A program made the position numbers and the translations under genes. A stretch of DNA of 64,000 bases, taken from Candidatus Magasanikiibacteriota bacterium (GTDB lineage Bacteria; Patescibacteriota; Patescibacteriia; Magasanikbacterales; GWA2-37-8). Under the pieces are notes generated by a model. The model was not told where the DNA came from. It ran no database searches and was given only the letters and a program-made list of their open reading frames with translations. The DNA lies in contig CAWJAS010000002.1 of assembly GCA_963840935.1 (NCBI GenBank), positions 71,333-135,332 of the forward strand, written 5' to 3'. How positions within the stretch are numbered: the stretch's first letter is position 1; each line of letters opens with the position of its first letter. Shown here piece after piece: positions 1 to 64,000 of the stretch.

Positions 1-2069
1 ATTACCTTATCAATATTTTCAATTCCCTCGATTGATTTGTGCTCACCCGGTTCGTCTTTGGAACGGAAAAAATGCTTAGACAAAGCACGGCTCAAAATTT
101 CTATTACCAAGGTTGATTTTCCGGAACCGGAAACGCCGGTGACACAAACTAATTTTTTGAGCGGAAAATCTACTGAAATATTTTTTAAATTAAACGCTTT
201 GGCGCCATTAACTCGGATTTTGCTGGATGGCTTTTCGCTTTTATCGCGCGGTAAAACTCTTTTTATTTTCACCCGGCCCGACAAATAATCTCCGGTCAAG
301 GAATTTCTTGATTTTTTTATTTCTGCAAGCGTTCCTTTGGCAACAATTTTTCCGCCATAAACTCCGGCGCCGGGACCCACGTCAATTATATAATCGGCCT
401 TGGCCATTATTGAGGCGTCGTGTTCCACCACAATCACCGTATTGCCCAAATCGCGCAAATAACGCAATGTGTTTATTAATTTATCAATATCGCGAGAATG
501 CAAACCAACAGAGGGTTCGTCCAAAATATATACCACTCCGGTAAGGCCTGATGATAATTGGGTCGACAAGCGAACGCGGGTCACTTCTCCACCCGACAAT
601 GTGTTCATGGCGCGGTCAATACTCAAATAGTCCAAACCAACTCGAGACAGATTAAGCAAGCGATCCAAAATTTCTTTTATAATTGGCGCGGAAATTTGGG
701 CGGACATATTTTGTTTTTCTTTACCCGCGGAAAGCCCCTTGAAAAAAGAGATGCTATCTTCAATATTCATTGACGCGACATCGGCGATATTTTTTGTTTT
801 TATTTTTACGGCCAGCGACTCGGCTTTTAATCGTTTCCCCAAACACAAAGAACAAACCTGCTCGCGCATGTATTGTTCAATTTCTTTGCGAACATATTCG
901 CTGTCCGTGGCCAGATGGCGCGCTCGCAGATCTTCCACCACTCCGCAAAAAACAGTCTTTTTGCCTTCAATTTCATATTGTTCTTTACCCGTGCCATACA
1001 ATATCAAATCCTTAACCGACTTGGGCAAATCGCCAACCGGAACATTAACGGAAAAATTATGCGCTTCCGCCACAGCTGATAATAATTTCTGATACCACGC
1101 TTGATTGCCGGTAATTCGAGTCCACGGCTGAATTGCCCCTTCGGCCAAAGTTAATCTGGGATTGGGCATTACCAAATCAATATCAACTTCCATTGTAAGC
1201 CCAAGACCGGTGCATCTGGGGCACGCGCCCAATGGGCTATTAAAAGAAAAATTGCGAATATCAGGCGGTGGCATCATTTTTCCGCACTTTGAACATAGTC
1301 CGTAATTTGAAAGTGTTTCCGGTTCGCCGTTATATAATAAATCAACCAAGCCATTGCTCAAATCCAAAGCTGTTTCCACCGGCTTCATTGTATCTTGTTT
1401 TTTTATGTTCTCGATTTTTTCCACCAGCAAACTGACGCGGTATTTTTTCTTAGAACTAAAATCATAATTTACCAAATCGTTTATTTTTATAAATTCTCCA
1501 TCCACCCAAACCGTATCGAGCCCTGATTGTTCCACTTCTTCAATCAAATTTTTGGCGTCAACATAATTGTCGCGGACTATGGGCGACATAATAAAACACA
1601 CCCCTTTTCGGGCGTGCGCGCGGGCTTTTTCGGATATTTCACCGGCGGAATAAGCAACGACTTTTTCACCGCATTCCGGACAAAATTGTTCTCCGGCTCG
1701 CGCAAAAAGCAAGCGAAGATAATCATAAATCTCCGTAACCGTGCCCACAGTGGAGCGTGGATTTTGCGTGCTGGCGCGTTGGTCAATGGCAATGGTCGGC
1801 GAAAGTCCGGTCATTGAATCAACGTCCGGCTTGTCGCGCACTTCCATGAATTGCCTGGCGAATGAAGACAGCGACTCGGCGTACCGGCGCTGACCTTCGG
1901 CATAAATTGTGTCAAAGGCAAGAGAAGATTTGCCCGAACCGGAAAGACCGGTAATTACCACGAATTTATTTTTTGGAATCTCAATGTTTATGTTTTTGAG
2001 ATTGTGAACTCGCGCGCCTTTAATAATGATTTTATCTTTGGCGCTTTTATTATTATTGTTTTCGGGCAT
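1..2069 (-). CDS. uvrA: Excinuclease ABC subunit A (UvrA), partial. The N-terminus is at 2069 and the C-terminal part runs off the window start
   Basis: Reverse-complement translation from the ATG at 2069 reads [75 protein letters not shown]...CPECGEKV, i.e. the UvrA N-terminal Walker A and zinc-finger region. Absent from the ORF track only because it is open at the window edge. The plus-strand ORFs listed across 37-1817 are shadow frames. Confidence 0.85.
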
Positions 2070-2157
2070 ACCGATTTGTTAAGAAGAAATTTTGGCACTT
2101 CATCTTAACACTATATCGGCGAGAAGTCAAGGGCTTTAATGAGAGGGGCTAAAAAAA

Positions 2158-3660
2158 TTATTCAGATAATTTTTGAAGTAATGCTTTCCCGATATCCGAC
2201 AAGGAATCGGAATAATCTGACGCAAGCATTTTAAACATATCTTTATTTACTCCCGCTATTGTACTGTCGCCAAAAATTATGTCAAAACTCAATTTTAACG
2301 CGGTTGAAAATGTTACGTACATTTTAACTTTTGAAGCGTCGGTTTCTTTCAGCATTATGCCACTTCTGATTGATGACAAAGGAATAAACGCTTCATTTTT
2401 TATAATAAATGGATATGTCTTGATTAAAAAGAAAAGACCACCAGCGCCCCAAATCTCTTTTCCATCTTTACCAATAGCTTTATCTTCCCCGACCATATTC
2501 GTACTCATATTTGGAGTAAAATTCATTACCATATAGCCCCCAATAACTTTTGAAGCGTCACCGCATTCTTTTATGGTATTATCCAAATCATCGTCTTCAA
2601 CTCGCAATATATAACCTTGTTTTTTATTTACTTCATCGGTTACAACAGCGCTCGCTTCAACTTCGAGCGATACACTTAACGGCCTTCCTTCAATTTCTTT
2701 TGCGCAAACAAGATATAATTCAATATCGTCATCAATATCTTCCCACTCATCGCCAATTACACTGGAAAGATCAACCCCTCCGTTTAAATTTTTAACTTCA
2801 CCGGCAATTGATGCCTTTCTGCACATATACGGATTATTCGGGTCAACCGGATCGACATTTGTGCACAATCCTCCGTCCTTACCGCATCTATCCCCCCAAC
2901 AAAAAGCTTCTGTCGAAGCTCCGCCAATAAAGAATCTTTGCCCGCACCAAAAATTTTTATCAGCCGGATTATCATGCGGATATTTTAAATTATATGCACT
3001 ATCATTAGTCGCTTTAATTTCATCTTTTTGTTTTTCATGACTCGCGCCAAAAGCAAAATCTGTTTTGGGGTCAAGCTCACGGCACCATTTTGAAGGCAAA
3101 ATTTGCTGACGAATCATATAAACTTGCGGGAGACGCAAATTAACCGTTGCCGGATTAATACTTTGCAAAATGTTGTATGACATGAAAGCGATAAACAAAC
3201 CAATTATCGCGCCGGTTATGCGTTTTTGCGATTGTTTGATTACCTCGCCATTACCCCCGGAAGAAGCCCACTGCGCGCCGGCAATAATAATCATGACAAC
3301 CGCCAAAATACCGATCATTAACAAAGAATAATTATACACGGTCTTAATATAATCGCCGACATTTTTAAATTCTTTACTTCCGCCAAAAGAAACCTGGGCG
3401 ACAGTCGCGTTGGCCGGCAAGCACATGCCCCATCCTTTGGCGTCGCATGGATATTGATTTTCCAGCCAGCCTTCAGACGCTTTGGCGTTGCTTTCACCCA
3501 CAAAATCGGCGCGCGCCTCTTCGCACGCCTTTTGTTCCCAGCAAATCGGATTATATTTTGGCGATAAATCCTCACCCAAAACACTCAAAGGAAAAAACAA
3601 ACCTATTGCAAACGCGAATATAAACAAAACTGCACCGCTTTTTTTATATCTATTTTCCAT
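2158..3660 (-). CDS. Cys-rich secreted/membrane protein of unknown function. A central hydrophobic hairpin (two TM helices with a short G/S/Q-rich connector) is reminiscent of VirB2/TrbC-type pilins
   Basis: 500-aa ORF with an N-terminal signal/TM and many Cys. The segment LLMIGILAVVMIIIAGAQWASSGGNGEVIKQSQKRITGAIIGLFIAFMSY forms the hydrophobic hairpin. No recognisable catalytic motif. Confidence 0.4.
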   Translation of the reverse strand: MENRYKKSGAVLFIFAFAIGLFFPLSVLGEDLSPKYNPICWEQKACEEARADFVGESNAKASEGWLENQYPCDAKGWGMCLPANATVAQVSFGGSKEFKNVGDYIKTVYNYSLLMIGILAVVMIIIAGAQWASSGGNGEVIKQSQKRITGAIIGLFIAFMSYNILQSINPATVNLRLPQVYMIRQQILPSKWCRELDPKTDFAFGASHEKQKDEIKATNDSAYNLKYPHDNPADKNFWCGQRFFIGGASTEAFCWGDRCGKDGGLCTNVDPVDPNNPYMCRKASIAGEVKNLNGGVDLSSVIGDEWEDIDDDIELYLVCAKEIEGRPLSVSLEVEASAVVTDEVNKKQGYILRVEDDDLDNTIKECGDASKVIGGYMVMNFTPNMSTNMVGEDKAIGKDGKEIWGAGGLFFLIKTYPFIIKNEAFIPLSSIRSGIMLKETDASKVKMYVTFSTALKLSFDIIFGDSTIAGVNKDMFKMLASDYSDSLSDIGKALLQKLSE

Positions 3661-4492
3661 ATTGAGTAATTATTGTTTCCCAATTTTCAAATGGCACGGA
3701 ACCGGCCAAAATACGGCCGTTAATAAAATAAGTCGGCGTGCCTTTGCTTATGCCATAAAAATTGCCGTCGCTAAAATCTTTTCGCGCCTCAAGACCACCG
3801 CGGTCACTCGACACGCATTCCCGCATTTTTTGTTTATCAATCCCATATTCGTCAGATAAATTATCAACTGTTTCCATCGGAAAATCAGCCGGCAAAGTAT
3901 CTTGGTTGGCAAAAAAATATGAAGCAAAAGCCCAATACGCCCCCTGTTCATGGGCGCACTCGGCAATAGCCGACAGCTTTGTGGTGCCCGGATAAGTGAA
4001 TTCAACCGGAAAATTTTTGAAGATTATTTTTACTTTTTGCCCGTACTTGGCGACCACTTGTTTTAATACGTCATCCTGCGCTTTGCAAAAAGGGCATTTA
4101 AAATCAAAAAAAGCGACAATAATCAACGGCGCTTCCGGATTACCCAAAAACGGATCATCGCCATTTTCCAAAGCCGCTCTAATAGCCAAAATCTCTGCGG
4201 TTTCTTGGTAGGCTATTTGTGGATAGAATTTGGTTTGCAGTTCGGCTCCTCGGCCGGATTTTACTAAACGCCAATAATTAAATATTAAAAAACCCAAAGC
4301 CAGAGCAACAACCAGCGCCAAATAAAAAACAATAATAAGAGTCGTCCCCCACCATGTTTTATACCAATGTTTTTTTTCTTGTATCGGCTCAATCATACAT
4401 AACATTATTTTATCATATAACATCTTTAAAGCCAATTGTGAATTGACAACCAAGCCGGCTGATGATATACTGTTTTTACTGATTTTTAACAA
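3650..4492 (-). CDS. Membrane-anchored DsbA-like thiol:disulfide oxidoreductase (thioredoxin fold)
   Basis: 280-aa ORF with an N-terminal TM helix, then FFDFKCPFCKAQ. This is a CPFC (CxxC) thioredoxin-type active site in DsbA-like context. Confidence 0.75.
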   Translation of the reverse strand: MLKISKNSISSAGLVVNSQLALKMLYDKIMLCMIEPIQEKKHWYKTWWGTTLIIVFYLALVVALALGFLIFNYWRLVKSGRGAELQTKFYPQIAYQETAEILAIRAALENGDDPFLGNPEAPLIIVAFFDFKCPFCKAQDDVLKQVVAKYGQKVKIIFKNFPVEFTYPGTTKLSAIAECAHEQGAYWAFASYFFANQDTLPADFPMETVDNLSDEYGIDKQKMRECVSSDRGGLEARKDFSDGNFYGISKGTPTYFINGRILAGSVPFENWETIITQYGK

Positions 4493-4506
4493 ATATCAAA
4501 CATCAT

Positions 4507-4725
4507 ATGAACAGTTCTCTGTCTAATATTATCCAGATAATACTTTCAATTCTGCTGATTGCGGTAATTTTGCTTCAGCAAAAAAGCTCCGGCGTGGGCG
4601 GTGTATTCGGGGGCTCTTCAAATGTTTACAGCACCAAGCGCGGAGTGGATAAAATTCTATTTTACGCGACCATCGTTATTTCTATTCTCTTCTTCGGATT
4701 TTCGCTCTCTCGGCTTTTCTTCTAA
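4507..4725 (+). CDS. secG: Preprotein translocase subunit SecG
   Basis: 72-aa two-TM protein with the characteristic LLQQKSSGVGGVFGGSS...KRGVDKIL pattern of SecG. Confidence 0.6.
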   Translation: MNSSLSNIIQIILSILLIAVILLQQKSSGVGGVFGGSSNVYSTKRGVDKILFYATIVISILFFGFSLSRLFF

Positions 4726-4773
4726 TAAACGGGCCCGCGAAACAATTGATTTTTTCGCCTTAATCAAGCGAAC

Positions 4774-6711
4774 ATGGATTGGAAAAACATCATCAGAAAA
4801 AAAACAAAAAGCGAACCGCGTCCGGTGGTTCGTGATTTTGATTCCAAACTGGTAAAAAAACTGCGTCATAAATTTTTTCCCAACTGGCGCCAATTTTCAT
4901 ATATCGGCAAATTTCTTTCCGGCATTGAAAAAATTATTATTATCACCGCCTCTTTGGTAATTGTGGCATCGTTCGTTGGTTGGGCTATTGTTTCGGTGCC
5001 AAAACATTTTTCCTTCACCCCAAAATCCGGCGGAGAATATACCGAAGCTTTAATCGGCCAACCAAAAATGATAAACCCAATTTTTGACTCGGCCAATGAT
5101 GTTGACGCTGATATCACCCCGTTAATTTACGCCAAATTATTCAGAATCGGCGACAATCAAAAAATGATTCCTGAACTGGCGGTGTCATATTCCGTGAGCG
5201 AAGACAATAAAACATACACAATCAAACTCCGTGAAGATGCCGTTTGGACCGACGGAGAAAAAATCGATGCCGATGATGTGGTGTTTACTTTTGACACAAT
5301 CCAAAATCCGGAAATCAGTAGCCCGCTTTATCCGGCTTTTAACGGAGTAAAAATAGAAAAATTAAGCCAATTTGAGGTCAGCTTTATTCTCAAAGAATCA
5401 TATGCGCCTTTTGTGTCGAGTCTTGCTGTTGGCATTATTCCCGAACATGTTTTTGGGTTGATCGCGCCAACCAATTTGCGCATTGCCAAAGAAAACCTGC
5501 AACCAAAAGTTGTTTCCGGTGCCTTTAAATTTTCCAAGATGACCAAAAATGAAAGTGGTATTGAAACATACACACTTGAAAGAAACGAAAGATATTTCGG
5601 TTCATTCCCGCACATCAAAAAAATCACTTTCAAATTTTATCAAGATTTTGCACCCGCGGCCGATGCTTTAAAAACTCGCAATTTTATGGGATTGGCTTTT
5701 GTCCCAAGCAATTTAGTCAAATCTTATGGCGGTAAAAATTACTATTCCTACCAATTGAGATTGCCCCAATACTCCGCTTTATTTTTCAATCAAAGTTTTT
5801 CATTATATAAAGATTACGATATCAGAGTGGCTTTGGCCAAAGCGATTGACCGTCCAATTGTGATGCAAACCGCCTTGGGCGAACAAGGTGAAATCATCAA
5901 CGGACCAATTCTTTCGGGATTTATCGGTTATCATTCGGACATTGCAAAGATTGAATACAACGCCGATGAAGCGGCCGAGTTATTGGATAAAACATGGCCG
6001 AGAATTAACCCTGAAGATTATTTTGCCTTGCGCCGAGATGCCATTGTTAAAGAGCGTGAAGAAGAAATAACGAGTTTGCCGGATTATGAAACCAATTCCA
6101 CCACTTTGCGCGAAGAATTAACCGCTTCAGTTGAAGAAACCGTACGCGCCACCATGCGACCGGACCAAACCTATTACCGGAAAAATGAAAAGGGGCAAAT
6201 CTTGACTGTCACCGTCACCACGGCGAACACGCCCGAGTATCAAGCGGCCGTTGAATCAATCGCTTTGATGTGGCGGGCAATCGGTGTGCAAACCAATGTA
6301 AAAATTGTGGACGGAAGACAAATCAGCCGTGAGGTTCTTCGAGGCAGGCAATTTGAAATTTTGCTTTATGGAGAAATTCTTGGCAATGACCCCGACCCAT
6401 ATCCGTTTTGGCATTCTTCGCAAACAGAATCCCCGGGTTTGAATTTGGCGGGATTTACCGACCGCAATGTTGATAAAATTTTGGAAGATGCGAGAACCGC
6501 CACTTCATCGGCAATCCGCGACGAGCTATATAAAAAATTTCAAGATACCATTGTTAAAGATCTGCCGGCGATTTTCTTATACGCGCCGACTTATGAATAT
6601 TTGATAGACAAAGAAGTTAAGGGAGTGGAAATTAACAATATTTATTCCCCCGCGGGGAGGTTCAATAATATCGCTAACTGGTTTATAAAAACCAAATGGA
6701 GCTGGAAATAA
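4774..6711 (+). CDS. ABC transporter substrate-binding protein, family 5 (peptide/nickel type), membrane-anchored
   Basis: 645 aa with an N-terminal TM anchor. Overall OppA/DppA-like architecture with typical family-5 SBP blocks (KLFRIGDNQKMIPELAVSY...KLREDAVWTDGEKIDADDVVFTFD). Confidence 0.65.
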   Translation: MDWKNIIRKKTKSEPRPVVRDFDSKLVKKLRHKFFPNWRQFSYIGKFLSGIEKIIIITASLVIVASFVGWAIVSVPKHFSFTPKSGGEYTEALIGQPKMINPIFDSANDVDADITPLIYAKLFRIGDNQKMIPELAVSYSVSEDNKTYTIKLREDAVWTDGEKIDADDVVFTFDTIQNPEISSPLYPAFNGVKIEKLSQFEVSFILKESYAPFVSSLAVGIIPEHVFGLIAPTNLRIAKENLQPKVVSGAFKFSKMTKNESGIETYTLERNERYFGSFPHIKKITFKFYQDFAPAADALKTRNFMGLAFVPSNLVKSYGGKNYYSYQLRLPQYSALFFNQSFSLYKDYDIRVALAKAIDRPIVMQTALGEQGEIINGPILSGFIGYHSDIAKIEYNADEAAELLDKTWPRINPEDYFALRRDAIVKEREEEITSLPDYETNSTTLREELTASVEETVRATMRPDQTYYRKNEKGQILTVTVTTANTPEYQAAVESIALMWRAIGVQTNVKIVDGRQISREVLRGRQFEILLYGEILGNDPDPYPFWHSSQTESPGLNLAGFTDRNVDKILEDARTATSSAIRDELYKKFQDTIVKDLPAIFLYAPTYEYLIDKEVKGVEINNIYSPAGRFNNIANWFIKTKWSWK

Positions 6712-6814
6712 TTGACAAAACCTCTATTTTGTGGTATAATACCTTATTATTTGACTTCTTTTTCGCAAAACATTGGGCCAAAATGCGTGTTTTTGCGTTA
6801 ATTATTAAATAAAA

Positions 6815-6896
6815 GCGGACGTGGCGGAACTGGTATACGCGTACGTCTCAGAAGCGTATGGCTTCGGCCTTGAGAGTTCGAGTCTCTCCGTCCGCA
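6815..6896 (+). tRNA. tRNA-Leu (anticodon CAG), type II with long variable arm
   Basis: Cloverleaf: acceptor GCGGACG/CGTCCGC, anticodon stem TACGT/GCGTA with loop CTCAGAA, variable-arm hairpin GGCTTCGGCC, T-arm GAGAG-TTCGAGT-CTCTC, discriminator A. CCA not encoded. Confidence 0.85.
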
Positions 6897-6902
6897 CAAA
6901 TT

Positions 6903-6951
6903 CAATTCCGTAAGCCCCGAGTTCATCTCGGGGCAAGTCGAAGCGGAATTG
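6903..6951. repeat. Nested inverted-repeat hairpin immediately 3' of tRNA-Leu
   Basis: Outer arms caattccg / cggaattg and inner arms gccccgag / ctcggggc. Seen directly. Confidence 0.5.
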
Positions 6952-6997
6952 CTTTCTTCATTTATTATTCATCTAATTAATTACTTTTAACCAACTT

Positions 6998-8788
6998 ATG
7001 ATTTTTAAATCAAATAAGCCATCCGGCCACAACAGTCGTTCCAGACGAACTTACGGAACCCGCCGGACGGAAAAACCCGCGCCCGTTTCAAATGAGCGCC
7101 AATCGTTTTCGCGTTTTCGCGGAACCGAAACCAAACTTCGAGTAGCCGTGCTTGGCGGTCTTGAAGAAGTCGGACGCAATTGCACCATGATTGAATATAA
7201 TGGCGACATTATTTTAATCGACATGGGATTGCAATTCCCCGAAGAAGACATGCCCGGAATTGATTACATTATTCCCAACATGGGCTATCTCAAAGGAAAA
7301 GAAAAAAACATCCGCGGAGTGATTATCACTCACGCCCACTACGACCACATCGGCGGAATCCCCCATTTGATTCCTGATTTGGGCTACCCGCCAATTTATG
7401 GCCTGCCTTTGACCACGGCCATTATCAAAAAAAGACAAGATGATTACAAAAATTTGAAACCTTTAAACATCCACAACGTTAAACTGGATGACAAATTGCG
7501 CCTTGGGTCTTTTGAAGTGGAATTTTTTCATTTGAACCACAACATTCCCGATTCCATGGGTGTGGTCATTCATACTCCGGAAGGAACAATTGTCCATTCG
7601 GGCGACTGGAAATTTGACTACCAACCAGTCGGCGAACCGCCGGCTGACTTACAGCGCATCGCTCAAATCGGCTCTGCCGGTGTTTTGGCTTTGCTTTCCG
7701 ACTCAACCAACGCCTCTCATTTGGGGCATCAAACATCTGAATCAGAAATCAGCACCAACCTTGAAGAAATCGTCACCAAAGCTCCGGGCCGATTAATTAT
7801 TGGCACATTTGCTTCTCTGCTTTCGCGTATTCGCCAAATTATTGAAATCGCGGAAAAGCACGGCAAAGTCGTGGCGCTTGACGGATTCTCTATGAAAAGT
7901 AACATCGCCATCGCCAAGGAACTCGGCTACATGAAATTCAATCCAAAAACTTTGATTGAACTGCACAAAATTCATGATTACCCGGATGATAAAGTAGTGG
8001 TTATGTGCACCGGCGCGCAAGGCGAAAAAAACGCCTCGCTCATGCGCATCGCGAACGGCGAACACCGTATGATTAAATTGGTGCCGGGCGATACTGTTGT
8101 GTTCTCATCTTCGGTAATTCCGGGCAATGAACGAACCGTCCAACGACTCAAAGACACGCTCTTCCGCAAAGGAGCGGAGGTAATCCATTATCAAATGATG
8201 GACGTGCATGCCGGAGGCCACGCCAAAGCCGATGACGTTAAATTGATGGTGCGCCTCATCAATCCAAAATATTTTGTGCCGATTGAAGGCAATCATCATC
8301 TTTTGCACTACAACGCCAAAACTGTGGAATCACTTGGCTTCCCCAAAGAAAATATTTTTATTGCCGATAACGGGCAAGTGATGGAATTTTCGCGCGGAAT
8401 CGGCAAACTGACCAAAGAAAAAGTGCCGGCCGATTATGTGTTCGTTGATGGGCTTGGCGTGTCTGATGAAACCAATGTGGTGCTTCGCGACCGCCAGATG
8501 CTTGCGGAAGACGGAATGATTGTGGTTATCGCCACGGTCAATTCCAAAACCGGACAGTTGATTCAAAACCCGGATATAATTTCGCGTGGATTTGTTTTTC
8601 TCAAAGAAAACAAAGAACTAATTGAAGACCTGCGCCACAGAGTAAAAAAATTGATTCATGATTCCGACCCGCTTTCATGGGCCGATACCAACAACATCAA
8701 AAACAAAATCAGGGATTATGTCGGGCAGTTTTTGTTCTCAAAGACAGAAAAAAGACCGATGGTTCTTCCCGTTGTTATTGAAGTGTAA
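6998..8788 (+). CDS. rnj: Ribonuclease J (metallo-beta-lactamase / beta-CASP RNase)
   Basis: 596 aa. HAHYDHIGG metallo-beta-lactamase motif, an RNase J-like N-terminal block (VLGGLEEVGRNCTMIEY...DMGLQFPEED) and a beta-CASP region. Confidence 0.85.
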   Translation: MIFKSNKPSGHNSRSRRTYGTRRTEKPAPVSNERQSFSRFRGTETKLRVAVLGGLEEVGRNCTMIEYNGDIILIDMGLQFPEEDMPGIDYIIPNMGYLKGKEKNIRGVIITHAHYDHIGGIPHLIPDLGYPPIYGLPLTTAIIKKRQDDYKNLKPLNIHNVKLDDKLRLGSFEVEFFHLNHNIPDSMGVVIHTPEGTIVHSGDWKFDYQPVGEPPADLQRIAQIGSAGVLALLSDSTNASHLGHQTSESEISTNLEEIVTKAPGRLIIGTFASLLSRIRQIIEIAEKHGKVVALDGFSMKSNIAIAKELGYMKFNPKTLIELHKIHDYPDDKVVVMCTGAQGEKNASLMRIANGEHRMIKLVPGDTVVFSSSVIPGNERTVQRLKDTLFRKGAEVIHYQMMDVHAGGHAKADDVKLMVRLINPKYFVPIEGNHHLLHYNAKTVESLGFPKENIFIADNGQVMEFSRGIGKLTKEKVPADYVFVDGLGVSDETNVVLRDRQMLAEDGMIVVIATVNSKTGQLIQNPDIISRGFVFLKENKELIEDLRHRVKKLIHDSDPLSWADTNNIKNKIRDYVGQFLFSKTEKRPMVLPVVIEV

Positions 8789-8805
8789 AAATTTCTGTTA
8801 AAAAA

Positions 8806-8832
8806 CTCACCCCGAAAGGGGTGAGTTTTTTT
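8806..8832. terminator. Rho-independent terminator (bidirectional: RNase J on +, RNase P RNA on -)
   Basis: Hairpin ctcacccc-gaaa-ggggtgag followed by T7 on the plus strand. An A-run precedes it, so it reads as hairpin plus T5 on the minus strand too. Confidence 0.75.
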
Positions 8833-9272
8833 GTTCATTATAATAAGCCGAATTTTGTCCGGCTCCGCTACGCTACGCCGGACAAGTTATCTTTTGCAAA
8901 AATAACCGTCCATGTGTAACTTTGGCGAAACCGATGCAATCATTTATCTGTCGCGTAAATTACTCTACACGATCAAGCGAGCTAACTTTCTGAATCCCGA
9001 TAAAATATCGGAAAACATTGCTCTTGCACGCAGGTAAGGATTTTGCCGTTTCACCTTCAATCTTTTATCCCCTTGATTGAAGCTAAGCTCGTTTATGATT
9101 AACACAAACTTGGGGTTTGCTTTCTTTTGTCTTTCGACAAAAGACGTCTCTGCTCGCACCTCTCGGATTGCTCCGGACGGGCGTTACCCGCTACCCTGCT
9201 CCTCGGCTTGCGCCAAGGACGTGTTCGGACTTTCCTCCATGTAAAAATACACAGCGATTGCTTGTAATGAAC
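8833..9272 (-). ncRNA. rnpB: RNase P RNA (rnpB); ends approximate
   Basis: The minus-strand transcript contains universally conserved RNase P RNA blocks: GGAGGAAAGUCCG, CAGGGUAGCGGGUAACGCC, AGCAAACCCC, GAAGGUGAAACGGC and UCAGAAAGUUAGC. A putative P1 pairs GGUUCAUUA with UAAUGAAC. A consensus promoter lies just upstream on the minus strand. The overlapping 177-aa minus ORF 9099..9632 is treated as spurious. Confidence 0.65.
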
Positions 9273-9278
9273 CATATT

Positions 9279-9307
9279 ATTATAGCATATTTTAGCAGTT
9301 TTGTCAA
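9279..9307 (-). promoter_or_regulatory. Sigma70-type promoter for RNase P RNA (TTGACA-17-TATAAT on minus strand)
   Basis: The minus strand reads ttgacaaaactgctaaaatatgctataat. It is nearly identical (26/29) to the plus-strand promoter at 23647..23675. Confidence 0.6.
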
Positions 9308-9317
9308 CGGTGAGGGA

Positions 9318-9345
9318 TTGACAATTCACCAAAAAATGATAATCT
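9318..9345 (+). promoter_or_regulatory. Sigma70-type promoter for the dGTPase-like gene (TTGACA-16-TAATCT)
   Basis: ttgacaattcaccaaaaaatgataatct, then an AAGGAGG Shine-Dalgarno before the ATG at 9369. Its -35 lies back-to-back with the rnpB promoter -35, only 11 bp apart. Confidence 0.5.
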
Positions 9346-9368
9346 AGCCAAAGCAAAAAGGAGGAAAA

Positions 9369-10436
9369 ATGGAACCACAAGCTCTTTACAAAAAACTGGA
9401 AAAAATAAAAGGATGTCTGAAAGACAGCGCCATTTCGCAAACGAACGCGCGCCGACGATGGCACCGCGAATTTGACGTGGATGAATTCTTGGGACCGGCA
9501 AGCGGTGAATACATTTTGGACTTGTATAAACTGCACCAAAGCAAGGCGATGCGACGGCTCTCGGCCAAAACCCAGGTCTTCCCCGACCCCAAAAACAATC
9601 GCCATATCAGAACTCGTCTGATTCACACTCAAGAAGTGGCGAGCATTGCCGGAGTGATTTCAGAAATTCTCGGATTGAATACTTCTCTCACTCAGGCCAT
9701 CGCCTTTGGCCACGACATCGGCCACACGCCGTTTGGGCACATTGGCGAAGAATTCATCGCCGAGAAAACCGGCAAAAAATTTCGGCACGAAATATTCGCC
9801 TGCGTTATTGCCCAGCACATTGAACGAGAAGGTCGCGGGCTCAACCTGACGCTCGACACGCTCAAAGGAATATCCGCGCATTCTCGGGGCAAAAGCGAAA
9901 TGACATCGTCTTTTATTTCGGCCGAAGCCGATATAGTAATGTATGCCGATAAAATCGCTTACTGTTTTTCTGATGTGAGTGACATTTTCACTCGCGGATA
10001 TTTAAACATCAACGATTATCCCGAGATCCGCGAACTTAGCGACTGGTTCGGTAATTTCCAGCGTATCCGCACGGGTCGGTGCATTGCCGCGCTCTGCGTG
10101 GAATCGGCCGACGTCGGTAAGGTGGCGTTTTCTGAATCTGAAGAAGCAAAACACTTCATCACTCTCAAAAACGCCATGTACACGGCCTACCCCAAGCTCA
10201 ATCGCCATTTGATTCTTTCTCCGATTCTTGACCAGGTTTATAATTTAATCTCCGGAATCGAAAATATTGACCCGGCCGTGCTTCTGGCGCTCATGACCGA
10301 CTACGAAGTCATGCTTTTGAGCCAAACCGAGGCGCGGGACCTTGGGCGCGTCATAGACACCTTTTCGGTTAGCGAAATCATGCCTTTTATCCGCAAAAGG
10401 CAGATTGATTTCACGAACCCGGATCTTGATTGGTAG
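9369..10436 (+). CDS. HD-domain phosphohydrolase, dGTP triphosphohydrolase (Dgt)-like
   Basis: 355 aa. HTQEVASIAG...AFGHDIGHTPFGH carries the HD-domain H...HD motif. The short architecture is typical of dGTPase-like proteins. Confidence 0.65.
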   Translation: MEPQALYKKLEKIKGCLKDSAISQTNARRRWHREFDVDEFLGPASGEYILDLYKLHQSKAMRRLSAKTQVFPDPKNNRHIRTRLIHTQEVASIAGVISEILGLNTSLTQAIAFGHDIGHTPFGHIGEEFIAEKTGKKFRHEIFACVIAQHIEREGRGLNLTLDTLKGISAHSRGKSEMTSSFISAEADIVMYADKIAYCFSDVSDIFTRGYLNINDYPEIRELSDWFGNFQRIRTGRCIAALCVESADVGKVAFSESEEAKHFITLKNAMYTAYPKLNRHLILSPILDQVYNLISGIENIDPAVLLALMTDYEVMLLSQTEARDLGRVIDTFSVSEIMPFIRKRQIDFTNPDLDW

Positions 10437-10452
10437 TTCATTTTTCGCCCCG

Positions 10453-10482
10453 CCGGACGCCCAAAAAGCGTCCGGTTTTTTA
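10453..10482 (+). terminator. Rho-independent terminator
   Basis: ccggacgc-ccaaaaa-gcgtccgg followed by tttttt. Confidence 0.75.
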
Positions 10483-10511
10483 TTGACTCCAATGCGGAAA
10501 AAGCGTAAAAT
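10483..10511 (+). promoter_or_regulatory. Sigma70-type promoter for the polysaccharide locus (TTGACT-17-TAAAAT)
   Basis: ttgactccaatgcggaaaaagcgtaaaat, ~40 bp upstream of the 10553 start. Confidence 0.45.
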
Positions 10512-10552
10512 AAAAGCATTATTTATCCTGTTAATCTGAATAAAAAATAAGT

Positions 10553-11971
10553 ATGAAAAAATTTGAACTTGGTTTTACTTTTATACAAGTGCCGATTGAT
10601 TACACGGCCATTGTTCTGGCCGGCTTTACCGCTTATGCTCTGCGGTTTACCGATGTGGTAAAAAGCATCCGACCCGTAATGTTTAACGTTTCATGGCAAA
10701 GCTACTGGCCCGTAATTCTTTTGGTGGCAGGGGCATGGATTTTAATTTTTGCTTTGACCGGATTATATAATTCTTCCCGCGAACACAAAATGGCTCGCGA
10801 TATCCCCCGCATAATCCTCGCCTGTTCCACCGGTTTTGCCGGCATCACCATTTATGTTTTTTTCACTTTGCAAAAACTTGATTCCAGATTTTTGGTTTTG
10901 GCCGGATGGTTGCTCTCAATTTTATTTGTTATTCTCGGCAGATTAATTTTGCTCGGCATAAAAAGATTATTTTATAAATTCGGCATGGGCTTGCGACGCA
11001 CGGTTGTTATTGGCACAAAAGAAGTGGCAAATGTAATCAAAAGTTCGCTTGGCATAAGCCCACATATCGGATACAAACTGGTGGCCGAATTTGAAAAATT
11101 TGATTCTTCAATTTTTGAAAAACTATTGGCGGTTAAGCCGGATGAAATAATTTTCACCGACCCCAAAGCCGATGAGGACGAAGTGCTTCAAGCGATTGAT
11201 TTTGCCAACGAACATAATATTTCTTTCAAATATTCAGCCGACTTATTTGCCACCATTTCCACGAATATGGCCATAAGCACCATCGCCGGCGTCCCCATAA
11301 TTGAACTGCGCAGAACAAAATTAACCGGTTGGGGAAGAATTTTTAAACGCATTTTTGATATTATCGGCAGTTTCTTTTTCTTGATTATTTTTTCTCCGAT
11401 TTATTTGATAGCTTCGATTATAATTTTGTTTGAGACCGGCCGACCGATATTTTACAAAAACGAAAGAGTGGGCGCCAATGGAAAAAAGTTTTTCACCTAT
11501 AAATTCCGCTCAATGAAGCAAGAAAACTGCACCGGCGAACAATTCGGCCAGTCAGGCGAAGAGGCGCTCAAAACAGAAGAACAATTAATCCGCGAACGCT
11601 CAATCAAAAAAGGCCCGGTTTACAAAATAATGGATGACCCGCGCGTAACCAAATTCGGAAAATTTATCCGCAAATGGAGCATTGACGAATTGCCACAATT
11701 TTTTAATGTGTTTATCGGCCAGATGAGTTTGGTCGGACCGCGACCGCACCAGCCAAGAGAAGTCGATAAATATCAAAAGCATCATAAAATTGTATTGGCA
11801 ATCAAACCCGGGATAACCGGCATGGCACAAATTTCGGGCCGAAGCGATTTGAGTTTTGAAGATGAAGTCAAACTTGATGCCGTCTACATCGAAAACTGGA
11901 GCTTGCTCATCGACCTAATTATTTTAATAAAAACTCCTTTCGCGGTTTTTAGACGCAAAGGAGCATGGTAG
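10553..11971 (+). CDS. Polyprenyl-phosphate glycosyl-1-phosphate transferase (bacterial sugar transferase, WbaP/WcaJ family)
   Basis: 472 aa with N-terminal TM helices. The C-terminal catalytic domain has the hallmark blocks PIFYKNERVG..GK.F..YKFRSM, DELPQFFNV..G.MSLVGPRP and KPGITGMAQISGRSDLSFEDEVKLDAVYIENWSL. Confidence 0.9.
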   Translation: MKKFELGFTFIQVPIDYTAIVLAGFTAYALRFTDVVKSIRPVMFNVSWQSYWPVILLVAGAWILIFALTGLYNSSREHKMARDIPRIILACSTGFAGITIYVFFTLQKLDSRFLVLAGWLLSILFVILGRLILLGIKRLFYKFGMGLRRTVVIGTKEVANVIKSSLGISPHIGYKLVAEFEKFDSSIFEKLLAVKPDEIIFTDPKADEDEVLQAIDFANEHNISFKYSADLFATISTNMAISTIAGVPIIELRRTKLTGWGRIFKRIFDIIGSFFFLIIFSPIYLIASIIILFETGRPIFYKNERVGANGKKFFTYKFRSMKQENCTGEQFGQSGEEALKTEEQLIRERSIKKGPVYKIMDDPRVTKFGKFIRKWSIDELPQFFNVFIGQMSLVGPRPHQPREVDKYQKHHKIVLAIKPGITGMAQISGRSDLSFEDEVKLDAVYIENWSLLIDLIILIKTPFAVFRRKGAW

Positions 11972-13113
11972 CAAATATGAAAATCGCACTGGTTCATGAT
12001 TATCTCTCGCAAGATGGAGGGGCGGAGAGAGTGTTGAAGGCCCTCCACGAAATTTGGCCGGAGGCGCCAATTTTTGTTTTATTTCATGACAAGAAAAAAA
12101 TCGGGTATTTTGACAATGAAAAAATCAAAGAATCATTCATCGCCAAAATGCCTTTTATTGGTTCCACTTTTCAATGGTATTTGCCATTTATGCCATCGGC
12201 CACCGAACGGCACGATTTGCGCGATTTTGATGTTGTGCTTTCTTCCACATCGGCCTTTGCCAAAGGAGTGATTACACCTCCCGGCACTTTGCATATTTCA
12301 TATTGTCACACTCCTCCACGCTATCTTTGGGCTGATTCATTGGAATACATCGCCGACCTCAAACGCGCGCCAATGATAAAATCTTTTTTGCCCGGGCTTA
12401 TGCATCGCCTGCGACTTTGGGACAGATTATCTTCCGACAGAGTAGACCACTTTATCGCTAATTCAAAAACCGTTGAACGACGAATCCGCAAATATTATCG
12501 CCGTGAATCTGATGTTATAAACCCCCCGGTTGAAACGGAGAAATTTTTTATTTCGAAAGACATCGGCGACTATTACATAGCGGGCGGAAGGCTTGTGCCA
12601 TATAAACGATTTGATATTTTAGTATCCGCTTTCAACCGCTTAAAATGGCCGTTAAAAATTTTTGGCGACGGACCGGAAATTAAACGATTAAAAAAAATCT
12701 CAAAACCAAATATTGAATTTTTGGGTCAAATTGCCGAAGAAGAAAAAAATAATTTATTAAGCCGAGCTCGCGCTTTTATCAATCCGCAAATTGAGGATTT
12801 TGGCATAACCGCGATTGAAGCAATGTCATCCGGTCGGCCGGTCATTGCATATGGCGATGGTGGCGCGGCCGAAACGATTAAAGAAAATGAGACGGGCGTA
12901 TTTTTTAAAAGCCAAAACTGGGAATCTCTTTATAATGCTTTGCTTAATTTTAATTATGAAAACTGGGACAGCGACTCAATTCGTGAACATGCCGGCCAAT
13001 TTGATTCAAAAATTTTCAAAACAAAAATTTATGACTTTACCGTCGCGAAGTGGGAAGAATATCAAAACAAATTCCATCAGCCGGCAATGTTAAAAAATCA
13101 AAACGATATTTAA
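11965..13113 (+). CDS. Glycosyltransferase, family 4 (GT-B fold)
   Basis: 382 aa. N-terminus MKIALVHDYLSQDGGAERV and C-terminal donor-binding blocks (GRLVPYKRFD, EDFGITAIEAMSSGRPVIA). Confidence 0.8.
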   Translation: MVANMKIALVHDYLSQDGGAERVLKALHEIWPEAPIFVLFHDKKKIGYFDNEKIKESFIAKMPFIGSTFQWYLPFMPSATERHDLRDFDVVLSSTSAFAKGVITPPGTLHISYCHTPPRYLWADSLEYIADLKRAPMIKSFLPGLMHRLRLWDRLSSDRVDHFIANSKTVERRIRKYYRRESDVINPPVETEKFFISKDIGDYYIAGGRLVPYKRFDILVSAFNRLKWPLKIFGDGPEIKRLKKISKPNIEFLGQIAEEEKNNLLSRARAFINPQIEDFGITAIEAMSSGRPVIAYGDGGAAETIKENETGVFFKSQNWESLYNALLNFNYENWDSDSIREHAGQFDSKIFKTKIYDFTVAKWEEYQNKFHQPAMLKNQNDI

Positions 13114-13117
13114 AAGT

Positions 13118-14344
13118 ATGCGAATTGGAATCGATATCAGACCTTTAATGACCGCCCAAAGAACCGGCGTTGGCGAATACACATTTGAACTTCTTGACTC
13201 AATTTTTAAAATTGACCGCGATAATCAATATTTTTTATATTATAACTCCGGCAAAGATACGACAAAAAATATTCCCGATTGGAAATATGAAAACGTGAAA
13301 ATTATTTCTTCACGACTGCCAAACAAAATATTTAACGCATCATTAAAAATTTTTGGACGACCGAAGTTGGACCGCCTTGTCGCTGAATCACTGGATATTT
13401 GGTTCTCGCCCAATCTGAATTTTACTTCCCTGTCGCCGGGTATAAAAAGCATTCTAACCGTTCATGATTTGTCTTTTGAATTTTTTCCTGAATTTTCCAC
13501 GGCCAAACAATTTTTTTGGCACAAAGCTATCGCGCCAAAAAAGCAATGCGAGCGAGCTGATTTGATTTTAACTCCATCGGAAAATACCAAAAAAGATATA
13601 GTTGATTATTACAAAATCGACCCGCAAAAAATTAAAGTGATTTACCCGGGGATAAAAAGTACACCAACCAACAATGTCATTCTGAGCGAAGCGAAGAATC
13701 TTTTTGATTATTCGGTGAAAGATCCTTCGGCCTTCGGCCTCAGGATGACAGGTGAAACGGAGATAAAACATAAATACAACCTGCCTGAAAATTATATTCT
13801 ATTCCTTGGCGCGATTGAACCGCGAAAAAACATAATCGGCCTGATTGAAGCGTTTGAAAGTCATTGCGAGGAGGCCGAAGGCCGACCTCAGGCTGATTCA
13901 AACCACCAACATTCTTTGGTCATCGCCGGCGCTCCGGGATGGAAAAATAAAAAAATTTTTGAACGAATTAAAAAATCAAAGTTCAGCGAACGTATAAAAA
14001 TTTTAGGATTTGTGCCTGATGAAGATAAAGCTGGACTTTATGCCCTGGCAAAATTATTTGTTTATCCAAGTTTTTACGAGGGGTTTGGCTTTCCGGTGCT
14101 TGAGGCAATGAAGGCGGGCGTGCCGGTTATTACTTCAAATTGTTCTTCATTGCCAGAAATTGCCGGACCGGCCGTTTATCTCATCGACCCAAACCGACCA
14201 AATCAAATTGCCCTGGCCATGAACGAGCTGATTAATAACGAAAAATTACGCGAATGGCATATTAAAAAAGGCCACGAACAAACACAAAAATTCAATTGGC
14301 AAAATTCGGCAAGAGAATGGCTAAAAATAATAGAAACTCTATGA
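13118..14344 (+). CDS. Glycosyltransferase, family 4. Contains two short GC-rich in-frame insertions
   Basis: 408 aa with GT4 blocks (LFLGAIEPRKN, YEGFGFPVLEAMKAGVPVITS). The extra peptides VILSEAKNLFDYSVKDPSAFGLRMT and HCEEAEGRPQADSNHQ are encoded by GC-rich inverted-repeat DNA. Confidence 0.8.
   Translation: MRIGIDIRPLMTAQRTGVGEYTFELLDSIFKIDRDNQYFLYYNSGKDTTKNIPDWKYENVKIISSRLPNKIFNASLKIFGRPKLDRLVAESLDIWFSPNLNFTSLSPGIKSILTVHDLSFEFFPEFSTAKQFFWHKAIAPKKQCERADLILTPSENTKKDIVDYYKIDPQKIKVIYPGIKSTPTNNVILSEAKNLFDYSVKDPSAFGLRMTGETEIKHKYNLPENYILFLGAIEPRKNIIGLIEAFESHCEEAEGRPQADSNHQHSLVIAGAPGWKNKKIFERIKKSKFSERIKILGFVPDEDKAGLYALAKLFVYPSFYEGFGFPVLEAMKAGVPVITSNCSSLPEIAGPAVYLIDPNRPNQIALAMNELINNEKLREWHIKKGHEQTQKFNWQNSAREWLKIIETL
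13676..13749. repeat. 74-bp GC-rich segment with terminal inverted repeats, inside the GT4 ORF
   Basis: The arms gtcattctgag and ctcaggatgac flank an internal palindrome ggccttcggcc. GC content is far above the surrounding gene. It translates in-frame as VILSEAKNLFDYSVKDPSAFGLRMT. Confidence 0.5.
13860..13897. repeat. Second, shorter GC-rich palindromic segment in the same GT4 gene
   Basis: gtcattgcgaggaggccgaaggccgacctcaggctgat. It shares the gtcatt... and ...cctcagg termini with the 13676 element and has a ggccgaaggcc palindrome. Confidence 0.4.
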
Positions 14345-15558
14345 AAATAGGCATTGACGCCCGCATGCTCGGGTCAAAACAAGGCGGAATCGGGCGGTAT
14401 GTACACGAACTTATCAGACATTTCAAAATCGCCTCGTGTCATCCTGATTCGCCATTTGGCGAAGAAGGATCTTTTAGCACAATGGGTCAAGATTCTTCGG
14501 TCGTTTCACTCTCTCAGAATGACAAAAAAAACAATCTTCAATTTGTTATTTTTTTGCGTAAAGATAATTGGGATTTGATTGATGAATCGCTGAATATAAA
14601 AAAAGTTCTAGCCGATATTCCCTGGTATGGCTGGCGCGAACAATTATGCTTGCCAAAAATTATTAAAAAAGAAAAAGTTGACCTGATGCATTTTCCGCAT
14701 TGGAATATTCCGTTTTCTTATTGCAAACCATTTGTTGTTACTATTCACGATTTGCTTTTACTCCACTACCCGACTCGCGCTTCAAGCACACTCGGGCCAC
14801 TCACCTATTTTTTTAAAAACTTGGCTTACAAAATAATTTTGCGCCACGCTATAAAAAAATCTCGTCATATCATCACTATAAGCGAGTTTACCAAAAATGA
14901 TATTTTTAAAAATTTTAACATTGACGCAAAAAAAATTACCGTGACGCATTTGGCGCCTCTCCCTCCCCCTCTTAATCTCCCCCTCGGGCAGGGGGAAAAA
15001 ACGCCCGCCAATCTCATTCATTACAAAATTACCAAACCCTATGTTCTTTATGTTGGCGTGGCTTATCCGCACAAAAATTTGGAGGGTCTGATTGAAGCTT
15101 GGAAAATATTTTGCGCTGAACACGGAAATGATTACCAATTAGTGTTGGCCGGAAGAAAAAATTATTTTTATGAAAAGATTCTGAAACAAGTTCAGGATGA
15201 CAATATAATTTTTACCGATTATGTTCCCGATGAAGATTTGCCCATGCTGTATAAAAACGCTTCGCTTTATGTTTTTCCGTCTTTTTATGAAGGATTTGGT
15301 TTGCCTCCGCTTGAAGCAATGCAATATGGCGTGCCGGTTGTTTCTTCAAACTCAACCTGCCTACCAGAAATTCTAAAGGACTCGGCATTGTATTTTAACC
15401 CTTCAAACAAAAATGAAATGAAAGGCGCGATTTGGCGTGGATTGACTGACCAAAACTTAAGGCAAGAACTGAACCAAAAAAGTGTTCAACTTATCCACAA
15501 TTACAGTTGGAAAACCACGGCAAAAACAACTTTGGAAACCTATCTGAATGTGATATAA
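14341..15558 (+). CDS. Glycosyltransferase, family 4. Contains a GC-rich hairpin-encoded insertion
   Basis: GT4 blocks (VLYVGVAYPHKNLEGLIEAW, YEGFGLPPLEAMQYGVPVVSS). The start is taken at MKIGIDAR (14341), a 4-bp overlap with the upstream stop, rather than the longer 14296 ORF. The extra peptide PLPPPLNLPLGQGEK is encoded by a C/T-rich tract plus the hairpin ccccc-tcgggca-ggggg (14979..14995). Confidence 0.75.
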   Translation: MKIGIDARMLGSKQGGIGRYVHELIRHFKIASCHPDSPFGEEGSFSTMGQDSSVVSLSQNDKKNNLQFVIFLRKDNWDLIDESLNIKKVLADIPWYGWREQLCLPKIIKKEKVDLMHFPHWNIPFSYCKPFVVTIHDLLLLHYPTRASSTLGPLTYFFKNLAYKIILRHAIKKSRHIITISEFTKNDIFKNFNIDAKKITVTHLAPLPPPLNLPLGQGEKTPANLIHYKITKPYVLYVGVAYPHKNLEGLIEAWKIFCAEHGNDYQLVLAGRKNYFYEKILKQVQDDNIIFTDYVPDEDLPMLYKNASLYVFPSFYEGFGLPPLEAMQYGVPVVSSNSTCLPEILKDSALYFNPSNKNEMKGAIWRGLTDQNLRQELNQKSVQLIHNYSWKTTAKTTLETYLNVI

Positions 15559-15595
15559 TAACCTGAGAAAAATCTTTTCCAAAGTATCATCAAAA

Positions 15596-18169
15596 ATGAT
15601 AAAAAAGCAAAGAAAAACACAGGTTCGCAAATGCTCAATTTGCCAAAAAACCGGGCACAACAAATCACGCTGTCCGGAATTTTTGAGTTCAACAAAAAAA
15701 CACGATAATAAAGAAACTCCGGTTTTGAGAATGTATATTCACGAAGAAAAATCACATTCCGCTTCTCCGCACATGGTTAACCTAAAAACCCAAAATAATC
15801 CTTGGGAACGAATTGGCGCTTTTTCTCCAAACCCGAATTGTCCGGAATATTACTCATACAAAAATAAAATTGAAGAACAAGTTTTTACTCCGCCCAAAGT
15901 TACTGTTTGTCCAAAAATTGACTTGCCCACGGTTAACTTGGTCAAACCAAAAAAGAAAATTTCTTTTTGGCAATCTTTTTTTAGCAGATTGGAATCATTC
16001 AAAGATGAAAGAACCGCCAAAAAAACATTCAACAAAGTTGTGGCAAAGAAAAATGCCGAATTACTAACGATTTCTTTTGAAGACAAAAAAGAAATTCTCG
16101 CGGAAACAAACAAGCCGATTGAACAAAAAACTCAAATTAAAAAAGTTGTAACGCCAATAAACTGGCCGACTCGTTTAATCAGACTGTCTTGGCAAACCGC
16201 CATTGCCATAATTTTAATTCTGGCTCCATTTAAGGCAAACTCTTTTTACCAATCGGTTAAATTAACCACCGAAAAAATCGCCACCGAGGGAACGCATGGT
16301 TTTATGGCGCTTCAAGAATCAACTTCCGCCATCACTCAATCTGATTTGGAAGGAGCGGAATTTTTTATCACAAGCGCCCTGCAAAATTTTGATAATGCCA
16401 TGGAAGCGATGAATGGCAATCATAAATTACTTCAAAAAATCGCTTCAGCCGTTCCCATTCTTTCAAACGAGGTCCAAAGCAGGCAAAAAATTATTACCGC
16501 CGGGCATAAAATCGCTTTGGGTAACACTTATTTTATCAAAGGTCTTTCAACCGCCCAAAGCAACGAGGAAACCCCCTTAACCGAACGAATCAAATTTATT
16601 ATTTCATATATCAAATCGGCTATCCCTAACTATGAAGCCGCCTTGGCCGATATGGCAGAAATTGACCCTTCGGTTTTACCGCTTGAATATCAAAATGTTT
16701 TTAAAGATTTCCGCCTATTGTTCGCCACTTTTTTGGATGATTTGGAAAATTTAACCGAGTTGGGCCGGGCAATTGATGAGATATTCGGTGGAGAGGGATT
16801 GCGCAGGTATTTAATAGTATTCCAAAACCCTCATGAAATACGACCGACGGGTGGATTTTTGGGTAGTTTCGCTATAATTGACGTAAAAAATGGCAAAATT
16901 GTTAATTTGGATATTCCAGCCGGTGGATCATATGACCTGCAAGGCCAACTTGACGCCTATGTTGAACCGCCCACCCCTCTTTTGCTTTCCAACAAACGTT
17001 GGGAATTCCAGGACTCAAACTGGTTTCCTGATTTTCCGGCCAGCGCCCAAAAAATGCTTTGGTTTTATCGCCACGCCCGTCAAGTAACGGCTGACGGTGT
17101 TATTGCCATAAACGCCACCGTTCTTGAAAGACTACTCTCTATTATCGGACCGGTTCACGATACCGAACGAGCGCTCACGCTCGATTCTTCCAACGCTATT
17201 GTCGCTATACAAAAAATAGTCGAGGAAGGCCCGGAGAAAGCAGACAATAAACCAAAGCAAATTATTTCAGATTTGGCGCCGTTATTTATTAATTATATTT
17301 TAAATTCAAAACCGGAGCATATCACTCCATTACTTTTGAATCTTTCCGAAGCTTTAGAGAAAAAAGAAATACAAGCGTATTTTGTTGACGAAGAAGTTGA
17401 AAACACCATAAAAACATACGGCTGGAGTGGGCAAATATTGCCGATTAAAAATGACCAAGATTATTTGATGGTGGTCAATGCGAATGTTCAAGGTCAAAAA
17501 TCAGATGCATATATTATTCAAAACATCTCTCACGAGGCTGAAGTGGCGGAAGACGGATCAATAATTAATACAGTGGTAATAACACGCGAACACACCGGAA
17601 CACAAGGCGAAAAATTATATGGTCAAACGAATATTAATTATTTACGACTTTACGTTCCGCTTGGAAGCGAACTAATTTCGGCGGGAGGATTTACCTGGCC
17701 CGATGAACGCAGTTTTCGCGCCCCGGATGCTTGGACAAAAAAAGATGAATTTTTAATGGAGACTGAAAAAGAAATCGGATTTGATGATACAACCGGAACT
17801 CGTTTGAGCGAAGAATTTGGCAAAACTGTTTTTGGCAACTGGATAATCATAAACCCCGGAGAAACCGGTCAAATATTTTTTAAATATAGGCTTCCTTTCA
17901 AAATGAATGTCGTGGGCGATGAAACCACAAAAAATATTTTTAAAAAATTTGTCAGTGAAAACTATGACACTTCCGGATACCAATTAATCGTACAAAAACA
18001 ATCCGGACAAAAATCAATGTTTGAGAGTCAAATCATATATCCGCTATCATGGTTCCCCAGTTGGCACGACGGAAATGACTCGGTATTGGCGGGAAACGGC
18101 CTGATTATCAAACGATCATCTCTTGAGACAGACTCGATTTGGAGTTTGGTGATGAAAAAACAAAAATAA
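15596..18169 (+). CDS. Large membrane-anchored protein, DUF4012-like (often found in polysaccharide loci), with an N-terminal CCHC zinc knuckle
   Basis: 857 aa. The N-terminus carries CSICQKTGHNKSRC (CX2CX4HX4C), with one TM helix around aa 195-215. The extracytoplasmic domain has FLGSFAIIDVKNGKIVNLDIPAGGSYD-type blocks. The family assignment is from memory and is low-confidence. Confidence 0.4.
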   Translation: MIKKQRKTQVRKCSICQKTGHNKSRCPEFLSSTKKHDNKETPVLRMYIHEEKSHSASPHMVNLKTQNNPWERIGAFSPNPNCPEYYSYKNKIEEQVFTPPKVTVCPKIDLPTVNLVKPKKKISFWQSFFSRLESFKDERTAKKTFNKVVAKKNAELLTISFEDKKEILAETNKPIEQKTQIKKVVTPINWPTRLIRLSWQTAIAIILILAPFKANSFYQSVKLTTEKIATEGTHGFMALQESTSAITQSDLEGAEFFITSALQNFDNAMEAMNGNHKLLQKIASAVPILSNEVQSRQKIITAGHKIALGNTYFIKGLSTAQSNEETPLTERIKFIISYIKSAIPNYEAALADMAEIDPSVLPLEYQNVFKDFRLLFATFLDDLENLTELGRAIDEIFGGEGLRRYLIVFQNPHEIRPTGGFLGSFAIIDVKNGKIVNLDIPAGGSYDLQGQLDAYVEPPTPLLLSNKRWEFQDSNWFPDFPASAQKMLWFYRHARQVTADGVIAINATVLERLLSIIGPVHDTERALTLDSSNAIVAIQKIVEEGPEKADNKPKQIISDLAPLFINYILNSKPEHITPLLLNLSEALEKKEIQAYFVDEEVENTIKTYGWSGQILPIKNDQDYLMVVNANVQGQKSDAYIIQNISHEAEVAEDGSIINTVVITREHTGTQGEKLYGQTNINYLRLYVPLGSELISAGGFTWPDERSFRAPDAWTKKDEFLMETEKEIGFDDTTGTRLSEEFGKTVFGNWIIINPGETGQIFFKYRLPFKMNVVGDETTKNIFKKFVSENYDTSGYQLIVQKQSGQKSMFESQIIYPLSWFPSWHDGNDSVLAGNGLIIKRSSLETDSIWSLVMKKQK

Positions 18170-18198
18170 ACTTATTTAATTGTTAATAATTTTGATTT

Positions 18199-20106
18199 TT
18201 GGATATGGCAAAAAATGAAAACTCTTTTTCCAGCCATCCGATAGGCGAGGAAAAACCCAAACGCGCTCGCGTGGTACGCAAAAAAACCATCGCGACAAAA
18301 ACAAGGAACTCTGGTGAAAACATCATAGAAAAAGAAAAAATGGTTCGAATAGACAAGGAATTGAAATCGATTTATTCGGATAACAGCGGACGAATTCCCA
18401 ATATGCAAGAAATTAGCAAGAAAAAAAGACATCCGATTTTACGTGGGCTTTTTGCTTTGATAATAATCGGTGGTCTTATGGCCACTGTTGCCTGGGTTGG
18501 ATTTTTTTATTTACCGAGCAAAACCCAAATTGGCGATAAAAATTTAAATCTTGGAATTAACGGCCCAAATGAATTTTCTCTGGGGGCAACCACCACCTAT
18601 ATTATTCGCTGGGAGAATAAACAAAATACCAAAATAACCAAAGCAGTATTAACAGTCAATTATCCCGAAGGGTTTGTGTTTTTGGAAAGTTCTTTGCCTT
18701 CCGGTAATTCCGGCAATACCCAGTGGGAATTAGGCGAAATTAATGCCGGAAAATCCGGTGAAATAAAAATAACCGGCAAAAATTTCGGTCCGATAAATCA
18801 AGAAAAATCCTGGCGCTTATTTCTTAATTACCAACCAGAAAATTTTGCTTCTGAACTGCAAACATCGGCATCGCTCAACACAAAAATCATTGACTCTCCC
18901 TTTTCTGTTTCGATTTCCGGCCCAGAAAAATCGATTACTCAAGATAGCGCCGAATATATAATTAAATTTACAAACAATACGGATTGGCAACCGGAGAAAT
19001 TAATTGTGAAAGCTGTTTTGCCCGATAACTTTATAATTAGCTCATCAAGTCCAAAAATATCGGCTGACAAAACGTGGCTAATTGTTAACGAAGAAACGGC
19101 CACAGCCACTTCATATACATATAAAATAGCTGGTTCTTTTAGTAATAAAGGCACGGAATTCAACGATGATTTTACGGCCGATATTAATACAGAGCTACTA
19201 CTCCCGTTTGGCGTTGACCAAAAATTATTTTTAATTGACGAAAAATCTATAAAAACCGAAGTGTCAAAAAATACCCAAAATTTATATTTGGCGATAAACG
19301 GTTCGATGACTAATCTTTCAAGCCGTCCGAATGAAGCACTAAATTTTTCGCTTAATTTCAAAAACATGGCCAAAGAGAGTGTTAAAAATGCGGTAATCAA
19401 ATTAACGATTGACGCTCCTTCACTAAATCGCCAAAGCGCGATGAATTGGGTAAAAATTGAAGATAAGTATGACGGCAATATTGTTGGCGAACAGCTAACC
19501 GACAATATCCGTCGTGGCGTTATCACGTGGACATCAAAACAAATCACAAGTCTGGCAGAATTCAAGACAGGCCAGGAAATTCCAATTGATGTGGTTTTAC
19601 CGATCCGAGACACGGAGAATTTTGATTTGGCTTCCATCGGAGAACATACGATTTTAGTTAGCGCGGAAGCAACATACAAAGATGAAAGCGGAGAAAATAA
19701 AGTAATAACCTCAAACCCGATAACAATTACAATCAATTCGGATCTGGCGCTCGAAGTTCGCGCCAAAACGATATCAGAAAAAGAAAAAGAAATAACCTGG
19801 ATATTGACGAACAGTTTTCATTCTTTAAAAAATGTTGAAGTTACCGCCTCTGTTTTTGGTGATTCGGAATTTACGGCGGAAAACGCGCCCGCCGGCACGA
19901 TTAATTTTGACAAAGAAAATAAAATAATTACTTGGAAAATAGCCGACATGCCTTCAAGTGTTGATGTGTTGGCTTTGCCTTTCAGGATCTTCATCAACCA
20001 AATCAATACGACGCAAAACACTCTCATATCAAAAGTAAAAATCAAAGCGGAAGACTCGGTGACCGGCCAGATTATTGAGATAATGGGAGATGAAGTGCCG
20101 ATGTAA
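18199..20106 (+). CDS. Membrane-anchored extracellular protein of unknown function, with repeated beta-sandwich-like modules
   Basis: 635 aa. A basic N-terminus, one TM helix (LFALIIIGGLMATVAWVGFFYL), then repetitive Ser/Thr/Asn-rich modules. No catalytic motif recognised. Confidence 0.4.
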   Translation: MDMAKNENSFSSHPIGEEKPKRARVVRKKTIATKTRNSGENIIEKEKMVRIDKELKSIYSDNSGRIPNMQEISKKKRHPILRGLFALIIIGGLMATVAWVGFFYLPSKTQIGDKNLNLGINGPNEFSLGATTTYIIRWENKQNTKITKAVLTVNYPEGFVFLESSLPSGNSGNTQWELGEINAGKSGEIKITGKNFGPINQEKSWRLFLNYQPENFASELQTSASLNTKIIDSPFSVSISGPEKSITQDSAEYIIKFTNNTDWQPEKLIVKAVLPDNFIISSSSPKISADKTWLIVNEETATATSYTYKIAGSFSNKGTEFNDDFTADINTELLLPFGVDQKLFLIDEKSIKTEVSKNTQNLYLAINGSMTNLSSRPNEALNFSLNFKNMAKESVKNAVIKLTIDAPSLNRQSAMNWVKIEDKYDGNIVGEQLTDNIRRGVITWTSKQITSLAEFKTGQEIPIDVVLPIRDTENFDLASIGEHTILVSAEATYKDESGENKVITSNPITITINSDLALEVRAKTISEKEKEITWILTNSFHSLKNVEVTASVFGDSEFTAENAPAGTINFDKENKIITWKIADMPSSVDVLALPFRIFINQINTTQNTLISKVKIKAEDSVTGQIIEIMGDEVPM

Positions 20107-20118
20107 TTAATTACTATA

Positions 20119-20158
20119 AAAAAATCCCGTCATTTTCAAGTGGCGGGATTTTTTGTTT
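20119..20158. terminator. Bidirectional Rho-independent terminator between convergent genes
   Basis: aaaaaaatcccgtca-ttttcaag-tggcgggatttttt. An A-tract lies on one side and a T-tract on the other. Confidence 0.7.
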
Positions 20159-20161
20159 TGG

Positions 20162-21082
20162 CTACTTAACAAATCGTTTAATCAAATTTTCAGCTTCGGG
20201 CTCATTTTTTATCCACTTTATATTTTTTTCTTTTTTAAACCATGTCATTTGCCTTTTTGCATATCGCCTGGTATCTCTTTTAATCATTTCTATTGCTTCT
20301 GATAAGGTTAATTCATTACGCAAAAAATAACCGAGTTGTTTATAACCTATTCCGCTCATGGCGGGAAGTGCCCAAGAATAATTTTTTGATAATTTTTTGA
20401 CTTCAACCAAAAGTCCTGATTTGATTTGTTCGTCCACTCGTTCGTTAATTCGCCCATATAATTCTTCTCGTGGCAAATCTAATCCCAATTGTAAAGTTTG
20501 ATAACAAGCCGGCAATTTTTTTTCTTTGGTAATCGCTCCGGCGCCGGATAAGATAACTTCCAAAGCCCGCATAACACGGCGAGGATTTTTTAAATCGATT
20601 CTCTCAGCCAATTCCGGATTATTCCTTTTTAGCATTTTCACAAGTTCAGGCAAACTTTTTTTATTCAATTTTTCCCTCAAAACCAAATCAGGCGCTACGG
20701 CCGGAATATCATAATTTTCCACAATTGCTTTAACATAAAGACCGGTTCCCCCAACAATTATAGGCATCTTGCCTCGCTTCAAAATATCATCAATCGCTAT
20801 AAAAGCTATTTCTTTATAGTGAGCAAGAGTAAACTCCTGGTCTGGCAAAATAATATCAATCAAATGATGCCTTACACCGGCGACAAAATAATCCTTCTTT
20901 TTTTTGTCTTTGATGGGCTTCGCGGTGCCGATATTCATTTCTTTATAAACTTGCCTTGAATCGGCGTTAATAATTTCTCCATTGAATTTTTTTGCCAAAC
21001 TCAAAGAAAGGGACGTTTTCCCCGATGCTGTCGGCCCGACAATGGCGATAATTTTTGGCAATTTATTCATACTATTTAACAA
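20162..21082 (-). CDS. miaA: tRNA dimethylallyltransferase
   Basis: 306 aa. N-terminal P-loop AIVGPTASGKTSLSLSLAKKFNGEIINADSRQVYKEMNIGTAKP, characteristic of MiaA. Confidence 0.9.
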   Translation of the reverse strand: MLNSMNKLPKIIAIVGPTASGKTSLSLSLAKKFNGEIINADSRQVYKEMNIGTAKPIKDKKKKDYFVAGVRHHLIDIILPDQEFTLAHYKEIAFIAIDDILKRGKMPIIVGGTGLYVKAIVENYDIPAVAPDLVLREKLNKKSLPELVKMLKRNNPELAERIDLKNPRRVMRALEVILSGAGAITKEKKLPACYQTLQLGLDLPREELYGRINERVDEQIKSGLLVEVKKLSKNYSWALPAMSGIGYKQLGYFLRNELTLSEAIEMIKRDTRRYAKRQMTWFKKEKNIKWIKNEPEAENLIKRFVK

Positions 21083-22412
21083 TCTCCCCTTTCAAAAGCC
21101 ATTCATAGGCTTCGAATATTTTTACATTAATAATCTGACCGATCAAATCAGGCGACCCTATAAATTGAATAAGTTTCAACTCAGAAGAATTGCCGGAACA
21201 AATACTATTATTGCACGATTCCACGATAACTTCGACTTCCTGCCCGATATATTTTTTATTTTTTTTATAGGTTATTTTTTCCATTAATTCCTGCAATCGA
21301 TGCCAACGATTTTTCTTCACGGCAATTTCAACATCATCTTTGCACGTATCGAAGGCCATTGTTCCGGATCTTTTACTATAAATCGCCGAATAGGCAATAT
21401 CAAAATCGCATTTTTTATAAAATTCCAAAGTATTGTTAAATTGCTTTTCTGTCTCTCCGCAAAAACCGACTATTAAATCTGTACCAATCGCAATGTCCGG
21501 AATAATTCGACGAATTTTTTTAATCAAATTAATGTAGTATTCACTGTCATAACCGCGATTCATTTTTTTGAGTATTTCATCGTCCCCACTTTGCGCCGGC
21601 AAATGCAAATAATTAATTTGTTTTGGCAATGTTAACGCTTCAATCTGGTAATCGTTAAAATACTTTGGATGGGGCGCGGTAAAATTGATTCTTTTTATTT
21701 CTTCAATTTGATTTAATTCCCATAAAAGTCCCGCAAAGTCGTCTTTTTTAAAAAACGGATTTTTGGCCGAAAAATTTTGCGAATCCGGAGCGATATAATG
21801 GTTAACCACTTGGCCGAGCAAAGTTATTTCCAACCCCCCATCTTTGGCAAAATTTTTTACTTCGTTAATTATATCTTTAATCGACCTGTTTCTCTCGCGC
21901 CCTCTGGCGTGGGGAACCACGCAATATGAACAAAAATTATTGCACCCTGTTTGAATCGAAATAAAAGCCTGCTTGCTATTTTTTCTTTCAGGGTTAATTT
22001 CTAAATAATCGCAAACATTCGCTTTAATTTTTTTATTAGACAAAAAAATATTTGGATTTAACTCTTTTATCCATTCAGGAAAACGCAATAATTCATCTAT
22101 CCCAAAAAATAAATCAACTCCCTTTAATCTTTTTTTTATGGCGCCGGTTTTATCACGTCCGGGCATACAGCCGGTAACTGCTATTATAACTTCTGGATTT
22201 TTTTCTTTTAAATTACGCCAATTTTTTATTATACCAAAGACCCTGTCTTCTGCCGATTGGCGTACCGAACAAGTATTGATAATTAACACATCGGCTCCTT
22301 CCGGTTTTTTTGATTCTTTTAGCCCATACGAATTCAAAAGACCGGCGATACGCTCGGAATCGTTTTTATTCATCTGACATCCGTATGTTTGAATATAATA
22401 TTTCGGGGTCAT
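21072..22412 (-). CDS. miaB: tRNA-2-methylthio-N6-dimethylallyladenosine synthase (radical-SAM methylthiotransferase)
   Basis: 446 aa. MTTase N-terminus YIQTYGCQMNKNDSE, radical-SAM CxxxCxxC (CNNFCSYC) and a C-terminal TRAM-like region. It overlaps miaA by 11 bp, so the two form an operon. Confidence 0.85.
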   Translation of the reverse strand: MTPKYYIQTYGCQMNKNDSERIAGLLNSYGLKESKKPEGADVLIINTCSVRQSAEDRVFGIIKNWRNLKEKNPEVIIAVTGCMPGRDKTGAIKKRLKGVDLFFGIDELLRFPEWIKELNPNIFLSNKKIKANVCDYLEINPERKNSKQAFISIQTGCNNFCSYCVVPHARGRERNRSIKDIINEVKNFAKDGGLEITLLGQVVNHYIAPDSQNFSAKNPFFKKDDFAGLLWELNQIEEIKRINFTAPHPKYFNDYQIEALTLPKQINYLHLPAQSGDDEILKKMNRGYDSEYYINLIKKIRRIIPDIAIGTDLIVGFCGETEKQFNNTLEFYKKCDFDIAYSAIYSKRSGTMAFDTCKDDVEIAVKKNRWHRLQELMEKITYKKNKKYIGQEVEVIVESCNNSICSGNSSELKLIQFIGSPDLIGQIINVKIFEAYEWLLKGEIVK

Positions 22413-22465
22413 AATCTATATTTGATTATTTATTCTAATGGCAAACCGTTTTTTTGACAAGGTTT

Positions 22466-22510
22466 AAAAAATAAAAAAGGCGTCTAGCAAGCCCATGCTT
22501 GTTAGACGCC
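22466..22510 (-). terminator. Rho-independent terminator (minus strand) for the 144-aa gene
   Basis: Minus-strand hairpin ggcgtctaacaagc-atgg-gcttgctagacgcc followed by ttttttatttttt. It lies 12 nt after the stop at 22522. Confidence 0.75.
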
Positions 22511-22521
22511 AAATGGAAAGG

Positions 22522-22956
22522 CTAACGGAAGGTGTATAGCGCGCGGCCTCGTCTACGAATCTCTCGTTTGTTCAAAACGATTTTATCGCCGGAATTCTTG
22601 TTCTGGGTGAGGAATGTGACAAGAATTACTTGGCGGAAATTTCCATTTTTTTCCTGTCTCTTTTGGAGACTGATTGTATTCGGGAAAGTGACTGTGGCAA
22701 AAAATTCACCAAGCCAAATATCCTGAACAACCCCGAACAAACTCAAACCCCAAGCGGGATTTGTTTTGACGCGACGCACCAGATCCTCGTTCTTGCTACC
22801 ATCGTAGTGAACAACGAGAACATGGTCTTTGTGCTCCAGATGGAGGATGGGGAGATTATCCACTATAGTGTGGTATTCCTCCCCTTCAAAACGCCTCTGC
22901 TCGGCAGTTCTCTCGCGATAATCCGCCAAACTGATGGTGGTTGATGTTGCGCTCAT
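22522..22956 (-). CDS. Hypothetical protein (144 aa) with elevated GC relative to the genome
   Basis: The minus ORF is preferred over the overlapping plus ORF 22630..22944. Its stop is followed by a good minus-strand terminator, and it sits in a two-gene minus-strand unit with the 166-aa gene. About 47% GC and G/C-ending codons. Confidence 0.45.
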   Translation of the reverse strand: MSATSTTISLADYRERTAEQRRFEGEEYHTIVDNLPILHLEHKDHVLVVHYDGSKNEDLVRRVKTNPAWGLSLFGVVQDIWLGEFFATVTFPNTISLQKRQEKNGNFRQVILVTFLTQNKNSGDKIVLNKREIRRRGRALYTFR

Positions 22957-23061
22957 GGTTTTTTCTCTCGGATATTCCGCCGTTGTCTTCTAAAGACAAT
23001 GAAGTGATAATCATGCTTGCGCAGGTTTATCATCCTTCTCTTATTTACGGCGAAAAACCGT

Positions 23062-23562
23062 TTATCTCCTTTCTTCCGTCTTCAGAATAAACCGACATTC
23101 GAACATGCTGGCATTTTCGTCAGTAAGATTGCCATAAAAATCATCTTCAACGGGCTTTCCGTCAATACATTTGCCCGCCCAAGATTCCACTTCAAAATAT
23201 ACTCTGACGACATTGCCGTCACGGATTTCGCTTTTTTCAAATCGCTTAATCACAAACGGAACCCGTCGCTTTGGGAGCATGTTCTGGCAGTAATGCCGGA
23301 AAAAAACCGAGTGAATCTTCTCCCAGAAGCTTTTATCCGCTTCCTGATTGTTCAGATACACGGCGACCGATTTATCATAAGAAAAATCCATGACCAGGTT
23401 GTGCCCACGCCAATACCAAAAAGTAAGGGAGATGGAAGACAAGATTCTACGCGTCAATTCCAACCCCCAAACCATCAAATAAACAACATTCGAGTCATCG
23501 GTGTCGCTGGCATCAGATGCCACACCATTGACGGGACCAAAAAATCCAAGCGCTTTTCCCAT
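23062..23562 (-). CDS. Hypothetical protein (166 aa)
   Basis: A minus-strand consensus promoter plus an AAGGAGG SD lies 8 nt upstream of the ATG. The overlapping plus ORF 23017..23586 looks like low-complexity shadow. Confidence 0.5.
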   Translation of the reverse strand: MGKALGFFGPVNGVASDASDTDDSNVVYLMVWGLELTRRILSSISLTFWYWRGHNLVMDFSYDKSVAVYLNNQEADKSFWEKIHSVFFRHYCQNMLPKRRVPFVIKRFEKSEIRDGNVVRVYFEVESWAGKCIDGKPVEDDFYGNLTDENASMFECRFILKTEERR

Positions 23563-23612
23563 CTGCGCCTCCTTGTTAGCCTTTGAATTGTAAAGGGCAT
23601 TTGCAACTTATT

Positions 23613-23641
23613 AATATAGCAAAAATTCGCTATTTAGTCAA
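23613..23641 (-). promoter_or_regulatory. Sigma70-type promoter (TTGACT-17-TATATT) for the 166-aa/144-aa minus-strand unit
   Basis: The minus strand reads ttgactaaatagcgaatttttgctatatt. Confidence 0.55.
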
Positions 23642-23646
23642 TAGCG

Positions 23647-23675
23647 TTGACAAAATCACTAAAATATGCTATAAT
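23647..23675 (+). promoter_or_regulatory. Perfect consensus sigma70 promoter (TTGACA-17-TATAAT) for the 117-aa gene
   Basis: ttgacaaaatcactaaaatatgctataat. Its -35 is 6 bp from the divergent minus-strand -35. Confidence 0.65.
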
Positions 23676-23703
23676 TACCATATAATTCAATGTTTTCCAT
23701 ATT

Positions 23704-24057
23704 ATGAAGTCATTTAAACCAGAAAATCCGCATGTAAAAAATAATATTGATTCATGGCACGAAGAAGACACTAAACATCTTCATGGTTTAGGTATACAAA
23801 ATGAAAGCGCTCCAATAACTAATCAAGAAATAGATAAAATAAGACGGCAAGAAATAGCTCTTAAGGAAATGCAAGAAGCCCAAAAAACAATTGATAGAGT
23901 TAACGCCGAACTTAATGACCAAGCCACTTTTGAAAAAGAAATTGATAATAGATTTAATGAGTTACAAGAAACCGAAGAGCAACGCAAAACGCGCTTTGCC
24001 AAGGAAGGCAAAGGTCAGATAATTGAACTTCCTCCGGAAATTAAAAAGGTCGGTTAA
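23704..24057 (+). CDS. Small charged, coiled-coil-like hypothetical protein (117 aa)
   Basis: An ORF downstream of the consensus promoter. Highly charged (E/K/Q-rich) with no recognisable domain. Confidence 0.45.
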   Translation: MKSFKPENPHVKNNIDSWHEEDTKHLHGLGIQNESAPITNQEIDKIRRQEIALKEMQEAQKTIDRVNAELNDQATFEKEIDNRFNELQETEEQRKTRFAKEGKGQIIELPPEIKKVG

Positions 24058-24156
24058 TAATTAATTATAATTATATGGCGAAAACCGGCAGAGAAGGGAA
24101 TACACCAAAACAATTCAGATTTGATAATAATGAAATTAGCATTATTAATATAATAT

Positions 24157-24190
24157 AAAATCACTCCGTTTTAGGAGTGATTTTATATTT
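24157..24190. terminator. Bidirectional Rho-independent terminator
   Basis: aaaatcactcc-gtttta-ggagtgatttt flanked by A- and T-runs, between convergent genes. Confidence 0.65.
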
Positions 24191-24213
24191 GCGTAATTTC
24201 GGAGCGTAAAATT

Positions 24214-25971
24214 TTATTTTCTCTCTTCGATCTCTATAATTAATTTTTTCACGAAGTCATCTTTACTCATTTTCTCTTGTTTTTCTTGACCGCGAATTCT
24301 GATCATCAAATCCCCTCCTTCAACTTCCTTATCACCGACAACCACAATATATGGAATTTTTTCCGCCACCGCTTTTCGCACGCGATTGCCAAGTGTTTCA
24401 TTGTCGGCGTCCACATCAACGCGAATATTTCTAGTGATAAATTCTTCCGCTATTTTTTGGGCGAACTCGGCGTGCTTTTCTGAAACCGGAATAAAGCGAA
24501 CCTGAATTGGCATGAGCCAAGCCGGAAAAGCGCCGGCATAGTGTTCAATCAATACTCCCAAAAATCTTTCCAAAGAACCATATATCGTTCTGTGAATCAT
24601 TACCGGACGTTTTTCTTGTCCGTCGCTATCAATATAATTCAAATCAAACCGCTCCGGCAAATTCATGTCCAATTGAATCGTGCCACACTGCCATGTTCGT
24701 CCGATGGCATCTTTTATTTTTAAATCAATTTTTGGCCCATAAAACGCGCCGTCGCCCTCATTGATTTCGTAATCCTTACCCGAAGCGTCAAGAGCCGATT
24801 TTAGACCATTTGTCGCCGACTCCCAAGCTTCATCTGTGCCCACGGACTTTTCCGGCCGAGTAGATAATTCCAAAGAATATGAAAGGCCAAAAGTACCATA
24901 AATTTTATCCACCAACTTAAGCAAATCCAAAATTTCATCCTTAATTTGCTCCGGACGCATATATATATGAGCGTCGTCCTGGTGGAAGGAGCGAACCCTA
25001 AATAATCCGGAAAGTACGCCCGATAATTCGTGGCGATGCACAAGACCGATTTCTCCCCATCGTATCGGCAATTCTTTGTACGAGTGGATATCTTCCTTGT
25101 ACATAAGCATGCCACCGGGACAATTCATCGGCTTAATAGCGTATTCGGTTTCATCAATTAATGTTTCATACATATTTTCACGGTAATTTTCCCAATGCCC
25201 CGATGTTTCCCATAATTTTCGACTAAGCATAATTGGGGTTTTTATTTCCTCATAACCGGCCCGCGTGTGGGTTTCACGCCAAAAATTCAAAAGTTCATTC
25301 CAAATAATCATTCCTTTCGGTTTGAGAAAAGCAAAACCAGGTCCTTCTTCGTGAAACGACACAAGACCGAGTTCTTTACCAATTTTGCGATGGTCGCGTT
25401 TTTCCGCTTCTTCAAGCATGGTCAAATATTCATCAAGTTCTTTTTGTTTGGCAAAACAAACTCCGTAAATTCTTTGCAATTGTGGGTTTTCGCTTTTACC
25501 GCGCCAATAAGCGCCGGCTAATTTTGTCAGCTTAAAAGCACCGATTTCTTTAGTTGATTTCAAATGCGGGCCACGACACAAATCCACAAAATCTCCAGTT
25601 TGATAGACAGTCACAGTATCACCCGATAATTCTTCGCCAGCATCCTCGCCGATTTTTGTGGTGCCTTTAGTTTTGAGGTCGTTTAAAAGTTCAACTTTGT
25701 AATCCTGTTTCAATTTTTCAAAAAATTCTATTGCTTCATCAATCTGCATTTCTTTTTTTTCAAACCTTAAATCCTTTTTCATTAATTCTTTGGCTTTTAT
25801 TTCAATATTTTGAAGTTCGTCTTCGCTAATTGGTTCGCCAAAATCAATATCATAATAAAAGCCGTTTTCAATATCCGGACCAATACCGAATTTGGCATTT
25901 GGATACAACTCATTTACAGCTGAAGCCACCAAGTGGGCGCATGAATGGAGCATTGTTTTTATGTCTGGCAT
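24214..25971 (-). CDS. thrS: Threonyl-tRNA synthetase (lacks the long N-terminal TGS extension)
   Basis: 585 aa. Class II aaRS core with ThrRS-specific blocks (FYYDIDFGEPISEDEL, HRTIYGSLERFLGVLIEHYAGAFPAWL) and an anticodon-binding C-terminus. Confidence 0.9.
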   Translation of the reverse strand: MPDIKTMLHSCAHLVASAVNELYPNAKFGIGPDIENGFYYDIDFGEPISEDELQNIEIKAKELMKKDLRFEKKEMQIDEAIEFFEKLKQDYKVELLNDLKTKGTTKIGEDAGEELSGDTVTVYQTGDFVDLCRGPHLKSTKEIGAFKLTKLAGAYWRGKSENPQLQRIYGVCFAKQKELDEYLTMLEEAEKRDHRKIGKELGLVSFHEEGPGFAFLKPKGMIIWNELLNFWRETHTRAGYEEIKTPIMLSRKLWETSGHWENYRENMYETLIDETEYAIKPMNCPGGMLMYKEDIHSYKELPIRWGEIGLVHRHELSGVLSGLFRVRSFHQDDAHIYMRPEQIKDEILDLLKLVDKIYGTFGLSYSLELSTRPEKSVGTDEAWESATNGLKSALDASGKDYEINEGDGAFYGPKIDLKIKDAIGRTWQCGTIQLDMNLPERFDLNYIDSDGQEKRPVMIHRTIYGSLERFLGVLIEHYAGAFPAWLMPIQVRFIPVSEKHAEFAQKIAEEFITRNIRVDVDADNETLGNRVRKAVAEKIPYIVVVGDKEVEGGDLMIRIRGQEKQEKMSKDDFVKKLIIEIEERK

Positions 25972-26201
25972 ATGTTTTATTATTAGTTATTATTAAAAAT
26001 TAAAAATTCTTAAATTTTGGATGTTATTAAAAAAACCCCAATACACCCATTGTGTATCGGGGTCGTGTAATTATTACAGCGACGGTTCCACCCGAAGTTT
26101 CGCTTTTATTTGTGAATTTGTAGCCATTATAAGGGTGGTACCATACTCAACCCCGACGCTCCGGTCGGGGCAAGCTGGGCTGGTCCTCATTCAAACACGG
26201 C
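25972..26201 (-). promoter_or_regulatory. thrS leader RNA with intrinsic terminator, probably a T-box riboswitch
   Basis: The minus-strand leader contains CUUCGGGUGGAACCGUCG (T-box-like GGGUGGNACC, plus 26084..26093) immediately before the terminator hairpin ccccgatacac-aatgg-gtgtattgggg and U7 (plus 26029..26062). ThrRS genes are classically T-box regulated. The specifier codon was not mapped. Confidence 0.5.
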
Positions 26202-26207
26202 ATTAAA

Positions 26208-26236
26208 AATATACAATTTTTAAATTTTTTTGTCAA
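26208..26236 (-). promoter_or_regulatory. Sigma70-type promoter for the thrS leader (TTGACA-17-TATATT on minus strand)
   Basis: The minus strand reads ttgacaaaaaaatttaaaaattgtatatt. Confidence 0.5.
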
Positions 26237-26733
26237 TTCACTTCCCCTTCGTAACCGACCGGCGGAACTTCGGTTTCTTCATTCAAAAATATCGGCCCCA
26301 CATTCACCAAAATATTATTTTCTTCATCATAAATAATTGCTTTCTTTGCTTGCATATATATTATCACTCTATTTCCGTTTTTGGCGTCAATGTAGAACGA
26401 TTGCTCTTGCTTCAAAGCTTCGGCATCTGTAATTGTGGCGACGGTCGGTTCTTCATTTTGGGGTAAAACGATTAACTTGCCGACTTTTTCCAATAAAGCG
26501 CTAACTTCTTTTTGAGCAATCGCTTTTTGGCCTTCAGCCGATGTAACCACTTCAAGCTGTTTTTTGGTTTCCATGTATTTTTTGAACATCAAACCAAAAC
26601 CAGTCGTCGCCAATATAGCAACCAGAATTAATAAAAGCAAACCCATATTTGATCTATGATGCGAATCCTTTTTGACTATATCACTTTTGGGTTCTTCCTG
26701 TCGACTAAAATTCGTAACTTTTTGAATTGGCAT
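26233..26733 (-). CDS. Small membrane-anchored hypothetical protein (166 aa), immediately downstream of the giant gene and co-oriented with it
   Basis: ORF with one TM helix (GLLLLILVAILATTGFGLMF). It lies 23 bp after the giant ORF stop. Confidence 0.5.
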   Translation of the reverse strand: MPIQKVTNFSRQEEPKSDIVKKDSHHRSNMGLLLLILVAILATTGFGLMFKKYMETKKQLEVVTSAEGQKAIAQKEVSALLEKVGKLIVLPQNEEPTVATITDAEALKQEQSFYIDAKNGNRVIIYMQAKKAIIYDEENNILVNVGPIFLNEETEVPPVGYEGEVN

Positions 26734-26756
26734 AGTTATTTAAATAAATTTTTTTA

Positions 26757-27096
26757 TTATTCAATTGGTGGTTCAGCTGGCGGTTCGGCAACCGGTTCTT
26801 CAGCCGGCGTTGGTTCCTCGACAACCGGCTCTTCCTCGACGACCGGTTCTTCGACAACAGGTTCCTCGACAACCGGCTCCTCTGTTGGCGCGGGTTCCTC
26901 GGATATTGGATCTTCAACCACTGGCTCTTCTGTAATCGGCGACTCTTCTGTCACAGGTTCTTCGACAATCGGTTCGTCCTCTGTCGCCGGTTCCTCTATC
27001 GGTGTCGGTTCTTCGACAACAGGTTCCTCGACAACCGGCTCTTCCGAAGAGGGCTCTTCAATCACCGGTTCTTCCGGAACCGGTTCAGGAACATAG
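26757..27096 (-). repeat. Tandem coding repeat (Pro/Glu/Val-rich EEPVV units) at the 3' end of the giant gene
   Basis: Periodic ggttcttc / gacaaccggctc nucleotide repeats encode ...EEPVVEEPVVEEPTPIEEP.... They generate the Gly/Ser-rich shadow ORF 26656..27096 on the plus strand. Confidence 0.7.
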
Positions 27097-30000
27097 TCAA
27101 TTTGAAGTCCGATCAGATTAACCGTACCGTCAGAAACAAACACTTTTGAATCCGTGCTTGCGCCAATAGCCTGCCAATTAAATAGAACATCAACGGACTG
27201 AATTTCACTTAACATAATCTTAAAGCCCGATGTGCTAACTTCCGATAATTTCCACTTTCCATCAAAATCAATCGGAGTAATGTTAATTATCGGGGCAATT
27301 TCGTACGGTTCGGCAAATATCACGGTTGTGGAAGCATGCCCGGCCAAAATCATACCTTGTCCAACCGTATCTTCACCAAAAGTAACATGTTTTTTGGCCG
27401 TCAAAGTACCATTGAAAATAGCAGAATCATAAATAACAAGAATGTTCGCCGTCAAACTTTCAAAAACTTCATCGATTAATTGCAGGCCAGCGCTTGAAGA
27501 AGCCAACTCACTTAATCGCAAATCAAAATCAGTCATCATGTTAGACAGGTCGACAATTGATTGGTCGGCCAAAATATCATTATTTTCCAAAATCGATACT
27601 CGACCACTCAATTCGTCAAGCATGGCTTGAGTTTCTGATAACGAAACATCCAAAACATCCACCGAATCAGTAATTAATTCAAAATCATCAGTAATATTTG
27701 TGTCAAATTCTTCTAAAATGGCGACTCGTTCTTCAATTGTTAATTCTTCTTCAACCTCTTCCTCTTCTTCAAATACTAAGGCAGGCGGACCTAATGGTTC
27801 CGAGGAATCATCTTGCCAAACACGCCAATAATCAATATCCAAATAATGCAAGGCAGTTGAATAGTTCATCAACAAGGCGGTCAATCCGACTGTCGGAACG
27901 TTGGTAGTTGATTCTCCGCAATATGTCCAATCAATGCCATTTGAAGTGTCGTTGTCAACATAAAATTTCACCGAACCGGTTCCGTCGCCATTGGACGATA
28001 CAACTTCAATTTTTGTCACTGCAAACACCGTATTATTAACAGTTTGACCGGTACATTCAACATTGGTTGAAGCGCCGGCTCTTCTGGTAACACCTCGCCA
28101 ATCGCCTGTGGCGGTGTTGTTGGTAAAATAAATACCATTTGTCGGGTCGGTGGTTTGCGCTTGCGCTCTGTCGCCAATTCCGACCCAAAAAAGAGCGGTG
28201 GCGGAATCAGCCGAAGGACGAATTTTACTCAAAATTACCGGCAAATTATTGACGTTAAATACGTTATGCGCGGTTGCTAAAGCAGAAGCATAATAGGCTA
28301 AACAACTACTTCCAGCACCCGCTTGTTGCCGGCCAATGCCATTAACTTCATTATTAATATTAGACCATGTGCAAACTGTATTTTCATCGGTTGTGAACTG
28401 TTGAAAGTCACCCCAAGCCCAATTAGTGTCAGCCCCAATATTCGCTCGATTTCTCATAAATTCTTCGCCAAAATAGGCGTTGCGTTGAATCAAGGCGCCG
28501 GTTTCCAAACTCATACCAAAATTTTGTGATAAATTTTTCGCTTCCAATAATGTTTGGCCGGTTGAACTGCTTATAATGCTCGCCATTTCTTCTTTATCAG
28601 AATAAATGGTCAATACTGAATTCGGTGTTGAAGTGCCTATGCCAATATTTCCGCTATTCAACATTGTTAATAAATTATTCCCGCCTCCATTTATTGTATC
28701 GTAAAAAGCTAAACCGGCATCGACAGGAGAATTAACCGCGGTTACATCAAGTGTGTATGCCCCGGTTTCTCCCGCATAATAACTGGTGACTACGATATTA
28801 TAGGTTGAACTGGCGTCATAAACAAAAGCTAAATATGAATTGGTACCCGTACCACCGTCGTCATCAAAATAAGTAACTGTCCCTGTGTCAGATACTACCT
28901 GCAAATACGCGTCAAAAGCCACAGATGTTAATGATACGGTCATGGACGAACCATTTGGAATACCGGGGAATATTGTGGCGATGTTGTATGCATCCATATA
29001 ACGACCGGTTCTGTTCGGATTGTCCGGGTCGGTAATATCCAAAGAACCGTTAATAGAAGTTGATGTTGGCCCAAATGAAGCGGTTGATTTAATCGCGGCC
29101 AAAGAATTCTGATTGTTTATATTATATAAAGTAGCCCATACTCTATTCCAATTACGTTCAAAATTACCCAAATCATAAGCTAAGCTTGAAGCCGGCACAA
29201 CATTTTTCATTGTTGAAGTCCCATTTACAGACAAGGTTGTGGAAGGAGTTTTTGTGCCAATTCCAACAAAACCATCACTTGTGATTCTCATCCTTTCGTT
29301 CGATGCCTGCCAGCCATCGGTCATAAAGACGATGGGGGCTCCGCTTGCTTCATTAATAATATAGGCTCCTCCAGGCGCGACCGCGTCAAACACGGCGCTG
29401 TCCGGCGGGATGCCGGCAAAACCAGGGGTAGTGGATCCATAATAACCGAGTTGCAAAACATTGGTATCACCACCGGCCTTAAGATTAAACAGGGCTACTT
29501 TTGAAGACGATGCTGTTTTTACTTCAGCCGAAACATTATTATCTTCGTCATAAACTCGTAATTTAAAATAATTAGGGTCAGTCGTTCCTATGCCGACATT
29601 ACCAATATTACTAATATACATTCCAGTGGCTGAAGAGCTGGTCATAATATTCAAAAGCGGATAGGTGGATGTGCCGGAAATAGTTAACATGGCGTTTGGA
29701 TTTTCATTGTTAATGCCTACTGTTCCGGTAGCCCCCAAAGTCAAAATATTTGTGAATAGTCCGCTATCATTTACATAATAGAAAATAAACTTATCGTCTT
29801 GTGTCGCATCACGTTTGGATAATTGCCAATATCTATTATTATTCGTGACAAAATTTAAATTAGTAGCGCCGGCAATTGTTTTTTGGAGAATTGTCATTGC
29901 CGGGCCGGAAGTCGCCGTGACTACATGCAATGGCGCGGAAGGAGTTGTCGTACCCATTCCAACCCATCCGCGACTATCAATCGCCATTCTTTCCAAGGCT

Positions 30001-33000
30001 GTCGTTGAACCGTTCGGTGTAGTGCTAAACACAATTTTACCCGGCATGCTATTCAAGGCGGGAGTCCCATCAGCTTGCCCAATAATACCGCCGGCCTTTT
30101 GCCAAGCCGAACCATCATAGCCATAAAAATCCAAACCACCAAGATTATTATTATTGGCGGTTAATGCCGGTACGGCGGTTGTCCCGCCGGAAGAGCCCAA
30201 ATTAAACATCGGGTAGCCGTTGCCGGCCACTTTAAATGAAAAATCAGAAAACGCACCTATATCATCGCTTAAAATAATTCTTTCATAGCCGGTGATGCCG
30301 GTGGCGCTCGGGTCGCCAAGAACCATTCCTCCGCCAAGATATGAAATTGCGGTGGTTGATACCGCGGTAAAATAGTCGGCCTGAAAATTTTCATCAATAG
30401 TTAAACTTCCTCCAACTTCCAAGTCGCCACTCATATACGAATCTCCAACCACTTCAAAAATCACGTCTGATGAGGTGACGCTTCCGCCAACAACAACTGC
30501 ATAAGGAGGTATTAAAGACGGATATAAAACACTTGCAGTTGTGGTAGCCCAACTTGAATCTCCTCCACCTCCGGACGGCCAAGTATTTCTGGCTACTCCC
30601 CCCAAAGTAATATAACCTGTTGCCACTAAATCAGTTGTCGTTACAGAATTAGCAACAACCAAATAATTTGCCGAGGCCAAAGTCATGGTTGTAGTCGCCA
30701 AGCTGGCAACGCCATCAACATAAAGCGACGAACTGGCAAAAATAATATCTTTAAACCAAACTGGCAAAGTGGAAGAAGTGGTCAAAACATCAAGACCATT
30801 GTGTGATACCAATTGCCAATTGGCTGTTGCGCCTCCGGCTGAAGCTAGTAAATTACCATTCCAATAAAGATCACCGGCGCTATTATATAAAGAATAAGTG
30901 GATGTGGCAGTGGCGGTGTCACCCAAATATAAACCACCATCAACGTGAAGCAAATTTAAAGGTTCGTACAAAGCCGTGCCGATACCAACATGCCCGGTAC
31001 CGGCCTGAATTGTAAACACATCATCGCCCTCAGCACCGATGGAATCATCCCATAATCGCAGGTCCAAACTACTGGTCGGCATATACCAACTCCAACCGTT
31101 GTCATAACTGCCGGAATTGACTCTGCGTATATAATTACCGGCCTCTCCGTTGCCATTTGCCACTATTGTGATGTAATTTCGAGAGCTGGTCGGGCTTGAG
31201 GACAAATCATCGCCCCAAATTTCCAAACGATCATATGGGGTTGATGTGCCAATCCCAAAACTGCCGTCATAAGTTGAAAATGCGGTATTTTGAAGATTGC
31301 CATGTCCGTTTTCAATAAAATAATCGAGTGTACCTGAGGCACCGGCAGTATCGTAACGAATCGGAAAAACATCAGCCGTTGTATTAAAGTGATTGGAAAC
31401 CAAAACTATATTGTCATTGTCGTCAGTGGCCGCGCCTAAAAATACATTACTATCAGCAAACCCCGCTCCGGCCCATGAAAATGATGTATGAGTAATTCGC
31501 GCACCTGAACTCGCACCGGAATTTGTGATATATGCCGGGAACACATTTGCAGAACCGGCGGCTATGGTGATGCCTGTCACAAAACCGGCGTCCAAATATG
31601 TGTTGGCGCTCGCACTATTATGATAAACAATTTTTATACTATTGGCAGGCGCGAAAGAATAAATCGGGAATGTAATAATCGGGTCTTTAATGGTAATCAC
31701 GCTTCCTGAATTGGTGTTATCCACATAAACCAAAGATAAATCATCAGTCCCGTCATAAGTGGTAATAACATTATCCGCACCAAAAATGTTTGCTCGCACT
31801 AAATTTGAGCCACTAATATAAAAGGCCGTATTTACACGAACACCGGCCGCGTTATTTGAACGAGTTAATTTAAATTCGCTCTGGCCCGAACTTTCAAAAG
31901 TTCCGTTATCAACATAAACAACCGCTTGAACCGCCGCGTCATTTGTAAAAGTTGCTTCGGCAATAACATTTTTTAACGTTGCCTGGCCGGAGCCAGTCAT
32001 TTCGACAGCGTAATCATTAGTATTTTTTACATCAATATCAGCTAAAGCACTTCCCGTCGCCATATCAAAAGTCACCTTGCCGTTGATTATGGTATTGCAT
32101 CCCGAACCTTGTACTTTCATGTAATCCGCCATTACAACATTTTCATTGTATGTGCCGGGTGCTATCACCACCAAATAGGGATCTTCCATGGTCGCCGATG
32201 AAGAAGCGGCGGCAATACCAGCGGCAATGGTTTTTTTGGCTTTTGCCGGAGAGGTGCCATCAAAATTATCTTTTCCACTGGTGTCAGACACATATATTGT
32301 ATTGCCCTCAGTCAAAGCGACCAGAGTTATAATTTCGGACCAAACATTTTGATTGTTGTTCAAATGTTTTACTTCAACAAGCCCATTATTAACTCTAAAA
32401 CCAAATCCGGAAGAAGCGGTTGTTGTGCCAAAATTAATGTATGGGTCAATTGCCGACAACATAATATTGCCGTAAACATCAAGTTGCGACAGCGGATTTG
32501 AGGTGTTAATGCCGACAAATCCCTCGTTTGCTCCGCTACCCTGAATAAACAATGAGCTCGAACCATATAACAAATTATTCTGAGTCATCATTCTTATGTC
32601 ACCTCCCAATGATGCCATAAACAAATCGTTCCCACCGCTAGCGGCAATACCAAAAACACTGTCGGCATTGGGGAACCCGGCAAAATTACTGCCGGTCAAA
32701 ACAATCGTTCCGCCATAGCCCGCATCATTAAAAAACTGCATTTCTGTGGATGCTCCATTCCCGGCCGATAAATTTGCCAAACGAATTCCTGAATCTGTGT
32801 TTGAAGAAAATTCAATGTCAAGAATGTGATATGAAAGCGGGTCGGCCATGCCCGGAGTTGATGTGCCAATACCAATTTTTCCTTCATTTGTAATAACCAT
32901 TCTTTCGGTGCCGGCAGACATAAATCTTATCCAATCCTCATCAGGAGATGATTCGACGGAAACAACAGTATCACCATCCGAATCTTGAATATAGGTACTG

Positions 33001-36000
33001 GTACTTCCGCCCATCACCGGCATACCATTCCAATATAATTGACCCGAATTATTATAAAGCGCGTAAGCGGTATTTGCCGGAGTACCACTAACAATATTGA
33101 TACCACCGACAACGCTCAAAGCGTTCAATGGCGTGGTGGTGCCAATACCGATAAACCCACTTGAAGCGACAAAAAGAGAGCTTGTCGGCGACCAGGCAGA
33201 TCCATCCCAATAAATAGTTTGACCAGCAAGTGTTCCATAATTTACCGGGGTCAAAATTGTTCCGTTAACCCTGTAATTACCGGTAAGATTAACATCGCCT
33301 TGAACGGTTAACTTGTGCGATGGGGTTGAGGTGCCAATACCAATACGGTCATTTGATCCGTCTACAAATAATAAATTTGAATCACCGGCGCCTTGAACAA
33401 TAAAATTATAATTTCCGCTTGAAGTATTGAACACGGCCCCGCCTTTTACAAGCATTTGGGTATTGAATCCGTCAAGCATCATGACTTTGTTATCAGTGAC
33501 ATTACTTTTTCCGTCTCCGGTATCATTATTTTGGAACGCAAAAATTAGATTGGCGTCAGCTCCGCCTCTGGCAATCGCCCATCCGCGTAAACTTGATGTT
33601 GTGCCGAAATCATTTGTATCACTGTATAAAAACAATGCCGCCCCCGCATCACGACTTCCGCTCATTGCCGATAACTTTGCCCAGCTACTAGTCGCTTGCA
33701 CGCCAAGCATAGTTTGCTCTCCAGCATTATCGTTAATAAACAATAAACCGCTGTTATCATAGTAATCTGACCGATAAGCCAATTTCGGCAATAAAGCTTG
33801 CCCGGTGTCAACTTTAATAATGTCTTGGTCGATATTATCATGCCGGCCGAACAGCACCGTTCCTTCTTCTTCAGCTAAAGCGTAAAAATATACATTATCA
33901 GGATTGTTTATATTAATATCAGCACTAGAAAAAGCTCCATCACTTGAAGAGATGTTAATTGTTGAATCATCATTTTGATCGATATTTAAAGTTAAGGCTT
34001 TTTGAAGATAACTGGCTGTAACTTTTGTAATAGAATTATTATTGCTAACAATATTGTTATCCAACCCCCACATATTCGAATAGCGAATTTCCGCATATGA
34101 ATCATCGCCGGCAATATATAAACCCGTACCACTATCATTATATGAACCAAACTCACTGCCTACCATATAAAATTCCGAGGCTCCCGTAGTACTGTCAACA
34201 TAGGCGTAATAGGTATCTGATTCTTCCATATAAGACGCTTCGATTTGCAGGATGCCACCATTATCAATATATACCCCTGCATTACCAATATCATATAAAT
34301 CCATGTGAAAAGCATCCACGAGGTTTGTAACAGATAAATCAATACCTCGATTAACGCTTAAAATTGATACTCGTTCCAACTCCATCCAATTAACGCCTTC
34401 GCTAGTAATATTTATTGCATCACAACCGGCGGTATTTTTGAATCCTGTGGTATCCGAACCATCGATTGAAAAATTAGACATTGAAAATTTAACAGTGTCA
34501 GTAGTGAAATTAATGTCAAAAACCGGATCTCCGGCAGTCACCAATGAATCACCTGGAACAATCACAACTCCGCTTTGCGAAATACCATGAATACCTTTGA
34601 TTTTTGGATTGGTAATTTCCAAAGTAGAAGTCACTTCGTATTCGCCCGGATAAATATGTATAACAACATCGTATGTTGAAGTATTCGCATAATCAATCGC
34701 GTCCATCAGATTGTCAAAATCCCCGCCTTCTTTGGCAACATTGATGGTGTGATTAATTTTGCCATAAACATCCGCCCAATCACCACCCAAATGTTTAAAT
34801 TGAATCCGACCGTTATTATCTCTAAAACCATAACCTACCGTGCCGGTCGCCGTGTCAAAATTTAAATATCTATCCTCGCCCGACAAAATAATATCGCCAT
34901 AAACATCCAATTTCGCCAATGGTGAAGAAGTACCGATACCTACAAAACCATTAGATTCAATTCTCATTCTCTCAACCGAGGTAGTCGGGCCCTCGTCGCC
35001 ACCGACATAAAAAATTATATTATTAGTATCTCCAACAGCGGCAAGAGCAATGCCCCTCGCCATGTCAAAAGTAGCTAAGGTTAAATAACCAGCCATGTTG
35101 GTATAGCCATCCTGACTAAAATTACTTGAAGGCATCATTAAAGCGCCACTAACATCATCCACTTGCAAAGTTATCATCACCGCTGAACTGGCGCTATTTA
35201 CCGTATTTTCAAATCGAGCTTCCGCCCAATCATCTATACTATGAACAAAATGTAAGGGGGCCAGCGGGGTGGAAGTGCCAATGCCTAAATAACCATTGGT
35301 ATTATCCCAATACAACGAACTTGTTCCTGTAATCGATGAAGCGCTGTCCCAAAAAGAAAGCTGACCGATCGAACCGGAACCGGTCACTCCTCCGATTCCC
35401 GCGGTTAAAGATAACCAACTTGAGCCGATATAACCAATAAAATCAGAACCATCAAAAGCAATGGTTCCGGCGGTCGATGTGGGAGTGGTTGTGGCACCAA
35501 TATTTATTCCACCGGCAACAGTTAGCATTTCAAAAGTTGAACTGGTGCCAATTGCCACTCGTCCGTCATTTTCGATTCGCATTCTTTCTGTGTCCATGGT
35601 CGGCGGACCATAGCCACCGGCATAAAAAATAATATTTCCGCTAGAACCGGCAAGCAAGGCAAGTCCATTGCCACTGGCGCCTGGAAATCCTGAAACTAAA
35701 GCGGTGTATCCGGCTAAATTTGTTAAACCATAATCGTTAAAATTTTCACCCGCGACGCCAATGCCACCACCATAATTGCCAACTTTAAACTGCATCAATT
35801 CAGTCGAACTCGCTCCGTTATTTATATTTTCAAAAGTTACAAGCGGACCATTATAATTTTCATTATGAACCACATGTAAATTATACCCCGGTGTTGTTGT
35901 GCCAATACCTACACGTCCGCCAAAATAATTGGTTGAACTGGCGCCATCCGAATAAATATTAAAATTGGAAGTAGTGGCAAAATTTTGTTCTTCAATGTAT

Positions 36001-37745
36001 AGACCATACAAATTACCAATAGTCCCTGAGGCGCTATTGCTTGTCGGATTATTTATTCTCGCACCATAAGCATTATTAATAAATCCATCGTCAATAGTGA
36101 TGTTTGTCATTAATCCGGCGGCATTTCCAATTGTACCTCCACCTATACCATTTTCAATCATTGCCAAAACACCGGCTGCCATATTTATGGTACCGGAATA
36201 GGCAGAATTCTCTATCCCATTATTCACCTGTCCGGCTGCGCCTACAGCAAAATTTATACTGCCGGTCGCGCTGGCTAATTCCGCGACCGATAAAGAACCA
36301 ACGGCCGCTCCAACAACTCCGGAACCATTGTGTATTGCTTGTAACAATGTTCCAGCGAGCAAATCAAAACTGGTAGTGCTATTTTCATTGGTCGTCAAAG
36401 AGATCAAGGAATTGATAGTGGATGATGAGTCAGCTGTCGGCAACAAATCAACAATAAAGGCGTGCGCAGGAAAAAATTCAAAATTTGAAAGATCTGTGTA
36501 TTGTTTATAGGAAACTAAAATAGGAGCATCGGTTGGGAATAAATAAGCATCACCCAAACGTAAATTACTTGCTGATGTAGTGGCCAATGTGGAAGTGCCT
36601 GTAACAGATAGGTCATTATTAATGGCCAGCGCGCCTGTCATGGTATCCCCCGTAATATTCACCCAATTATCTGTTCCCGTAGCCATAAAACTAGAGCTGG
36701 AAAATCCGCTTCCGAGCAAGCTTGTTCCGTTGAACCAAACAAATTCGTATGGCGAAAAAGATGAGGCATTTGTACCCCCATTGGCAATCGGTAAAACTCC
36801 CGATACATCAGAAGTCAAATCAATGGTAGTAGTGCTCCAAACTCCGGCGGTTAATCTGACAAGACCATCCCAGCCGGAAGTATCCTGACCTGTCCCGCCA
36901 TATGCCGGTGCGATAACCGAGCCATTCCAAGTGCCCGAGGCGATCGTGCCAAAATATGAATTACCAACTACAGTTAAATTGCTCGTCAAATAGAGATTTG
37001 TGCCTGTGGCACTGGTCCAAGAAATATCGGTAAAAGAAGAAGCGCCGGAAATAATCAAATTACTTATTGTGGCAGTGGCAAAAGTGGAATTACCGGAAAC
37101 ATAAAGATTGCCCGCGATACTCGATGTGGCAGTGGTTGATGTTAAATTTATTGATGCGCCTGAATAAACTCCCGCGCCAATATCAAAACTCAAATCATCG
37201 CCAAGTGCCAAGAGCTGACCGGCAGTTGCCGTTGAAGTGGCGTGGAATCCATCCACTCTGTGTGAATTCAAAGCATACGGATGGGCGTTCAATTTAACTC
37301 TGGGGCTTGATTCCGAATTGCTTTCAATTTTCACTCCCAAATAATATGTCCCGCTGGAAAAATCCAGATAACTCGGGAAGCCCGTGCAATCGCCCAAAGT
37401 TAAAGTGAAATATCCTTGTGCGTCTGGCAAAATTTCTGCGCACGCCCCACTGCTTTGGTCATAAGTTTCTTTCCAAAGTAAAGGTCCGTTTTGATCGGGC
37501 GTGTCGCCGGAAGAACCATTTGAGATGTGATTGTAAATTGAAAACTGTATGGTTGTGGAAACGGCAATTGGCGAGCCCAAATTATCACGCAATCTCGCTT
37601 GATAATTTATTGAATTAGGGATGGCGATTGCTTTTTCAGCTAAAAAAAAGATAAGAAAAACAAAAAATAAAAGCAATATTTTTTTTACTTCCTTTACTTT
37701 GTCCTTAAAATTAGGACCAAAATTGTATTTCGCCCTCCAGTGCAT
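26757..37745 (-). CDS. Giant (3662 aa) secreted cell-surface protein
   Basis: An uninterrupted 10,989-nt ORF with a signal peptide/TM at the N-terminus (KKILLLFFVFLIFFLAEKAIA). Many short G-[FRK]-[IV]-GIGT-[ST]-x-P repeats (GNVGIGTTDP, GFVGIGTKTP, GNIGIGTSTP, RIGIGTSTPSHKLTVQGDV, GFIGIGTTTP...) resemble phage tail-fibre / surface-fibre repeats. There are beta-helix-like blocks (NFSIDGSDTTGF...GIDLSVTNL...DLYDIGNAGVYIDNGGILQIEASYMEE), a PPC-like block (GTVTYFDDDGGTGTNSYLAFVYDASSTYNIVVTSYYAGETGAYTLDV) and a C-terminal (P-V/E-E-E-P-V)n low-complexity tail. Confidence 0.8.
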   Translation of the reverse strand: MHWRAKYNFGPNFKDKVKEVKKILLLFFVFLIFFLAEKAIAIPNSINYQARLRDNLGSPIAVSTTIQFSIYNHISNGSSGDTPDQNGPLLWKETYDQSSGACAEILPDAQGYFTLTLGDCTGFPSYLDFSSGTYYLGVKIESNSESSPRVKLNAHPYALNSHRVDGFHATSTATAGQLLALGDDLSFDIGAGVYSGASINLTSTTATSSIAGNLYVSGNSTFATATISNLIISGASSFTDISWTSATGTNLYLTSNLTVVGNSYFGTIASGTWNGSVIAPAYGGTGQDTSGWDGLVRLTAGVWSTTTIDLTSDVSGVLPIANGGTNASSFSPYEFVWFNGTSLLGSGFSSSSFMATGTDNWVNITGDTMTGALAINNDLSVTGTSTLATTSASNLRLGDAYLFPTDAPILVSYKQYTDLSNFEFFPAHAFIVDLLPTADSSSTINSLISLTTNENSTTSFDLLAGTLLQAIHNGSGVVGAAVGSLSVAELASATGSINFAVGAAGQVNNGIENSAYSGTINMAAGVLAMIENGIGGGTIGNAAGLMTNITIDDGFINNAYGARINNPTSNSASGTIGNLYGLYIEEQNFATTSNFNIYSDGASSTNYFGGRVGIGTTTPGYNLHVVHNENYNGPLVTFENINNGASSTELMQFKVGNYGGGIGVAGENFNDYGLTNLAGYTALVSGFPGASGNGLALLAGSSGNIIFYAGGYGPPTMDTERMRIENDGRVAIGTSSTFEMLTVAGGINIGATTTPTSTAGTIAFDGSDFIGYIGSSWLSLTAGIGGVTGSGSIGQLSFWDSASSITGTSSLYWDNTNGYLGIGTSTPLAPLHFVHSIDDWAEARFENTVNSASSAVMITLQVDDVSGALMMPSSNFSQDGYTNMAGYLTLATFDMARGIALAAVGDTNNIIFYVGGDEGPTTSVERMRIESNGFVGIGTSSPLAKLDVYGDIILSGEDRYLNFDTATGTVGYGFRDNNGRIQFKHLGGDWADVYGKINHTINVAKEGGDFDNLMDAIDYANTSTYDVVIHIYPGEYEVTSTLEITNPKIKGIHGISQSGVVIVPGDSLVTAGDPVFDINFTTDTVKFSMSNFSIDGSDTTGFKNTAGCDAINITSEGVNWMELERVSILSVNRGIDLSVTNLVDAFHMDLYDIGNAGVYIDNGGILQIEASYMEESDTYYAYVDSTTGASEFYMVGSEFGSYNDSGTGLYIAGDDSYAEIRYSNMWGLDNNIVSNNNSITKVTASYLQKALTLNIDQNDDSTINISSSDGAFSSADININNPDNVYFYALAEEEGTVLFGRHDNIDQDIIKVDTGQALLPKLAYRSDYYDNSGLLFINDNAGEQTMLGVQATSSWAKLSAMSGSRDAGAALFLYSDTNDFGTTSSLRGWAIARGGADANLIFAFQNNDTGDGKSNVTDNKVMMLDGFNTQMLVKGGAVFNTSSGNYNFIVQGAGDSNLLFVDGSNDRIGIGTSTPSHKLTVQGDVNLTGNYRVNGTILTPVNYGTLAGQTIYWDGSAWSPTSSLFVASSGFIGIGTTTPLNALSVVGGINIVSGTPANTAYALYNNSGQLYWNGMPVMGGSTSTYIQDSDGDTVVSVESSPDEDWIRFMSAGTERMVITNEGKIGIGTSTPGMADPLSYHILDIEFSSNTDSGIRLANLSAGNGASTEMQFFNDAGYGGTIVLTGSNFAGFPNADSVFGIAASGGNDLFMASLGGDIRMMTQNNLLYGSSSLFIQGSGANEGFVGINTSNPLSQLDVYGNIMLSAIDPYINFGTTTASSGFGFRVNNGLVEVKHLNNNQNVWSEIITLVALTEGNTIYVSDTSGKDNFDGTSPAKAKKTIAAGIAAASSSATMEDPYLVVIAPGTYNENVVMADYMKVQGSGCNTIINGKVTFDMATGSALADIDVKNTNDYAVEMTGSGQATLKNVIAEATFTNDAAVQAVVYVDNGTFESSGQSEFKLTRSNNAAGVRVNTAFYISGSNLVRANIFGADNVITTYDGTDDLSLVYVDNTNSGSVITIKDPIITFPIYSFAPANSIKIVYHNSASANTYLDAGFVTGITIAAGSANVFPAYITNSGASSGARITHTSFSWAGAGFADSNVFLGAATDDNDNIVLVSNHFNTTADVFPIRYDTAGASGTLDYFIENGHGNLQNTAFSTYDGSFGIGTSTPYDRLEIWGDDLSSSPTSSRNYITIVANGNGEAGNYIRRVNSGSYDNGWSWYMPTSSLDLRLWDDSIGAEGDDVFTIQAGTGHVGIGTALYEPLNLLHVDGGLYLGDTATATSTYSLYNSAGDLYWNGNLLASAGGATANWQLVSHNGLDVLTTSSTLPVWFKDIIFASSSLYVDGVASLATTTMTLASANYLVVANSVTTTDLVATGYITLGGVARNTWPSGGGGDSSWATTTASVLYPSLIPPYAVVVGGSVTSSDVIFEVVGDSYMSGDLEVGGSLTIDENFQADYFTAVSTTAISYLGGGMVLGDPSATGITGYERIILSDDIGAFSDFSFKVAGNGYPMFNLGSSGGTTAVPALTANNNNLGGLDFYGYDGSAWQKAGGIIGQADGTPALNSMPGKIVFSTTPNGSTTALERMAIDSRGWVGMGTTTPSAPLHVVTATSGPAMTILQKTIAGATNLNFVTNNNRYWQLSKRDATQDDKFIFYYVNDSGLFTNILTLGATGTVGINNENPNAMLTISGTSTYPLLNIMTSSSATGMYISNIGNVGIGTTDPNYFKLRVYDEDNNVSAEVKTASSSKVALFNLKAGGDTNVLQLGYYGSTTPGFAGIPPDSAVFDAVAPGGAYIINEASGAPIVFMTDGWQASNERMRITSDGFVGIGTKTPSTTLSVNGTSTMKNVVPASSLAYDLGNFERNWNRVWATLYNINNQNSLAAIKSTASFGPTSTSINGSLDITDPDNPNRTGRYMDAYNIATIFPGIPNGSSMTVSLTSVAFDAYLQVVSDTGTVTYFDDDGGTGTNSYLAFVYDASSTYNIVVTSYYAGETGAYTLDVTAVNSPVDAGLAFYDTINGGGNNLLTMLNSGNIGIGTSTPNSVLTIYSDKEEMASIISSSTGQTLLEAKNLSQNFGMSLETGALIQRNAYFGEEFMRNRANIGADTNWAWGDFQQFTTDENTVCTWSNINNEVNGIGRQQAGAGSSCLAYYASALATAHNVFNVNNLPVILSKIRPSADSATALFWVGIGDRAQAQTTDPTNGIYFTNNTATGDWRGVTRRAGASTNVECTGQTVNNTVFAVTKIEVVSSNGDGTGSVKFYVDNDTSNGIDWTYCGESTTNVPTVGLTALLMNYSTALHYLDIDYWRVWQDDSSEPLGPPALVFEEEEEVEEELTIEERVAILEEFDTNITDDFELITDSVDVLDVSLSETQAMLDELSGRVSILENNDILADQSIVDLSNMMTDFDLRLSELASSSAGLQLIDEVFESLTANILVIYDSAIFNGTLTAKKHVTFGEDTVGQGMILAGHASTTVIFAEPYEIAPIINITPIDFDGKWKLSEVSTSGFKIMLSEIQSVDVLFNWQAIGASTDSKVFVSDGTVNLIGLQIDYVPEPVPEEPVIEEPSSEEPVVEEPVVEEPTPIEEPATEDEPIVEEPVTEESPITEEPVVEDPISEEPAPTEEPVVEEPVVEEPVVEEEPVVEEPTPAEEPVAEPPAEPPIE

Positions 37746-37846
37746 AAAATTGTATCTTTATTATAGCACAAAATTGAATTTATTTGTTGCTATTAAAATA
37801 AAAAACTGTGGATAAAATCCACAGCTCAAAAAAACTAAAAAAAGAA

Positions 37847-38566
37847 TCAAGGATTGACGAGTGCGGTTATAGTAATCATGCCGGAATATACCCCTGTCAT
37901 TTGTGACACTGGGGCTGAAACACGATAACCGATAACAGTATTAGACAAGCCAAAATTACATGAGGCACAATTCATAAATTGTTGCATTAACAATGGAAAA
38001 CCGGCATATTTTGCGGTTCCCGAAGTGTCGCTTGCTCCCCACCAAGCACTATCGTAATATGAATCGGAGCCGGTTTGCCAAACTCTAAAACTCAAATTAT
38101 CACCCGGCGAACTGGTGGCATTGCCGGAACCCGTCGGATTCCAATCAATCTCATCCGGAAAAGCAACATCCGGAGAAGACGAGCCATTCATGTTCAAAGT
38201 CGAAGTGGTGTCTTCGCGATTTACTGATAAATTATAGCCATTATAAGCGCCGACCATATCAACTGTGGCTGTTGAAAAAGCGAATGAAGGCACAAGCGGA
38301 ACAATAATACCAAAATCAACGCTGGTTGCAATAGTTAACGTCATCATTCCAAATTCAATAACAAGACCGTGATCCAAAATAAAATTTGAACTGGCGGAAC
38401 GGCCTACCGCCGGGTCGCCAACACCGCCCTTTATTTCAAAACCGGATGATGTGGCGTCGTGATATGTGGAATTGTAAACTTCCCTATCGGCGGTATTTGC
38501 GTGAGCTATTGATACGGTCAATAAAAAAATAATTCCTACTATCAAAAAATATCTTTTATGAAACAT
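37847..38566 (-). CDS. Secreted protein (239 aa), paralog of 38723..39355. Possibly WxL-like, low confidence
   Basis: A signal peptide. It shares TSTLNxNG(S/T)S(S/T)PDVxFPD..........GxNLSFR...TG(S/T)D and a C-terminal SGVYxGxITxTAxxNP with its divergently transcribed neighbour. Confidence 0.5.
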   Translation of the reverse strand: MFHKRYFLIVGIIFLLTVSIAHANTADREVYNSTYHDATSSGFEIKGGVGDPAVGRSASSNFILDHGLVIEFGMMTLTIATSVDFGIIVPLVPSFAFSTATVDMVGAYNGYNLSVNREDTTSTLNMNGSSSPDVAFPDEIDWNPTGSGNATSSPGDNLSFRVWQTGSDSYYDSAWWGASDTSGTAKYAGFPLLMQQFMNCASCNFGLSNTVIGYRVSAPVSQMTGVYSGMITITALVNP

Positions 38567-38722
38567 ATATCTTTATTATACCTAAAAATAGATGTAACAA
38601 CAAATAAGCTACAATTTTAATTAACTGTGGATAACTTTAACAATGATAAATATCATTATTTATGCTATAATTAAATTGGATTATATTTAATTATTCTATT
38701 AATTAATTTTATATACAATACT

Positions 38723-39355
38723 ATGAGGAGGATACTCTCATCATTAGTGTTAGTCGCGTTATTTTGCGCAACAATTGGCATTTTGGGTTTAGCCAACCTA
38801 AAACCGGCGATTGCCGCAAGCGATTCTGACACTCAAACAATTATCTTGACGGTTACGTCAACGATAACTTTAACTTTGGCTACCACTACCGTGAATATGG
38901 GTACTCTAACCCCGGGAGTGCCAATTTTTGCCGGTACTTCATTAACGGTTACGACCAATGATTACAACGGTTGGAATTTGCAAGTAAGAAGAGATGACGC
39001 CACTTCAACGCTTAATTTGAACGGAACCTCAACACCTGATGTTACTTTTCCGGACGCCACTGCTTGGACTTATGCCACGCCAAATTCGAGCGCCACTCCG
39101 GGAGCTAATTTATCTTTCAGATTAATGGATACAGGTACTGACGTGGCTTTGGTTTCAACCACTCTTTGGGGCGCGGATGCAGGCACAAAACTTTGGGCCG
39201 GTTTCCCAACATCCAACCAACAGGTAACTGGAATTGGCAGTTATGTGGGCGCAACGCAAAATGTTGCCTATGAATTCAGAGCCGATGCTCCGGGAACTCA
39301 GCAGTCTGGTGTTTATTACGGCGATATTACCTTTACCGCGATTACAAATCCATAA
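38723..39355 (+). CDS. Secreted protein (210 aa), paralog of 37847..38566
   Basis: Signal peptide MRRILSSLVLVALFCATIGILGLA. The conserved blocks are listed under the 37847..38566 paralog. Confidence 0.5.
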   Translation: MRRILSSLVLVALFCATIGILGLANLKPAIAASDSDTQTIILTVTSTITLTLATTTVNMGTLTPGVPIFAGTSLTVTTNDYNGWNLQVRRDDATSTLNLNGTSTPDVTFPDATAWTYATPNSSATPGANLSFRLMDTGTDVALVSTTLWGADAGTKLWAGFPTSNQQVTGIGSYVGATQNVAYEFRADAPGTQQSGVYYGDITFTAITNP

Positions 39356-39364
39356 TTTAATTTT

Positions 39365-40312
39365 ATGCGGAGAGCAAAACTCACAATCGGCATTGCCCTC
39401 CTTTTAGCCGGAATAATTAGTTTAGTAAAAATAGAAGCTGCCTTTGCGCAGCTTTCTATTTCTACTTACCCACTTTCGGTTAAAGGGCAAATAGACCCAG
39501 GACAAACATTCGAGGGAACGGTCAATATTATTAATTCAAGCGAAAATGAATCAGTAAAAATTCGTTTGGAAAAAGAAAATTTAATGGGGGGAGCCGAGGG
39601 GGCGGTTGAACTCTTAGGGGAAGTTGATACGGGCTGGGGAATTTCTTCCTGGGTCAAATTTGAAGATGATAGTGATTTTATTTTAGAACCCAAAGAAAGA
39701 CGAGCTGTTAATTTTTCAATTGAAGTGCCTCTTGACGCTCAACCGGGCGGACATTTTGGCGCCGTACTTTTCCGAGCTTTACCCGCGGATGAAAAAGAAA
39801 ATACCGAAAGTGGCATAAGCGTCAGTGGAAGAGTCGGGTCTGTACTTTTGTTTGAAGTAACTGGGGACATAAACAAAGGCGCTCACATATCATGGATTGA
39901 TGTGCCAAAGTTTTTGAGCCATGGTCCGGTTGATGTTAGATTCAAATTAAAAAATGATGGTAATTCATATTTCACGCCCATTGGTAATGTTACGTACAAA
40001 AATCTTTGGATGAAAAATGAAGCAGAATTTTATAATCCCGGAAAAGCTGAAACTGATTTAAACAAGCCGGGAGTAGTATTCCCCGGTTATGACCGAACAT
40101 ACGCATCAAAATGGGACAAAAAATACATGTTCGGCCCTGTCAAAATTACTATTAACGCTCAAATGGAGGAAGGTGGCCCGGAAATCGCTTCAAAATCAAT
40201 TATTATCTGGGTTTTCCCATGGCAAGAAGCTTTAATTATTTTGGCGGTAATTTTGTTGTTATGGATCATTACCAGGGCATTTAAAACCAAATACAAAATT
40301 GTTAAAGTTTAA
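39365..40312 (+). CDS. Cell-surface protein with N-terminal signal peptide and C-terminal transmembrane anchor (315 aa)
   Basis: Signal peptide, beta-rich body, and a C-terminal ALIILAVILLLWIITRAFKTKYKIVKV anchor. The architecture resembles DUF916-type anchored proteins of WxL loci, but that link is an inference. Confidence 0.5.
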   Translation: MRRAKLTIGIALLLAGIISLVKIEAAFAQLSISTYPLSVKGQIDPGQTFEGTVNIINSSENESVKIRLEKENLMGGAEGAVELLGEVDTGWGISSWVKFEDDSDFILEPKERRAVNFSIEVPLDAQPGGHFGAVLFRALPADEKENTESGISVSGRVGSVLLFEVTGDINKGAHISWIDVPKFLSHGPVDVRFKLKNDGNSYFTPIGNVTYKNLWMKNEAEFYNPGKAETDLNKPGVVFPGYDRTYASKWDKKYMFGPVKITINAQMEEGGPEIASKSIIIWVFPWQEALIILAVILLLWIITRAFKTKYKIVKV

Positions 40313-40331
40313 CACGGCCGACACAATAATC

Positions 40332-41348
40332 ATGAAAAAATTAATCAGTATTTTTTCAAATTTTATTGAAATGCGGATTTTAGTTTACATCGGCATTTTT
40401 ATTGTTGGCATTGTTTTGCCAATTGCTGTGTTTGGTGTTACTTCACAACAAAATATAAATATCCAAGTCAGTTCATCAGTTCCATATAACCATTGTGTTG
40501 ACGGAATAAAAAACTACGATGAAACCGGCGTGGATTGCGGGGGTACCATGTGTTCCGCTTGTAGCGGAGGTGGAGGCGGGGGCGGAGGTGGAGGCGGAAT
40601 TACACTCTATTCTTCGGTCGCTTTTTCTGGAAAAACTGCTCCCGGTTCATCAGTAAAAATTCTTAAAGGTGGAATTTTAACCTCAAGTGTTTTATCAAAT
40701 CTTAACGGTGATTTTTCTGCTTCTATCAGATATCTTACCGCAGGAACATACAATTTTATAATATATTATGAGGATGCAACGGGTAAAAAAAGCGCCTCTG
40801 TAACTTTTAATATAACTGTCAACCAAAATCAAAATATTACTATAAATAATATTTTACTACCGCCAACTTTATCTATTGATAAGACGCAAATAAAAGAGAA
40901 CGAAACAATTAAAATATTTGGCCAAAGTGCGCCAAATTCTCAAATCACGATTTATCTTACGCCTTTGATCGGAAACCCGACGACAACCCTTAACACTAAC
41001 GCTAATCAAATCGGGGTGTATGAATATCTTTTTAACGGCCAATTACAATTAGGCCAATACGCGGTCAAAGCAAAAGCAAAACTCGGGGAACTGACAAGCG
41101 AATATTCTTTACTTCAAAATTTTTCCGTCGGAACTTCAACCATAGAAAAACCCACAGGCATTTGCCCACAAAAAGGCGACGTTAATTATGATTGCCGAGT
41201 CAACTTAGTTGATTTTTCAATTACCGCTTATTGGTTCAGACGAACAATTAGTCCTGAATTTATTATTATTGAAAATGACCAATTAAGCGGGGACAGTAAG
41301 ATAGACTTGGTTGATTTTTCTATTCTCGCTTATTATTGGACCGGTTAA
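40332..41348 (+). CDS. Membrane-anchored protein with poly-Gly linker and a C-terminal dockerin-like duplicated Ca-binding repeat
   Basis: An N-terminal TM and a G11 run (40561..40600). The C-terminus carries two dockerin-type segments, GDVNYDCRVNLVDFSITAYWF and GDSKIDLVDFSILAYYW. The start is taken at MKKLISIF (40332). Confidence 0.55.
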   Translation: MKKLISIFSNFIEMRILVYIGIFIVGIVLPIAVFGVTSQQNINIQVSSSVPYNHCVDGIKNYDETGVDCGGTMCSACSGGGGGGGGGGGITLYSSVAFSGKTAPGSSVKILKGGILTSSVLSNLNGDFSASIRYLTAGTYNFIIYYEDATGKKSASVTFNITVNQNQNITINNILLPPTLSIDKTQIKENETIKIFGQSAPNSQITIYLTPLIGNPTTTLNTNANQIGVYEYLFNGQLQLGQYAVKAKAKLGELTSEYSLLQNFSVGTSTIEKPTGICPQKGDVNYDCRVNLVDFSITAYWFRRTISPEFIIIENDQLSGDSKIDLVDFSILAYYWTG

Positions 41349-41352
41349 AAAT

Positions 41353-42252
41353 ATGAAAAAATCTTTTTTATTTTTTGTTTTTATAATTTCCGCTTTATTA
41401 TTTTTTTCAACCCCCGCGAAAGCGGCTGATTTTTTATTTAATCCTCATAATATTGAGATTAGCAGAAATGATGAAATAAAAATTGATTTTTTTGTTGACG
41501 CTAATGAAAATCCCATAAACGCCATAAGCGGACAACTTATTATACCGACTGATTATATTTTTATTAAAAATATTATTATCGGCGAAAGCGGTGTTAATTT
41601 ATGGATTGAGAAACCGGAACTGAATAATAATATTATTAATTTTTCCGGTATTGTACCGAACGGTTTTGTCGGCAAAATTAATATTTTTTCCTTCATAATA
41701 AAGGCAAAAAAAATTGGTATTGTTCAAATTGACCAGAGTAATTTTCGCGCTCTTATTAATAACGGCATCGGTACCGATGATAATGTAGACGCCCCAAAAC
41801 TCACCATCAACATAATCCAGGAAACCGCTGAAATACCGACCGAAATTATTTTGGAAGATACGGAACCGCCGGATATTTTTCAAATTGAAATTATAAAGGA
41901 CGACCTTTTGTTTGATGGGAAATATGCCTTAATTTTTCATACCGAAGATAAGCAAAGTGGCATTAGTCATTATAAAATTTTGGAGCAAAGACAGTATGAA
42001 TTTTTTGGGATTAAATACCGCTTCGGCCAATGGAAAACGGCAAACAGTCCATATTTACTCAGCGACCAAAAATTAAAAAGTTTAATAAAAGTTGTCGCTA
42101 TTGATAATCTTAACAATGAACGGGATTCTCTTTTACCCGCAATGAATCCAATAAAATGGTATGAAAATATTATTTTTTGGAGTATAATATTAATAACGCT
42201 GTTTTTTGGCGTGATATTTTGCATATATGTTAAACGGAGGGTTAAAAAATAA
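41353..42252 (+). CDS. Cohesin-like domain protein with C-terminal TM anchor
   Basis: A signal peptide (MKKSFLFFVFIISALLFFSTPAKA), then a ~140-aa beta-sandwich segment (NIEISRNDEIKIDFFVDANENPINAISGQLIIPTDYIF...FSGIVPNGFVGKINIFSFIIKAKKIGIVQID) of cohesin type, and a C-terminal hydrophobic anchor. Confidence 0.45.
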   Translation: MKKSFLFFVFIISALLFFSTPAKAADFLFNPHNIEISRNDEIKIDFFVDANENPINAISGQLIIPTDYIFIKNIIIGESGVNLWIEKPELNNNIINFSGIVPNGFVGKINIFSFIIKAKKIGIVQIDQSNFRALINNGIGTDDNVDAPKLTINIIQETAEIPTEIILEDTEPPDIFQIEIIKDDLLFDGKYALIFHTEDKQSGISHYKILEQRQYEFFGIKYRFGQWKTANSPYLLSDQKLKSLIKVVAIDNLNNERDSLLPAMNPIKWYENIIFWSIILITLFFGVIFCIYVKRRVKK

Positions 42253-43069
42253 AGTGCTATTATTTAGTATTTTTTTCTTGGGATTGTTCTTTTTTGTTAC
42301 GGAAGCCAAATCGGCTACGCTGTATTTTTCACCGGCTTCTCCTACTTACACCATAGGAGATTCTTTCCAAGTCAGTCTTTTTGTGTCTTCCGCCGACCAA
42401 GCAATGAACGCGGCTCAAGCCACCATTAATTATCCGACCGACAAATTGGAAATGATTTCCGTTTCCACAAAAAACTCTATTTTCTCTTTAATGGTGGAAA
42501 ACCCGGTTTTTTCGAATGTTAACGGCTCGGCCTCTTTCTCTGGTATTGTCTTGAATCCGGGCTATTCGGGAAAAAGCGGACGGTTGGTAACGCTTAATTT
42601 ACGTGCAAAAGCATTGGGCCAAGCCAATCTTTCCGTTTCAAGCGCCCAGGTGCTTGCCAATGACGGCCTTGGCACAAATATATTAACTTCTCGCGGAGGT
42701 GGCACTGTTACTATTATTGAAAAAAAAGTTGCCCCGGAACCGCCAAAACCAATTCCATTGCCCGAACCGACAATTTATATTCCAACCACTACCATAACCA
42801 CAACCGTCCCAGAGGAGCCAACAACCGAAATAACTCCGATAGTTAACATTGTTACTTCAACCGTCTGTTCGGTTGACCAACTGCCTTACGTATTTTTAAA
42901 AATCGGCCCTCTCACTTTTGACTCCGCTTCCCTTTCACTTTTATTTTTAATTATCATGATTTTAGTTGCCGGAATAATATCATTTTGGGGATTTTTTGAA
43001 GCCTACTTTAGTCGCCAGATTGATAAAAAGAGATTAAAAAAATCAACAACTAAAAAAACAAAAAAATAA
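42227..43069 (+). CDS. Cohesin-like domain protein with Pro/Thr linker and C-terminal TM anchor
   Basis: A signal peptide, then TLYFSPASPTYTIGDSFQVSLFVSSADQAMNAAQATINYPTDKLEMISVS...SGIVLNPGYSGKSGRLVTLNLRAKALGQANLSV (cohesin-like), a PEPPKPIPLPEP..TTTITTTVPEEPTTE linker, a TM and a basic tail. Confidence 0.5.
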   Translation: MLNGGLKNKVLLFSIFFLGLFFFVTEAKSATLYFSPASPTYTIGDSFQVSLFVSSADQAMNAAQATINYPTDKLEMISVSTKNSIFSLMVENPVFSNVNGSASFSGIVLNPGYSGKSGRLVTLNLRAKALGQANLSVSSAQVLANDGLGTNILTSRGGGTVTIIEKKVAPEPPKPIPLPEPTIYIPTTTITTTVPEEPTTEITPIVNIVTSTVCSVDQLPYVFLKIGPLTFDSASLSLLFLIIMILVAGIISFWGFFEAYFSRQIDKKRLKKSTTKKTKK

Positions 43070-43072
43070 AAT

Positions 43073-44044
43073 ATGCCAAAATCAATTTACAGAGAATCAG
43101 TCAAAGAGGCATGGAAACTTGTCAGAAAAAACACAACGCTTTGGCTACTGGGCTTGCTTTCCGCGCTTTTTGCAGGTTCATTTGGCTTAAGTAGCTTTTT
43201 TTCGCAATTAATTACCATAATGGGGTCTAATGCAAACGCCAACGGCCCTTTAATAACTCGATTTAACTGGCCCGAACTGGGAGCTTCCGGACTGTATTCC
43301 ACTATTTGGACAATTTGGCTAATCGGCATAATGCTCGTACTATTTGGCGCGGTTATTTACATCTCTGTTATTGCCAAAACATCTCTTCTTATCGCTATCG
43401 CCGATTTTTACAAAAAGAAAACCGAACCGAAACTAACAAAAATCTGGAATACGGGTCTTAAATATTTTTGGCGTATTTTCGCCATTGAAACAATCAGAAA
43501 AATCTCTTTATTTGCAATCGTAATTATATTCGGTTTGATTTGGTATTATTTTCCATTTTATGAAGGAACGGTCAACTTATTAATAAGCATCACCGCTTTG
43601 ATAATAGTTGTGGCGCTTGGCTGGGTAATTTCGGCATTATCAATTTTTACCGCCGGCTACACGGTAATTGATAATAAATCCCCTGTTAAAGCTTTAAAAA
43701 AAGCCTGGCAATTATTTCACGAGCATCTTTTGGTTTCTTTTGAAATTAGTGCTATTCTCACATTAATCGACCTGGCGCTTGTGGCGATTTTTGCCGCTTT
43801 AATTTCTTACGCCTTTATTCCTTCCATTTTTATTTGGATTATCGCCGGAGTTTTTTCTTCGCCTTTTATCGCCATACTCGGAACTTTAGTCGGACTCGTA
43901 ATCACCATCATTGTTATTGCTTTATTCGGCGCGATTTACAACACATTCTATACGAGTGTCTGGATGCATATGTTTATGAAAATGCATCATGAAGGAATTT
44001 TCTCTCGCTTAATTCATCATGTTCAAGGGTTTTTCAAAAAATAA
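43073..44044 (+). CDS. Polytopic integral membrane protein (323 aa), function unknown
   Basis: Six or more predicted TM helices. No catalytic motif. Confidence 0.5.
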   Translation: MPKSIYRESVKEAWKLVRKNTTLWLLGLLSALFAGSFGLSSFFSQLITIMGSNANANGPLITRFNWPELGASGLYSTIWTIWLIGIMLVLFGAVIYISVIAKTSLLIAIADFYKKKTEPKLTKIWNTGLKYFWRIFAIETIRKISLFAIVIIFGLIWYYFPFYEGTVNLLISITALIIVVALGWVISALSIFTAGYTVIDNKSPVKALKKAWQLFHEHLLVSFEISAILTLIDLALVAIFAALISYAFIPSIFIWIIAGVFSSPFIAILGTLVGLVITIIVIALFGAIYNTFYTSVWMHMFMKMHHEGIFSRLIHHVQGFFKK

Positions 44045-44046
44045 TT

Positions 44047-45756
44047 ATGACTGATTTCCCATCAATTTCCGATTTGCTAAAAAAATCCGGCACTGCGCCG
44101 TCAGGCACGCCAACAACGCAAGAAAAATTCGATGCAAAAATTCGAGAAATTGACATAAAATCCAAAGAAGAAGAAACCGCGTCGCGCGCTGTTACGTTAA
44201 ATTTGCCATATATTTCACTCTCCGGTTTCCCGATTTCCGCTGAATCTCTCAAGGTTATTAGCGAAAAGGACGCTCGTGAAAAAAAGACGATTTGTTTTTA
44301 TTTTACTCCAGATGATTTGCGTATCGGCGTAATGGAATTAACGCCGGAAATCGAAGAATTTGCCTACCAAATCGGCGAACGACACCACGCAAAAGCGCAA
44401 ATTTATTTAATTTCCGAGCACTCGCTTGACTCGGCGTTGAAACTTTACGCCACTTTGCCAATCATTAAACCAATATCCAAAGAAATTAACATTACCGATG
44501 AAGAATTGAGCCGTTTCCAAGAAGGAATAGAAAATTTACAAGCTTTAGAGGGGATGTTCAAAAATATTTCCATCACCGATATTTTAACTTTGATGATTGC
44601 GGCCGCGCTCAAAACCAATTCTTCAGACATTCATGTTGAAGCCGAAGATAAAGGCATCGCCGTGCGCTATCGCATCGATGGCGTTCTTCACGAAGTATCA
44701 AACCTACCAAAAGATCAATGGAAAAAATTTGTTTCGCGTATCAAACTTTTGGCCGGATTAAAAATCAACATTACCGACAAACCGCAAGACGGTCGAGTGA
44801 CATTACGCTTGGAATCCGGCTCGCTCGACGTTCGTGTTTCCACCATGCCAACCACCTATGGCGAATCAATTGTGATGAGAATTTTACATAGTGGGTCAAA
44901 AGGAGTGACATACGACAATTTGGGACTCCGCGGAGAAGCCTATGAACGATTGCGCCGAGAAGTTGAACGGCCAAACGGCATGATTATTACCACCGGTCCG
45001 ACCGGTTCCGGTAAAACCACCACATTGTACGCGATTTTGCGCACACTTAACAAACCGGGTGTAAAAATTATTACTTTGGAAGACCCGGTGGAAATTAAAA
45101 TGGAAGGTATTAACCAAAGTCAGGTTGACCCGAGCCATGATTACACTTTTGCAAAAGGTCTGCGCTCAATTCTGCGCCAAGACCCTGATATTTGTATGGT
45201 CGGCGAAATCCGTGATTTGGAAACCGCGGAAATCGCCATTCAAGCCGCTTTAACCGGCCATTTGATGCTTTCAACCATTCATACCAACTCAGCCTCTGGC
45301 GCCATCCCCCGCTTTTTATCCATGGGGGTAAAGCCATTTTTGCTTGCTCCGGCACTCAACGCCATCATCGGCCAGCGCTTGGTCAGGCGTATTTGCGAAC
45401 ATTGCATTGAAGAAGATAATTTGGACAGTGAAAAAATGGAGCGAGTAATGAACTTATTAAACACTCTACCGGAGGCTGAAAGAAACAAAGTTGATTTAAA
45501 TAATTTAAAATTTTATAAAGGCGCCGGTTGCCCCAAATGCTCGGGGCTTGGCTACAAAGGGCGAATCGGAATTTACGAAATCTTTACCATGAATAAAGAA
45601 ATCGAACAGATAATATTGAGTGCCCAAGTATCTGAATATACTATCCAAGAAATCGCCGTCAAAAACGGTATGGTAACAATGGCCCAAGATGGCATTTTAA
45701 AAGCACTCGATAAAATAACGAGCATTGCCGAAGTATTTGATGTGGCCGATGAATAA
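44047..45756 (+). CDS. pilB: Type IV pilus assembly ATPase PilB (GspE/PilB secretion ATPase family)
   Basis: 569 aa. Walker A GPTGSGKTTTLYA, Asp box, Walker B/His box region and a tetracysteine zinc motif CEHC...CPKC, the diagnostic PilB/GspE architecture. Confidence 0.9.
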   Translation: MTDFPSISDLLKKSGTAPSGTPTTQEKFDAKIREIDIKSKEEETASRAVTLNLPYISLSGFPISAESLKVISEKDAREKKTICFYFTPDDLRIGVMELTPEIEEFAYQIGERHHAKAQIYLISEHSLDSALKLYATLPIIKPISKEINITDEELSRFQEGIENLQALEGMFKNISITDILTLMIAAALKTNSSDIHVEAEDKGIAVRYRIDGVLHEVSNLPKDQWKKFVSRIKLLAGLKINITDKPQDGRVTLRLESGSLDVRVSTMPTTYGESIVMRILHSGSKGVTYDNLGLRGEAYERLRREVERPNGMIITTGPTGSGKTTTLYAILRTLNKPGVKIITLEDPVEIKMEGINQSQVDPSHDYTFAKGLRSILRQDPDICMVGEIRDLETAEIAIQAALTGHLMLSTIHTNSASGAIPRFLSMGVKPFLLAPALNAIIGQRLVRRICEHCIEEDNLDSEKMERVMNLLNTLPEAERNKVDLNNLKFYKGAGCPKCSGLGYKGRIGIYEIFTMNKEIEQIILSAQVSEYTIQEIAVKNGMVTMAQDGILKALDKITSIAEVFDVADE

Positions 45757-45797
45757 TGTGATATAATATAAATAGAATAAAACGCTAAAATAAACAT

Positions 45798-46946
45798 ATG
45801 ATAACTCACCGCTTGCAAACTCAAACAATACCGGAACCACCGGTAAAAGTATATCGCATTATTGCTTTGACTTTTCTTTTAATAACCGTTGTTCTTTTGG
45901 GTATTGTTATTTTCACCATGCTCAAAAAAACGGAAATTACGATTGTTGCCAAAGAAGATTCAAAAACAGTTAATTTTATTGTGACAGCTGAAGCGGAAAA
46001 AAATTCAGATAAATCGCTTTCGTCCATTGTCACCTCCACGGAATTTTATTGGTCGGAAAAATACACGCCCACAGCCACCAAAGAAGTTGACGGCACTGCT
46101 AAAGGTGAGGTCATTATTTATAACAAATTAAGCGAGGCGCAAACTTTGGTCAAAACCACTCGCCTGCTCACGCCCGACAATAAATTATTCCGCTTGAACG
46201 ACCGAGTGACTATTCCCGCCGGCGGGCAAATCACGGCCGAAGTTTATGCTGATGAGGGCGGTGCATCTTTTGATATTGGGCCTTCGCAATTCACTATTCC
46301 CGGACTTTCTCTTGAACGACAAAAGTTTGTTTATGCTGAAAGTGAGAAACCGATGAGTGGTGGCTCCGGCAAAGTGGGAGTGGTGTCCGAGGCCGATTAC
46401 AAAGCGGGTGAAACTGATTTTGCCAACAAAACAAAAGATGAATTTTTGAAAAATTTTGAAGAGAGTCACACCGGACTTGACCAAAAAATTGTGGCCGTAA
46501 CGCAGAGCCGAGCGACTTCATCGCATGCCATCGGGTCAGAAACAAGTGAATTTAAAATCTCCGGCACGAGCACTCTGATTATTATTTTTTACAATGAAAA
46601 TGATTTAAGCGATTTGATAAAAAAAGAAGTTGAAAAAAGCGTAGACATGAATTCGGAAAAAATTGTTTCTATTGGCAGTGAACCAAAGTTAGAAATTGCC
46701 GCCATTGATCCGTCAAATAAATCAGCGCAAATTCAAATCAGCACGGAAGCGATAATGACCCTTGATGCCAACGCGCCAATGCTAAACAAAGAAAACTTTT
46801 TGAACAAACAAAAAGGAGAGATTGAAAGATACATTGTTTCGCTCCCTCATGTGACGGGAATGGAAATCAAATTCACACCAAGCTGGGTGAGCAAAACCCC
46901 GAGCGTGGCGGATAAATTAAAGATTTTGGTGAAGAGTGTAAAATGA
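45798..46946 (+). CDS. Membrane-anchored hypothetical protein (382 aa), possibly pilus-associated by context
   Basis: An N-terminal TM (IIALTFLLITVVLLGIVIFTML) then a soluble domain. It is co-oriented with, and 41 bp downstream of, pilB. Confidence 0.4.
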   Translation: MITHRLQTQTIPEPPVKVYRIIALTFLLITVVLLGIVIFTMLKKTEITIVAKEDSKTVNFIVTAEAEKNSDKSLSSIVTSTEFYWSEKYTPTATKEVDGTAKGEVIIYNKLSEAQTLVKTTRLLTPDNKLFRLNDRVTIPAGGQITAEVYADEGGASFDIGPSQFTIPGLSLERQKFVYAESEKPMSGGSGKVGVVSEADYKAGETDFANKTKDEFLKNFEESHTGLDQKIVAVTQSRATSSHAIGSETSEFKISGTSTLIIIFYNENDLSDLIKKEVEKSVDMNSEKIVSIGSEPKLEIAAIDPSNKSAQIQISTEAIMTLDANAPMLNKENFLNKQKGEIERYIVSLPHVTGMEIKFTPSWVSKTPSVADKLKILVKSVK

Positions 46947-46955
46947 TAATAAATT

Positions 46956-46990
46956 AAAAAACCCGCCAGTTGTGACTGGCGGGTTTTTTT
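46956..46990. terminator. Bidirectional Rho-independent terminator
   Basis: aaaaaacccgccagt-tgtg-actggcgggtttttttt between convergent genes. Confidence 0.75.
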
Positions 46991-48813
46991 TACCCCATTA
47001 TCTCGACAATTTCATCCTGCTCAATGGTTTCTTTTTCCATGAGGCGTGCTACCATTGCTTCGAGTTTGTCTTTGTTTTCGGTTAAAACTTTTTTGGCTTT
47101 GTTCATTGCCTCGCCGATAATGGCGCTCACTTCACTATCAATCGCTTCCGCGGTTTTATCGCTGTAATCTTGTTGTTCGTGAATTTCACGTCCCAAGAAA
47201 ATCATTTCTTCGCGTTCGCCAAATGTGCGCGGACCCAACTTGCTCATGCCATAACGGGTTACCATATCTTTGGCGATTTGTGTTGCGCTTCTCAAATCAG
47301 CTGAAGGCCCGGTAGAAATCATGTCATCCCCAAATATCATTTTTTCTACCACATAACCGCCGAGTGACATGGCAAGTTCATCGTTAAACTCCGCCAATGT
47401 GCGATACCGCTTGTCTTCGCTTGGCATTTTGAGGGTATAACCGCCGGCCTGACCGCGCGAGATGATTGACACCTTGCGCACTTGGTCGCAATTGGGTAAT
47501 AAATGACCAACAATAGCGTGGCCGGCTTCATGATACGCAGTCATCTTTTTTTCTTTTTCCGAAACAATTCGGCTTTTGCGTTCGGGCCCGAGCAAAACTT
47601 TTTCCACGCTTTCAAGAATTTCCGCTTCGCCGACTTTTTTCATTCCTCGGCGGACGGTCAAAATAGCCGCTTCATTCAAAAGGTTTTCCAAATCAGCTCC
47701 AGAAAATCCGGGGGTGCGTTCAGCAATTTTTCGCAGTGACACTTCTTTGGCAATCGGCTTATTGACCGCGTGGATCCCCAAAATCTCTTCTCTGTCTTTA
47801 ATATCCGGCAAATCCAAAACCACACGGCGATCAAATCTTCCCGGACGAAGTAGTGCCGGATCAAGCACATCCGGTCTGTTTGTGGCGGCGACCACAATCA
47901 CGCCAATATTCGGGTCAAACCCGTCCATTTCCACAAGAATTTGATTAAGAGTCTGCTCTCTTTCATCGTGCCCGCCACCAAGACCGGAACCTCGTCTGCG
48001 TCCGACTGCGTCAATTTCATCAATAAACACAATAGCCGGGGCTTCTTTTTTGGCTTTGCGAAACAAATCGCGAACACGAGAAGCTCCAACGCCCACAAAC
48101 ATTTCCACAAACTCCGACCCAGACATATGAAAAAACGGCACATCAGCTTCACCGGCGATTGCTTTGGCAAGCAATGTTTTGCCGGTTCCCGGCGCGCCCA
48201 TCAAAAGCACACCTTTGGGAATTTTTGCTCCCATGTCGGCAAATTTTTTCGGATGTTTCAAAAAGTCCACAATTTCCACCAATTCTGTTTTTGCTTCTGC
48301 CGCACCGGCCACGTCATTAAATGTTTTTTTGGCATTATCATTCGGATTAACCGTTCTGGGGTTACTTTCTCCAAAACCCATTGCCTTGCTGTTCATCCCC
48401 TGCACGCCTCGACTCATAAAAAAGAAGAAGGCGATAATAATGATAAGAGGCAGTAATGCCGGTATCAAATTAGCCGCCCAAAATTTCCACGAGCTTTCAT
48501 CTTTAACCTCCACTTCAATTCCTTTTTTGGCTTCTTCAGTCACACCATAATTATTCATAATATCACCAAACGATTCAGTTGGTTCTTTTTTTACTTCTTG
48601 CATTTTTGCGTCTTCGCCCATCAACTCAACTTTTAGTAAATCACCTTCTACTGTAACTTTTTTTACTTCTCCGGCATTAATTTGCTCGGCCAATTTGGCA
48701 AGCCCGACTGTGGATGTTTCTTCTTTGCTACCGACTTTAAAAAAACTTAAAACCGCCGCGACAATGAGAAGAGCGCAAAAAATAATCAAAAAATTCTTGA
48801 TAAAATCTTTCAT
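46990..48813 (-). CDS. ftsH: ATP-dependent zinc metalloprotease FtsH
   Basis: 607 aa. Two N-terminal TMs, an AAA+ Walker [19 protein letters not shown], an SRH region and an M41 HEAGHAIVG zinc site. Confidence 0.95.
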
Positions 48814-48887
48814 ATTTATTTATATATTATATTGGATAATTATGGCTATTTTACGCTAAAATGCCAAAAATATCAAGGGGACTAAAA

Positions 48888-48911
48888 TCCCGTCACTCGC
48901 GAGTGACGGGA
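48888..48911. terminator. Perfect palindromic hairpin between the S1 gene and ftsH (putative terminator/processing site)
   Basis: tcccgtcactcgcgagtgacggga, an 11-bp stem. The cccgtca stem motif is shared with the terminators at 20126 and 46961. Confidence 0.45.
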
Positions 48912-48967
48912 CTATTTCATTATCAATTTCTTCTATAAGACATCGGACCGTGTACATCAGCGTTTAT

Positions 48968-50164
48968 TTATTCGGCAGATTCTTTTTCAACCGGTTCTTC
49001 ATTTTTTTCTTTCTCCGTATCTTCCGTCTTAACAGCCGGCTCCTCTTCTTTATTTTTTGCTGTTTCTTTTTCTTCTTCAGCTTTGCGCCCGGCTTTACCT
49101 TTAACGCCCTCGGCACGCAAACCCAAACGATGTTCTGTCGGTTCCAAAGAAACGATCACAAAATCAGCTTCCTGGCCGACCTTGTATTTGTCTTCAATGT
49201 TTCCAATCGGCTCATCGGATAATTCCGAAATATGCGCTAAACCGTGAATTTCATCATCAAGCCCGACCATCAAGCCAAACGGTTCGATTTTTATAATTTT
49301 ACCTTTTACCGTTTCACCGACTTTATATTTGTCTTTTGCTTTTTTCCACGGGTCGTCAACCAAACGTTTAACGGACAAATATATTTTTGAGTGGTCAAGC
49401 TGAATAATTTGAGCGCGAATTTTATCGCCGACTTTGAGCAAATCTTTGGGGTGGTCAATTCTTTGCCAAGCAATTTCCGAAATATGAACCAAACCTTCCA
49501 AATCTTCGCCAAATCGCACAAAAGCGCCGAATGAAGTGAGGGCGCTGACTTCTCCGTCAACAATATCCCCCACTTTATATGCTTCCAAAACCGCTTTCTG
49601 CGCGTCTTCCCAAACCGCTTTTTCTGAAACAATTAATTTTTCTTCTTTTTCGTCAACATCAATCACTTTTACTTCCAATTCCAAGCTAATTAATTCTTGA
49701 AGTTTTTCTAATATTCTGTTTTTATCACCCCCGGCGACGCGCGGATAATGATCCGGATTCAATTGCGATACCGGCATAAACCCGGCAAGCGCTCCGGCTT
49801 GCATCATGAGACCACCTTTGTTCGCGGCCAAAACTTTTGCTTTAATGGTGATGCCCTGAGACATCCATTTGCGCATATTATCCCAAACTCTTTGCATTCC
49901 GGCGATTCTAAATGATAATTCCATTTCACCGTTCTCATTTTCCAAATCAATTACAGTCGCTTCCACTTCATCGCCCGGCTTTAACGCTGCGTATTCGCGC
50001 GATTCAGTAAACAATTCTCGCCCGCGCACCACGGCTGTGGTTAAATTTTGCACATCAATACGGACTTCATTTTTATCAATTGAAATTACCGTACCTTTGA
50101 TAATATCGCCCACATTGGGGTAATTTATCAAATGATCCTCCAGCATTTTTTTGAAATCAGACAT
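48968..50164 (-). CDS. rpsA: S1 RNA-binding domain protein (ribosomal protein S1-like, 4 S1 repeats, acidic/basic C-terminal tail)
   Basis: 398 aa with four S1/OB repeats (GDIIKGTVISID..., GITIKAKVLAAN..., GDIVDGEVSALTSFGAFVRF..., GETVKGKIIKIEPFGLMVGL...). Confidence 0.65.
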   Translation of the reverse strand: MSDFKKMLEDHLINYPNVGDIIKGTVISIDKNEVRIDVQNLTTAVVRGRELFTESREYAALKPGDEVEATVIDLENENGEMELSFRIAGMQRVWDNMRKWMSQGITIKAKVLAANKGGLMMQAGALAGFMPVSQLNPDHYPRVAGGDKNRILEKLQELISLELEVKVIDVDEKEEKLIVSEKAVWEDAQKAVLEAYKVGDIVDGEVSALTSFGAFVRFGEDLEGLVHISEIAWQRIDHPKDLLKVGDKIRAQIIQLDHSKIYLSVKRLVDDPWKKAKDKYKVGETVKGKIIKIEPFGLMVGLDDEIHGLAHISELSDEPIGNIEDKYKVGQEADFVIVSLEPTEHRLGLRAEGVKGKAGRKAEEEKETAKNKEEEPAVKTEDTEKEKNEEPVEKESAE

Positions 50165-50459
50165 ATATATGTGGATTTTTTATCTTTATAAAAATAAAAA
50201 AAATCCGCTTAACCCTCCTTGATATTATTTCAAGTCAGAGTTCCAGCCTCTAAAACGGGCCGGATTTAAATATTTATTGTCGAAATAATATTATCACAGC
50301 CAATACTTTTTGTCAACTTTTAATTTACGGCTAATTTTAGCCATAAAAACTCGATAGATTATCCCCATTTTGGCCTTGAATTTAATCACAGATTAATGTA
50401 AAATATACGCACAAATGACGTTTCGGTCTTATAAATAAAATAATATAAATGTTAACTCT

Positions 50460-51089
50460 ATGCACCTAAATTGGCTTGGACAAACCTGCGTAAAACTGCA
50501 AACAAAAAACCTCAAAGACGAGGATGTGGTTATTTTAATTGATGCCTACAAACCAAAAATCGGTGAATTTCCACGCAGTTTTTCTCCGCAAATCGCTTTG
50601 TTTTCACGTGGCCTTGATAATTCCGCCACACTAAGCCAGGACCCTCTTGTTCTTGACACTTTGGGCGAGGTTGAACAAAAAAATGTGATGATTTATGCTT
50701 TGCCCGGTTCCGAAGAAAACCAATCGATTGTTTTCAAAATTCTTGCGGAAGGTCTAACCATAGCTCATTTGGGGAAAATCAATAAAAAATTAAATACTGA
50801 AACAATCGCAAAATTGGGAAGCCCTGATATTCTTTTCGTGCCCATTGGCGGTAAAAAAACCGGAGTGCTTGATGCGACTGATGCCGTGGCCACAGTCACC
50901 GCCCTTGAACCGCGAGTTATTATTCCGGTTGCCTATGAGTGCGATACCGACCCGGACGCTGATTCAATAACTGAATTCATAAAAAATCTTGGGTTAAAAG
51001 CGGACATGACCGATAAAAAAATAATCATTAAGAAAAAAGATTTACCTCAAGAAGAAACTAAATTATTTGTACTTGAAAAGAATTATTAA
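50460..51089 (+). CDS. Metallo-beta-lactamase-fold metal-dependent hydrolase (UPF0173-like)
   Basis: 209 aa. The ORF is the size of a minimal MBL fold; no metal-binding motif was verified, so the family call is from memory. Confidence 0.4.
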   Translation: MHLNWLGQTCVKLQTKNLKDEDVVILIDAYKPKIGEFPRSFSPQIALFSRGLDNSATLSQDPLVLDTLGEVEQKNVMIYALPGSEENQSIVFKILAEGLTIAHLGKINKKLNTETIAKLGSPDILFVPIGGKKTGVLDATDAVATVTALEPRVIIPVAYECDTDPDADSITEFIKNLGLKADMTDKKIIIKKKDLPQEETKLFVLEKNY

Positions 51090-59999: not shown

Positions 60000-60033
60000 G
60001 CCCCTATAGTTTAATGGATAGAATATCAGGCTT
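60000..60033 (+). repeat. 34-nt copy of the tRNA-Arg(TCG) 5' half (acceptor through anticodon nt 34-35), 90 bp upstream of the intact gene
   Basis: GCCCCTATAGTTTAATGGATAGAATATCAGGCTT is identical to 60124..60157 and diverges in the anticodon loop. It is followed by the hairpins cggttttgt...acaaaaccg and cccgcc-tttat-ggcggg. Confidence 0.7.
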
Positions 60034-60123
60034 TGCCGGTTTTGTCTGTGAACGAAGAGAGCGGATACAAAACCGAGCATCCCGCCTTTATGGCGGGACG
60101 AACCTTTCCAATAATATAATTTA

Positions 60124-60195
60124 GCCCCTATAGTTTAATGGATAGAATATCAGGCTTCGAACCTGAAGATGGGAGTTCGATTCTCTCTGGGGGCA
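60124..60195 (+). tRNA. tRNA-Arg (anticodon TCG)
   Basis: GCCCCTATAGTTTAATGGATAGAATATCAGGCTTCGAACCTGAAGATGGGAGTTCGATTCTCTCTGGGGGCA. Anticodon loop CTTCGAA, T-loop TTCGATT. A terminator aaaaccatattaatggttttt follows. Confidence 0.85.
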
Positions 60196-60227
60196 CAAAA
60201 ACCATATTAATGGTTTTTATGACCACA

Positions 60228-60389
60228 AGCGACTAAACAGTTTTAGTCGCGTGAGAAATCGAACGCCGGAGCGATGTTTGGCGAGCCTGCGGGCGAGACA
60301 AACCGCAATTCGCCAACTGGCGAAGGTGGCTAGACAAAATTTTCGGAAGAAAATTTTAGTCAGAAGCCAATTCTCTCTGGGGGCACAAA
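60228..60389 (+). other. Conserved tRNA-associated element, copy 2. It ends with a 19-nt copy (60371..60389) of the tRNA-Arg(TCG) 3' end
   Basis: The evidence is as for copy 1. The terminal ttctctctgggggcacaaa duplicates 60181..60199. The element abuts the RBS (aaggag) of the gene at 60418. Confidence 0.5.
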
Positions 60390-60417
60390 GAACCGTTCAT
60401 TAAAAAAGGAGAAGAAG

Positions 60418-60993
60418 ATGGAATTCAACAACGCTCTTATCGGCCTAATAGCCGGTTTTGTGTCGCTAATCGGCTTCATACCCTATATTATCTCGATAAT
60501 TCGTGGGAAAACGCGTCCCAACCGGGCGTCTTGGTGGATTTGGTCGTTTATCGGTTTTCTGCTTCTGGCAAGCTATGCCGCGTCAGGGGCGACCGATACA
60601 ATTTGGGTTCCGATAAGCTATGTGATTGGCCCATTTATTACCGCCCTTCTTTCCATCAAATATGGCGAAGGGGGGTGGAATATTTTTGACCGCTCATGCA
60701 TTCTTGTGGCTACTTCAAGCGCGGTCCTCTGGTTCATCTTTGATTCGGCGCTGATCGCTCTTGTCATCAATCTTGCCATAGATACAAGTGGCGCTTTGCC
60801 GACGATAAGAAAGGTTTATCTCGATCCAGACAGCGAAGATAAACTTTCATGGTTTTTATTTTGCACCGGAAGCGGACTCAACTTACTTGCGATAAACGAA
60901 TGGTCGTTTGTTATCGCTTCATACCCTCTTTACTTGTTCATTGGAAGCAGTGTTATTACTTCGCTAATTTTTTTCAAACGGCGTAAAAAATAA
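60418..60993 (+). CDS. Polytopic membrane protein (191 aa), hypothetical. GC content visibly above the local background
   Basis: A strong SD, six hydrophobic segments and a basic C-terminus. Confidence 0.5.
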   Translation: MEFNNALIGLIAGFVSLIGFIPYIISIIRGKTRPNRASWWIWSFIGFLLLASYAASGATDTIWVPISYVIGPFITALLSIKYGEGGWNIFDRSCILVATSSAVLWFIFDSALIALVINLAIDTSGALPTIRKVYLDPDSEDKLSWFLFCTGSGLNLLAINEWSFVIASYPLYLFIGSSVITSLIFFKRRKK

Positions 60994-61045
60994 AAAAGTT
61001 CATCCAACAAAAAAGACCTCCCTTAAAGGAGGTCTTTATCTTTTT

Positions 61046-61873
61046 TTACACAACTGCTCCATCTATTTTTATTTTTCCCATTTTAAAATTTTCATTCTCA
61101 GAAAGCACCGCGCTTACTTCATTTATTATTTTTTCTAAATCTTTTTCATCTTTGGCAAAAATAATTATCACAAAAGGAAAAGCGGAACTGAATAATTCGC
61201 CAAAACCGTGACTACCAAAAGCAATATTAACTGCTATCCGCAATTCTTCGTTCGCATATTCATCAGGCAAATATGCTCGTTCAATCACAAACCCCATTGG
61301 CAATCCAATTTCTACATTCGGATTAAAACCTCCGATTGCATCATAATAGACAACGCGCGCATTATGGAAATCTACCGGCCTCTCCATATCTCCGGCCAAA
61401 ATGTGAGTTCGCTCAGCCGGGTGACCCATTTCTTTAATTTTATCCGCCAATTTATCAGACCACATTTTGGCATACTCCTCAATTTTAAAAGCCAAATTTT
61501 CATGAGTATTCGCATCAGGAAAATCCCGTTTATAAGCGATGCCCGCTGCCCCACACCCGCCGTGGCTGGTTATATTTGTAACACCTTGCTCGATCATCAA
61601 TTTAGCAACTTTTTCCAATCTATCTGCTTCATTATCGGCCGTAAATAATATTCCGCTTCCGCCAATGCAAAATTTTGCTTCTCCGTTAATGTCTTTGTGC
61701 GCCGTGCCTTCATCCATGCAAACAACACATTTCTGCGGGCTCCTAAAAGCGCGTTTAATATCCGGAAATTCTCTTTCAAAAAAAGATGATGCTCCCAATT
61801 CATATAATTTTTCTAAATCAGAATTTTCCAATTCAAAGGTAAGCCCTTTTTCTTTGATAATTTCATTATCCAT
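61046..61873 (-). CDS. Hypothetical protein (275 aa), Cys/Gly-containing, no family recognised
   Basis: A long ORF with consistent codon usage, including CVVCMDEG...GGSGIL...SHGGCGAAG. Confidence 0.45.
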   Translation of the reverse strand: MDNEIIKEKGLTFELENSDLEKLYELGASSFFEREFPDIKRAFRSPQKCVVCMDEGTAHKDINGEAKFCIGGSGILFTADNEADRLEKVAKLMIEQGVTNITSHGGCGAAGIAYKRDFPDANTHENLAFKIEEYAKMWSDKLADKIKEMGHPAERTHILAGDMERPVDFHNARVVYYDAIGGFNPNVEIGLPMGFVIERAYLPDEYANEELRIAVNIAFGSHGFGELFSSAFPFVIIIFAKDEKDLEKIINEVSAVLSENENFKMGKIKIDGAVV

Positions 61874-62094
61874 AACTAAAATAATATATAATTAATGATA
61901 ATAGTTTACCTAAAATATCGCTTTCAAGTCAAGTAAAAAAAATTTTCACATCTAACACGCTAACCTGTGCATAACTTTGCTTGACGCTATTCACATTTTT
62001 ATAATAGCACTATATAATATAAGTAGGTCGATTGAGGTTTGTGCCGAATGCTTGTTGGCAAAAACTTCAAAAAAAATTTAAAAATAATTTTTTT

Positions 62095-62146
62095 CTCGCG
62101 ATCGCGAGTTTGAAAAAAATTTCATCTGCTTCGCATTTTCGCGAAG
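62095..62146 (+). promoter_or_regulatory. Two palindromes upstream of the small basic protein gene (candidate operator sites)
   Basis: ctcgcgatcgcgag (14-bp perfect palindrome, 62095..62108) and cttcgc-attttc-gcgaag (62129..62146). Both contain tcgcga half-sites. Confidence 0.35.
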
Positions 62147-62165
62147 ATGAAAGGAGGTGTCAACT

Positions 62166-62291
62166 ATGCCAGCTAAAAAGAAAGCCGCCAAAAAGAAACC
62201 GGCCAAAAAGAAAGTAGCCAAGAAAAAAGTGGCCAAGAAAGTAACAAAAAAGAAACCGGCAAAACGAAAAGCCGCCAAGAAACGCAAATAG
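62166..62291 (+). CDS. Small Lys/Ala-rich highly basic protein (41 aa; histone H1 / Hc1-like tail composition)
   Basis: A strong SD (gaaaggaggtg) 7 nt before the ATG. Encodes MPAKKKAAKKKPAKKKVAKKKVAKKVTKKKPAKRKAAKKRK, followed by a terminator. Below the 60-aa cutoff of the ORF track. Confidence 0.55.
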   Translation: MPAKKKAAKKKPAKKKVAKKKVAKKVTKKKPAKRKAAKKRK

Positions 62292-62302
62292 TCTTGGAAA
62301 AC

Positions 62303-62333
62303 AAACCACCTCGCATGTGCGAGGTGGTTTTTT
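62303..62333. terminator. Bidirectional Rho-independent terminator
   Basis: aaaccacctcgca-tgtg-cgaggtggtttttt. Confidence 0.75.
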
Positions 62334-62337
62334 GATA

Positions 62338-63615
62338 TTAAATAAGCAAACGACTTTGACTACTACTGTTTTTTTGAGGAAATAAATCAAAACGTCCGTA
62401 TATTCCATCATAACCCGGATACAAGCTTATTTTCCCCGACCGCATATTTTCTATGGCCAAAGCTAAATCGGAATTAACGACCGCTTGCTGAATATTTTCA
62501 ATCGGTTCATCAATCAATATGTTGAATTCGTCGCCAAATTTTGATACCAACCTTTCGTATTCGGCCATTACTTTTTTGCTTTTTACGCCGGCGCCATGAA
62601 CAAAAGATATTATTTCAATCAAAGGCACAATATATTTGTGAGGAATAAATTTATTTTTTATAATATCTTTTGTTTCACGGTCGGATAAATCTTCGACGCG
62701 ATGCAAAACTCCGACCGTTAATTTCCTTTTGCACTCGGGGCAAATAAATTTTTCTTTTTTTGTTTGTTTCGGAGAAAAACATACTTTGCAATCAGCGTGT
62801 CCATCAAAATGATATTTGCCCTCTTCGGGAAAAAATTCAATCGTAAACAAAAACTTTTTTCTGTCACCTTGTTTTATTATTTTACATATATTGTCATAAG
62901 TAATTTCTGATTCATTTTCAAATTCAAAAACATTCGCTTCGCGCCCTAATTTTTCCAAGCTATGCGCGTCTGAATTTGACACCAATGTATAACGGTCAAG
63001 CGCGCTCCACAATCTATTCATTGGCGGGTCGCTCGACAAACCGGTTTCTAGCGCGCATATATGCGGAGATAAATCTTCAAAACAATCTTCAACACTATCA
63101 TAACCGGACTTCGAACCAAATATTGAAAACCACGGCGTCCATACGTGGGCCGGAATCATCAAAAAATGTTCGTCTATTTCTAAAAGCATTTGCAAAACTT
63201 GCTTTGCGCTTAACCCCATAATAGGTCGGCCGTCAGATCGCAAATTTACACCCTTTTCTTCCAGGGCATTATTTAATTTTTCCACGGCTTCAATGTTAGG
63301 CGCGAGAATGACCAAGTGCAAACGCCGAGTAGCCTCTTTGTGCTTGTAAATGCACGATACTTCCGTAGAAAGTATGAATTTTGTCTTTTGTTGCCCAATA
63401 CTTGATGGTTTTCCTTTTATATGATACAATCCTTTGTTGGCCGGAATTAGCGTTTCTTTGATATGCTCAAGCCATTTAGGATGCGTAAAATCACCGGTAG
63501 CGCATATATTTATTCCCTTTTTTTGACAGGCTAAATCGATTTTTGGCAATTCTAAATTAGGCGAACAAGCCCGTGAATATTTGGAATGAATATGTAAATC
63601 CAAGATTTGTCGCAT
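62338..63615 (-). CDS. PHP-domain protein, endonuclease Q (EndoQ)-like
   Basis: 425 aa. The N-terminal PHP motif LDLHIHSKYSRACS has further His/Asp metal ligands, and a C-terminal zinc finger reads CPECKRKLTVGVLHRVEDL. This matches the EndoQ architecture; the family assignment is from memory. Confidence 0.5.
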   Translation of the reverse strand: MRQILDLHIHSKYSRACSPNLELPKIDLACQKKGINICATGDFTHPKWLEHIKETLIPANKGLYHIKGKPSSIGQQKTKFILSTEVSCIYKHKEATRRLHLVILAPNIEAVEKLNNALEEKGVNLRSDGRPIMGLSAKQVLQMLLEIDEHFLMIPAHVWTPWFSIFGSKSGYDSVEDCFEDLSPHICALETGLSSDPPMNRLWSALDRYTLVSNSDAHSLEKLGREANVFEFENESEITYDNICKIIKQGDRKKFLFTIEFFPEEGKYHFDGHADCKVCFSPKQTKKEKFICPECKRKLTVGVLHRVEDLSDRETKDIIKNKFIPHKYIVPLIEIISFVHGAGVKSKKVMAEYERLVSKFGDEFNILIDEPIENIQQAVVNSDLALAIENMRSGKISLYPGYDGIYGRFDLFPQKNSSSQSRLLI

Positions 63616-63677
63616 ATTAATATGTTACTGTCGCGCTTACATAATATCATTAGTCACTTTTAAGGTCAAAATTAAAT

Positions 63678-64000
63678 ATGTACATGAATTATTTATCATA
63701 CATCAATCAAATTACGGAAATTTGTCGTAAAAATAACCATCATTTAATAAACATCGGGATGATTAATAACCATCCTCTCTTGATGATTGTTGCTGGAAAT
63801 GTAAAATCTAAAAATGTAATTTGCTTCAGCGCCGGAATTCATGGCAACGAAATATCCGGGCCTCTGGCTGTGCTTGATTTTTTAAACCAATACCGCGCAT
63901 CAAAAAATGATCCAAAAATAATTATTTTCCCTGTTGCGAACCCTGTCGGGTTTAATGATAACACATACTTTGTGCGTGATGGACAAAATCTGAACAGAAA
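63678..64000 (+). CDS. Succinylglutamate desuccinylase / aspartoacylase (AstE/AspA, M14-like) family protein, partial (runs off window end)
   Basis: MYMNYLSYINQITE...ICFSAGIHGNEISGP...IIIFPVANPVGF. It has the GxHGNE zinc-binding motif of the family. Confidence 0.55.
   Translation, partial: MYMNYLSYINQITEICRKNNHHLINIGMINNHPLLMIVAGNVKSKNVICFSAGIHGNEISGPLAVLDFLNQYRASKNDPKIIIFPVANPVGFNDNTYFVRDGQNLNR

Follow-up and report, generated by a model that had tools for sequence, protein, structure and literature searches.

Two glycosyltransferase genes of a candidate phyla radiation bacterium carry in-frame hairpin dimers that probably belong with the Ssn-related motifs

Two overlapping glycosyltransferase genes of a Candidatus Magasanikiibacteriota bacterium carry short palindromic segments inside their reading frames. 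What are these segments, how did they come to lie within coding sequences, and does the host have any use for them? We analysed them within a DNA stretch of 64 kb (the window), where the two genes, GT1 and GT2, follow each other closely enough for the GT1 stop codon and the GT2 ATG to overlap (Table 1). The original prediction, made from the letters of the sequence, was that GT1 carries a 74-bp segment bounded by inverted repeats and a related 38-bp segment, that GT2 carries a hairpin of its own, and that these are elements of the REP or MITE kind tolerated in protein loops. A scan for GC-rich islands was undiagnostic because the window has a GC content of ~40%.

Table 1. The two host genes and their inserts, with positions counted from the first letter of the window
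Feature	Position	Strand	Length	Description
GT1	13118..14344	+	408 aa	GT4-family glycosyltransferase gene; Pfam Glycos_transf_1 (2.8e-37) and Glyco_transf_4
E1	13676..13749		74 bp	Intact head-to-head dimer of GTC-tagged hairpin arms; in-frame peptide VILSEAKNLFDYSVKDPSAFGLRMT, GT1 residues ~187-211
E1 left arm	13676..13700	+		GTC ATTCT GA GC-GAA-GC GA AGAAT C
E1 right arm	13721..13749	-		Minus-strand reading GTC ATCCT GA GGCC-GAA-GGCC GA AGGAT C
E3	13860..13897		38 bp	Remnant of a GTCATTGCGAG-type element, decayed according to ortholog comparison; peptide HCEEAEGRPQAD
GT2	14341..15558	+	405 aa	GT4-family glycosyltransferase gene; Pfam match; 100% identical to P0121 (405 aa)
E2	14438..14523		86 bp	Intact head-to-head dimer; in-frame peptide (C)HPDSPFGEEGSFSTMGQDSSVVSLSQND
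E2 left arm	14438..14471	+		GTC ATCCT GA TTCGCC-ATTT-GGCGAA GA AGGAT C
E2 right arm	14491..14523	-		Minus-strand reading GTC ATTCT GA GAGAGTGAAACGACC GA AGAAT C; inner hairpin degenerate
CT-rich tract	14958..14995	+		PLPPPLNLPLGQGEK; lineage-specific GT2 insert, different in kind from the hairpin-repeat family
Lone terminus	15190..15201			GTTCAGGATGAC (VQDD); exact 10-mer match; possible relic at a third insertion hot spot, uncertain

The longer of the two segments predicted in GT1, here called E1, is a genuine element. Its termini, GTCATTCTGAG and CTCAGGATGAC, are complementary at 10 of 11 positions, and its fold (-35.4 kcal/mol, z = -4.6) is equalled by none of 200 shuffles. The left arm matches a dispersed 25-mer base for base, which excludes a chance match. 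The right arm repeats the design of the left one with a different inner hairpin, and the whole element codes for 25 aa. A second element of this kind, E2 (GTCATCCTGA...TCAGAATGAC; fold z = -3.05; ~29 aa), is the clearest one in GT2 and had been overlooked. The base preceding GTC is T in both elements, and the bases bordering E1—T and A—are the same as in the wider arm family. E1 and E2 contain the only proper arms of the whole 64 kb.

This family extends over many phyla. At least 120 genome stretches of other species contain the exact 25-mer of the E1 left arm, as do 58 viral contigs. Arms have the general form GTC-[ATYCT-GA-inner hairpin-GA-AGRAT]-C and are arranged in head-to-head pairs. The tag GTC precedes a palindrome whose outer stem, ATYCT/AGRAT, has 5 bp; two G.A mismatches separate this stem from an inner hairpin that is GC-rich and differs between arms, and a C directly follows the palindrome. 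The Y and R positions covary inside the arm in 137 of 137 cases; between the two arms of one element, variation is independent. A partner arm is recognisable in 69 of the 130 family copies. The copies in other phyla are mostly intergenic, in either orientation, and their lengths modulo 3 split 23/23/23. Among the 39 complete copies, 32 are flanked by T, 33 by A, and 37 lack a TSD. The family is best placed in the Ssn-related or CGTC-type REP class and, because TSD are absent, not among MITEs, so that the original assignment stands for a REP-like dispersed repeat and falls for a transposase-derived MITE. The arm had no Rfam match at the gathering threshold (only sub-threshold miRNA-like hairpin noise) and no match in the PLSDB plasmids, and a full-text literature search for its sequence gave no relevant paper.

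Alignments of 30 and 27 orthologs, together with DNA alignments of syntenic loci, reveal that E1 and E2 are lineage-specific insertions in loop-coding parts of the two GT4 genes. The sites are empty in most orthologs and are occupied by other, unrelated repeat families in different ones. The original prediction of in-frame, lineage-specific insertions is thus upheld, and what it had named as evidence to the contrary, orthologs conserving the same peptides, was not found: most orthologs lack the segments. GT1 orthologs typically have ~369-376 aa, compared with 408 aa in GT1. E1 is missing in L002 and in most GT1 orthologs, but the ortholog P0004 has it at the identical site and in the same reading frame, so that E1 has been inherited over some depth. 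Orthologs with 88-90% identity (P0122-P0124; L001) lack E2. The linker joining the two Rossmann domains is the principal hot spot: the whole linker, including the element, differs between 85%-identical genes, yet a 67%-identical gene has E1. A small number of structural hot spots see copies come and go, and copies there decay through deletions that preserve the reading frame. Phase variation, one of the roles initially suggested, is without support. When metagenomes were scanned with the GT1 alignment, the matches were mainly distant relatives with few inserts; the frame-breaking insertions that they seemed to contain were adjacent paralogous glycosyltransferase genes merged by tblastn, and we rejected them.

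The smaller inserts are of different kinds. E3, the related 38-bp segment of GT1, does exist, although with a poor inverted repeat (~7/12) and a fold that does not reach significance (z = -1.85). In P0002 (L203), the closest ortholog, the same site holds the E3 element in a form longer by 39 nt, and the DNA comparison of orthologs found nothing at this site in L001, L002, and L204. The comparison with P0002 shows E3 to be the remnant of a longer element after the in-frame loss of 39 nt. The hairpin proposed in GT2 must be abandoned as a REP-type insert: this CT-rich tract folds like its shuffles (z = +0.78; 152 of 200 were as good or better) and is devoid of GTCAT/ATGAC termini. It is common only to close orthologs, is missing in the more distant P0125, and is single-copy, with no further DNA copy in any fetched sequence or searched DNA collection. 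The lone terminus further downstream is an exact 10-mer match of which simple arithmetic gives ~0.24 per window by chance. Relatives have 'ACLSGRQVQDD', 'VRGNDN', 'FHGDD' or 'WIPAFAGMT...PRND' at this site, and the terminus may be native sequence because the insert-free ortholog L002 reads GTTAATGATATC there. It may be a relic, and it could be a product of chance.

Both host genes are intact despite E1 and E2, as indicated by their reading frames and by confident AF2 folds (mean pLDDT = 83 for GT1 and 83 for GT2). The GT-B models are confident except at the inserts, the only places where pLDDT drops below 50: residues 183-210 of GT1 (E1) and residues 32-62 (E2) and 214-220 (CT-rich tract) of GT2. 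These stretches agree with the original prediction that the inserts lie in protein loops. The models suggest that E1 and E2 are tolerated as disordered surface loops of 25-30 residues, and both are presumably translated, judging from the intact reading frames.

The neighbourhood of the dispersed copies points to an enzyme. Arms of this family cluster tightly around small Ssn-like GIY-YIG genes and lie directly beside them. We found four GIY-YIG genes in 178 arm-bearing loci, all of them 16-100 nt from an arm. The four independent untailed GIY-YIG homologs that we checked, including some of Parcubacteria and Patescibacteria, all sit inside arrays of GTCAT...ATGAC arms, and at least ~22 of 120 GIY-YIG homologs have the arm-encoded C-terminal end DSSLRSE-stop. 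GIY-YIG genes adjoining canonical Neisseria-type NTS are 45-53% identical to the arm-linked ones (E = 1e-22 to 1e-28), and in hybrid dimers (L031, L066) one arm is of the E1 type and the other a canonical NTS arm. The linked nucleases match Pfam PF01541 only and PDB 1zg2 UPF0213 at E = 2e-4 (proxies for CDD cd10448, GIY-YIG_unchar_3), and no NCBIfam model matches them. Our early searches were biased against genes of ~95 aa: the tblastn with the divergent 81-aa protein of L002 gave one GIY-YIG locus, and the Pfam scan of neighbouring ORFs, with its floor of 100 aa, gave housekeeping genes only. The GIY-YIG link became visible with the viral contig L254. Within the 64-kb window there is no Ssn-like GIY-YIG gene.

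The explanation we favour, and regard as probable in its entirety, is that E1 and E2 consist of Ssn-related hairpin motifs paired head to head, in the class of NTS/dRS3 and CGTC-tagged REPs. By analogy with this class, each arm would be a strand-specific DNA hairpin and a candidate target of an Ssn-type nuclease. Copies would have spread in trans through an enzyme of this type whose gene lies in another part of the genome or belonged to an ancestor, and the survivors of selection would be only the in-frame, stop-free insertions in permissive loops. E1 and E2 would then be essentially selfish passengers without a required role in the enzymes. The CPR host, the arm family with G.A mismatches that escapes the SRM pattern, and the hot-spot turnover in glycosyltransferases are new.

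Could the elements be kept because they benefit the host, as internal Ssn targets or as recombination boundaries that shape how a surface-polysaccharide locus trades alleles or domains of its glycosyltransferases? NTS clusters have been proposed to act likewise around surface-protein genes of Neisseria, and NTS and SsnA modulate the integration of incoming ssDNA (PMC11893778). Among the roles put forward in the original prediction, recombination sites in a polysaccharide locus would be the one that fits this biology. All intact copies and relics of the 64 kb lie within 2.4 kb, in two glycosyltransferase genes, and the position of the main hot spot in the interdomain linker and the mosaic distribution of linkers and E1 among the 85%- and 67%-identical genes favour such a role. 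However, the hot spots are structurally permissive loops, where purifying selection alone would give the same pattern. Moreover, relics decay, most orthologs lack the inserts, the window has no Ssn gene, and NTS are seldom intragenic in Neisseria (2%). We deem a benefit to the host unlikely. A broader conjecture—that dimers of the Ssn type in linkers and loops of CPR glycosyltransferases are built-in boundaries of ssDNA cleavage and recombination, a gene-internal version of the NTS-gene-NTS arrangement, and that the Rickettsia RPEs belong to the same nuclease-driven system—strikes us as quite improbable.

Selection on RNA has less in its favour. The segments might act as mRNA hairpins in stability, pausing, or attenuation within or between the overlapping GT1 and GT2, given that the sense-strand RNA folds well (z of -4.6 for E1 and -3.05 for E2), that loops such as TTCG belong to the stable tetraloops, and that most REPs are transcribed (Di Nocera et al., PMC3733652). 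Yet the covariation speaks for one hairpin per arm, with the G.A pairs of the two arms on opposite strands, a design that is symmetric with respect to the DNA strands. The copies elsewhere are mostly intergenic and in both orientations, close orthologs do well enough without the element, there is no Rfam family match, and the partner enzyme known from the class works on ssDNA and binds no RNA (PMC11893778). We consider an RNA role very unlikely. Could the elements instead be REPINs that depend on a RAYT tyrosine transposase, or classical MITEs mobilised by a DDE transposase? Like REPINs, they consist of two imperfect palindromes in inverted orientation around a spacer, and they have terminal inverted repeats. 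Such an origin is extremely doubtful: the GTAG tag is absent, TSD are lacking as described above, no transposase is enriched in the most frequent families among 134 neighbouring ORFs or present in the listed part (25 of 58) of the window families, and what lies between arms is a gene for a GIY-YIG nuclease. That the segments are ancestral loop sequence of glycosyltransferases, palindromic by appearance, is almost certainly wrong. The shared site and frame of E1 in P0004 would accord with it, but most orthologs have no such segments, unrelated repeat families occupy the same sites, and intergenic copies in other phyla match the 25-nt arm exactly.

Placing E1 and E2 among the Ssn-related motifs has several consequences. 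It extends these repeat classes to the CPR and to many phyla listed for neither class. It brings together the in-frame palindromic elements of Rickettsia, reportedly described by Ogata et al. in 2000, the CGTC-tagged REP dimers, and the Ssn ssDNA nucleases, which are treated apart in the literature cited here. Because the SRM search pattern misses the widespread arm family with tandem G.A mismatches, censuses of SRM and Ssn may be underestimates. For genome annotation, the family gives the source of recurrent odd peptides—VILSEAKNL..., ...LRMT, ...QND, and ...DSSLRSE-stop—in proteins of CPR and other MAGs. For protein evolution, the insertions draw a natural map of the loops of GT-B glycosyltransferases that tolerate insertion. 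If the elements did serve as recombination boundaries, whole domains or linkers of surface-polysaccharide enzymes would be swappable between strains.

How do E1 and E2 compare with the systems already described? REPINs and the REP-RAYT system, reportedly set out by Bertels and Rainey in 2011, have the same doublet of inverted short imperfect palindromes with a spacer, able to form a long hairpin. Like E1 and E2, they are non-autonomous and presumed to move by recognition of ssDNA hairpins without TSD. They differ by their tag (GTAG, compared with GTCAT in E1 and E2), by the associated gene (a Y1/HUH transposase, the RAYT, instead of the GIY-YIG nuclease that accompanies E1-type arms), and by sequences that are species-specific, whereas the E1-type arm is conserved across phyla. 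Classical MITEs, derived from DDE elements, are expected to have TSD, unlike 37 of the 39 complete copies of the family.

The CGTC-tagged REPs are closer. They occur chiefly as head-to-head dimers, including the in-frame RPE-4 and RPE-6 of Rickettsia (Di Nocera et al. 2013, PMC3733652), and E1 and E2 are such dimers, with their tagged ends outward. RPE-4 and RPE-6 copies code for ~20-30 residues in functional genes, a range that matches E1 and E2. In both cases several insertions per gene are possible and a dedicated transposase is not known. The full CGTC tag is not found here: E1 and E2 read TGTC, as the 32 T-flanked family copies do, so that GTC alone is common to the two groups. E1 and E2 also lack the consensus CCA tail after the stem, their host belongs to the Patescibacteria and not to one of the five phyla listed for these REPs, and the genes concerned are glycosyltransferases, whereas those of CGTC-tagged REPs mainly function in DNA replication and repair.

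The Ssn-related motifs (SRM) include the NTS of Neisseria, a subset of dRS3, and are the targets of SsnA GIY-YIG ssDNA nucleases (Chenal et al. 2025, PMC11893778). SsnA is a small single-domain enzyme that binds the hairpin only as ssDNA, does not bind RNA, and cuts a few bases upstream (PMC11893778). The published search pattern, HGTCWYN(0-2)YYVSBRHN(0-5)WNVSBRGN(0-2)RNCYNB, matches NTS but has zero hits in the window; the arms of E1, E2, and E3 and the canonical cross-phylum arm all escape it. NTS have a continuous 8-bp stem, whereas the stems of E1 and E2 consist of 5 bp, tandem G.A mismatches, and a variable inner hairpin. NTS are rarely intragenic (2% in N. meningitidis, PMC11893778), whereas E1 and E2 are intragenic and in frame. 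SRM-rich genomes have hundreds of copies, compared with two intact ones in these 64 kb, both in glycosyltransferase genes, and CPR hosts are not mentioned in the 2025 study (PMC11893778). The core design is nevertheless the same. All four arms of E1 and E2 are imperfect palindromes within the 20-50 nt of SRM, built of a 5-bp outer stem and inner pairing. All have GTC directly 5' of the palindrome, which in NTS sets the orientation and is required for cleavage, and all end in ...AGRAT-C, with a C directly 3', the base that in the characterised motifs is most critical for binding (PMC11893778). The E1-type family shares with SRM the cross-phylum distribution and, outside the window, the association with small GIY-YIG genes that encode homologous nucleases.

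GT1 and GT2, which overlap, are part of a polysaccharide locus that is conserved: it comprises a sugar transferase, three glycosyltransferases, and a DUF4012 gene, in an order also seen in the metagenomic contigs L001 and L002. The window, ~40% GC, is from a Patescibacteria (CPR) genome; by the source names of the nearest homologs, that genome looks Magasanikbacteria-like. Three elements, E1, E2, and E3, all lie within 2.4 kb of two surface-polysaccharide genes. E1 is as the original prediction described it and folds far better than shuffled sequences (z = -4.6). The 38-bp segment reported further downstream in GT1 (E3) is present, but its inverted repeat is weak and its fold non-significant (z = -1.85), and the hairpin proposed for the CT-rich tract folds at shuffle level (z = +0.78). 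A complete element in GT2, E2, had been overlooked. The terminus GTCATYCTGA has five exact matches in the 64 kb, four of which pair into E1 and E2; the remaining match, at 15192-15201, is a lone terminus (15190-15201) and only a possible relic. Scanning the whole window, either for GTCAT...ATGAC hairpins or for arms on their own, gave nothing above the shuffle background besides E1 and E2.

Features of the window, in window-relative coordinates
Feature	Position	Length	Description
GT1	13118-14344	408 aa	GT4-family glycosyltransferase gene (Pfam)
E1	13676-13749	74 bp	Element in GT1; termini GTCATTCTGAG / CTCAGGATGAC
E3	13860-13897	38 bp	Relic in GT1; weak inverted repeat
GT2	14341-15558	405 aa	GT4-family glycosyltransferase gene, overlaps GT1 (Pfam)
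E2	14438-14523	86 bp	Complete element in GT2
CT-rich tract	14958-14995		In GT2
Lone terminus	15192-15201		Fifth GTCATYCTGA match
Giant ORF	26757-37742 (-)	~3,660 aa	Single open reading frame
GC-rich island	~55600-57050		GC 0.60-0.68
Inverted repeat	57001-57026 / 57082-57107		Adjoins GC-rich island
tRNA-Lys	58935-59008
GC-rich repeat	59073-59135	~62 nt	Downstream of tRNA-Lys
tRNA-Arg	60124-60196
GC-rich repeat	60249-60310	~62 nt	Downstream of tRNA-Arg

Other features of the window were recorded in passing. The ~62-nt repeat, placed 55-65 nt downstream of each tRNA, ends on the minus strand in ...GGCGTTCGAATCCAGACGCGACCA and resembles a tRNA 3' half, T-arm and CCA included; ARAGORN and Rfam both gave no call for it. 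No Pfam family matches the ORFs of the GC-rich island (background ~0.40), which could be of foreign origin or rich in non-coding RNA.

E1 and E2 are lineage-specific inserts, as had been supposed of such segments: they are missing in most of the orthologs aligned (30 for GT1 and 27 for GT2, mostly ~369-376 aa), and E2 is missing in orthologs that share 88-90% identity with the window protein. In other orthologs, these same few positions hold quite dissimilar GC-rich peptides (CHCE...RND, HPELVSGS...KQVQHD, HPREGGDP...VGND, FPRRRES...FHGDD, VIPTxEESL...LGMT). Among 240 homologs, inserts of ≥10 aa were found in 38 of the 120 GT1 relatives, clustering at core columns ~90, ~180-193, and ~230, and in 23 of the 120 GT2 relatives, at columns ~31, ~185, and ~250. 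GTCAT translates as VI/VM, [CSGR]H, or S[FLS], and ATGAC as MT or [NDHY]D, its third frame being a stop. Both terminal signatures occur in 38% of the 58 inserts of ≥15 aa versus 2% of control segments, and DNA alignment confirmed the GTCAT...ATGAC termini of the orthologs' inserts. No frame-breaking insert was seen among the loci examined; apparent cases were neighbouring paralogs. The DNA alignments also show turnover and decay of the elements. P0004 (67% identical to GT1) carries the same element as E1, with site and frame unchanged, a pattern suggestive of inheritance or of exchange between alleles. In P0002 (85% identical), an element of a different family lies five codons upstream, and E3 is the P0002 element after an in-frame deletion of 39 nt (13 codons).

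The expectation that the inserts fall in protein loops is borne out by AlphaFold2 models built with the ortholog alignments (mean pLDDT 83 for each protein), which place E1 and E2 in low-pLDDT stretches of otherwise confident structures. Values below 50 occur in GT1 only at residues 183-210 (E1, in the linker between the two Rossmann-like domains), and in GT2 only at model residues 32-62 (E2, past the first helix) and 214-220 (the CT-rich tract); E3 is modelled at a helix end with moderate confidence. The CT-rich tract is a separate lineage-specific insert. Its peptide LPPPLNLPLGQGE recurs at a different site in the GT2 orthologs P0136 and P0142, a hint that small mobile inserts of a second type may also be kept in frame; neither the fetched loci nor viral contigs contained another DNA copy of the tract.

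The neighbourhood in related contigs holds further genes. The two glycosyltransferase genes that overlap in the window are separated in L001, the closest syntenic contig, by a gene (4062-5453) whose sole Pfam match, to Transposase_20 (IS110-type), is faint; this is another sign of the locus being a target of mobile DNA. L002, which lacks the hairpin inserts, has a divergent 81-aa GIY-YIG gene without hairpin arms (322-567, minus strand) and a bAvd / 23S-IVS-type four-helix-bundle gene (3338-3703, plus strand) that is inserted between the sugar-transferase gene and the first glycosyltransferase gene.

Copies of the E1 repeat exist elsewhere. In a database of one genome per species, GTCATYCTGAGCGAAGCGAAGRATC matched at least 120 genome stretches, including, among the matches listed, Acidobacteriota, Nitrospirota, Chloroflexota, Bacteroidota, Firmicutes, Cyanobacteria, Verrucomicrobiota, Planctomycetota, Gemmatimonadota, Patescibacteria, and others. 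It also occurs in 58 IMG/VR contigs, with no match in PLSDB plasmids. The common layout is an arm, a variable stem-loop, and the reverse-complement arm. Copies are mainly intergenic (no open frame spans ~102 of 130), and their lengths modulo 3 are evenly spread (23/23/23). They are preceded by T in 32 of 39 cases and followed by A in 33, and 37 of the 39 lack a target-site duplication. Although the Y and R positions were unconstrained in the search, only T...A (77) and C...G (60) combinations occur within an arm, while the types of the two arms in an element are independent of each other (17, 12, 8, and 8); each arm is thus its own hairpin. Its design is GTC, ATYCT, GA, an inner hairpin (GC-GAA-GC in E1), GA, AGRAT, and C, with the tandem G.A pairs in a Y-GA-R context, and all arms of E1 and E2 conform to it. 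GCGAAGC is a very stable DNA mini-hairpin.

Many cross-phylum copies carry, upstream of the arm, tandem partial duplications X-GTCATCCTGAGC-X-GTCATCCTGAGCGAAG, in which the terminus and 7-10 nt of flank are repeated (L020, L026, L029, L033, L036, L040, L044, L058, L065); L004 has the mirror image past the right end. Either the spreading mechanism or replication slippage may have left them. In Acidobacteriota-like loci (L005, L008, L039, L045, L082, L095) the dimer is nested in a second palindrome, CAGGCTGCGGAAAAA...TTTTTCCGCAGCCTG. Although it carries a Saccharimonadales label, L039 hardly differs from the Acidobacteriota copies; a binning error may be the reason.

The arm family is associated with a nuclease. 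A first round of tests for a linked enzyme was negative, both tests being biased against small ORFs. After a 114-aa GIY-YIG ORF was found between arms in the viral contig L254, we re-tested linkage with better queries: in 178 arm-bearing loci, all four GIY-YIG genes lay 16-100 nt from an arm, in the layout arm-gene-arm. In L009 the stop codon falls inside the arm (DSSLRSE*), and similar tails end at least ~22 of the 120 nearest homologs, a count inflated by the tail in the query. Four independent tail-less homologs inspected as DNA (L264 from Parcubacteria, L268 from Patescibacteria, L270/L273, and L274) were all embedded in GTCAT...ATGAC arm arrays of several families with covarying stems. 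The window itself has no ssnA-like gene. In a Parcubacteria lineage (L264-L267, ~500-2300), an Ssn-like GIY-YIG gene with hairpin arms sits inside a diversity-generating retroelement, between the bAvd and reverse-transcriptase genes.

We propose that an Ssn-type nuclease spread the copies, that selection retained only those in frame and in loops, and that they are passengers. The location of the copies within 2.4 kb of two surface-polysaccharide genes, together with a linker region that appears swapped between close relatives, leaves room for a role as recombination boundaries, like that proposed for Neisseria NTS; we consider such a role quite unlikely and favour the passenger reading.

Two published groupings bear on the class of these elements. 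Neisseria NTS are defined as CGTCATTCCCGCGMAVGCGGGAATCYRG, within a wider class of Ssn-related motifs (SRMs) whose hairpins are bound, as single-stranded DNA only, by small GIY-YIG nucleases (SsnA, cd10448) whose cleavage site is a few bases upstream (Chenal et al. 2025, PMC11893778). Cutting requires the upstream GTC, and binding depends most critically on the C that follows the palindrome; SRMs lie near 71% of ssnA homologs, intragenic NTS are rare (2%), and neither CPR nor in-frame copies are mentioned (PMC11893778). The same kind of repeat was earlier grouped as CGTC-tagged REPs, mostly head-to-head dimers, which correspond to dRS3 of Neisseria and to RPE-6 and RPE-4 of R. conorii, with many intragenic copies encoding 20-30 residues and no known transposase (Di Nocera et al. 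2013, PMC3733652). E1 and E2 form hairpins, carry the GTC tag and the trailing C, are built as dimers, and are read in frame, and their arm family is linked to the nuclease. In viral contigs, GIY-YIG genes that lie 4-41 nt from canonical NTS share 45-53% identity with the nucleases beside E1-type arms (E = 1e-22 to 1e-28), a homology we used as a proxy for Ssn family membership, and hybrid dimers join an E1-type arm to a canonical NTS arm (L031, L066). E1/E2-type arms are not matched by the degenerate SRM pattern in its published form, and the base before GTC is T, not C. We therefore place E1 and E2 within this known class, of which they represent a new sequence family and a new host lineage.

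Follow-up and report, generated by a model that had tools for sequence, protein, structure and literature searches.

The window analyzed here, a 64,000-nucleotide stretch of DNA, carries on its reverse strand a gene (26757..37745 (-)) whose product is very probably a homotrimeric, Sec-exported fiber, related to phage tail fibers and to the mosaic adhesive trimer (MAT) fibers of Bdellovibrio bacteriovorus (Bd1334, Bd2133, Bd2439, and others; Caulton et al. 2024, PMC10769870; NCBIfam NF053851 Bdello_MAT_N). The reading that we favor, with a probability of about 0.65, is that of a trimeric MAT-type adhesin on the Patescibacteria cell surface that binds host surface glycans and would thereby act in host attachment. 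As the preliminary description had stated, the open reading frame is single and unbroken, starting with ATG and continuing without internal stop codons over 3662 codons.

N-terminal Domain and Shaft Modules

The sole hydrophobic stretch of the giant fiber was found in the 19-residue windows starting at aa 16-28 (roughly aa 16-46), and hydropathy together with an AxA pattern marks aa 1-41 (37623..37745 (-)) as a putative signal peptide that would direct export, with a cleavage predicted from that pattern after AIA and before IPNSINYQ. It is followed by a MAT_N-like domain (core aa ~42-170, conserved to about aa 260; 36966..37622 (-)), which holds the pair Cys102/Cys120 and may dock the fiber to the envelope of the producer. 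The Bdello_MAT_N model matched 45 of 59 homologues (best 3.3e-14), and the family sharing this N-domain comprises 3849 representative proteins at E<=1e-3. The fiber's own match to this model (E 1.6e-4, 21.5 bits) falls far short of the curated cut-off of 60, and this low score, as well as the fact that Pfam recognized nothing directly in the fiber's own sequence, speaks against the MAT reading. The proximal region that comes next (aa 261-600; 35946..36965 (-)) gave no match in a Pfam search, and the identity profile of the orthologues showed it to be partly missing or divergent in orthologue P0038.

There are 12 copies of the motif G[IM]GT, located at aa 613, 821, 936, 1469, 1533, 1625, 2164, 2254, 2596, 2718, 2828, and 3035, versus a mean of 0.38 and a maximum of 3 in 2000 shuffles, and degenerate copies are present at aa 731 (AIGT) and aa 1745 (GINT). 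The extended form G[IM]GT-x-x-P-x(2-5)-L-x-[VFI] was recognized in 10 of these 12 motifs. Thus, the count of at least 12 copies in the preliminary description holds for G[IM]GT but not for the strict pattern G-x-[IV]-GIGT-[ST]-x-P, which has only 6 matches. The motifs mark shaft module block 1 (aa 601-990; 34776..35945 (-); aa 613, 821, and 936 plus the degenerate 731), whose internal repeats share 38-55% amino acid identity, block 2 (aa 1291-1800; 32346..33875 (-); aa 1469, 1533, and 1625 plus the degenerate 1745), which also contains internal repeats, and block 3 (aa 2159-2870; 29136..31271 (-); aa 2164, 2254, 2596, 2718, and 2828).

The fiber-type nature of these repeats, as originally proposed, was borne out by library searches. 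Block 3 matched the tail-fiber family phrog_9942 at 6.9e-35, and the tail-fiber family phrog_18345, matched by block 1, gave 4.5e-22. The shaft also has direct sequence matches to three MAT crystal-structure constructs, since aa 2517-2619 matched the PDB sequences of Bd1334 (8OML, 8.9e-08; 8ON4, 8.1e-06) and Bd2439 (8OL4, 0.015), and a profile of aa 985-2160 matched Bd2133 (8OND) at 4.3e-05, a match attributed to block 2. The alignment of aa 2517-2619 takes in ERMxI...G.VGIGT and corresponds in Bd1334 to the trimeric beta-helix, T869-Q1011 (PMC10769870). In the proposed shaft, about 14 modules of intertwined beta-helix would follow one another, each ending in a capping loop of the form G-x-[IV]-G-I-G-T-x-x-P-x-x-x-L-x-V. 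With the Bdellovibrio structures as a yardstick (~6 nm per 100-135-aa module), the fiber would be of the order of 100 nm long. The monomer AF2 model of the shaft and its inserts was poor (mean pLDDT 37.7), which also speaks against the MAT reading.

C-terminal Domains

Distal to the shaft, aa ~2889-3004 (28734..29081 (-)) were confidently predicted to form a pre-peptidase C-terminal (PPC) beta-sandwich, as in collagenase and subtilase C-terminal domains. PF04151 gave an E-value of only 4.4 with the fiber's own sequence and matched 15 of 22 aligned homologous segments (best 2.1e-12), and the AF2 model, with pLDDT above 90, matched 5SV5, 1NQD, and 4DZG in Foldseek (TM 0.57-0.65); transitive homology and predicted structure thus agree with the PPC-like segment noted earlier. 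A conserved head domain (aa ~3060-3300; 27846..28568 (-)), partly modeled as a beta-sandwich, is common to P0002, P0003, P0004, and P0006 at 31-46% identity and has four invariant cysteines (3125, 3148, 3231, and 3276) out of only 8 in the whole fiber, a pattern taken as a hallmark of an extracellular protein. AF2 modeled aa 3169-3284 with pLDDT 63-91, and values stayed below 50 over aa 3007-3167. The next part (aa ~3301-3435; 27441..27845 (-)) combines an acidic linker with a coiled-coil-like, alpha-helical region; a low-confidence AF2 model places helices at aa ~3337-3432, and this part is missing from the L009 orthologue.

The C-terminal domain (aa ~3455-3530; 27156..27383 (-)) is H-type-lectin-like. 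PF09458 (H_lectin), the family of Helix pomatia agglutinin and discoidin, was recovered by transitive homology, with matches in 21 of 29 aligned homologues (best 1.3e-05) and none in the fiber's own sequence; the AF2 pLDDT is about 90, and the domain sits at the C terminus in 41 of 184 collected relatives. In contrast to known H-type lectin and PPC domains, those of the giant fiber lie within a fiber and fall under the Pfam thresholds, and their sugar binding is putative. The PPC sandwich, the presumably disulfide-bonded head, and the terminal lectin-like domain might nevertheless provide carbohydrate- or surface-binding sites that recognize and hold the host cell surface. The protein ends in the acidic Pro-rich spacer anticipated in the preliminary description, a low-complexity Glu/Pro/Val-rich tail (aa 3545-3662; 26760..27113 (-)) with 40 E, 28 P, and 20 V in the final 118 residues, where neither a transmembrane segment (by hydropathy) nor LPxTG was found. 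It may be a disordered appendage common to most family members, and the tails of the relatives span 80-140 residues of varied composition.

Relatives and Gene Neighborhood

The closest relatives come from Patescibacteria/CPR genomes (Magasanikiibacteriota, Uhrbacteria, Dojkabacteria, and "Patescibacteria group"), which supports the proposed CPR origin, and many of them are likewise giant. Proteins of 560-900 residues carry the same N terminus with other tips, and the C-terminal region recurs in proteins of 1070-1113 residues.

The gene of a small single-pass membrane protein (166 aa; 26233..26733 (-)), with one hydrophobic helix, starts 23 bp past the fiber stop codon, as previously noted, and is probably cotranscribed with the fiber gene. 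Its homologues follow the fiber genes P0002 (42% identity, 3e-20) and P0004 (36%, 3e-17), and none was found in the DNA examined beside the closer orthologue L009. A consensus scan placed a terminator-like hairpin with a 13-bp stem and a T run past this gene (26034..26064 (-)), a pattern that is not evidence of function, and another between the upstream gene and the fiber gene (37803..37827 (-)). That upstream gene (37847..38566 (-)) encodes a secreted protein of 239 residues that gave no match in a Pfam search, and its homologues lie directly upstream of fiber genes (62% identity in L006, 54% in L007/L008, and 55% in L009). The fiber gene belongs to a conserved group of genes for secreted proteins, next to one for a PilB-like ATPase. 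This secreted-protein cluster is located upstream and keeps its synteny in several Patescibacteria genomes. The downstream genes MiaA, MiaB, and ThrRS are those of a cellular chromosome. The neighborhood also holds a cohesin domain, a Big_13 domain, and a WxL-interacting-protein-like peptidoglycan-binding domain that is sub-threshold in three orthologues (E 0.013, 1.1e-4, and 9.7e-5). The conserved neighborhood, like the MAT homology, the MAT_N-like domain, and the H-type-lectin-like and four-Cys head domains, goes beyond the preliminary description.

These secreted neighbors would also suit a structural, S-layer-like envelope fiber that is part of a WxL/csc-type surface complex and serves cell-cell cohesion, a sheath, or a protective coat with no host recognition. 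The conservation of the family at both termini is expected for such a scaffold, and the acidic tail could contact the wall. However, lectin-like, PPC, and tail-fiber modules typically occur in proteins that recognize ligands; the mosaic nature of the family, in which length and tip content vary highly, points to a diversifying recognition; and prey glycans are what the Bdellovibrio MATs, the closest characterized relatives, bind (PMC10769870). A purely structural role is thus considered unlikely.

Internal Inserts

The shaft is interrupted by two inserts of about 300 residues that resemble right-handed beta-helices only weakly. Insert 1 (aa ~995-1290; 33876..34763 (-)) was modeled with pLDDT 56-81 over aa ~995-1165 only, and its top Foldseek matches are all right-handed beta-helix proteins, yet with E >= 0.014. 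Insert 2 (aa ~1805-2158; 31272..32333 (-)) appears beta-rich, possibly also a beta-helix, with pLDDT below 50, and is kept in P0038, P0040, and L009. Neither insert had a sequence match in Pfam, PDB, or PHROG, so that the pectate-lyase-type segments of the preliminary description found no sequence-level support.

Since the insert model matched pectin methylesterases, PL6 lyases, and phage depolymerase tailspikes, the fiber might instead be mainly a tailspike-like carrier of polysaccharide depolymerases or of esterases, with which the capsule or wall of the host would be eroded, adhesion being secondary. The start motifs of both inserts presumably resemble the beginning of pectin-lyase-fold enzymes, and a preprint (10.1101/2023.11.21.568195) reportedly connects the giant genes of predatory bacteria with cell-wall degradation. 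Nevertheless, the Foldseek E-values and the poor model just mentioned, the failure of the sequence searches, and the fact that no catalytic residues were identified make an enzymatic role rather improbable. In the adhesin reading, the two inserts, possibly pectin-lyase-fold beta-helices, would be carbohydrate- or surface-binding sites.

Probable Cellular Origin and Integrity of the Gene

The strongest library matches of the fiber are the PHROG tail-fiber families, and BFVD matches include phage tail-fiber proteins, as might be expected of a prophage or phage tail-fiber gene residing in the chromosome. Like the fibers and tailspikes taken as comparators (T5 pb1, the K1F endosialidase stalk, Klebsiella depolymerase tailspikes, and PHROG 9942 and 18345), the protein has intertwined beta-helix shaft modules, here presumed to be trimeric, and possible right-handed beta-helix domains, and receptor-binding parts are exchanged modularly. 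In contrast, it carries a Sec signal peptide instead of a virion-attachment N terminus, no Peptidase_S74 intramolecular chaperone was detected, its flanks are housekeeping genes and the syntenic secreted-protein cluster, none of the scanned neighbors is a phage structural or replication gene, and the MAT fibers are a precedent for cellular fibers of this kind (PMC10769870). A phage origin is therefore very improbable.

The gene is genuine. DNA-level repetition is confined to the C-terminal tail (a tandem unit of 15 nt and a single 39-nt pair sharing 97% identity), whose copy number could therefore be misassembled. The GIGT modules share just 62-79% nucleotide identity over 34 nt and 30-55% amino acid identity, and independent sequences are collinear with nearly the full length of the reading frame: P0038 (84% identity over 2829 aa), L009 (~55%), and P0040 (~50%). 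Although the protein is rich in repeats, this divergence of the GIGT repeats at the DNA level and the collinear orthologues in other assemblies make collapsed or chimeric repeats a most implausible source of the giant reading frame.

Comparison with Known Systems

The giant fiber shares with the Bdellovibrio MATs a conserved N-terminal domain behind a signal peptide, repeated beta-helix shaft modules with a terminal V-G-x-G...P...L capping loop (V-G-G/N-pi-x-x-P-x-x-x-L in the MAT fibers; PMC10769870), lectin-type C-terminal domains, and a mosaic family with common N termini and differing distal parts; it lacks the S74 chaperone, like the NS74 subgroup, and both producers live by attachment to other bacteria. 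In contrast, its length of 3662 aa is about 3.5 times that of the five NS74 constructs resolved at the C terminus (roughly 840-1150 aa; Bd1334, Bd2133, Bd2439, Bd2734, and Bd2740), its N-domain scores well under the Bdellovibrio-trained cut-off, and it adds the large inserts, PPC domain, four-Cys head, helical linker, H-type-lectin-like end, and acidic Pro-rich tail. The C-terminal module, which is the variable part in MATs, is conserved in the giant-fiber family, lectin-like domain and tail included, contrary to the "variable tip" logic, and therefore an N-terminus-proximal polarity is only tentatively proposed. Moreover, the bearer is a monoderm-like CPR bacterium without an outer membrane, and the docking site and partner of the N-domain must therefore differ from those in Bdellovibrio. 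Both points weigh against the MAT reading.

Giant surface proteins and multiple adhesins have already been tied to host attachment in CPR (PMC8080830; PMC10633639). The membrane proteins of 1392-4163 aa from Vampirococcus lugosii (PMC8080830) resemble the giant fiber in size class and lineage; a role in recognizing the host is presumed for them too, as is a fibrous cell surface. They were described with WD40, PKD, DUF11, integrin, and fibronectin domains, and the available text of that paper reports no link to MAT or tail-fiber modules. The kinship with the prey-binding MAT fibers of Bdellovibrio therefore makes the giant fiber a concrete candidate for the means by which an ultrasmall CPR bacterium may grip its host.

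The giant ORF encodes a real and conserved protein

The giant fibre gene (26757-37745, minus strand) runs from its ATG start to its stop codon with zero internal stops, so that the single uninterrupted frame of the preliminary description was recovered in full, and it encodes a 3662-aa protein in which G, S, T, A and N are abundant and Cys occurs 8 times in total. The acidic Pro-rich C-terminus described there was likewise borne out by the 40 E, 28 P and 20 V residues found among the terminal 118 positions. DNA-level repetition was confined to this C-terminal tail, and it consisted of a 15-nt unit and a single 39-nt pair (97% identity). The GIGT modules that occupy much of the protein share 62-79% nucleotide identity across 34 nt and 30-55% identity at the protein level, values that are too low for the copies to be likely to collapse in assembly.

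Three independent, collinear orthologues of the giant protein were found. P0038 (3364 aa) is 84% identical to it at aa 1-393 and 83% at aa 750-3554, P0040 (2879 aa) is ~50% identical across aa 931-2454 and 3023-3635, and an ORF of 3047 aa at locus L009, which lies on a 563-kb Patescibacteria (CPR) contig, is ~55% identical across aa 21-628, 933-2724 and 2665-3315 and 35% identical to aa 3458-3613. The four proteins differ from one another through insertions or deletions of whole blocks. An exact-sequence look-up of the giant protein returned no matching record. The divergent DNA-level repeats and the collinear orthologues make an assembly artefact very unlikely, and any misassembly would probably be confined to the copy number of the tail repeat; the fibre gene is real and well conserved. 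The weakest conservation with respect to P0038 was observed at aa ~394-900 (window ~35046-36566), where the two proteins show 30-35% identity or a gap and portions of which are also missing from P0040 and L009; this region appears to be a hot spot of module gain and loss.

The N-terminal region is related to that of mosaic adhesive trimer fibres

Residues 1-41 form a signal peptide with a basic N-region, an AIA/IP junction and the sole hydrophobic stretch of the protein, which, together with conserved Cys pairs, suggests that the giant protein is exported. The N-terminal domain follows at aa ~42-260. When aa 1-260 were compared with the NCBIfam model NF053851 (Bdello_MAT_N), the match (E 1.6e-4, 21.5 bits) was below the curated cut-off of 60 and its alignment spanned model positions 2-45 of 162 only. 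The same model was matched by 45 of 59 short homologues of the N-domain, the best at 3.3e-14. By transitivity, these data indicate that the N-domain is homologous at the superfamily level to that of the mosaic adhesive trimer (MAT) fibres of Bdellovibrio bacteriovorus, a relationship that does not imply membership of the Bdellovibrio subfamily.

The GIGT repeats match the capping loop of fibre shaft modules

At least 12 copies of a GIGT-P motif had been claimed, a count that holds for the core G[IM]GT, present 12 times (mean 0.38 and maximum 3 in 2000 residue shuffles), but not for the strictest pattern then proposed, which gave 6 matches. Ten of the 12 copies extend as G[IM]GT-x-x-P-x(2-5)-L-x-[VFI], and two degenerate copies (AIGT at aa 731 and GINT at aa 1745) bring the number of modules to ~14. 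The shaft modules lie at aa 601-990, 1291-1800 and 2159-2870. Their fibre-type nature was corroborated by PHROG tail-fibre families, which match them at 6.9e-35 and 4.5e-22, and by MAT-fibre sequences from the PDB: aa 2517-2619 matched Bd1334 (8OML, 8.9e-08; 8ON4, 8.1e-06) and Bd2439 (8OL4, 0.015) in an alignment that passes through '...ERMxI...G.VGIGT', and a three-sequence profile of aa 985-2160 reached Bd2133 (8OND) at 4.3e-05 in its module portion.

The MAT constructs are intertwined trimeric beta-helix subdomains with a recurrent capping loop, V-G-G/N-pi-x-x-P-x-x-x-L, and the part of Bd1334 matched by the giant protein, T869-Q1011, is its full beta-helix (PMC10769870). Because the repeat both matches the MAT constructs and follows the published capping-loop motif, the GIGT-P...L-x-V repeat can be identified from sequence as the capping loop found in fibre modules of the MAT/S74 type. 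The giant protein thus possesses the shaft of beta-helix modules with a capping-loop motif that is expected of a MAT.

Two beta-rich inserts interrupt the shaft

The blocks of shaft modules are separated by two beta-rich inserts, at aa ~995-1290 (insert 1) and aa ~1805-2158 (insert 2), for which Pfam, the PDB and a word-indexed homologue search yielded no sequence-level relatives except the orthologues. A chimeric query joining both regions gave zero homologues in the word-indexed search, phmmer comparison of each insert with the PDB gave noise only, and the sole PDB match of the aa 985-2160 profile, to Bd2133, fell in the module part and none in the inserts. The AF2 monomer model of aa 985-2160 had a mean pLDDT of 37.7, and aa ~995-1165 alone reached 56-81, with a strand-helix followed by many short strands. 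When the insert model was submitted to Foldseek, the top 9 matches were all right-handed beta-helix proteins (E 0.014-0.08, TM at most 0.33), among them the Klebsiella phage depolymerase Depo32, pectin methylesterases, PL6 lyases and tailspikes. The modelled stretch at aa ~995-1165 and the uniformly beta-helical matches make it plausible that insert 1 is a beta-helix. The pectate-lyase-type beta-helices proposed earlier found no match at the sequence level; they are plausible for insert 1, through weak Foldseek matches from a poor AF2 model, and insert 2 is at most a candidate.

The distal part carries PPC, head and lectin-like domains

Distal to the shaft, a PPC (pre-peptidase C-terminal) domain was delimited at aa ~2889-3004. 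The phmmer matches of this segment were proteins bearing PF04151, and 15 of 22 aligned homologous segments matched that family at E at most 0.01 (best 2.1e-12); the giant protein's own segment gave E 4.4, its 8.7 bits falling below the cut-off of 25.9. AF2 modelled the region with pLDDT >90, and Foldseek related the model to the collagenase PPC domain 5SV5 (4.4e-04, TM 0.63), the ColG collagen-binding domain 1NQD (TM 0.57) and PliG 4DZG (7.5e-05, TM 0.64), with a TM range of 0.57-0.65 across the three. The predicted fold is thus a confident beta-sandwich like that of collagenase PPC and collagen-binding domains, and the suspected PPC-like segment was upheld.

It is followed by a head domain (aa ~3060-3300), a conserved unit with four invariant Cys that AF2 models in part as a beta-sandwich and that is common to P0002, P0003 (partial, Ca. 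Dojkabacteria), P0004 and P0006, four relatives of the giant protein, at 31-46% identity. An acidic linker (aa ~3301-3435), helical at low AF2 confidence and missing from L009, leads to a C-terminal domain resembling H-type lectins (aa ~3455-3530, AF2 pLDDT ~90). The latter lies at the C-terminus of 41 of the 184 collected relatives, in which it is usually followed by a low-complexity tail of 80-140 aa that is acidic, Pro- or Thr-rich. PF09458 (H-type lectin) was matched at E at most 0.1 by 21 of 29 aligned homologues (best 1.3e-05) and was not matched by the giant protein's own segment. A profile of the lectin-like domain found nothing in the PDB, and a BFVD fold search with the C-terminal model returned mostly high-rmsd multi-domain noise.

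Pfam gave nothing significant for the whole giant protein, ten 500-aa slices or ten short segments of it, and nothing for ten relatives. A Peptidase_S74 tail fibre was rejected on the same searches, which contained no S74 match, and the lectin-like domain and acidic tail occupy the position where an S74 chaperone would sit. Two further candidates were discarded: a sortase anchor, as LP.[TSA]G is absent throughout the protein, and a C-terminal transmembrane anchor, as hydrophobic windows were absent beyond the signal-peptide region.

The fibre belongs to an apparently large mosaic family with CPR members

The N-terminal ~250 aa (aa ~13-260) reappear in proteins of 560-900 aa with different distal parts, and the C-terminal ~500 aa (aa 3060-3576) in others that are 1070-1113 aa long, so that the giant protein shows the combination of varied distal domains with a common N-terminus and shaft that marks MATs as mosaics. 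A full HMMER scan detected the N-domain in 3849 representative proteins, 136 of them at E at most 1e-10 and 58 at E at most 1e-30. The 147 newly retrieved top matches had a median length of 910 aa, 28 were at least 2000 aa and 12 at least 3000 aa long, and the longest had 5516 aa. With 3849 representatives and 28 of the 147 top matches reaching at least 2000 aa, the N-domain family appears large and the lead appears to extend beyond a single genome.

Giant genes also stand side by side at related loci. At L004 (JGI 3300037045, 1.39-Mb contig), genes for proteins of 2950 and 3782 aa flank that of P0025 in a tandem array, and the 2950-aa protein has the lectin-like domain and tail in common with the giant protein; at L005 (ENA ERZ1757541, 542-kb contig), a 2387-aa gene follows P0026. 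A faint match to Pfam PF26696 'PTL_trimer' is on record for two tandem-array proteins of these loci. P0025 (753 aa, L004:6001-8262) has the same N-domain, and its C-terminal domain, rich in Cys and in Asn/Thr (…YTANSNDCAGYTTNSNTSLGAFWAYDPNGGGMGWLNNCQVTRKISCC), may resemble variable regions of the C-type-lectin fold, among them the targets of diversity-generating retroelements.

The records of the relatives name Ca. Magasanikiibacteriota (70% identity in the N-domain), Uhrbacteria, Dojkabacteria and 'Patescibacteria group', so that the CPR origin first assumed is well supported. Two loci, L010 (CAYOXC010000005.1) and L013 (OZ246408.1, a 1.0-Mb chromosome), are titled 'uncultured Gammaproteobacteria bacterium' yet carry the Patescibacteria-type fibre N-domain, and the gene content and size of these genomes suggest that the labels are probably wrong.

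Genomic neighbourhood of the fibre gene

ThrRS, MiaB and MiaA are encoded downstream of the fibre gene, which therefore lies on a cellular chromosome. Upstream of MiaA/MiaB, two large predicted envelope proteins are encoded on the plus strand, one of 857 aa with DUF4012 (2.9e-26; 15596-18169) and one of 635 aa with DUF11 (3.5e-08; 18199-20106). Elsewhere, positions 56001-58000 have a GC content of 0.50 compared with ~0.40 in the rest of the window, and overlapping ORFs on both strands occur at 56457-57047. Rfam found tRNAs only across the window.

A gene for a secreted 239-aa protein (37847-38566, minus strand) lies upstream of the fibre gene, and in L006, L007/L008 and L009 it also immediately precedes the orthologous fibre gene. 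A consensus scan placed terminator-like hairpins between these two genes (37803-37827) and after the small membrane-protein gene (26034-26064). Divergent from the fibre gene is a conserved cluster of secreted and membrane proteins (38723-46946, plus strand), syntenic in L006, L009 and L010, which includes a paralogue of the 239-aa protein, a TM protein, Big_13 and cohesin-domain proteins, a protein with a WxL-interacting-protein peptidoglycan-binding domain (PF06030, sub-threshold, in 3 orthologues) and a T2SSE/PilB-type ATPase (3.1e-122), to which the ATPase of L010 is 82% identical. We take this cluster to resemble the csc/WxL cell-surface-complex locus of Gram-positive bacteria. A GWNL/GYNL motif makes the 239-aa protein and its paralogue tentative candidates for WxL-domain proteins; in Pfam searches the WxL model was unmatched.

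The small membrane protein noted in the preliminary description, encoded 23 bp downstream of the fibre gene (26233-26733, minus strand), was confirmed as a 166-aa single-pass protein with one hydrophobic helix. Homologues immediately follow the fibre genes of P0002 and P0004, and paralogues occur in L001 (11366-11815 and ~12108-12335), L003 (~5318-5548, 7130-7882 and 11619-12353) and L014 (~5683-5901). The family, which has the conserved C-terminal motif PT[IV]AT[IV]xD...FY..A.NGD[KR]V[IF]IY...KAIIY, recurs, often in multiple copies, adjoining fibre genes at some Patescibacteria loci. A strict pairing of the two genes is weakened because no homologue was found within ~1.6 kb past the L009 orthologue (the L006 sequence ends inside its fibre gene), and the association is loose.

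DISCUSSION

The giant protein is best read as a Sec-exported, trimeric fibre of the MAT type. Its N-domain would dock onto the envelope of the producer, and the long modular shaft would present beta-sandwich and lectin-type units, possibly also beta-helix units, to the host surface. The homologies, architecture, conservation and lineage were established by the analysis, and the trimeric state, polarity, display and ligand are inferred from them. Scaled from the ~60 Å per 100-135-aa module of Bd3182 and Bd2133 (PMC10769870), the fibre may have a length of the order of 100 nm, comparable to the width of a CPR cell. The same protein might instead be a structural fibre of the envelope or, alternatively, a carrier of enzymes; a prophage tail fibre was rejected in view of its signal peptide and of the synteny with cellular genes.

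As a MAT-type fibre, the giant protein would work like MATs and tail fibres, with which it shares the shaft and the mosaic design, the likeness of its N-domain to that of MATs holding at the superfamily level only. The logic of a shared base with swapped parts is the same in its family as in MATs. The giant protein differs from known MATs in its size and internal inserts, in its composition of PPC, head and H-lectin units, and in its CPR genome and conserved partner locus, and its family differs in that conservation extends to the final lectin-like domain and tail. It falls with neither S74 tail fibres nor LPxTG adhesins.

Beyond type IV pili and unnamed 'adhesins', little is known of the means by which CPR bacteria recognise their hosts and keep hold of them. 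Epibiotic growth requires adhesins (PMC10633639), and an earlier paper already notes giant surface proteins in CPR (PMC8080830). A limited literature search found no link between a CPR giant protein and the MAT family, which is absence of evidence. Tentatively, with a probability of roughly 0.3, we propose that CPR carry a large, hitherto unrecognised set of expanded MAT-type fibres, often giant (2000-5500 aa) and homologous to those with which Bdellovibrio recognises its prey. A conserved locus would encode the fibres alongside a small secreted partner, wall-binding proteins of the WxL-interacting-like kind and a PilB-like ATPase, the whole forming a dedicated host-capture apparatus in which the mosaic inserts and tips would set host range.

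The fibre gene links a giant CPR surface protein with the Bdellovibrio MAT fibres, a family of characterised structure, and the domain map of this protein offers units that can be expressed, namely the PPC domain, the four-Cys head and the H-lectin-like end. All three are possible markers of host range that can be tracked across genomes and are testable on glycan arrays or host cells. If the proposal is true, predators and epibionts of unrelated phyla would share one phage-derived way of recognising other bacteria.

Follow-up and report, generated by a model that had tools for sequence, protein, structure and literature searches.

The question raised by this locus, part of a 64,000-nucleotide stretch of DNA from Candidatus Magasanikbacteria, a CPR lineage (the window), is whether a run of genes for secreted and membrane-anchored proteins beside a gene for a PilB-type ATPase belongs with a type IV pilus, as a sequence-only reading had suggested, or encodes a surface system of another kind. 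All nine open reading frames described in that reading, here A to I, are present with the positions and topologies it assigned to them. Hydropathy places an N-terminal signal-like segment in A and B, an N-terminal signal plus a C-terminal transmembrane (TM) segment in C, E and F, an N-terminal hydrophobic segment and nothing else in D, at least five TM segments in G, and a single N-terminal TM segment in I. The genes had been described as three layers; gene order across loci shows instead that they fall into two units, one comprising A to F together with a giant secreted protein, and the other G, PilB (H) and I.

Thirteen independent CPR loci (the window, L001, L065, L067, L068 and L070-L077) keep the order of a large protein ending in, or adjoining, an A-type domain, followed by B-C-D-E-F, with D directly after C in every one, and across these loci identity drops to about 26% for C and about 30% for B. 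Recurrence of this gene order in 13 loci is an arrangement far beyond chance, and positions 26757-43069 of the window make up a copy of a CPR surface cassette that is conserved and had no prior annotation. G-PilB-I (43073-46946) is a separate conserved trio that merely abuts the cassette in the present lineage.

The trio consists of the polytopic membrane protein G (43073-44044, plus strand), PilB (44047-45756, plus strand), and the N-terminally anchored protein I (45798-46946, plus strand), as had been reported for the end of the block. H matches PilB/GspE ATPases over its full length (T2SSE E 3e-122; TIGR02538, 478 bits), and G and I gave no family or PDB match. The proposal of a host-attachment apparatus built on a type IV pilus, in which the WxL-like trio of A, B and C and the cohesin-dockerin proteins would be accessories acting together with PilB, draws on the close packing of F through I on one strand (gaps of 3 bp for F-G, 2 bp for G-H and 41 bp for H-I), on finding no intergenic terminator-like site before 46956, where a strong bidirectional terminator-like hairpin (46956..46989; 15-bp stem, 7 GC pairs) lies between I and the convergent ftsH, and on an arrangement common to the window and its nearest relative, L001. 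These gaps suggest that G-PilB-I is co-transcribed with the cassette in the present genome; B to I, tightly packed, may form one transcript here, and there may be a lineage-specific functional tie to PilB. Against the proposal, PilB adjoins the cassette only in the window and L001, and none was found within the 8-10 kb examined in the other 11 of the 13 loci. Conversely, G-PilB-I occurs in about 50 loci of Magasanikbacteria whether or not the cassette is present, in most of them flanked by housekeeping genes (ThrRS, FtsH, S1) without it, and often with ThrRS or FtsH directly at G. The cassette also decays in close relatives (L052 is without B and C, and L002 retains F alone) while G-PilB-I stays intact in both, and no other type IV pilus gene was found in the window when PilC, PilM, PilD and pilin genes were looked for. 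An accessory role to a type IV pilus is thus very unlikely and largely refuted by synteny, which upholds B-C-D-E-F as a unit and removes PilB from it; the surface-adhesion role suggested for these proteins remains plausible apart from that tie.

The giant protein (3662 amino acids; ORF at 26757..37745, minus strand) contains many "tail-fibre-like" G-[IV]-G-T-x-x-P repeats and matched no family in a Pfam search. Its position makes it the probable cargo, or adhesin, of the cassette. The N-terminal part of the giant is conserved beside A in L001, L052 and L065, whereas in the other loci with the cassette the large protein that lies upstream in its place has the A-type domain as its own C-terminus. 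In the present genome the giant is without such a domain, and A (37847-38566, minus strand; secreted, 239 amino acids) is a separate upstream gene with its own hairpin, which carries a T-run and lies just 3' of it (37803-37827). A has an N-terminal S-x-[FY]-x-[IL]...DPAVGR...SSN[FY] motif followed by a pilin-like domain of A type that spans residues ~75-239 and contains a Cys pair. Together with two orthologues it matches NCBIfam NF058579 CPR_pilus_PamT (E 1e-4 to 8e-7) with scores far under the 240-bit cut-off, a weak but repeated match by which A would be a PamT-like protein.

B (38723-39355, plus strand; 210 amino acids) is a small secreted pilin-like subunit with a signal peptide, an N-terminal extension and a single domain. 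As had been proposed, A and B are divergently transcribed secreted paralogues (44% identity over 158 residues, E 6e-38); the best promoter-like site in the intergenic region between them (38567-38722), at 38643..38671 on the plus strand with 10 of 12 consensus positions and an extended -10 TG, is a consensus match only. The AlphaFold2 model of B (pLDDT 86.6) found CfaB, FimA/FimI, the TasA fibre, CsuA/B and the PapG pilin domain as its best PDB folds, all weak matches (E from 1.4e-3 to 5e-2; TM 0.4-0.57; probability up to 1.0), and from this model A and B appear to be single-domain proteins resembling chaperone-usher pilins and TasA. Forty-four homologues of B were found, and 22 of 41 family members match NF058581 CPR_Pam_pilin_C (best E 1.9e-5), with scores on the Pam models of 22-29 bits against NCBI cut-offs of 240 and 55. 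The "WxL-like" C-termini attributed to A and B hold in the literal sense that B has a near-invariant G-W-x-L motif, but not as Pfam WxL membership (no match among 41 family members at E<=1); the A/B profile likewise had no sequence match among PDB chains, the WxL chain of 9i25 included. By profile search 599 clusters carry the A/B domain, and in 149 of the best 150 it lies at the extreme C-terminus; of these 150 proteins 64 are small and 86 large, with lengths of up to 3773 amino acids. Ahead of the domain, residues 38-47 of B (QTIILTVTST; 38834..38863, plus strand) form an amphipathic extension in which Q38, T39, V44 and T47 are at least 90% conserved. It is coil in the monomer model, where the first strand is 48-52, and this conserved extension is missing from A-type and large forms; the alternating hydrophobic residues are kept in 81/69/80% of small forms versus 49/43/56% of large ones. 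The extension is a candidate donor strand.

C (39365-40312, plus strand) has a signal peptide, two Ig-like domains (38-140 and 156-283), a C-terminal TM helix (286-309) and a conserved basic tail, and so bears out the N-signal/C-TM topology assigned to the third protein of the trio. Alone it scores 15.9 bits on DUF916/WxLIP_PGBD against a gathering score of 27.3; it has 26 homologues, all 25 aligned family members match PF06030 DUF916 (best E 8.4e-9), and by these profile matches C is assigned to a divergent DUF916 family. In a Foldseek search of the PDB its model (pLDDT 80.8) matched RbmA (1.8e-9), the E. faecium WxLIP structures 9i25/9i1y (4.3e-9), of which 9i25 is a solved WxLIP "bound to long WxL", and FimC/CsuC/PapD/Caf1M/SafB (1e-7 to 1e-6). 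The likeness of the trio to WxL and DUF916 loci is thereby strengthened, and the model points to C as a membrane-anchored chaperone or anchor of WxLIP/PapD/RbmA-like type. C had no match to NCBIfam models at E<=10, and thus no direct sequence tie to PamC/D/R.

D (40332-41348, plus strand; alternative TTG start at 40299) consists of a signal peptide, a short strand, a Cys-rich module, a Gly11 linker, two Ig-like domains and a C-terminal dockerin. The linker (residues 79-89; 40566..40598, plus strand), read from the sequence, has exactly 11 Gly, at least seven of which are invariant over eight aligned orthologues. The dockerin module (residues 281-338; 41172..41348, plus strand) comprises two Ca-loop and helix repeats and ends in ...AYYWTG, the duplicated loop reading GDVNYDCRVNLVDFSITAYWF ... 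SGDSKIDLVDFSILAYYWTG, so that both the linker and the duplicated repeat ascribed to D are present. D scores 30.1 bits on Big_13 and 13.7 bits on Dockerin_1 against a gathering score of 22.9, the latter alignment spanning positions 1-52 of 57; Dockerin_1 falls on the same C-terminal module in all four orthologues tested, with scores including 16.8, 17.4 and 30.8 bits. The module is near-invariant in an alignment of the family (A4; invariant residues D283, N285, D287, N291 and D294 through to D321 and D328), the rest of D being about 40% identical, and it holds the sole dockerin-loop motif in the six frames of the window. Right after the signal peptide, residues 39-47 (QQNINIQVS; 40446..40472, plus strand) form an amphipathic strand that is a candidate donor strand, and a strand followed by a flexible linker is found in most, but not all, of 15 orthologues examined. 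Minimal D proteins without Ig-like domains occur in L073 (164 amino acids), L067 (186) and L070 (~150). That of L073 is a strand, a PT linker with only a short GGG run after it in the stretch shown, and a dockerin; those of L067 and L070 also retain the Cys-rich module and have an acidic or PT-rich linker in place of the Gly run.

The two proteins that follow D were correctly described as membrane-anchored cohesin proteins. F (42227-43069, plus strand) has a signal peptide, a cohesin module (Pfam 43-146), a Pro/Thr-rich stalk, a C-terminal TM segment (235-253) and a basic tail; it scores 27.3 bits on Cohesin PF00963, over the gathering score of 24.1, and its orthologues score 36.8, 31.0 and 25.4. 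E (41353-42252, plus strand) has a signal peptide, a cohesin module (~24-160), an Ig-like domain (~170-265), a C-terminal TM segment (273-291) and a basic tail. It has no direct Pfam match, but is homologous to F over ~160 residues (BLASTP E 7e-17), and a profile of its orthologues (A5) matches the solved cohesins 5aoz (6.5e-6), 5m2o (8.9e-5) and 5m2s.

Starting from domain identities, topologies and conserved gene order, which are direct observations, the cassette is viewed, with moderate confidence, as a strand-complementation display or fibre system joined to a cohesin-dockerin membrane anchor and related to WxL/WxLIP clusters and the Pam pilus. A canonical WxL cluster combines one WxLIP with two WxL proteins, a small and a large one, and the WxL sandwich is completed by a WxLIP strand (PMC10599100). 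CPR Pam pili use donor-strand exchange with membrane-anchored chaperones and have a membrane-anchored RbmA-like terminator and an adjoining tail-fibre-like protein (bioRxiv 10.64898/2026.03.03.709456). In the proposed scheme Sec would export all parts of the cassette, and the A/B-type domain would be an incomplete Ig-like pilin fold completed by a partner's strand, in the manner of chaperone-usher pili, Pam pili and WxL-WxLIP complexes. C would bind such domains at the membrane, as assembly chaperone or as anchor, and the N-terminal extension of B would connect it to the A-type domain of the adhesin and perhaps to additional copies of B. Ca-dependent binding of the D dockerin to the E cohesin, the F cohesin or both would hold the assembly to the membrane on a stalk, and D, with its short strand, flexible linker and dockerin, may act as the adaptor. 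Domain logic and co-inheritance are what suggest both strand donation and the pairing of the dockerin with E/F.

It is also possible, although doubtful, that two surface systems are co-inherited without a physical link, a WxL/WxLIP-like trio and a separate cohesin-dockerin display of a D that has no donor strand; in such an arrangement C would anchor A/B-type domains stably in the membrane. WxLIP and WxL of Firmicutes form a stable complex in which no cohesin or dockerin takes part (PMC10599100; PDB 9i25), L049, L052 and L002 have D-E-F, or F alone, without an intact B-C, and the short N-terminal strand of D is not conserved in every orthologue. The fixed order in 13 loci over deep divergence, with D right after C, speaks against such independence, as do the similarity of the D strand to the B extension of the same genome and the minimal D proteins, which without Ig-like domains leave little or no obvious cargo for display. 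A bona fide long Pam-type pilus, with B polymerised by head-to-tail donor-strand exchange, A as tip and C as chaperone, is a tentative alternative of about the same standing, modelled on Ca. Mycosynbacter amalyticus. It would account for the PamT and Pam pilin C-domain matches of A and the B family, the candidate donor strand of B, a chaperone-like and membrane-anchored C, and the tail-fibre-like giant neighbour, known from pam operons too (bioRxiv 10.64898/2026.03.03.709456). However, the scores lie far under family cut-offs, and the pilins PamA, PamB and PamE are two-domain proteins (a nine-strand NTD, a linker strand and a CTD) that donate the inter-domain linker, whereas A and B are single-domain and the candidate donor of B is N-terminal. 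There is also a single chaperone-like gene and no PamR-like gene unless C fills that role, and the domain occurs predominantly as a tag at the C-terminus of large proteins, which is more in keeping with an attachment module than with a major pilin.

Least probable is a cellulosome-like complex that binds or degrades polysaccharide. The cohesin and dockerin modules do belong to the cellulosomal families, so that the earlier description of the locus as unrelated to a cellulosome in sequence holds only with a caveat; among solved structures E is closest to scaffoldin cohesins of Ruminococcus flavefaciens, and a reported link of Firmicute WxL (csc) clusters to plant polysaccharide binding (PMC9026416) counts on the same side. 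Yet in none of the 13 loci does the cassette encode a glycoside hydrolase, a carbohydrate-binding module or another enzyme domain, and the one dockerin protein in the window has a non-dockerin part that is Ig-like or, in orthologues, absent.

In summary, under the preferred reading, strand complementation joined to a cohesin-dockerin anchor, the cassette most likely serves to tether large adhesins at the cell surface, and its likely function would be the display of these adhesins for attachment of host-dependent cells.

The nine genes that the sequence-only reading had grouped as one surface cluster were all recovered as ORFs. Pilin-like A (37847-38566) lies on the minus strand, and on the plus strand follow its pilin-like partner B (38723-39355), the chaperone- and WxLIP-like C (39365-40312), the dockerin protein D (40332-41348), the cohesin proteins E (41353-42252) and F (42227-43069), and the trio G (43073-44044), H or PilB (44047-45756) and I (45798-46946). 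Directly downstream of A, also on the minus strand, is the ORF of a giant 3662-aa protein (26757-37745). By hydropathy, A to F all start with a signal-like segment, C, E and F have a TM segment at the C-terminus, G has five or more, and I has one, at its N-terminus. A and B were confirmed as paralogs (44% identity, E 6e-38). B to I are tightly packed, with a promoter-like site in the A/B intergenic region and the sole strong terminator after I, and co-transcription of B to I in the window is possible as a lineage-specific arrangement; A is a separate gene there with its own downstream hairpin. Rfam returned four tRNAs over the window and nothing else.

Which of these genes belong together was evaluated by synteny. 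All window proteins were searched by tblastn against 64 PilB-centred loci, and further loci came from contigs fetched from database homologues of C and of B and then verified by tblastn; loci reached in this way, by C, B and PilB homology, do not sample genomes at random, and taxonomic labels are unreliable for several of the MAG records (many Magasanikbacteria-like contigs are titled 'uncultured Gammaproteobacteria'). Besides the window and L001, the order [large protein]-B-C-D-E-F, on the same strand, recurs in 11 further loci (L065, L067, L068, L070-L077) and is kept down to about 26% identity for C and 30% for B, and neither G, PilB nor I was found within the 8-10 kb examined in any of them. 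The real unit is therefore the giant gene plus A through F (26757-43069), and PilB is a neighbour gained in one sub-lineage. Comparison across CPR (Patescibacteriota) genomes thus upheld the grouping of the surface genes A to F, and separated from them G, PilB and I, which had been counted as part of the same cluster and are not co-inherited with it.

The trio has its own history. The window PilB is 66-83% identical to PilB of about 57 Candidatus Magasanikbacteria / Magasanikiibacteriota MAG loci, which places the window in this CPR lineage, and in the PilB-centred set G-PilB-I is kept throughout Magasanikbacteria (27-59% identity for G, 41-70% for I), usually flanked by ThrRS, FtsH and ribosomal protein S1; in L003 and L055 ThrRS directly adjoins G. 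Among these loci, the closest relative, L001, is alone in having A, B and C. In L052, D-E-F is present with B and C lost, and in L002 only F is kept, upstream of G-PilB-I (L002 8179-9009); both are cases of cassette decay in close relatives. The L052 D orthologue (1091-2281) carries at its own N-terminus the N-terminal motif of A (S-x-NY-x-I ... DPAVGR ... SSNYVLEH). As in type IV pilus machinery, H is a full-length ATPase of the PilB/GspE family by profile match; however, its conserved partners are G and I, and it is the one type IV pilus cluster gene present in the window, where no PilC, PilM/N/O, prepilin peptidase or pilin was found among the ORFs of at least 120 aa that were scanned. The trio (43073-46946; L001-L056) was seen in about 50 Magasanikbacteria loci with no adjoining PilC, PilM or pilin gene. 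G has no family match, and I (382 aa) has neither a family nor a PDB match.

The large gene upstream of B is variable. A free-standing 239-aa A beside a giant gene is found in the window, L001 and L065, and in most of the 11 further loci the upstream protein is 447 to 1876 aa long with an A-type domain at its end. Pfam gave no family for the giant at E<=0.01 and none for its large counterparts upstream of B in L067 and L068. Within the giant, the motif G-[FIV]-[VI]-G-[IM]-G-T-x-x-P is repeated more than twelve times; the protein also has an acidic segment of coiled-coil character, and it ends in a tail of about 130 aa that is rich in Pro and Glu. An exact-sequence look-up of the window A found no database record.

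Several other features were observed near the cassette or elsewhere in the window. In three loci, T4SS_pilin (TrbC/VirB2-like) proteins are encoded less than 10 kb from the cassette: L068 (17809-20894) and L076 (14933-15963) have them downstream, and in L072 (9175-9978) one gene, for a peptidase, comes between; in L068 a DsbA/thioredoxin-like gene lies two genes beyond. A comparable pair stands in the window: a protein of 500 aa that weakly matches T4SS_pilin (2158-3660) and, adjoining it, a DsbA-like gene (3650-4492). A second cell-envelope locus of the window, at 10553-20106, encodes three glycosyltransferases of the GT4 type and a Bac_transf sugar transferase, together with an 857-aa DUF4012 protein and a surface protein with DUF11. 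The gene for DNA gyrase subunit A seems to be divided between two ORFs about 140 bp apart, 51533-52882 (N-terminal DNA_topoisoIV domain, 449 aa) and 53023-53823 (C-terminal beta-propeller, 266 aa); a genuine gene split, a frameshift or an inserted sequence may lie behind this. Finally, a high-GC island at 55700-57050 (up to 68% GC in 300-bp windows against a background of about 40%) holds overlapping ORFs on both strands, the most protein-like being 56499-56990 on the minus strand (163 aa, with CxxC and a Lys/Ala-rich tail). In this area 56457-57047 (plus strand) has no Pfam match, 57531-58001 (plus strand) matches NusB, and Rfam has no family in the island; a foreign insertion or an assembly chimera is possible.

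Homologues of B in the databases number 44, all from CPR and all 'hypothetical'. A confident AlphaFold2 model of B built on the homologue alignment (pLDDT 86.6) shows a single beta-sandwich after an unstructured N-terminal segment, and both A and B are single-domain proteins. Nearly all of the best PDB matches of the B model (Foldseek) are fibre subunits of the donor-strand type, the list being CfaB, FimA/FimI, TasA, CsuA/B, the PapG and CsuE pilin domains and archaeal cannulae; probabilities reach 1.0, with modest E-values (1.4e-3 to 5e-2) and TM scores of 0.4-0.57. A and B match no Pfam family, and the profile of their family found no match among PDB sequences. Insignificant Pfam matches in the family were to DUF4402, Dr adhesin and SCPU, which are pilin- or adhesin-type families. 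The sequence-only reading had likened the trio A to C to the WxL and DUF916 loci of Gram-positives. WxL/WxLIP genes (DUF916-DUF3324) form the 'Csc' surface-protein clusters of Lactobacillales and Bacillales, and a small LPXTG protein (CscD) is typical of these Firmicute clusters. The WxL Pfam profile gave no match in A, B or 41 family members at E<=1, and where a WxL domain has two W-x-L motifs, B has one conserved G-W-x-L and a C-terminus reading ITFTAITNP.

A profile search for the A/B-type domain through 1.84 billion representatives gave 599 clusters, 272 of them at E<=1e-10. In 149 of the best 150 clusters the domain ends within 6 residues of the C-terminus; 64 of these 150 are small proteins (signal peptide plus domain) and 86 are large, up to 3773 aa. 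Past the signal peptide, B and the other small forms have an additional amphipathic segment that is conserved (QTIILTVT in B, with Q38, T39, V44 and T47 conserved at 90% or more) and lies outside the fold in the monomer model. When small and large forms were compared by per-position hydrophobicity, the alternating positions of this segment were hydrophobic in 81/69/80% of the small forms versus 49/43/56% of the large. The segment has the look expected of an N-terminal donor strand, and is a candidate for one.

In the model of C (pLDDT 80.8), a signal helix is followed by a tandem pair of Ig-like domains (38-140 and 156-283) and, at the C-terminus, a TM helix (286-309), the topology of a WxLIP. 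The window C scores 15.9 bits on DUF916/WxLIP_PGBD (PF06030; gathering score 27.3), all 25 aligned family members match DUF916 at E<=0.1 (best 8.4e-9), and two homologues have a precomputed PF06030 match; one homologue is named 'DUF916 domain-containing protein' by NCBI. No DUF3324 match was found in C or the 25 family members at E<=0.1. Foldseek matched the model to Vibrio cholerae RbmA (1.8e-9), to the E. faecium WxLIP entries 9i25_C and 9i1y (E 4.3e-9, TM 0.38-0.46), both released in 2026 and the former 'bound to long WxL', and to the chaperones FimC, CsuC, PapD, Caf1M and SafB (1e-7 to 1e-6). Past the TM helix, the short cytoplasmic tail of C (40283-40312, residues about 307-315) reads F-K-K-K-F-K-I-V-K-V and is strongly conserved in most of the divergent loci examined; it may bind a partner in the cytoplasm or serve in sorting.

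The linker of D consists of exactly eleven consecutive Gly, and a duplicated calcium-loop and helix repeat stands at its C-terminus, both as read from the sequence alone. Type I dockerins have two tandem repeats of about 22 residues, in which a calcium loop of the form D-x-[ND]-x-D-x-x-[VI]-[ND]-x-x-D leads into a helix, and D has two such repeats, GDVNYDCRVNLVDFSITAYWF and SGDSKIDLVDFSILAYYW. Across eight D orthologues the loop residues do not vary, with the second loop shortened in the window protein, and in an alignment of these eight the dockerin is nearly invariant whereas the rest of D is about 40% identical. The window D scores 13.7 bits on Dockerin_1 (PF00404; E 0.076, gathering score 22.9), and orthologues score 16.8, 17.4 and 30.8 bits over the same C-terminal module, the last exceeding the gathering score. 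No further dockerin loop occurs in any of the window's six reading frames. A phmmer search of D against the PDB returned an artefact only, the Gly11 run pairing with scFv linkers.

Most of fifteen D orthologues have in common a signal peptide with a short amphipathic strand after it (QNINIQV, QTIQIRL, QTLRIEV, SLTVTV and similar), a flexible or Cys-rich linker (poly-Gly, Pro/Thr-rich) and the C-terminal dockerin, whose last residues are YYWTG or nearly so; a few orthologues (e.g., L071:1531-2418) have an unclear strand or none. The two Ig-like domains of D are optional. They are missing from the L067 (186 aa) and L070 (about 150 aa) proteins, where a small Cys-rich module precedes the linker, and the L073 protein (164 aa) is strand, PT linker and dockerin only. 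With so little else in the minimal D, an adaptor would make most sense, its strand engaging another partner, and the obvious candidate partner is the groove of a neighbouring pilin-like domain. The D strand resembles the B extension of the same genome (in L077, FSLTVTV in D and GVTLSVTV in B); as evidence of covariation this likeness was set aside because it reduces to about two clades.

F scores 27.3 bits on Cohesin (PF00963), above the gathering score of 24.1, and its orthologues 36.8, 31.0 and 25.4 bits. E has no direct Pfam match; its first 160 or so residues are homologous to F (E-value 7e-17), and a profile of eleven E orthologues matches solved scaffoldin cohesins of Ruminococcus flavefaciens (5aoz, 6.5e-6; 5m2o, 8.9e-5; 5m2s, 1.3e-3). 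The profile searches returned cohesin and dockerin matches, the latter under the gathering score in the window D, and not the lack of matches that would have spoken against the proposed pairing; the initial observation holds up. Both E and F begin with the cohesin module and end in a TM helix and basic tail; the stalk of F is variable, Pro/Thr-rich in the window and Ig-like (Big_13), up to 692 aa, elsewhere. In phmmer searches against the PDB, F gave only an artefact, its TM helix pairing with MgtS/YneM. In L068 (12104-13444) and L072 (4909-6297) the gene in the position of E encodes 446-462 aa with a PDDEXK_3 nuclease-like domain N-terminal to the cohesin part, which may reflect a small inserted gene or a mis-called start. 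D is co-inherited with E and F in the 13 cassette loci, and the simplest reading of the sequences would be that D docks on E and/or F.

Several known systems share features with the cassette. Like WxL clusters, it has one membrane-anchored, DUF916-related protein with two Ig domains, a family that matches DUF916 and a model that matches a solved WxLIP; a small and a large protein with a common C-terminal domain lie adjacent in all 13 loci, and B has its G-W-x-L. In WxL clusters, small and large proteins with a shared C-terminal module are a signature, the commonest layout is one WxLIP with two WxL proteins, and a strand of WxLIP is predicted to complete the WxL sandwich (PMC10599100). The DUF916/WxLIP matches of C and this one-to-two layout mean that the proposed WxL/DUF916 link is partly borne out, for C and the architecture of the cluster; it does not extend to A and B as members of the Pfam family. 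The cassette differs from WxL clusters in lacking Pfam WxL matches in A and B and a DUF3324 match in C, in a B model that is chaperone-usher-pilin-like and bears an N-terminal extension, in its occurrence in CPR and not Firmicutes, and in the addition of D-E-F.

[quoted passage not shown] Both systems are CPR-specific, Sec-dependent and without an usher; in both, the Ig-like subunits are of truncated fold, a PapD-/RbmA-like protein of two domains ends in a TM helix, and a giant tail-fibre-like protein is a neighbour. A and two orthologues match the PamT model NF058579 (E 1e-4 to 8e-7, 21.9-28.7 bits against a cut-off of 240), and 22 of 41 B-family members match the pilin C-domain model NF058581 (CPR_Pam_pilin_C; best E 1.9e-5), where the best B-family score seen is 21.4 bits (E 2.1e-4) against a cut-off of 55; such matches of the A and B families are repeated, mostly at E < 0.01, and all far under the curated cut-offs. 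By its model, C has the PapD/FimC-like chaperone or RbmA-like anchor fold with a C-terminal TM helix, and could be of the PamC/PamD-like chaperone class or the PamR-like anchor class. A conserved AQLSISxYP at the N-terminus of C was considered as a PamR-like donor strand; that reading, unproven, was dropped because the motif fits the ordinary first strand of PapD/MSP-like domains (l-x-i-x-P-x-x-l-x-f). Pam pilins, however, have two domains (a nine-strand NTD, a donor linker strand and a truncated Ig CTD), whereas A and B are without NTD and linker strand; the cassette has one chaperone- or anchor-like gene, C, against PamC/D and PamR; and it occurs in Magasanikbacteria, Minisyncoccia and Paceibacterota, as opposed to Saccharimonadia and Microgenomatia. 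The dockerin protein and two cohesin proteins of the cassette have no mention in the Pam preprint, and neither do WxL/DUF916 (bioRxiv 10.64898/2026.03.03.709456).

With chaperone-usher pili (Fim, Pap, Csu, CFA/I) the cassette shares the pilin-like fold of B, the chaperone-like fold of C, small subunits with an N-terminal amphipathic extension, and large proteins with a C-terminal pilin-like domain, as in the two-domain tip adhesins FimH and PapG. It differs in having no outer membrane, a membrane-tethered chaperone-like protein, proposed anchoring via cohesin and dockerin, no detectable sequence similarity and no usher (no ORF or Pfam match in the window or the cassette loci). From cohesin-dockerin systems, cellulosomal or not, come the Cohesin-positive F, the scaffoldin-like profile of E and the duplicated dockerin of D, and as cell-bound anchors the cassette cohesins resemble anchoring scaffoldins; but a C-terminal TM helix does the anchoring in place of SLH domains or sortase, each cassette has a single dockerin protein and is without enzymes, and the pair is coupled genetically to a pilin/chaperone-like module. 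Because its PamT and Pam-pilin-C matches are sub-threshold, and a WxL match, DUF3324, two-domain pilins and an usher are lacking, the cassette was not filed in the Pam, WxL or chaperone-usher families. It appears to work like a hybrid of WxL/WxLIP clusters (architecture, DUF916), Pam and chaperone-usher pili (folds of B and C) and anchoring cohesin-dockerin pairs.

The firm level of this account consists of domain identities, topologies, family sizes and conserved gene order. From knowledge of chaperone-usher, Pam and WxL systems, A/B-type domains would need a complementing strand, and C might supply it or prime its exchange at the membrane. That the A/B groove would be filled by the strand of another chain is indirectly supported by the fold class of B and by the conserved, unfolded amphipathic extensions of B and D. 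Cohesin-dockerin biology and co-inheritance suggest that D would bind E and/or F in a calcium-dependent manner. Beyond this, B may polymerise, the giant may be the displayed adhesin, and the N-terminal strand of D might cap B or A, tying the assembly to the membrane cohesins. As a pure adaptor, D could use the groove of B or that of the A-type domain of a giant adhesin, and its strand would act like the terminator subunit of chaperone-usher and Pam pili. The complete scheme would be an undescribed way of fastening a strand-complementation fibre or adhesin to a cell without an outer membrane, in which the D strand plugs the groove of the last subunit and the dockerin locks onto membrane-anchored E and F; it is put forward tentatively, and we regard it as rather doubtful. 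If true, cohesin-dockerin would be an integral part of a pilus-like assembly line, and Firmicute WxL/WxLIP clusters, CPR Pam pili and chaperone-usher pili, until now handled as separate systems, would form one usher-less strand-complementation family.

CPR bacteria presumably rely on attaching physically to host cells, and most of their surface proteins are annotated 'hypothetical'. Homologues of the cassette proteins are almost all unnamed or 'hypothetical protein' as well (the exception seen is the DUF916-named C homologue), and a cassette of this kind was not met with in a literature search on CPR/Patescibacteria cohesins and dockerins. The findings give a testable role to six 'hypothetical' gene families and to at least 599 clusters with the A/B-type C-terminal domain, many of them giant. 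They also extend Pam-type logic to other CPR classes, link it to the WxL/WxLIP clusters of Firmicutes, and provide a non-cellulosomal, genetically fixed setting in which to study a cohesin-dockerin pair. In addition, CPR genomes might be screened for candidate adhesins of host attachment with the C-terminal A/B-type domain as the marker.

Follow-up and report, generated by a model that had tools for sequence, protein, structure and literature searches.

The locus centres on an intact tRNA-Arg(TCG) gene, flanked by an upstream copy of its own 5′ half and a downstream copy of its own 3′ end, within the 64-kb window (the whole stretch of DNA analysed). A promoter-like site precedes the 5′ copy, and a structured RNA element, a membrane-protein gene and a convergent open reading frame (ORF) follow the tRNA. 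The features are:

59949..59977, + strand: resident promoter-like site ahead of the 5′ copy, TTGACA-17-TACATT, 10/12 matches
59997..60033, + strand: 5′ copy, comprising 3 leader nt and tRNA-Arg nt 1–34 (repeat search, local alignment)
60034..60123, + strand: spacer of the upstream leader unit, with hairpins 1 and 2 and an AT-rich tail containing TATAAT
60037–60075, + strand: leader-unit hairpin 1
60080–60098, + strand: leader-unit hairpin 2, TCCCGCC/GGCGGGA
60124..60196, + strand: intact tRNA-Arg(TCG) (ARAGORN; Rfam tRNA model, 69.4 bits)
60198..60217, + strand: AU-rich hairpin AAAACCAT/ATGGTTTT in the tRNA-to-element interval, counterpart of the terminator-like T1 hairpin in other copies
60214..60369, + strand: downstream element, body of the structured RNA (covariance-model match 132 bits, E = 4e-30; fold z-score −5.3)
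60229–60250, + strand: element P1 hairpin
60251–60265, + strand: element antisense arm to T-loop and T-stem
from 60266, + strand: element invariant junction CCGGAGCGAU
60276–60303, + strand: element P3
60303–60329, + strand: element extended P4 hairpin
60328–60368, + strand: element P5/P6 with GGAA loop
60370..60389, + strand: 3′ copy, tRNA-Arg T-loop A58 to discriminator plus 4 trailer nt, 20/20 identical
60406–60411, + strand: RBS of the membrane-protein gene
60418–60993, + strand: membrane-protein gene, 191 aa; resident, syntenic, outside the insertions
61046–61873, − strand: ORF convergent to the membrane gene

A repeat search of the window matched 59997–60033 to 60121–60157 (37 nt, 1 mismatch) and 60370–60389 to 60180–60199 (20 nt, exact), in which the last 20 nt of tRNA-Arg recur. 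The initial annotation had placed the two copies at 60000–60033 and 60371–60389, which is right to within 1–3 nt. The 5′ copy reproduces tRNA nt 1–34 exactly, and identity ends sharply after U34, from 100% to nothing. Aligned locally to its upstream 450 nt, tRNA-Arg scored 68, compared to a null maximum of 22. ARAGORN and Rfam call no tRNA at the 5′ copy, which retains no residual cloverleaf, and the upstream spacer has a fold z-score of −3.3. Including its 3′ copy, the downstream element spans 60214–60389, and the two inserts measure 124 bp upstream and about 190 bp downstream. The end of the 3′ copy and the RBS are 16 nt apart, and this interval contains no terminator. The Arg copy is a weak family member at 132 bits; its antisense-to-T arm has a 1-nt imperfection and it contains no convincing antisense-to-acceptor segment.

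The same layout is found around the tRNA-Lys(CTT) gene of the window, so the arrangement is shared by a second tRNA as originally proposed. The features of the Lys locus are:

58807..58933, + strand: 5′ copy (14 nt) and 113-nt leader-unit spacer with a UUCG-loop hairpin
58935..59008, + strand: tRNA-Lys(CTT) (ARAGORN; Rfam)
59042..59237, + strand: element copy 1, 3′ copy and duplicated terminator (covariance-model match 157.6 bits)
59045–59054, + strand: antisense-to-acceptor arm
59057–59078, + strand: P1
59079–59093, + strand: antisense-to-T arm
59104–59131, + strand: P3
59131–59141, + strand: P4
59143–59182, + strand: P5/P6
59182–59201, + strand: 3′ copy, followed by the duplicated terminator to 59237

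In the repeat search the 14-nt Lys 5′ copy (58807–58820) sits 127 nt upstream, and the local-alignment score of tRNA-Lys against its upstream 450 nt is 26 (null maximum 22). The full 3′ repeat (59182–59237) is 56 nt with 1 mismatch, terminator included. The Arg and Lys downstream elements have a common 80-nt core of 89% identity, and a 27-mer of this core is found at two positions in the window, where 100 shuffles give an expectation of 0. Elements adjoin two of the four window tRNAs. The upstream spacers of the two loci show no similarity that we could see, and the Lys upstream unit breaks at nt 13/14 of the tRNA. A group I intron remnant or tRNA pseudogene was considered for the 5′ spacer and set aside, given the lack of a model match or cloverleaf and the position of the Lys break.

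We searched for further copies by exact match to one 20-mer from the core, which returned 15 Patescibacteria-type MAG loci and 22 metagenome loci; since all copies were found through this single 20-mer, the sample is biased to close core variants. A covariance model scored 63–165 bits on full-length copies and 37–88 bits on those truncated at contig ends. A same-strand tRNA or tmRNA lies upstream of 29 of the 33 copies, representing at least 15 kinds, and is within 106 nt in 26 of them; the recurrence proposed from the two window loci thus extends across the family. Where a tRNA was called, it is complete and lies ahead of the element in the window and in almost every other copy; in L026, the upstream tRNA that matches is a 5′-truncated fragment. 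Most complete copies terminate in a copy of the adjacent tRNA's 3′ end. The direct 3′ repeats begin at T-loop nt 56–58 and reach the tRNA 3′ end or beyond, and the longest exact repeat between tRNA 3′ end and element end is 11–61 nt in 19 of the 29 linked copies, being shorter or absent in degenerate, contig-end-cut and exchanged copies. Among the copies found, none lacks the proximal 3′ end and so genuinely splits a tRNA, although some such copies would be expected from real T-loop intron ancestry. The 5′ copies end at nt 12, 13, 13, 22, 34 and 61 across loci and are therefore not fixed at the anticodon loop, and three of them resume after GC-rich hairpin insertions. Longer remnants occur as a nt 1–61 pseudo-copy directly upstream in L024, a 5′ pseudo-copy to about nt 48 with two hairpin insertions in L006, a 5′-truncated tRNA-Gly copy downstream in L002 and a 5′-truncated tRNA-Ser in L026. 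GC-rich palindromic mini-insertions are common among the family loci. A second family, of GAGUGAG type, was also noted.

The downstream element represents an apparently undescribed structured-RNA family of ~150–160 nt in Patescibacteria (candidate-phyla-radiation). A cmscan of 58000–62000 against Rfam 15 at E ≤ 10 returned only the two tRNAs and chance matches, without a hit to the group I intron model RF00028 even at this threshold, and gathering thresholds across the whole window yielded only tRNAs. The element matched nothing in three exact-pattern scans of IMG/VR, nor in blastn searches of GenBank phages and PLSDB plasmids, and no description of the family was found in the literature searched.

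The family follows a common plan, in which an antisense arm split by P1 is followed by the invariant junction, P3, P4, P5/P6, a 'GA' and the sense copy. The arm is complementary to nt 54–75 of its own tRNA, and P1 splits it exactly at the T-stem/acceptor boundary. The junction, GAA-N-G CCGGAGCGAU, is highly conserved in sequence, P5/P6 carries a GGAA loop, and the sense copy after the 'GA' corresponds to nt 56/57–76 of the tRNA. RNAalifold finds compensatory changes in 20 of 34 pairs. In a hand-built structure of 27 copies, 78.3% of cells pair, compared to 66.5% in shuffles (0/500 reach the observed value); slid controls give 35–44%. Double changes occur in 38 of 52 pairs. The RNAalifold hairpin GCCGGA/UUUGGC gave way to P3 GUUUGG/CCAAAC, on the grounds that the latter is GUCGCG/CGCGAC in L045 and L048 and that U-A to U-G changes occur. 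The core helices contain 39 G-U pairs compared to 12 A-C, an excess that places the structure on the tRNA-sense strand. A coding origin, in the form of 50–52-aa ORFs at 59046–59204 and 60251–60403, was rejected since the indels of a single nucleotide, the large insertions of hairpins and the compensatory changes in stems conserve the structure and not the frame. A pseudoknot between the P1 loop and the core was inconsistent across copies on inspection and was also dropped. The T1 terminator-like hairpin is present in the tRNA-to-element interval of 15 of the 27 copies and would limit read-through in about half of them; terminator-like hairpins also lie downstream of many copies.

The T-side segment of the arm is complementary to nt 54–65 (T-loop and T-stem) of the tRNA at each locus and covaries with it: C55 occurs with GGA (L045, L048), G55 with GUA (L013) and A57 with U (L008, L012, L031). 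As nt 54–55 are missing from the 3′ copy, the partner or template at those positions is the real tRNA. Acceptor-side complementarity is present in most copies, and overall the predicted pairing and covariation extend over nt 54–56 and nt 57–75, both sides of the insertion site. The initial annotation had treated the 3′ copy as closing the downstream element; its base pairing with the antisense arm ties it to a conserved RNA structure and speaks against a bare att scar. We rejected the possibility that the arm is a sense copy of the T-stem 5′ strand, because its antisense nature is evident from the asymmetric T-loops of L007, L012 and L014. The order of arm, P1 and arm mirrors the acceptor 5′ strand, body and T-stem 5′ strand of a tRNA. 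However, the arm pairs past the discriminator, the tmRNA G3-U70 (L007) becomes A-U and acceptor-stem G-U pairs become Watson-Crick, so the element is neither aminoacylatable nor a CCA-type mimic; it has neither the free NCCA end nor the acceptor identity pairs of a tRNA-like mimic.

We folded read-through transcripts from 16 loci by minimum energy. In 13 of them the arm is predicted to pair with the proximal tRNA, and in all 16 the predicted partner of the distal copy is the acceptor 5′ strand; such folds take no account of tRNA tertiary structure and are unable to decide between two alternatives that are almost symmetrical. The tRNA 3′ third, T1 hairpin and antisense arm form a long imperfect palindrome, which could equally be a DNA-level feature.

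Comparison to relatives reveals alleles with and without the insertions. The Arg-locus flanks of the same-species relative L048 are 98.0–98.6% identical to the window (98.6% for the membrane gene) and its tRNA-Arg is 100% identical. In its Arg locus a single small hairpin repeat separates the tRNA from the RBS and membrane gene seen in the window. This is a pristine empty allele with neither element nor 5′ half-copy, and the suggestion that the element came to lie between the tRNA and this gene is therefore borne out. In the empty alleles of L048 and L045, both lacking insertions, the intact tRNA-Arg occupies the position of the window's 5′ copy and is preceded by the same promoter-like sequence as at 59949–59977. 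Thus, the 5′ half-copy is the resident tRNA's own original 5′ half, still behind the resident promoter, and not part of a divergent tRNA pseudogene. The sequence after the window's 3′ copy matches the post-tRNA sequence of the L048 allele through the RBS and start codon, and the 3′ copy is the original 3′ end of the resident tRNA. What displaced the 5′ half-copy is a 124-bp hairpin unit, separate from the downstream element. L043 contains three homologous units in tandem, in which hairpin 2 reads TCCCGAG/CTCGGGA, a compensatory change.

Elements are gained or lost within a species, and their presence varies at the Lys locus too. The window, L045 and L048 carry the Lys element, which L043, L044 and L046 lack. 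The window's Lys leader unit is shared by L045 and L048 but missing from L043 and L046, and the 5′ copy sits at the tRNA start position of the empty alleles. The L048 cassette has been exchanged, since its central tRNA-Lys allele, together with the arm that matches it, is unlike the remnants on either side. The 3′ copy of L048 mismatches the central tRNA, which argues against strict selection of the distal copy as an exon. Tandem units are found in L039, L021 and L043, and solitary copies also exist. Similarity among element cores clusters neither by tRNA nor by genome, with cores 91–93% identical on Lys, Arg and Pro tRNAs.

The reading that best accounts for these observations is that the units are selfish, recombining, intron-like RNA insertions of tRNA genes, which we regard as probable. 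Under this proposal the Arg locus would be an intact tRNA-Arg(TCG) with two independent small non-coding insertions, each replacing the part of the tRNA that it displaced. The 124-bp leader unit, in which a pair of conserved hairpins is followed by an AT-rich tail and a new copy of nt 1–34, would have inserted at nt 34/35, stranding the resident promoter and resident nt 1–34 as the 5′ half-copy. The downstream unit of ~190 bp, comprising a fresh nt 57–76, a short hairpin and the structured RNA of ~150 nt, would have entered the T-loop at nt 56/57 and left resident nt 57/58–76 as the 3′ copy. We infer that the element RNA is made by read-through from the tRNA and that its arm may pair with either the tRNA's own 3′ third or the downstream copy, the free copy completing the tRNA. 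This topology would be that of a dispensable T-loop intron, and an insertion that leaves the tRNA functional would be tolerated. The direct repeats could permit precise loss, tandem amplification and whole-cassette exchange between strains by homologous recombination, and template-switch correction of the quasi-palindrome may explain how an arm comes to match a new tRNA. The family would then be one of selfish RNA elements that spread horizontally among tRNA genes.

For the first insertion we tentatively favour an RNA-guided, intron-like event at the T-loop. Group I introns occur in bacterial tRNA anticodon loops and are common in Patescibacteria (PMC13011429), and a tmRNA-intron paper cited by PMC13011429 places them also in the tmRNA T-loop. 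Similar to these introns (PMC13011429), the element is a protein-free structured RNA of Patescibacteria, tied to tRNA and tmRNA loops and with variable peripheral hairpins; its arm may also resemble a group I guide, in that GAA would pair with U54-U55-C56 and the remaining arm with nt 57 onward. Unlike group I introns, the element follows a complete tRNA and leaves the gene uninterrupted, lacks an RF00028 match, has a core of only about 100 nt and does not need to be spliced. A stronger version, which we consider rather unlikely, is that the family constitutes a new class of protein-free, RNA-guided element that recognises the T-loop-to-3′-end segment of tRNA and tmRNA by base pairing, the junction acting as a ribozyme or as a handle for an enzyme that cuts and rejoins at nt 56/57. 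The element would then be, in effect, a miniature 'T-loop intron' with a spare 3′ exon, never harming the host tRNA.

If the selfish-insertion reading is correct, Patescibacteria carry an unrecognised genetic element, a small structured RNA living only on tRNA and tmRNA genes, individually matched to each tRNA by antisense arm and sense copy, and gained and lost within species without an element-encoded protein. It would represent a new RNA family, possibly a new ribozyme or guide-RNA principle, and would account for odd partial tRNA copies and tRNA-gene mosaics in Patescibacteria genomes, with tRNA alleles themselves exchanged within such cassettes. It would also provide a testable system for selfish RNAs that colonise essential genes harmlessly. 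In practice, the units fragment assemblies and can cause tRNAs and genomic islands to be misannotated in candidate-phyla-radiation MAGs.

Integrase-borne islands are recognised by a crossover site within the T-loop or the anticodon loop of a tRNA or tmRNA gene and by restoration of the displaced part. The initial annotation read the end of the Arg 5′ copy as such a crossover, and the family could accordingly consist of miniature non-autonomous integrative elements, either remnants or trans-mobilised, of tyrosine-integrase islands that target these two loops, the tRNA pieces being attL/attR identity blocks. Integrase-borne islands and prophages likewise insert inside the gene and replace the displaced part with an insert-borne copy, and they share with our loci direct repeats from the T-loop (here nt 56–58) to the tRNA 3′ end or beyond, strain-level presence/absence and tandem accretion; the use of tmRNA and the Arg 5′ copy ending in the anticodon loop also fit. 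We nevertheless consider this origin improbable. A Pfam scan of 43 ORFs in the 64-kb window found no integrase, transposase, recombinase or reverse transcriptase, and none lies in the inserts. All-against-all ORF clustering around about 30 copies revealed no recurring protein family, the only clusters stemming from redundant contigs or from ORFs overlapping the element. The window inserts, 124–190 bp in size, are devoid of cargo, and the 5′ copies have variable end points. The family does not keep to a single crossover site or a single tRNA, and one core on at least 15 tRNA kinds plus tmRNA, with different att cores, would need many integrases or one T-loop-only reader. Moreover, an integrase origin gives no role to the conserved RNA structure, with its GNRA/UUCG loops, G-U asymmetry and covariation, nor to the antisense arm, which att sites lack.

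Other mobile systems resemble the element in part. Folded single-strand att sites (the CTX-phage attP hairpin and integron attC) share the arrangement of direct copy, inverted copy, cargo and direct copy, in which a long imperfect hairpin rebuilds the target-site duplex; unlike them, the element is without phage or cassette content and without a dif or attI site, and its RNA-type tetraloops and conserved junction nucleotides point to RNA over single-stranded DNA. LTR-retroelement RNA (R, U5, primer-binding site, body, R; self-priming in Tf1) similarly has direct repeats at its termini and, internally, a stretch complementary to about 18–20 nt of a tRNA 3′ end, whereas here no reverse transcriptase was seen and the element complements genomic sequence, including the trailer, without CCA and into the T-loop. 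MITEs and CIMEs (integrase-less cis-mobilisable elements) are also small, non-coding, non-autonomous, multi-copy and repeat-flanked, but the element lacks terminal inverted repeats accompanied by a short, fixed-length target duplication; its repeats are 20–61 nt of tRNA sequence, variable in length, and it is found at tRNA genes only.

Equally improbable, in our judgement, is that the element benefits the host as a tRNA-specific cis- or trans-acting RNA, whose arm would bind the 3′ third of its own (pre-)tRNA with the sense copy as an internal competitor. Possible roles include 3′ processing, folding control, quality control or a minihelix recruiting RNase P or RNase Z to separate tRNA and element. 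The strict specificity of each arm for its own tRNA, T-loop covariation included, the same-strand, directly adjoining position, the highly conserved junction and the tRNA-like arm-P1-arm order are as expected of such an RNA. Its distribution is not: it is patchy, with different tRNAs in different genomes, only half of the window tRNAs served, the same tRNA without an element in a 98%-identical relative, and both tandem and solitary copies. The change of tmRNA G3-U70 to A-U and pairing past the discriminator, which leave no aminoacylatable or CCA mimic, also argue against it.

Decay of tandem tRNA duplicates, with the copies as leftovers and the intervening sequence as junk with small palindromic insertions, is very improbable and for the window close to refuted. 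The longer pseudo-copies in L024, L006, L002 and L026 and the frequent GC-rich palindromic mini-insertions are compatible with such decay, but in the window identity stops at one position, what lies between the copies belongs to conserved families that show compensatory changes in distant genomes, the arm is the complement of the tRNA 3′ strand and not a 5′-strand copy (L007, L012, L014), and the 98%-identical relative has a pristine empty allele.

That the Arg element is a leader or riboswitch-like 5′-UTR control of the downstream membrane gene is scarcely credible: the 3′ copy does lie 16 nt from the RBS without an intervening terminator, but elsewhere the element is followed by a terminator, an unrelated gene or a gene in the opposite orientation, without a recurring downstream family, and the L048 gene has the same RBS context without the element.

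The membrane protein itself has no Pfam match, and exact look-ups of it and of the window's AlkD returned no contig. It had been described as a single gene at 60418–61873 with a GC content above background, possibly island cargo; the interval instead holds the two convergent ORFs. Relative to the window's genes, 60418–60993 has a GC content of 0.448 (z = +0.63) and a GC3 of 0.479 (z = +0.70). The gene is syntenic in relatives without the element and is thus not island cargo.

The window contains four tRNA genes, two of which are considered here together with the structured RNA 3' of each (the downstream element):

60124-60196, tRNA-Arg(TCG)
60214-60389, downstream element, Arg copy
58935-59008, tRNA-Lys(CTT)
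59042-59237, downstream element, Lys copy

A repeat search bore out the initial annotation, which described partial copies of tRNA-Arg on both sides of the gene. Upstream, 59997-60033 equals 60121-60157 over 37 nt with 1 mismatch; this 5' copy is exact over tRNA nt 1-34, and its identity to the tRNA stops sharply past U34. Downstream, the 3' copy at 60370-60389 is identical to 60180-60199 (20/20). The Lys locus follows the same plan: its 5' copy (14 nt) lies 127 nt upstream, and its 3' copy (56 nt) takes in the terminator. The Arg and Lys intervals from tRNA to 3' copy have an 80-nt core in common (89% identity), and a 27-mer derived from this core occurs 2 times in the window against 0 expected. 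The proposal of one architecture at two tRNAs also held. Neither element copy matched Rfam at E <= 10.

Read from its 5' start on the tRNA strand, the element is ordered as follows:

T1, a terminator-like hairpin, often present
the complement of the acceptor 3' strand and a few trailer nucleotides
AGC, the P1 hairpin (9 bp), GCG
the complement of the T-stem 3' strand and T-loop
an invariant junction, GAA-N-G CCGGAGCGAU
P3 (GUUUGG...CCAAAC), then P4, a small hairpin that is often extended
P5 around P6, the latter with a GGAA loop and often tandem G-A pairs
'GA', then the sense tRNA copy from nt 56/57 to the 3' end

The hairpin differences between the two window copies are compensatory, and both copies fold much better than shuffled sequences do (z = -4.6 and -5.3). 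RNAalifold reports compensatory changes at 20/34 predicted pairs. In a 27-copy alignment 78.3% of cells pair under a hand-built structure versus 66.5% when shuffled (0/500 reach 78.3%), with double changes at 38/52 pairs (slid controls 35-44%). P3 is confirmed by L045 and L048 (L numbers denote loci from other genomes or metagenomes), where GUCGCG/CGCGAC replaces GUUUGG/CCAAAC and keeps the partners paired. The core helices hold 39 G-U pairs versus 12 A-C, an excess that places the structure on the tRNA-sense strand, and about half of the copies have an intrinsic-terminator-like hairpin no more than ~35 nt past the element. Together, the compensatory changes, G-U bias, terminator-like hairpins and GNRA loop favour an RNA over a DNA site for protein binding.

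We scanned two collections with an exact 20-mer from the core. The one-genome-per-prokaryotic-species set gave 19 matches, 15 of them real and all on Patescibacteria-type contigs (two, L009 and L014, lie in bins labelled Gammaproteobacteria); the remaining 4 arose by chance in unrelated phyla. JGI metagenomes gave 23 matches, 22 of them real. A covariance model built on 14 copies scored full-length copies at 63-165 bits and those cut by contig ends at 37-88 bits, and across the 64-kb window it found two copies only. The list comprises 33 copies, including those of relatives; for 5 of them the same locus was found in both collections. A tRNA or tmRNA was called upstream on the same strand for 29/33 copies, at most 106 nt away in 26. 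The partners are tRNAs for Lys (two isoacceptors), Arg (three), Asn, Asp, Ser (two), Leu (two), Gly, Glu, Val, Pro, Cys, Ile and Gln, and one tmRNA. An exact repeat of 11-61 nt joins the tRNA 3' end to the element end in 19 of these 29 copies, and is shorter or missing in degenerate, contig-end-cut and exchanged copies. Core similarity tracks neither tRNA identity nor genome: cores on Lys, Arg and Pro tRNAs are 91-93% identical, and the two window copies are not mutual nearest relatives. Solitary copies occur at L027 and L028, and tandem repeats of 3' end, trailer and element at L039 and L021. We read these arrangements and the scattered core similarity, like the cassette at L042 described below, as further marks of recombination and mobility.

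At 23 loci we compared tRNA nt 54-73 with the complementary arm of the element; the arm is the reverse complement of the tRNA at its own locus over the T-loop and the 3' strand of the T-stem (TTCGACTCCC with GGGAGTCGAA; TTCAAGTCCTC with AGGACTTGAA; TTCAAATCCCGG with CGGGATTTGAA). Asymmetric T-loops rule out a copy of the T-stem 5' strand; the arm is antisense. Covariation of arm and tRNA extends to nt 54-55, positions missing from the 3' copy: tRNA-Lys of L045 and L048 has an unusual C55 and its arm GGA in place of GAA, and in L013 G55 occurs together with arm GUA. In one arm subgroup GAG faces C56-R57-A58, which could form one G-C pair and two sheared G-A pairs. The segment on the acceptor side is complementary in the Watson-Crick sense, so that G-U pairs of the tRNA or tmRNA stem become A-U or C-G, and its pairing runs past the discriminator; for these reasons we rejected the element RNA as an aminoacylatable mimic. 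P1 is located exactly where the tRNA body departs the acceptor/T-stem stack. The window Arg copy is a weak member (132 bits): its T-side arm contains a 1-nt flaw, and a clear acceptor-side segment is lacking.

Syntenic loci were found via homologues of AlkD, whose gene lies between the two tRNAs in the conserved order L32, nusB, rnc, tRNA-Lys, alkD, tRNA-Arg, membrane gene. L048, of the same species as the window (flanks 98.0-98.6% identical, tRNA-Arg 100%), has neither the upstream nor the downstream insertion at its Arg locus. Its intact tRNA-Arg starts exactly where the window's 5' copy starts, the same promoter-like TTGACA-17-TACATT precedes both, and one small hairpin repeat separates the tRNA from the RBS and membrane gene, which are those of the window. 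The Arg locus of L045 (AlkD identity 78%) is empty too. L043 (AlkD identity 75%) has no downstream element at Arg and carries the upstream unit in three tandem copies, each with a 37-nt GC-rich hairpin within the half-tRNA D-loop and a compensatory change in spacer hairpin 2. From these comparisons we conclude that the unit upstream and the unit downstream are distinct elements, that the window Arg 5' copy is the 5' half of the resident tRNA itself, and that the 3' copy is the resident 3' end, followed by resident downstream DNA. In close relatives, six independent assemblies (L047, L049-L053) stop within the tRNA-Arg 5' half (window ~60030), at a point 34 nt upstream of where alkD starts, which fits a repeat or allele branch that breaks assemblies there.

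For tRNA-Lys, the window, L045 and L048 carry both units, and L043, L044 and L046 carry neither. L048 tells the most here. Its flanking remnants are of the window allele (5' copy GGGTTGC..., 3' copy ...CCCAGGCGACCCA), and its central tRNA-Lys is the L045/L043 allele (GGGTCGC, T-loop TCCGAAT, CCCTG), to which its antisense arm is a perfect match. This centre (tRNA 94.6%, element 83% identical to the window) diverges inside 98%-identical flanks, so upstream region, tRNA, T1 and element were swapped as one block, the arm being inherited with the tRNA and not with the 3' copy. The tRNA-Lys(CTT) allele of L043, L045 and L048 has C at 55 (T-loop UCCGAAU), normally an invariant U (pseudouridine); the window allele shows the standard UUCGAAU. 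At L042 a toxin-like cassette of 1.3 kb sits between a tRNA and its element; its 235-aa P-loop protein, zeta toxin- or kinase-like, and 76-aa partner (644-1553, minus strand) are flanked by 45-nt direct repeats of the tRNA-Asp terminator region.

Group I introns occupy tRNA loops in Patescibacteria (PMC13011429); the window units share this habitat with them, and their arm pairing may be guide-like too, but the units have no group I core and interrupt no gene. The order direct copy, inverted copy, cargo, direct copy of folded single-strand att sites recurs in the window units, as does the repeat/primer-binding-site layout of LTR retroelements; a fixed short target duplication, a defining test, is not seen. 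Integrase-borne islands share repeats, targets and tRNA restoration with the units, but their defining integrase gene is missing: the 43 window ORFs include no integrase, transposase or reverse transcriptase. The initial annotation had taken the anticodon-loop break for an integrase crossover; across loci the 5' copies end at nt 12, 13, 13, 22, 34 and 61, so the Arg break is one of several positions and no fixed crossover. Its suggestion of island cargo at 60418 also fell, since the membrane gene is not foreign in composition (GC 0.448, z = 0.63; GC3 0.479, z = 0.70), and 60418..61873, presented as a single gene, is two convergent ORFs. We found no recurrent protein family near other element copies, and no copies in IMG/VR, GenBank phages or PLSDB plasmids. 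A literature search that included the core sequence returned no description of the family; its coverage was incomplete, and an earlier description elsewhere is possible. On balance, we regard a new family of selfish tRNA-linked RNA elements, rather than an integrase scar, as the rather more probable reading.

We propose that in a tRNA-to-element read-through transcript the arm would have two identical partners to choose between. Pairing with the proximal one would be longer because nt 54-56 and the trailer take part and the T1 hairpin is extended. In minimum-energy folds of 16 read-through transcripts the arm lies on the proximal tRNA 3' third in 13/16, and in 16/16 the distal copy is the partner of the acceptor 5' strand, a ranking of near-symmetrical states that is untrustworthy. 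The modelled proximal-arm fold would make the element topologically a T-loop insertion between nt 56 and 57, with the invariant junction adjoining both joints. Such an insertion would be harmless because whichever copy stays free completes the tRNA, and the direct repeats would permit precise loss, tandem amplification and cassette exchange via homologous recombination. First entry and arm matching may have come about by an RNA-guided, intron-like event at the T-loop, by a recombinase acting in trans, or by repair templated on a transcript or on DNA, with later template-switch correction of the quasi-palindrome formed by tRNA, T1 and arm; we lean, tentatively, towards the first.

A second family has a like plan and a different core (L006 ~1882-2014, L042 ~424-582, L014 ~5056-5155), which suggests that the antisense-arm/3'-copy design is general. 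Its copies open with an antisense T-loop/T-stem arm (GGGAUUCGAA-like) and close with CGA..GAGUGAG(R)NG, after which comes a 3' copy of the tRNA lying upstream (Gln, Asp, Gly); 2/3 copies contain a hairpin with a AACUGCUU-type loop.

Elsewhere in the window, a 163-aa ORF (56499-56990, minus strand) stands out from the 41% GC of the genome (z about 5) with a GC of 0.675 and GC3 of 0.93, and it carries a CxxC...CPxH motif. Only 4 homologues turned up in a set of 5.8 billion proteins, and none of these matches Pfam. GC-rich ORFs occupy the syntenic position in L046, L043 and L045; that of L046 is among the homologues and that of L043 aligns, and third codon positions differ most. RNase III (58020-58785, plus strand) is two overlapping ORFs with a frameshift near 58560-58575 and a single intact 254-aa gene in relatives, including the 98%-identical L048; the split is either a pseudogene or an assembly error. 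GyrA (51533-53820, plus strand) is likewise two ORFs ~200 nt apart, one for the N-terminal domain (449 aa) and one for the C-terminal beta-propeller (245 aa), and a frameshift, insertion or intervening sequence could account for this.

Finally, we noted further tRNA-linked features. Short GC-rich palindromes, such as CCTGCCTGCCGGCAGGCAGG and CCCGCCCG...CGGGCGGG, are inserted in loops of elements and of partial tRNA copies in several unrelated genomes and look like a miniature palindromic insertion family:

L026, P5 region
L006, ~1470-1490
L042, ~1710-1760 and ~490-510
L012, P1
L043, 3900-3940
L024, upstream pseudo-tRNA

REP-like hairpin pairs, AACGCAAAGCGTT and GGGACGCTGAGCGTCCC, none of which occur in the window, stand in tandem immediately 3' of tRNA-Arg and tRNA-Lys in relatives (L043 3290-3386 and 4720-4785; L048 ~220-275 and ~1120-1175), each unit opening with CACAA, a repeat of the tRNA's last nucleotide and trailer. 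Second, 5'-truncated tRNA copies immediately 3' of the full gene occur in L002 (oriented 7657-7780), where that of tRNA-Gly(GCC) begins at ~nt 24 and carries an inserted hairpin within its variable region, and upstream of the L026 element, where a tRNA-Ser fragment begins in the anticodon loop. A nested hairpin right after the window's tRNA-Leu(CAG) (6898-6960, plus strand; CAATTCCG...GCCCCGAG TTCA TCTCGGGGC...CGGAATTG), with neither a 3' copy nor a covariance-model match, includes GTCGAAGC, a motif also found twice in the Lys element.
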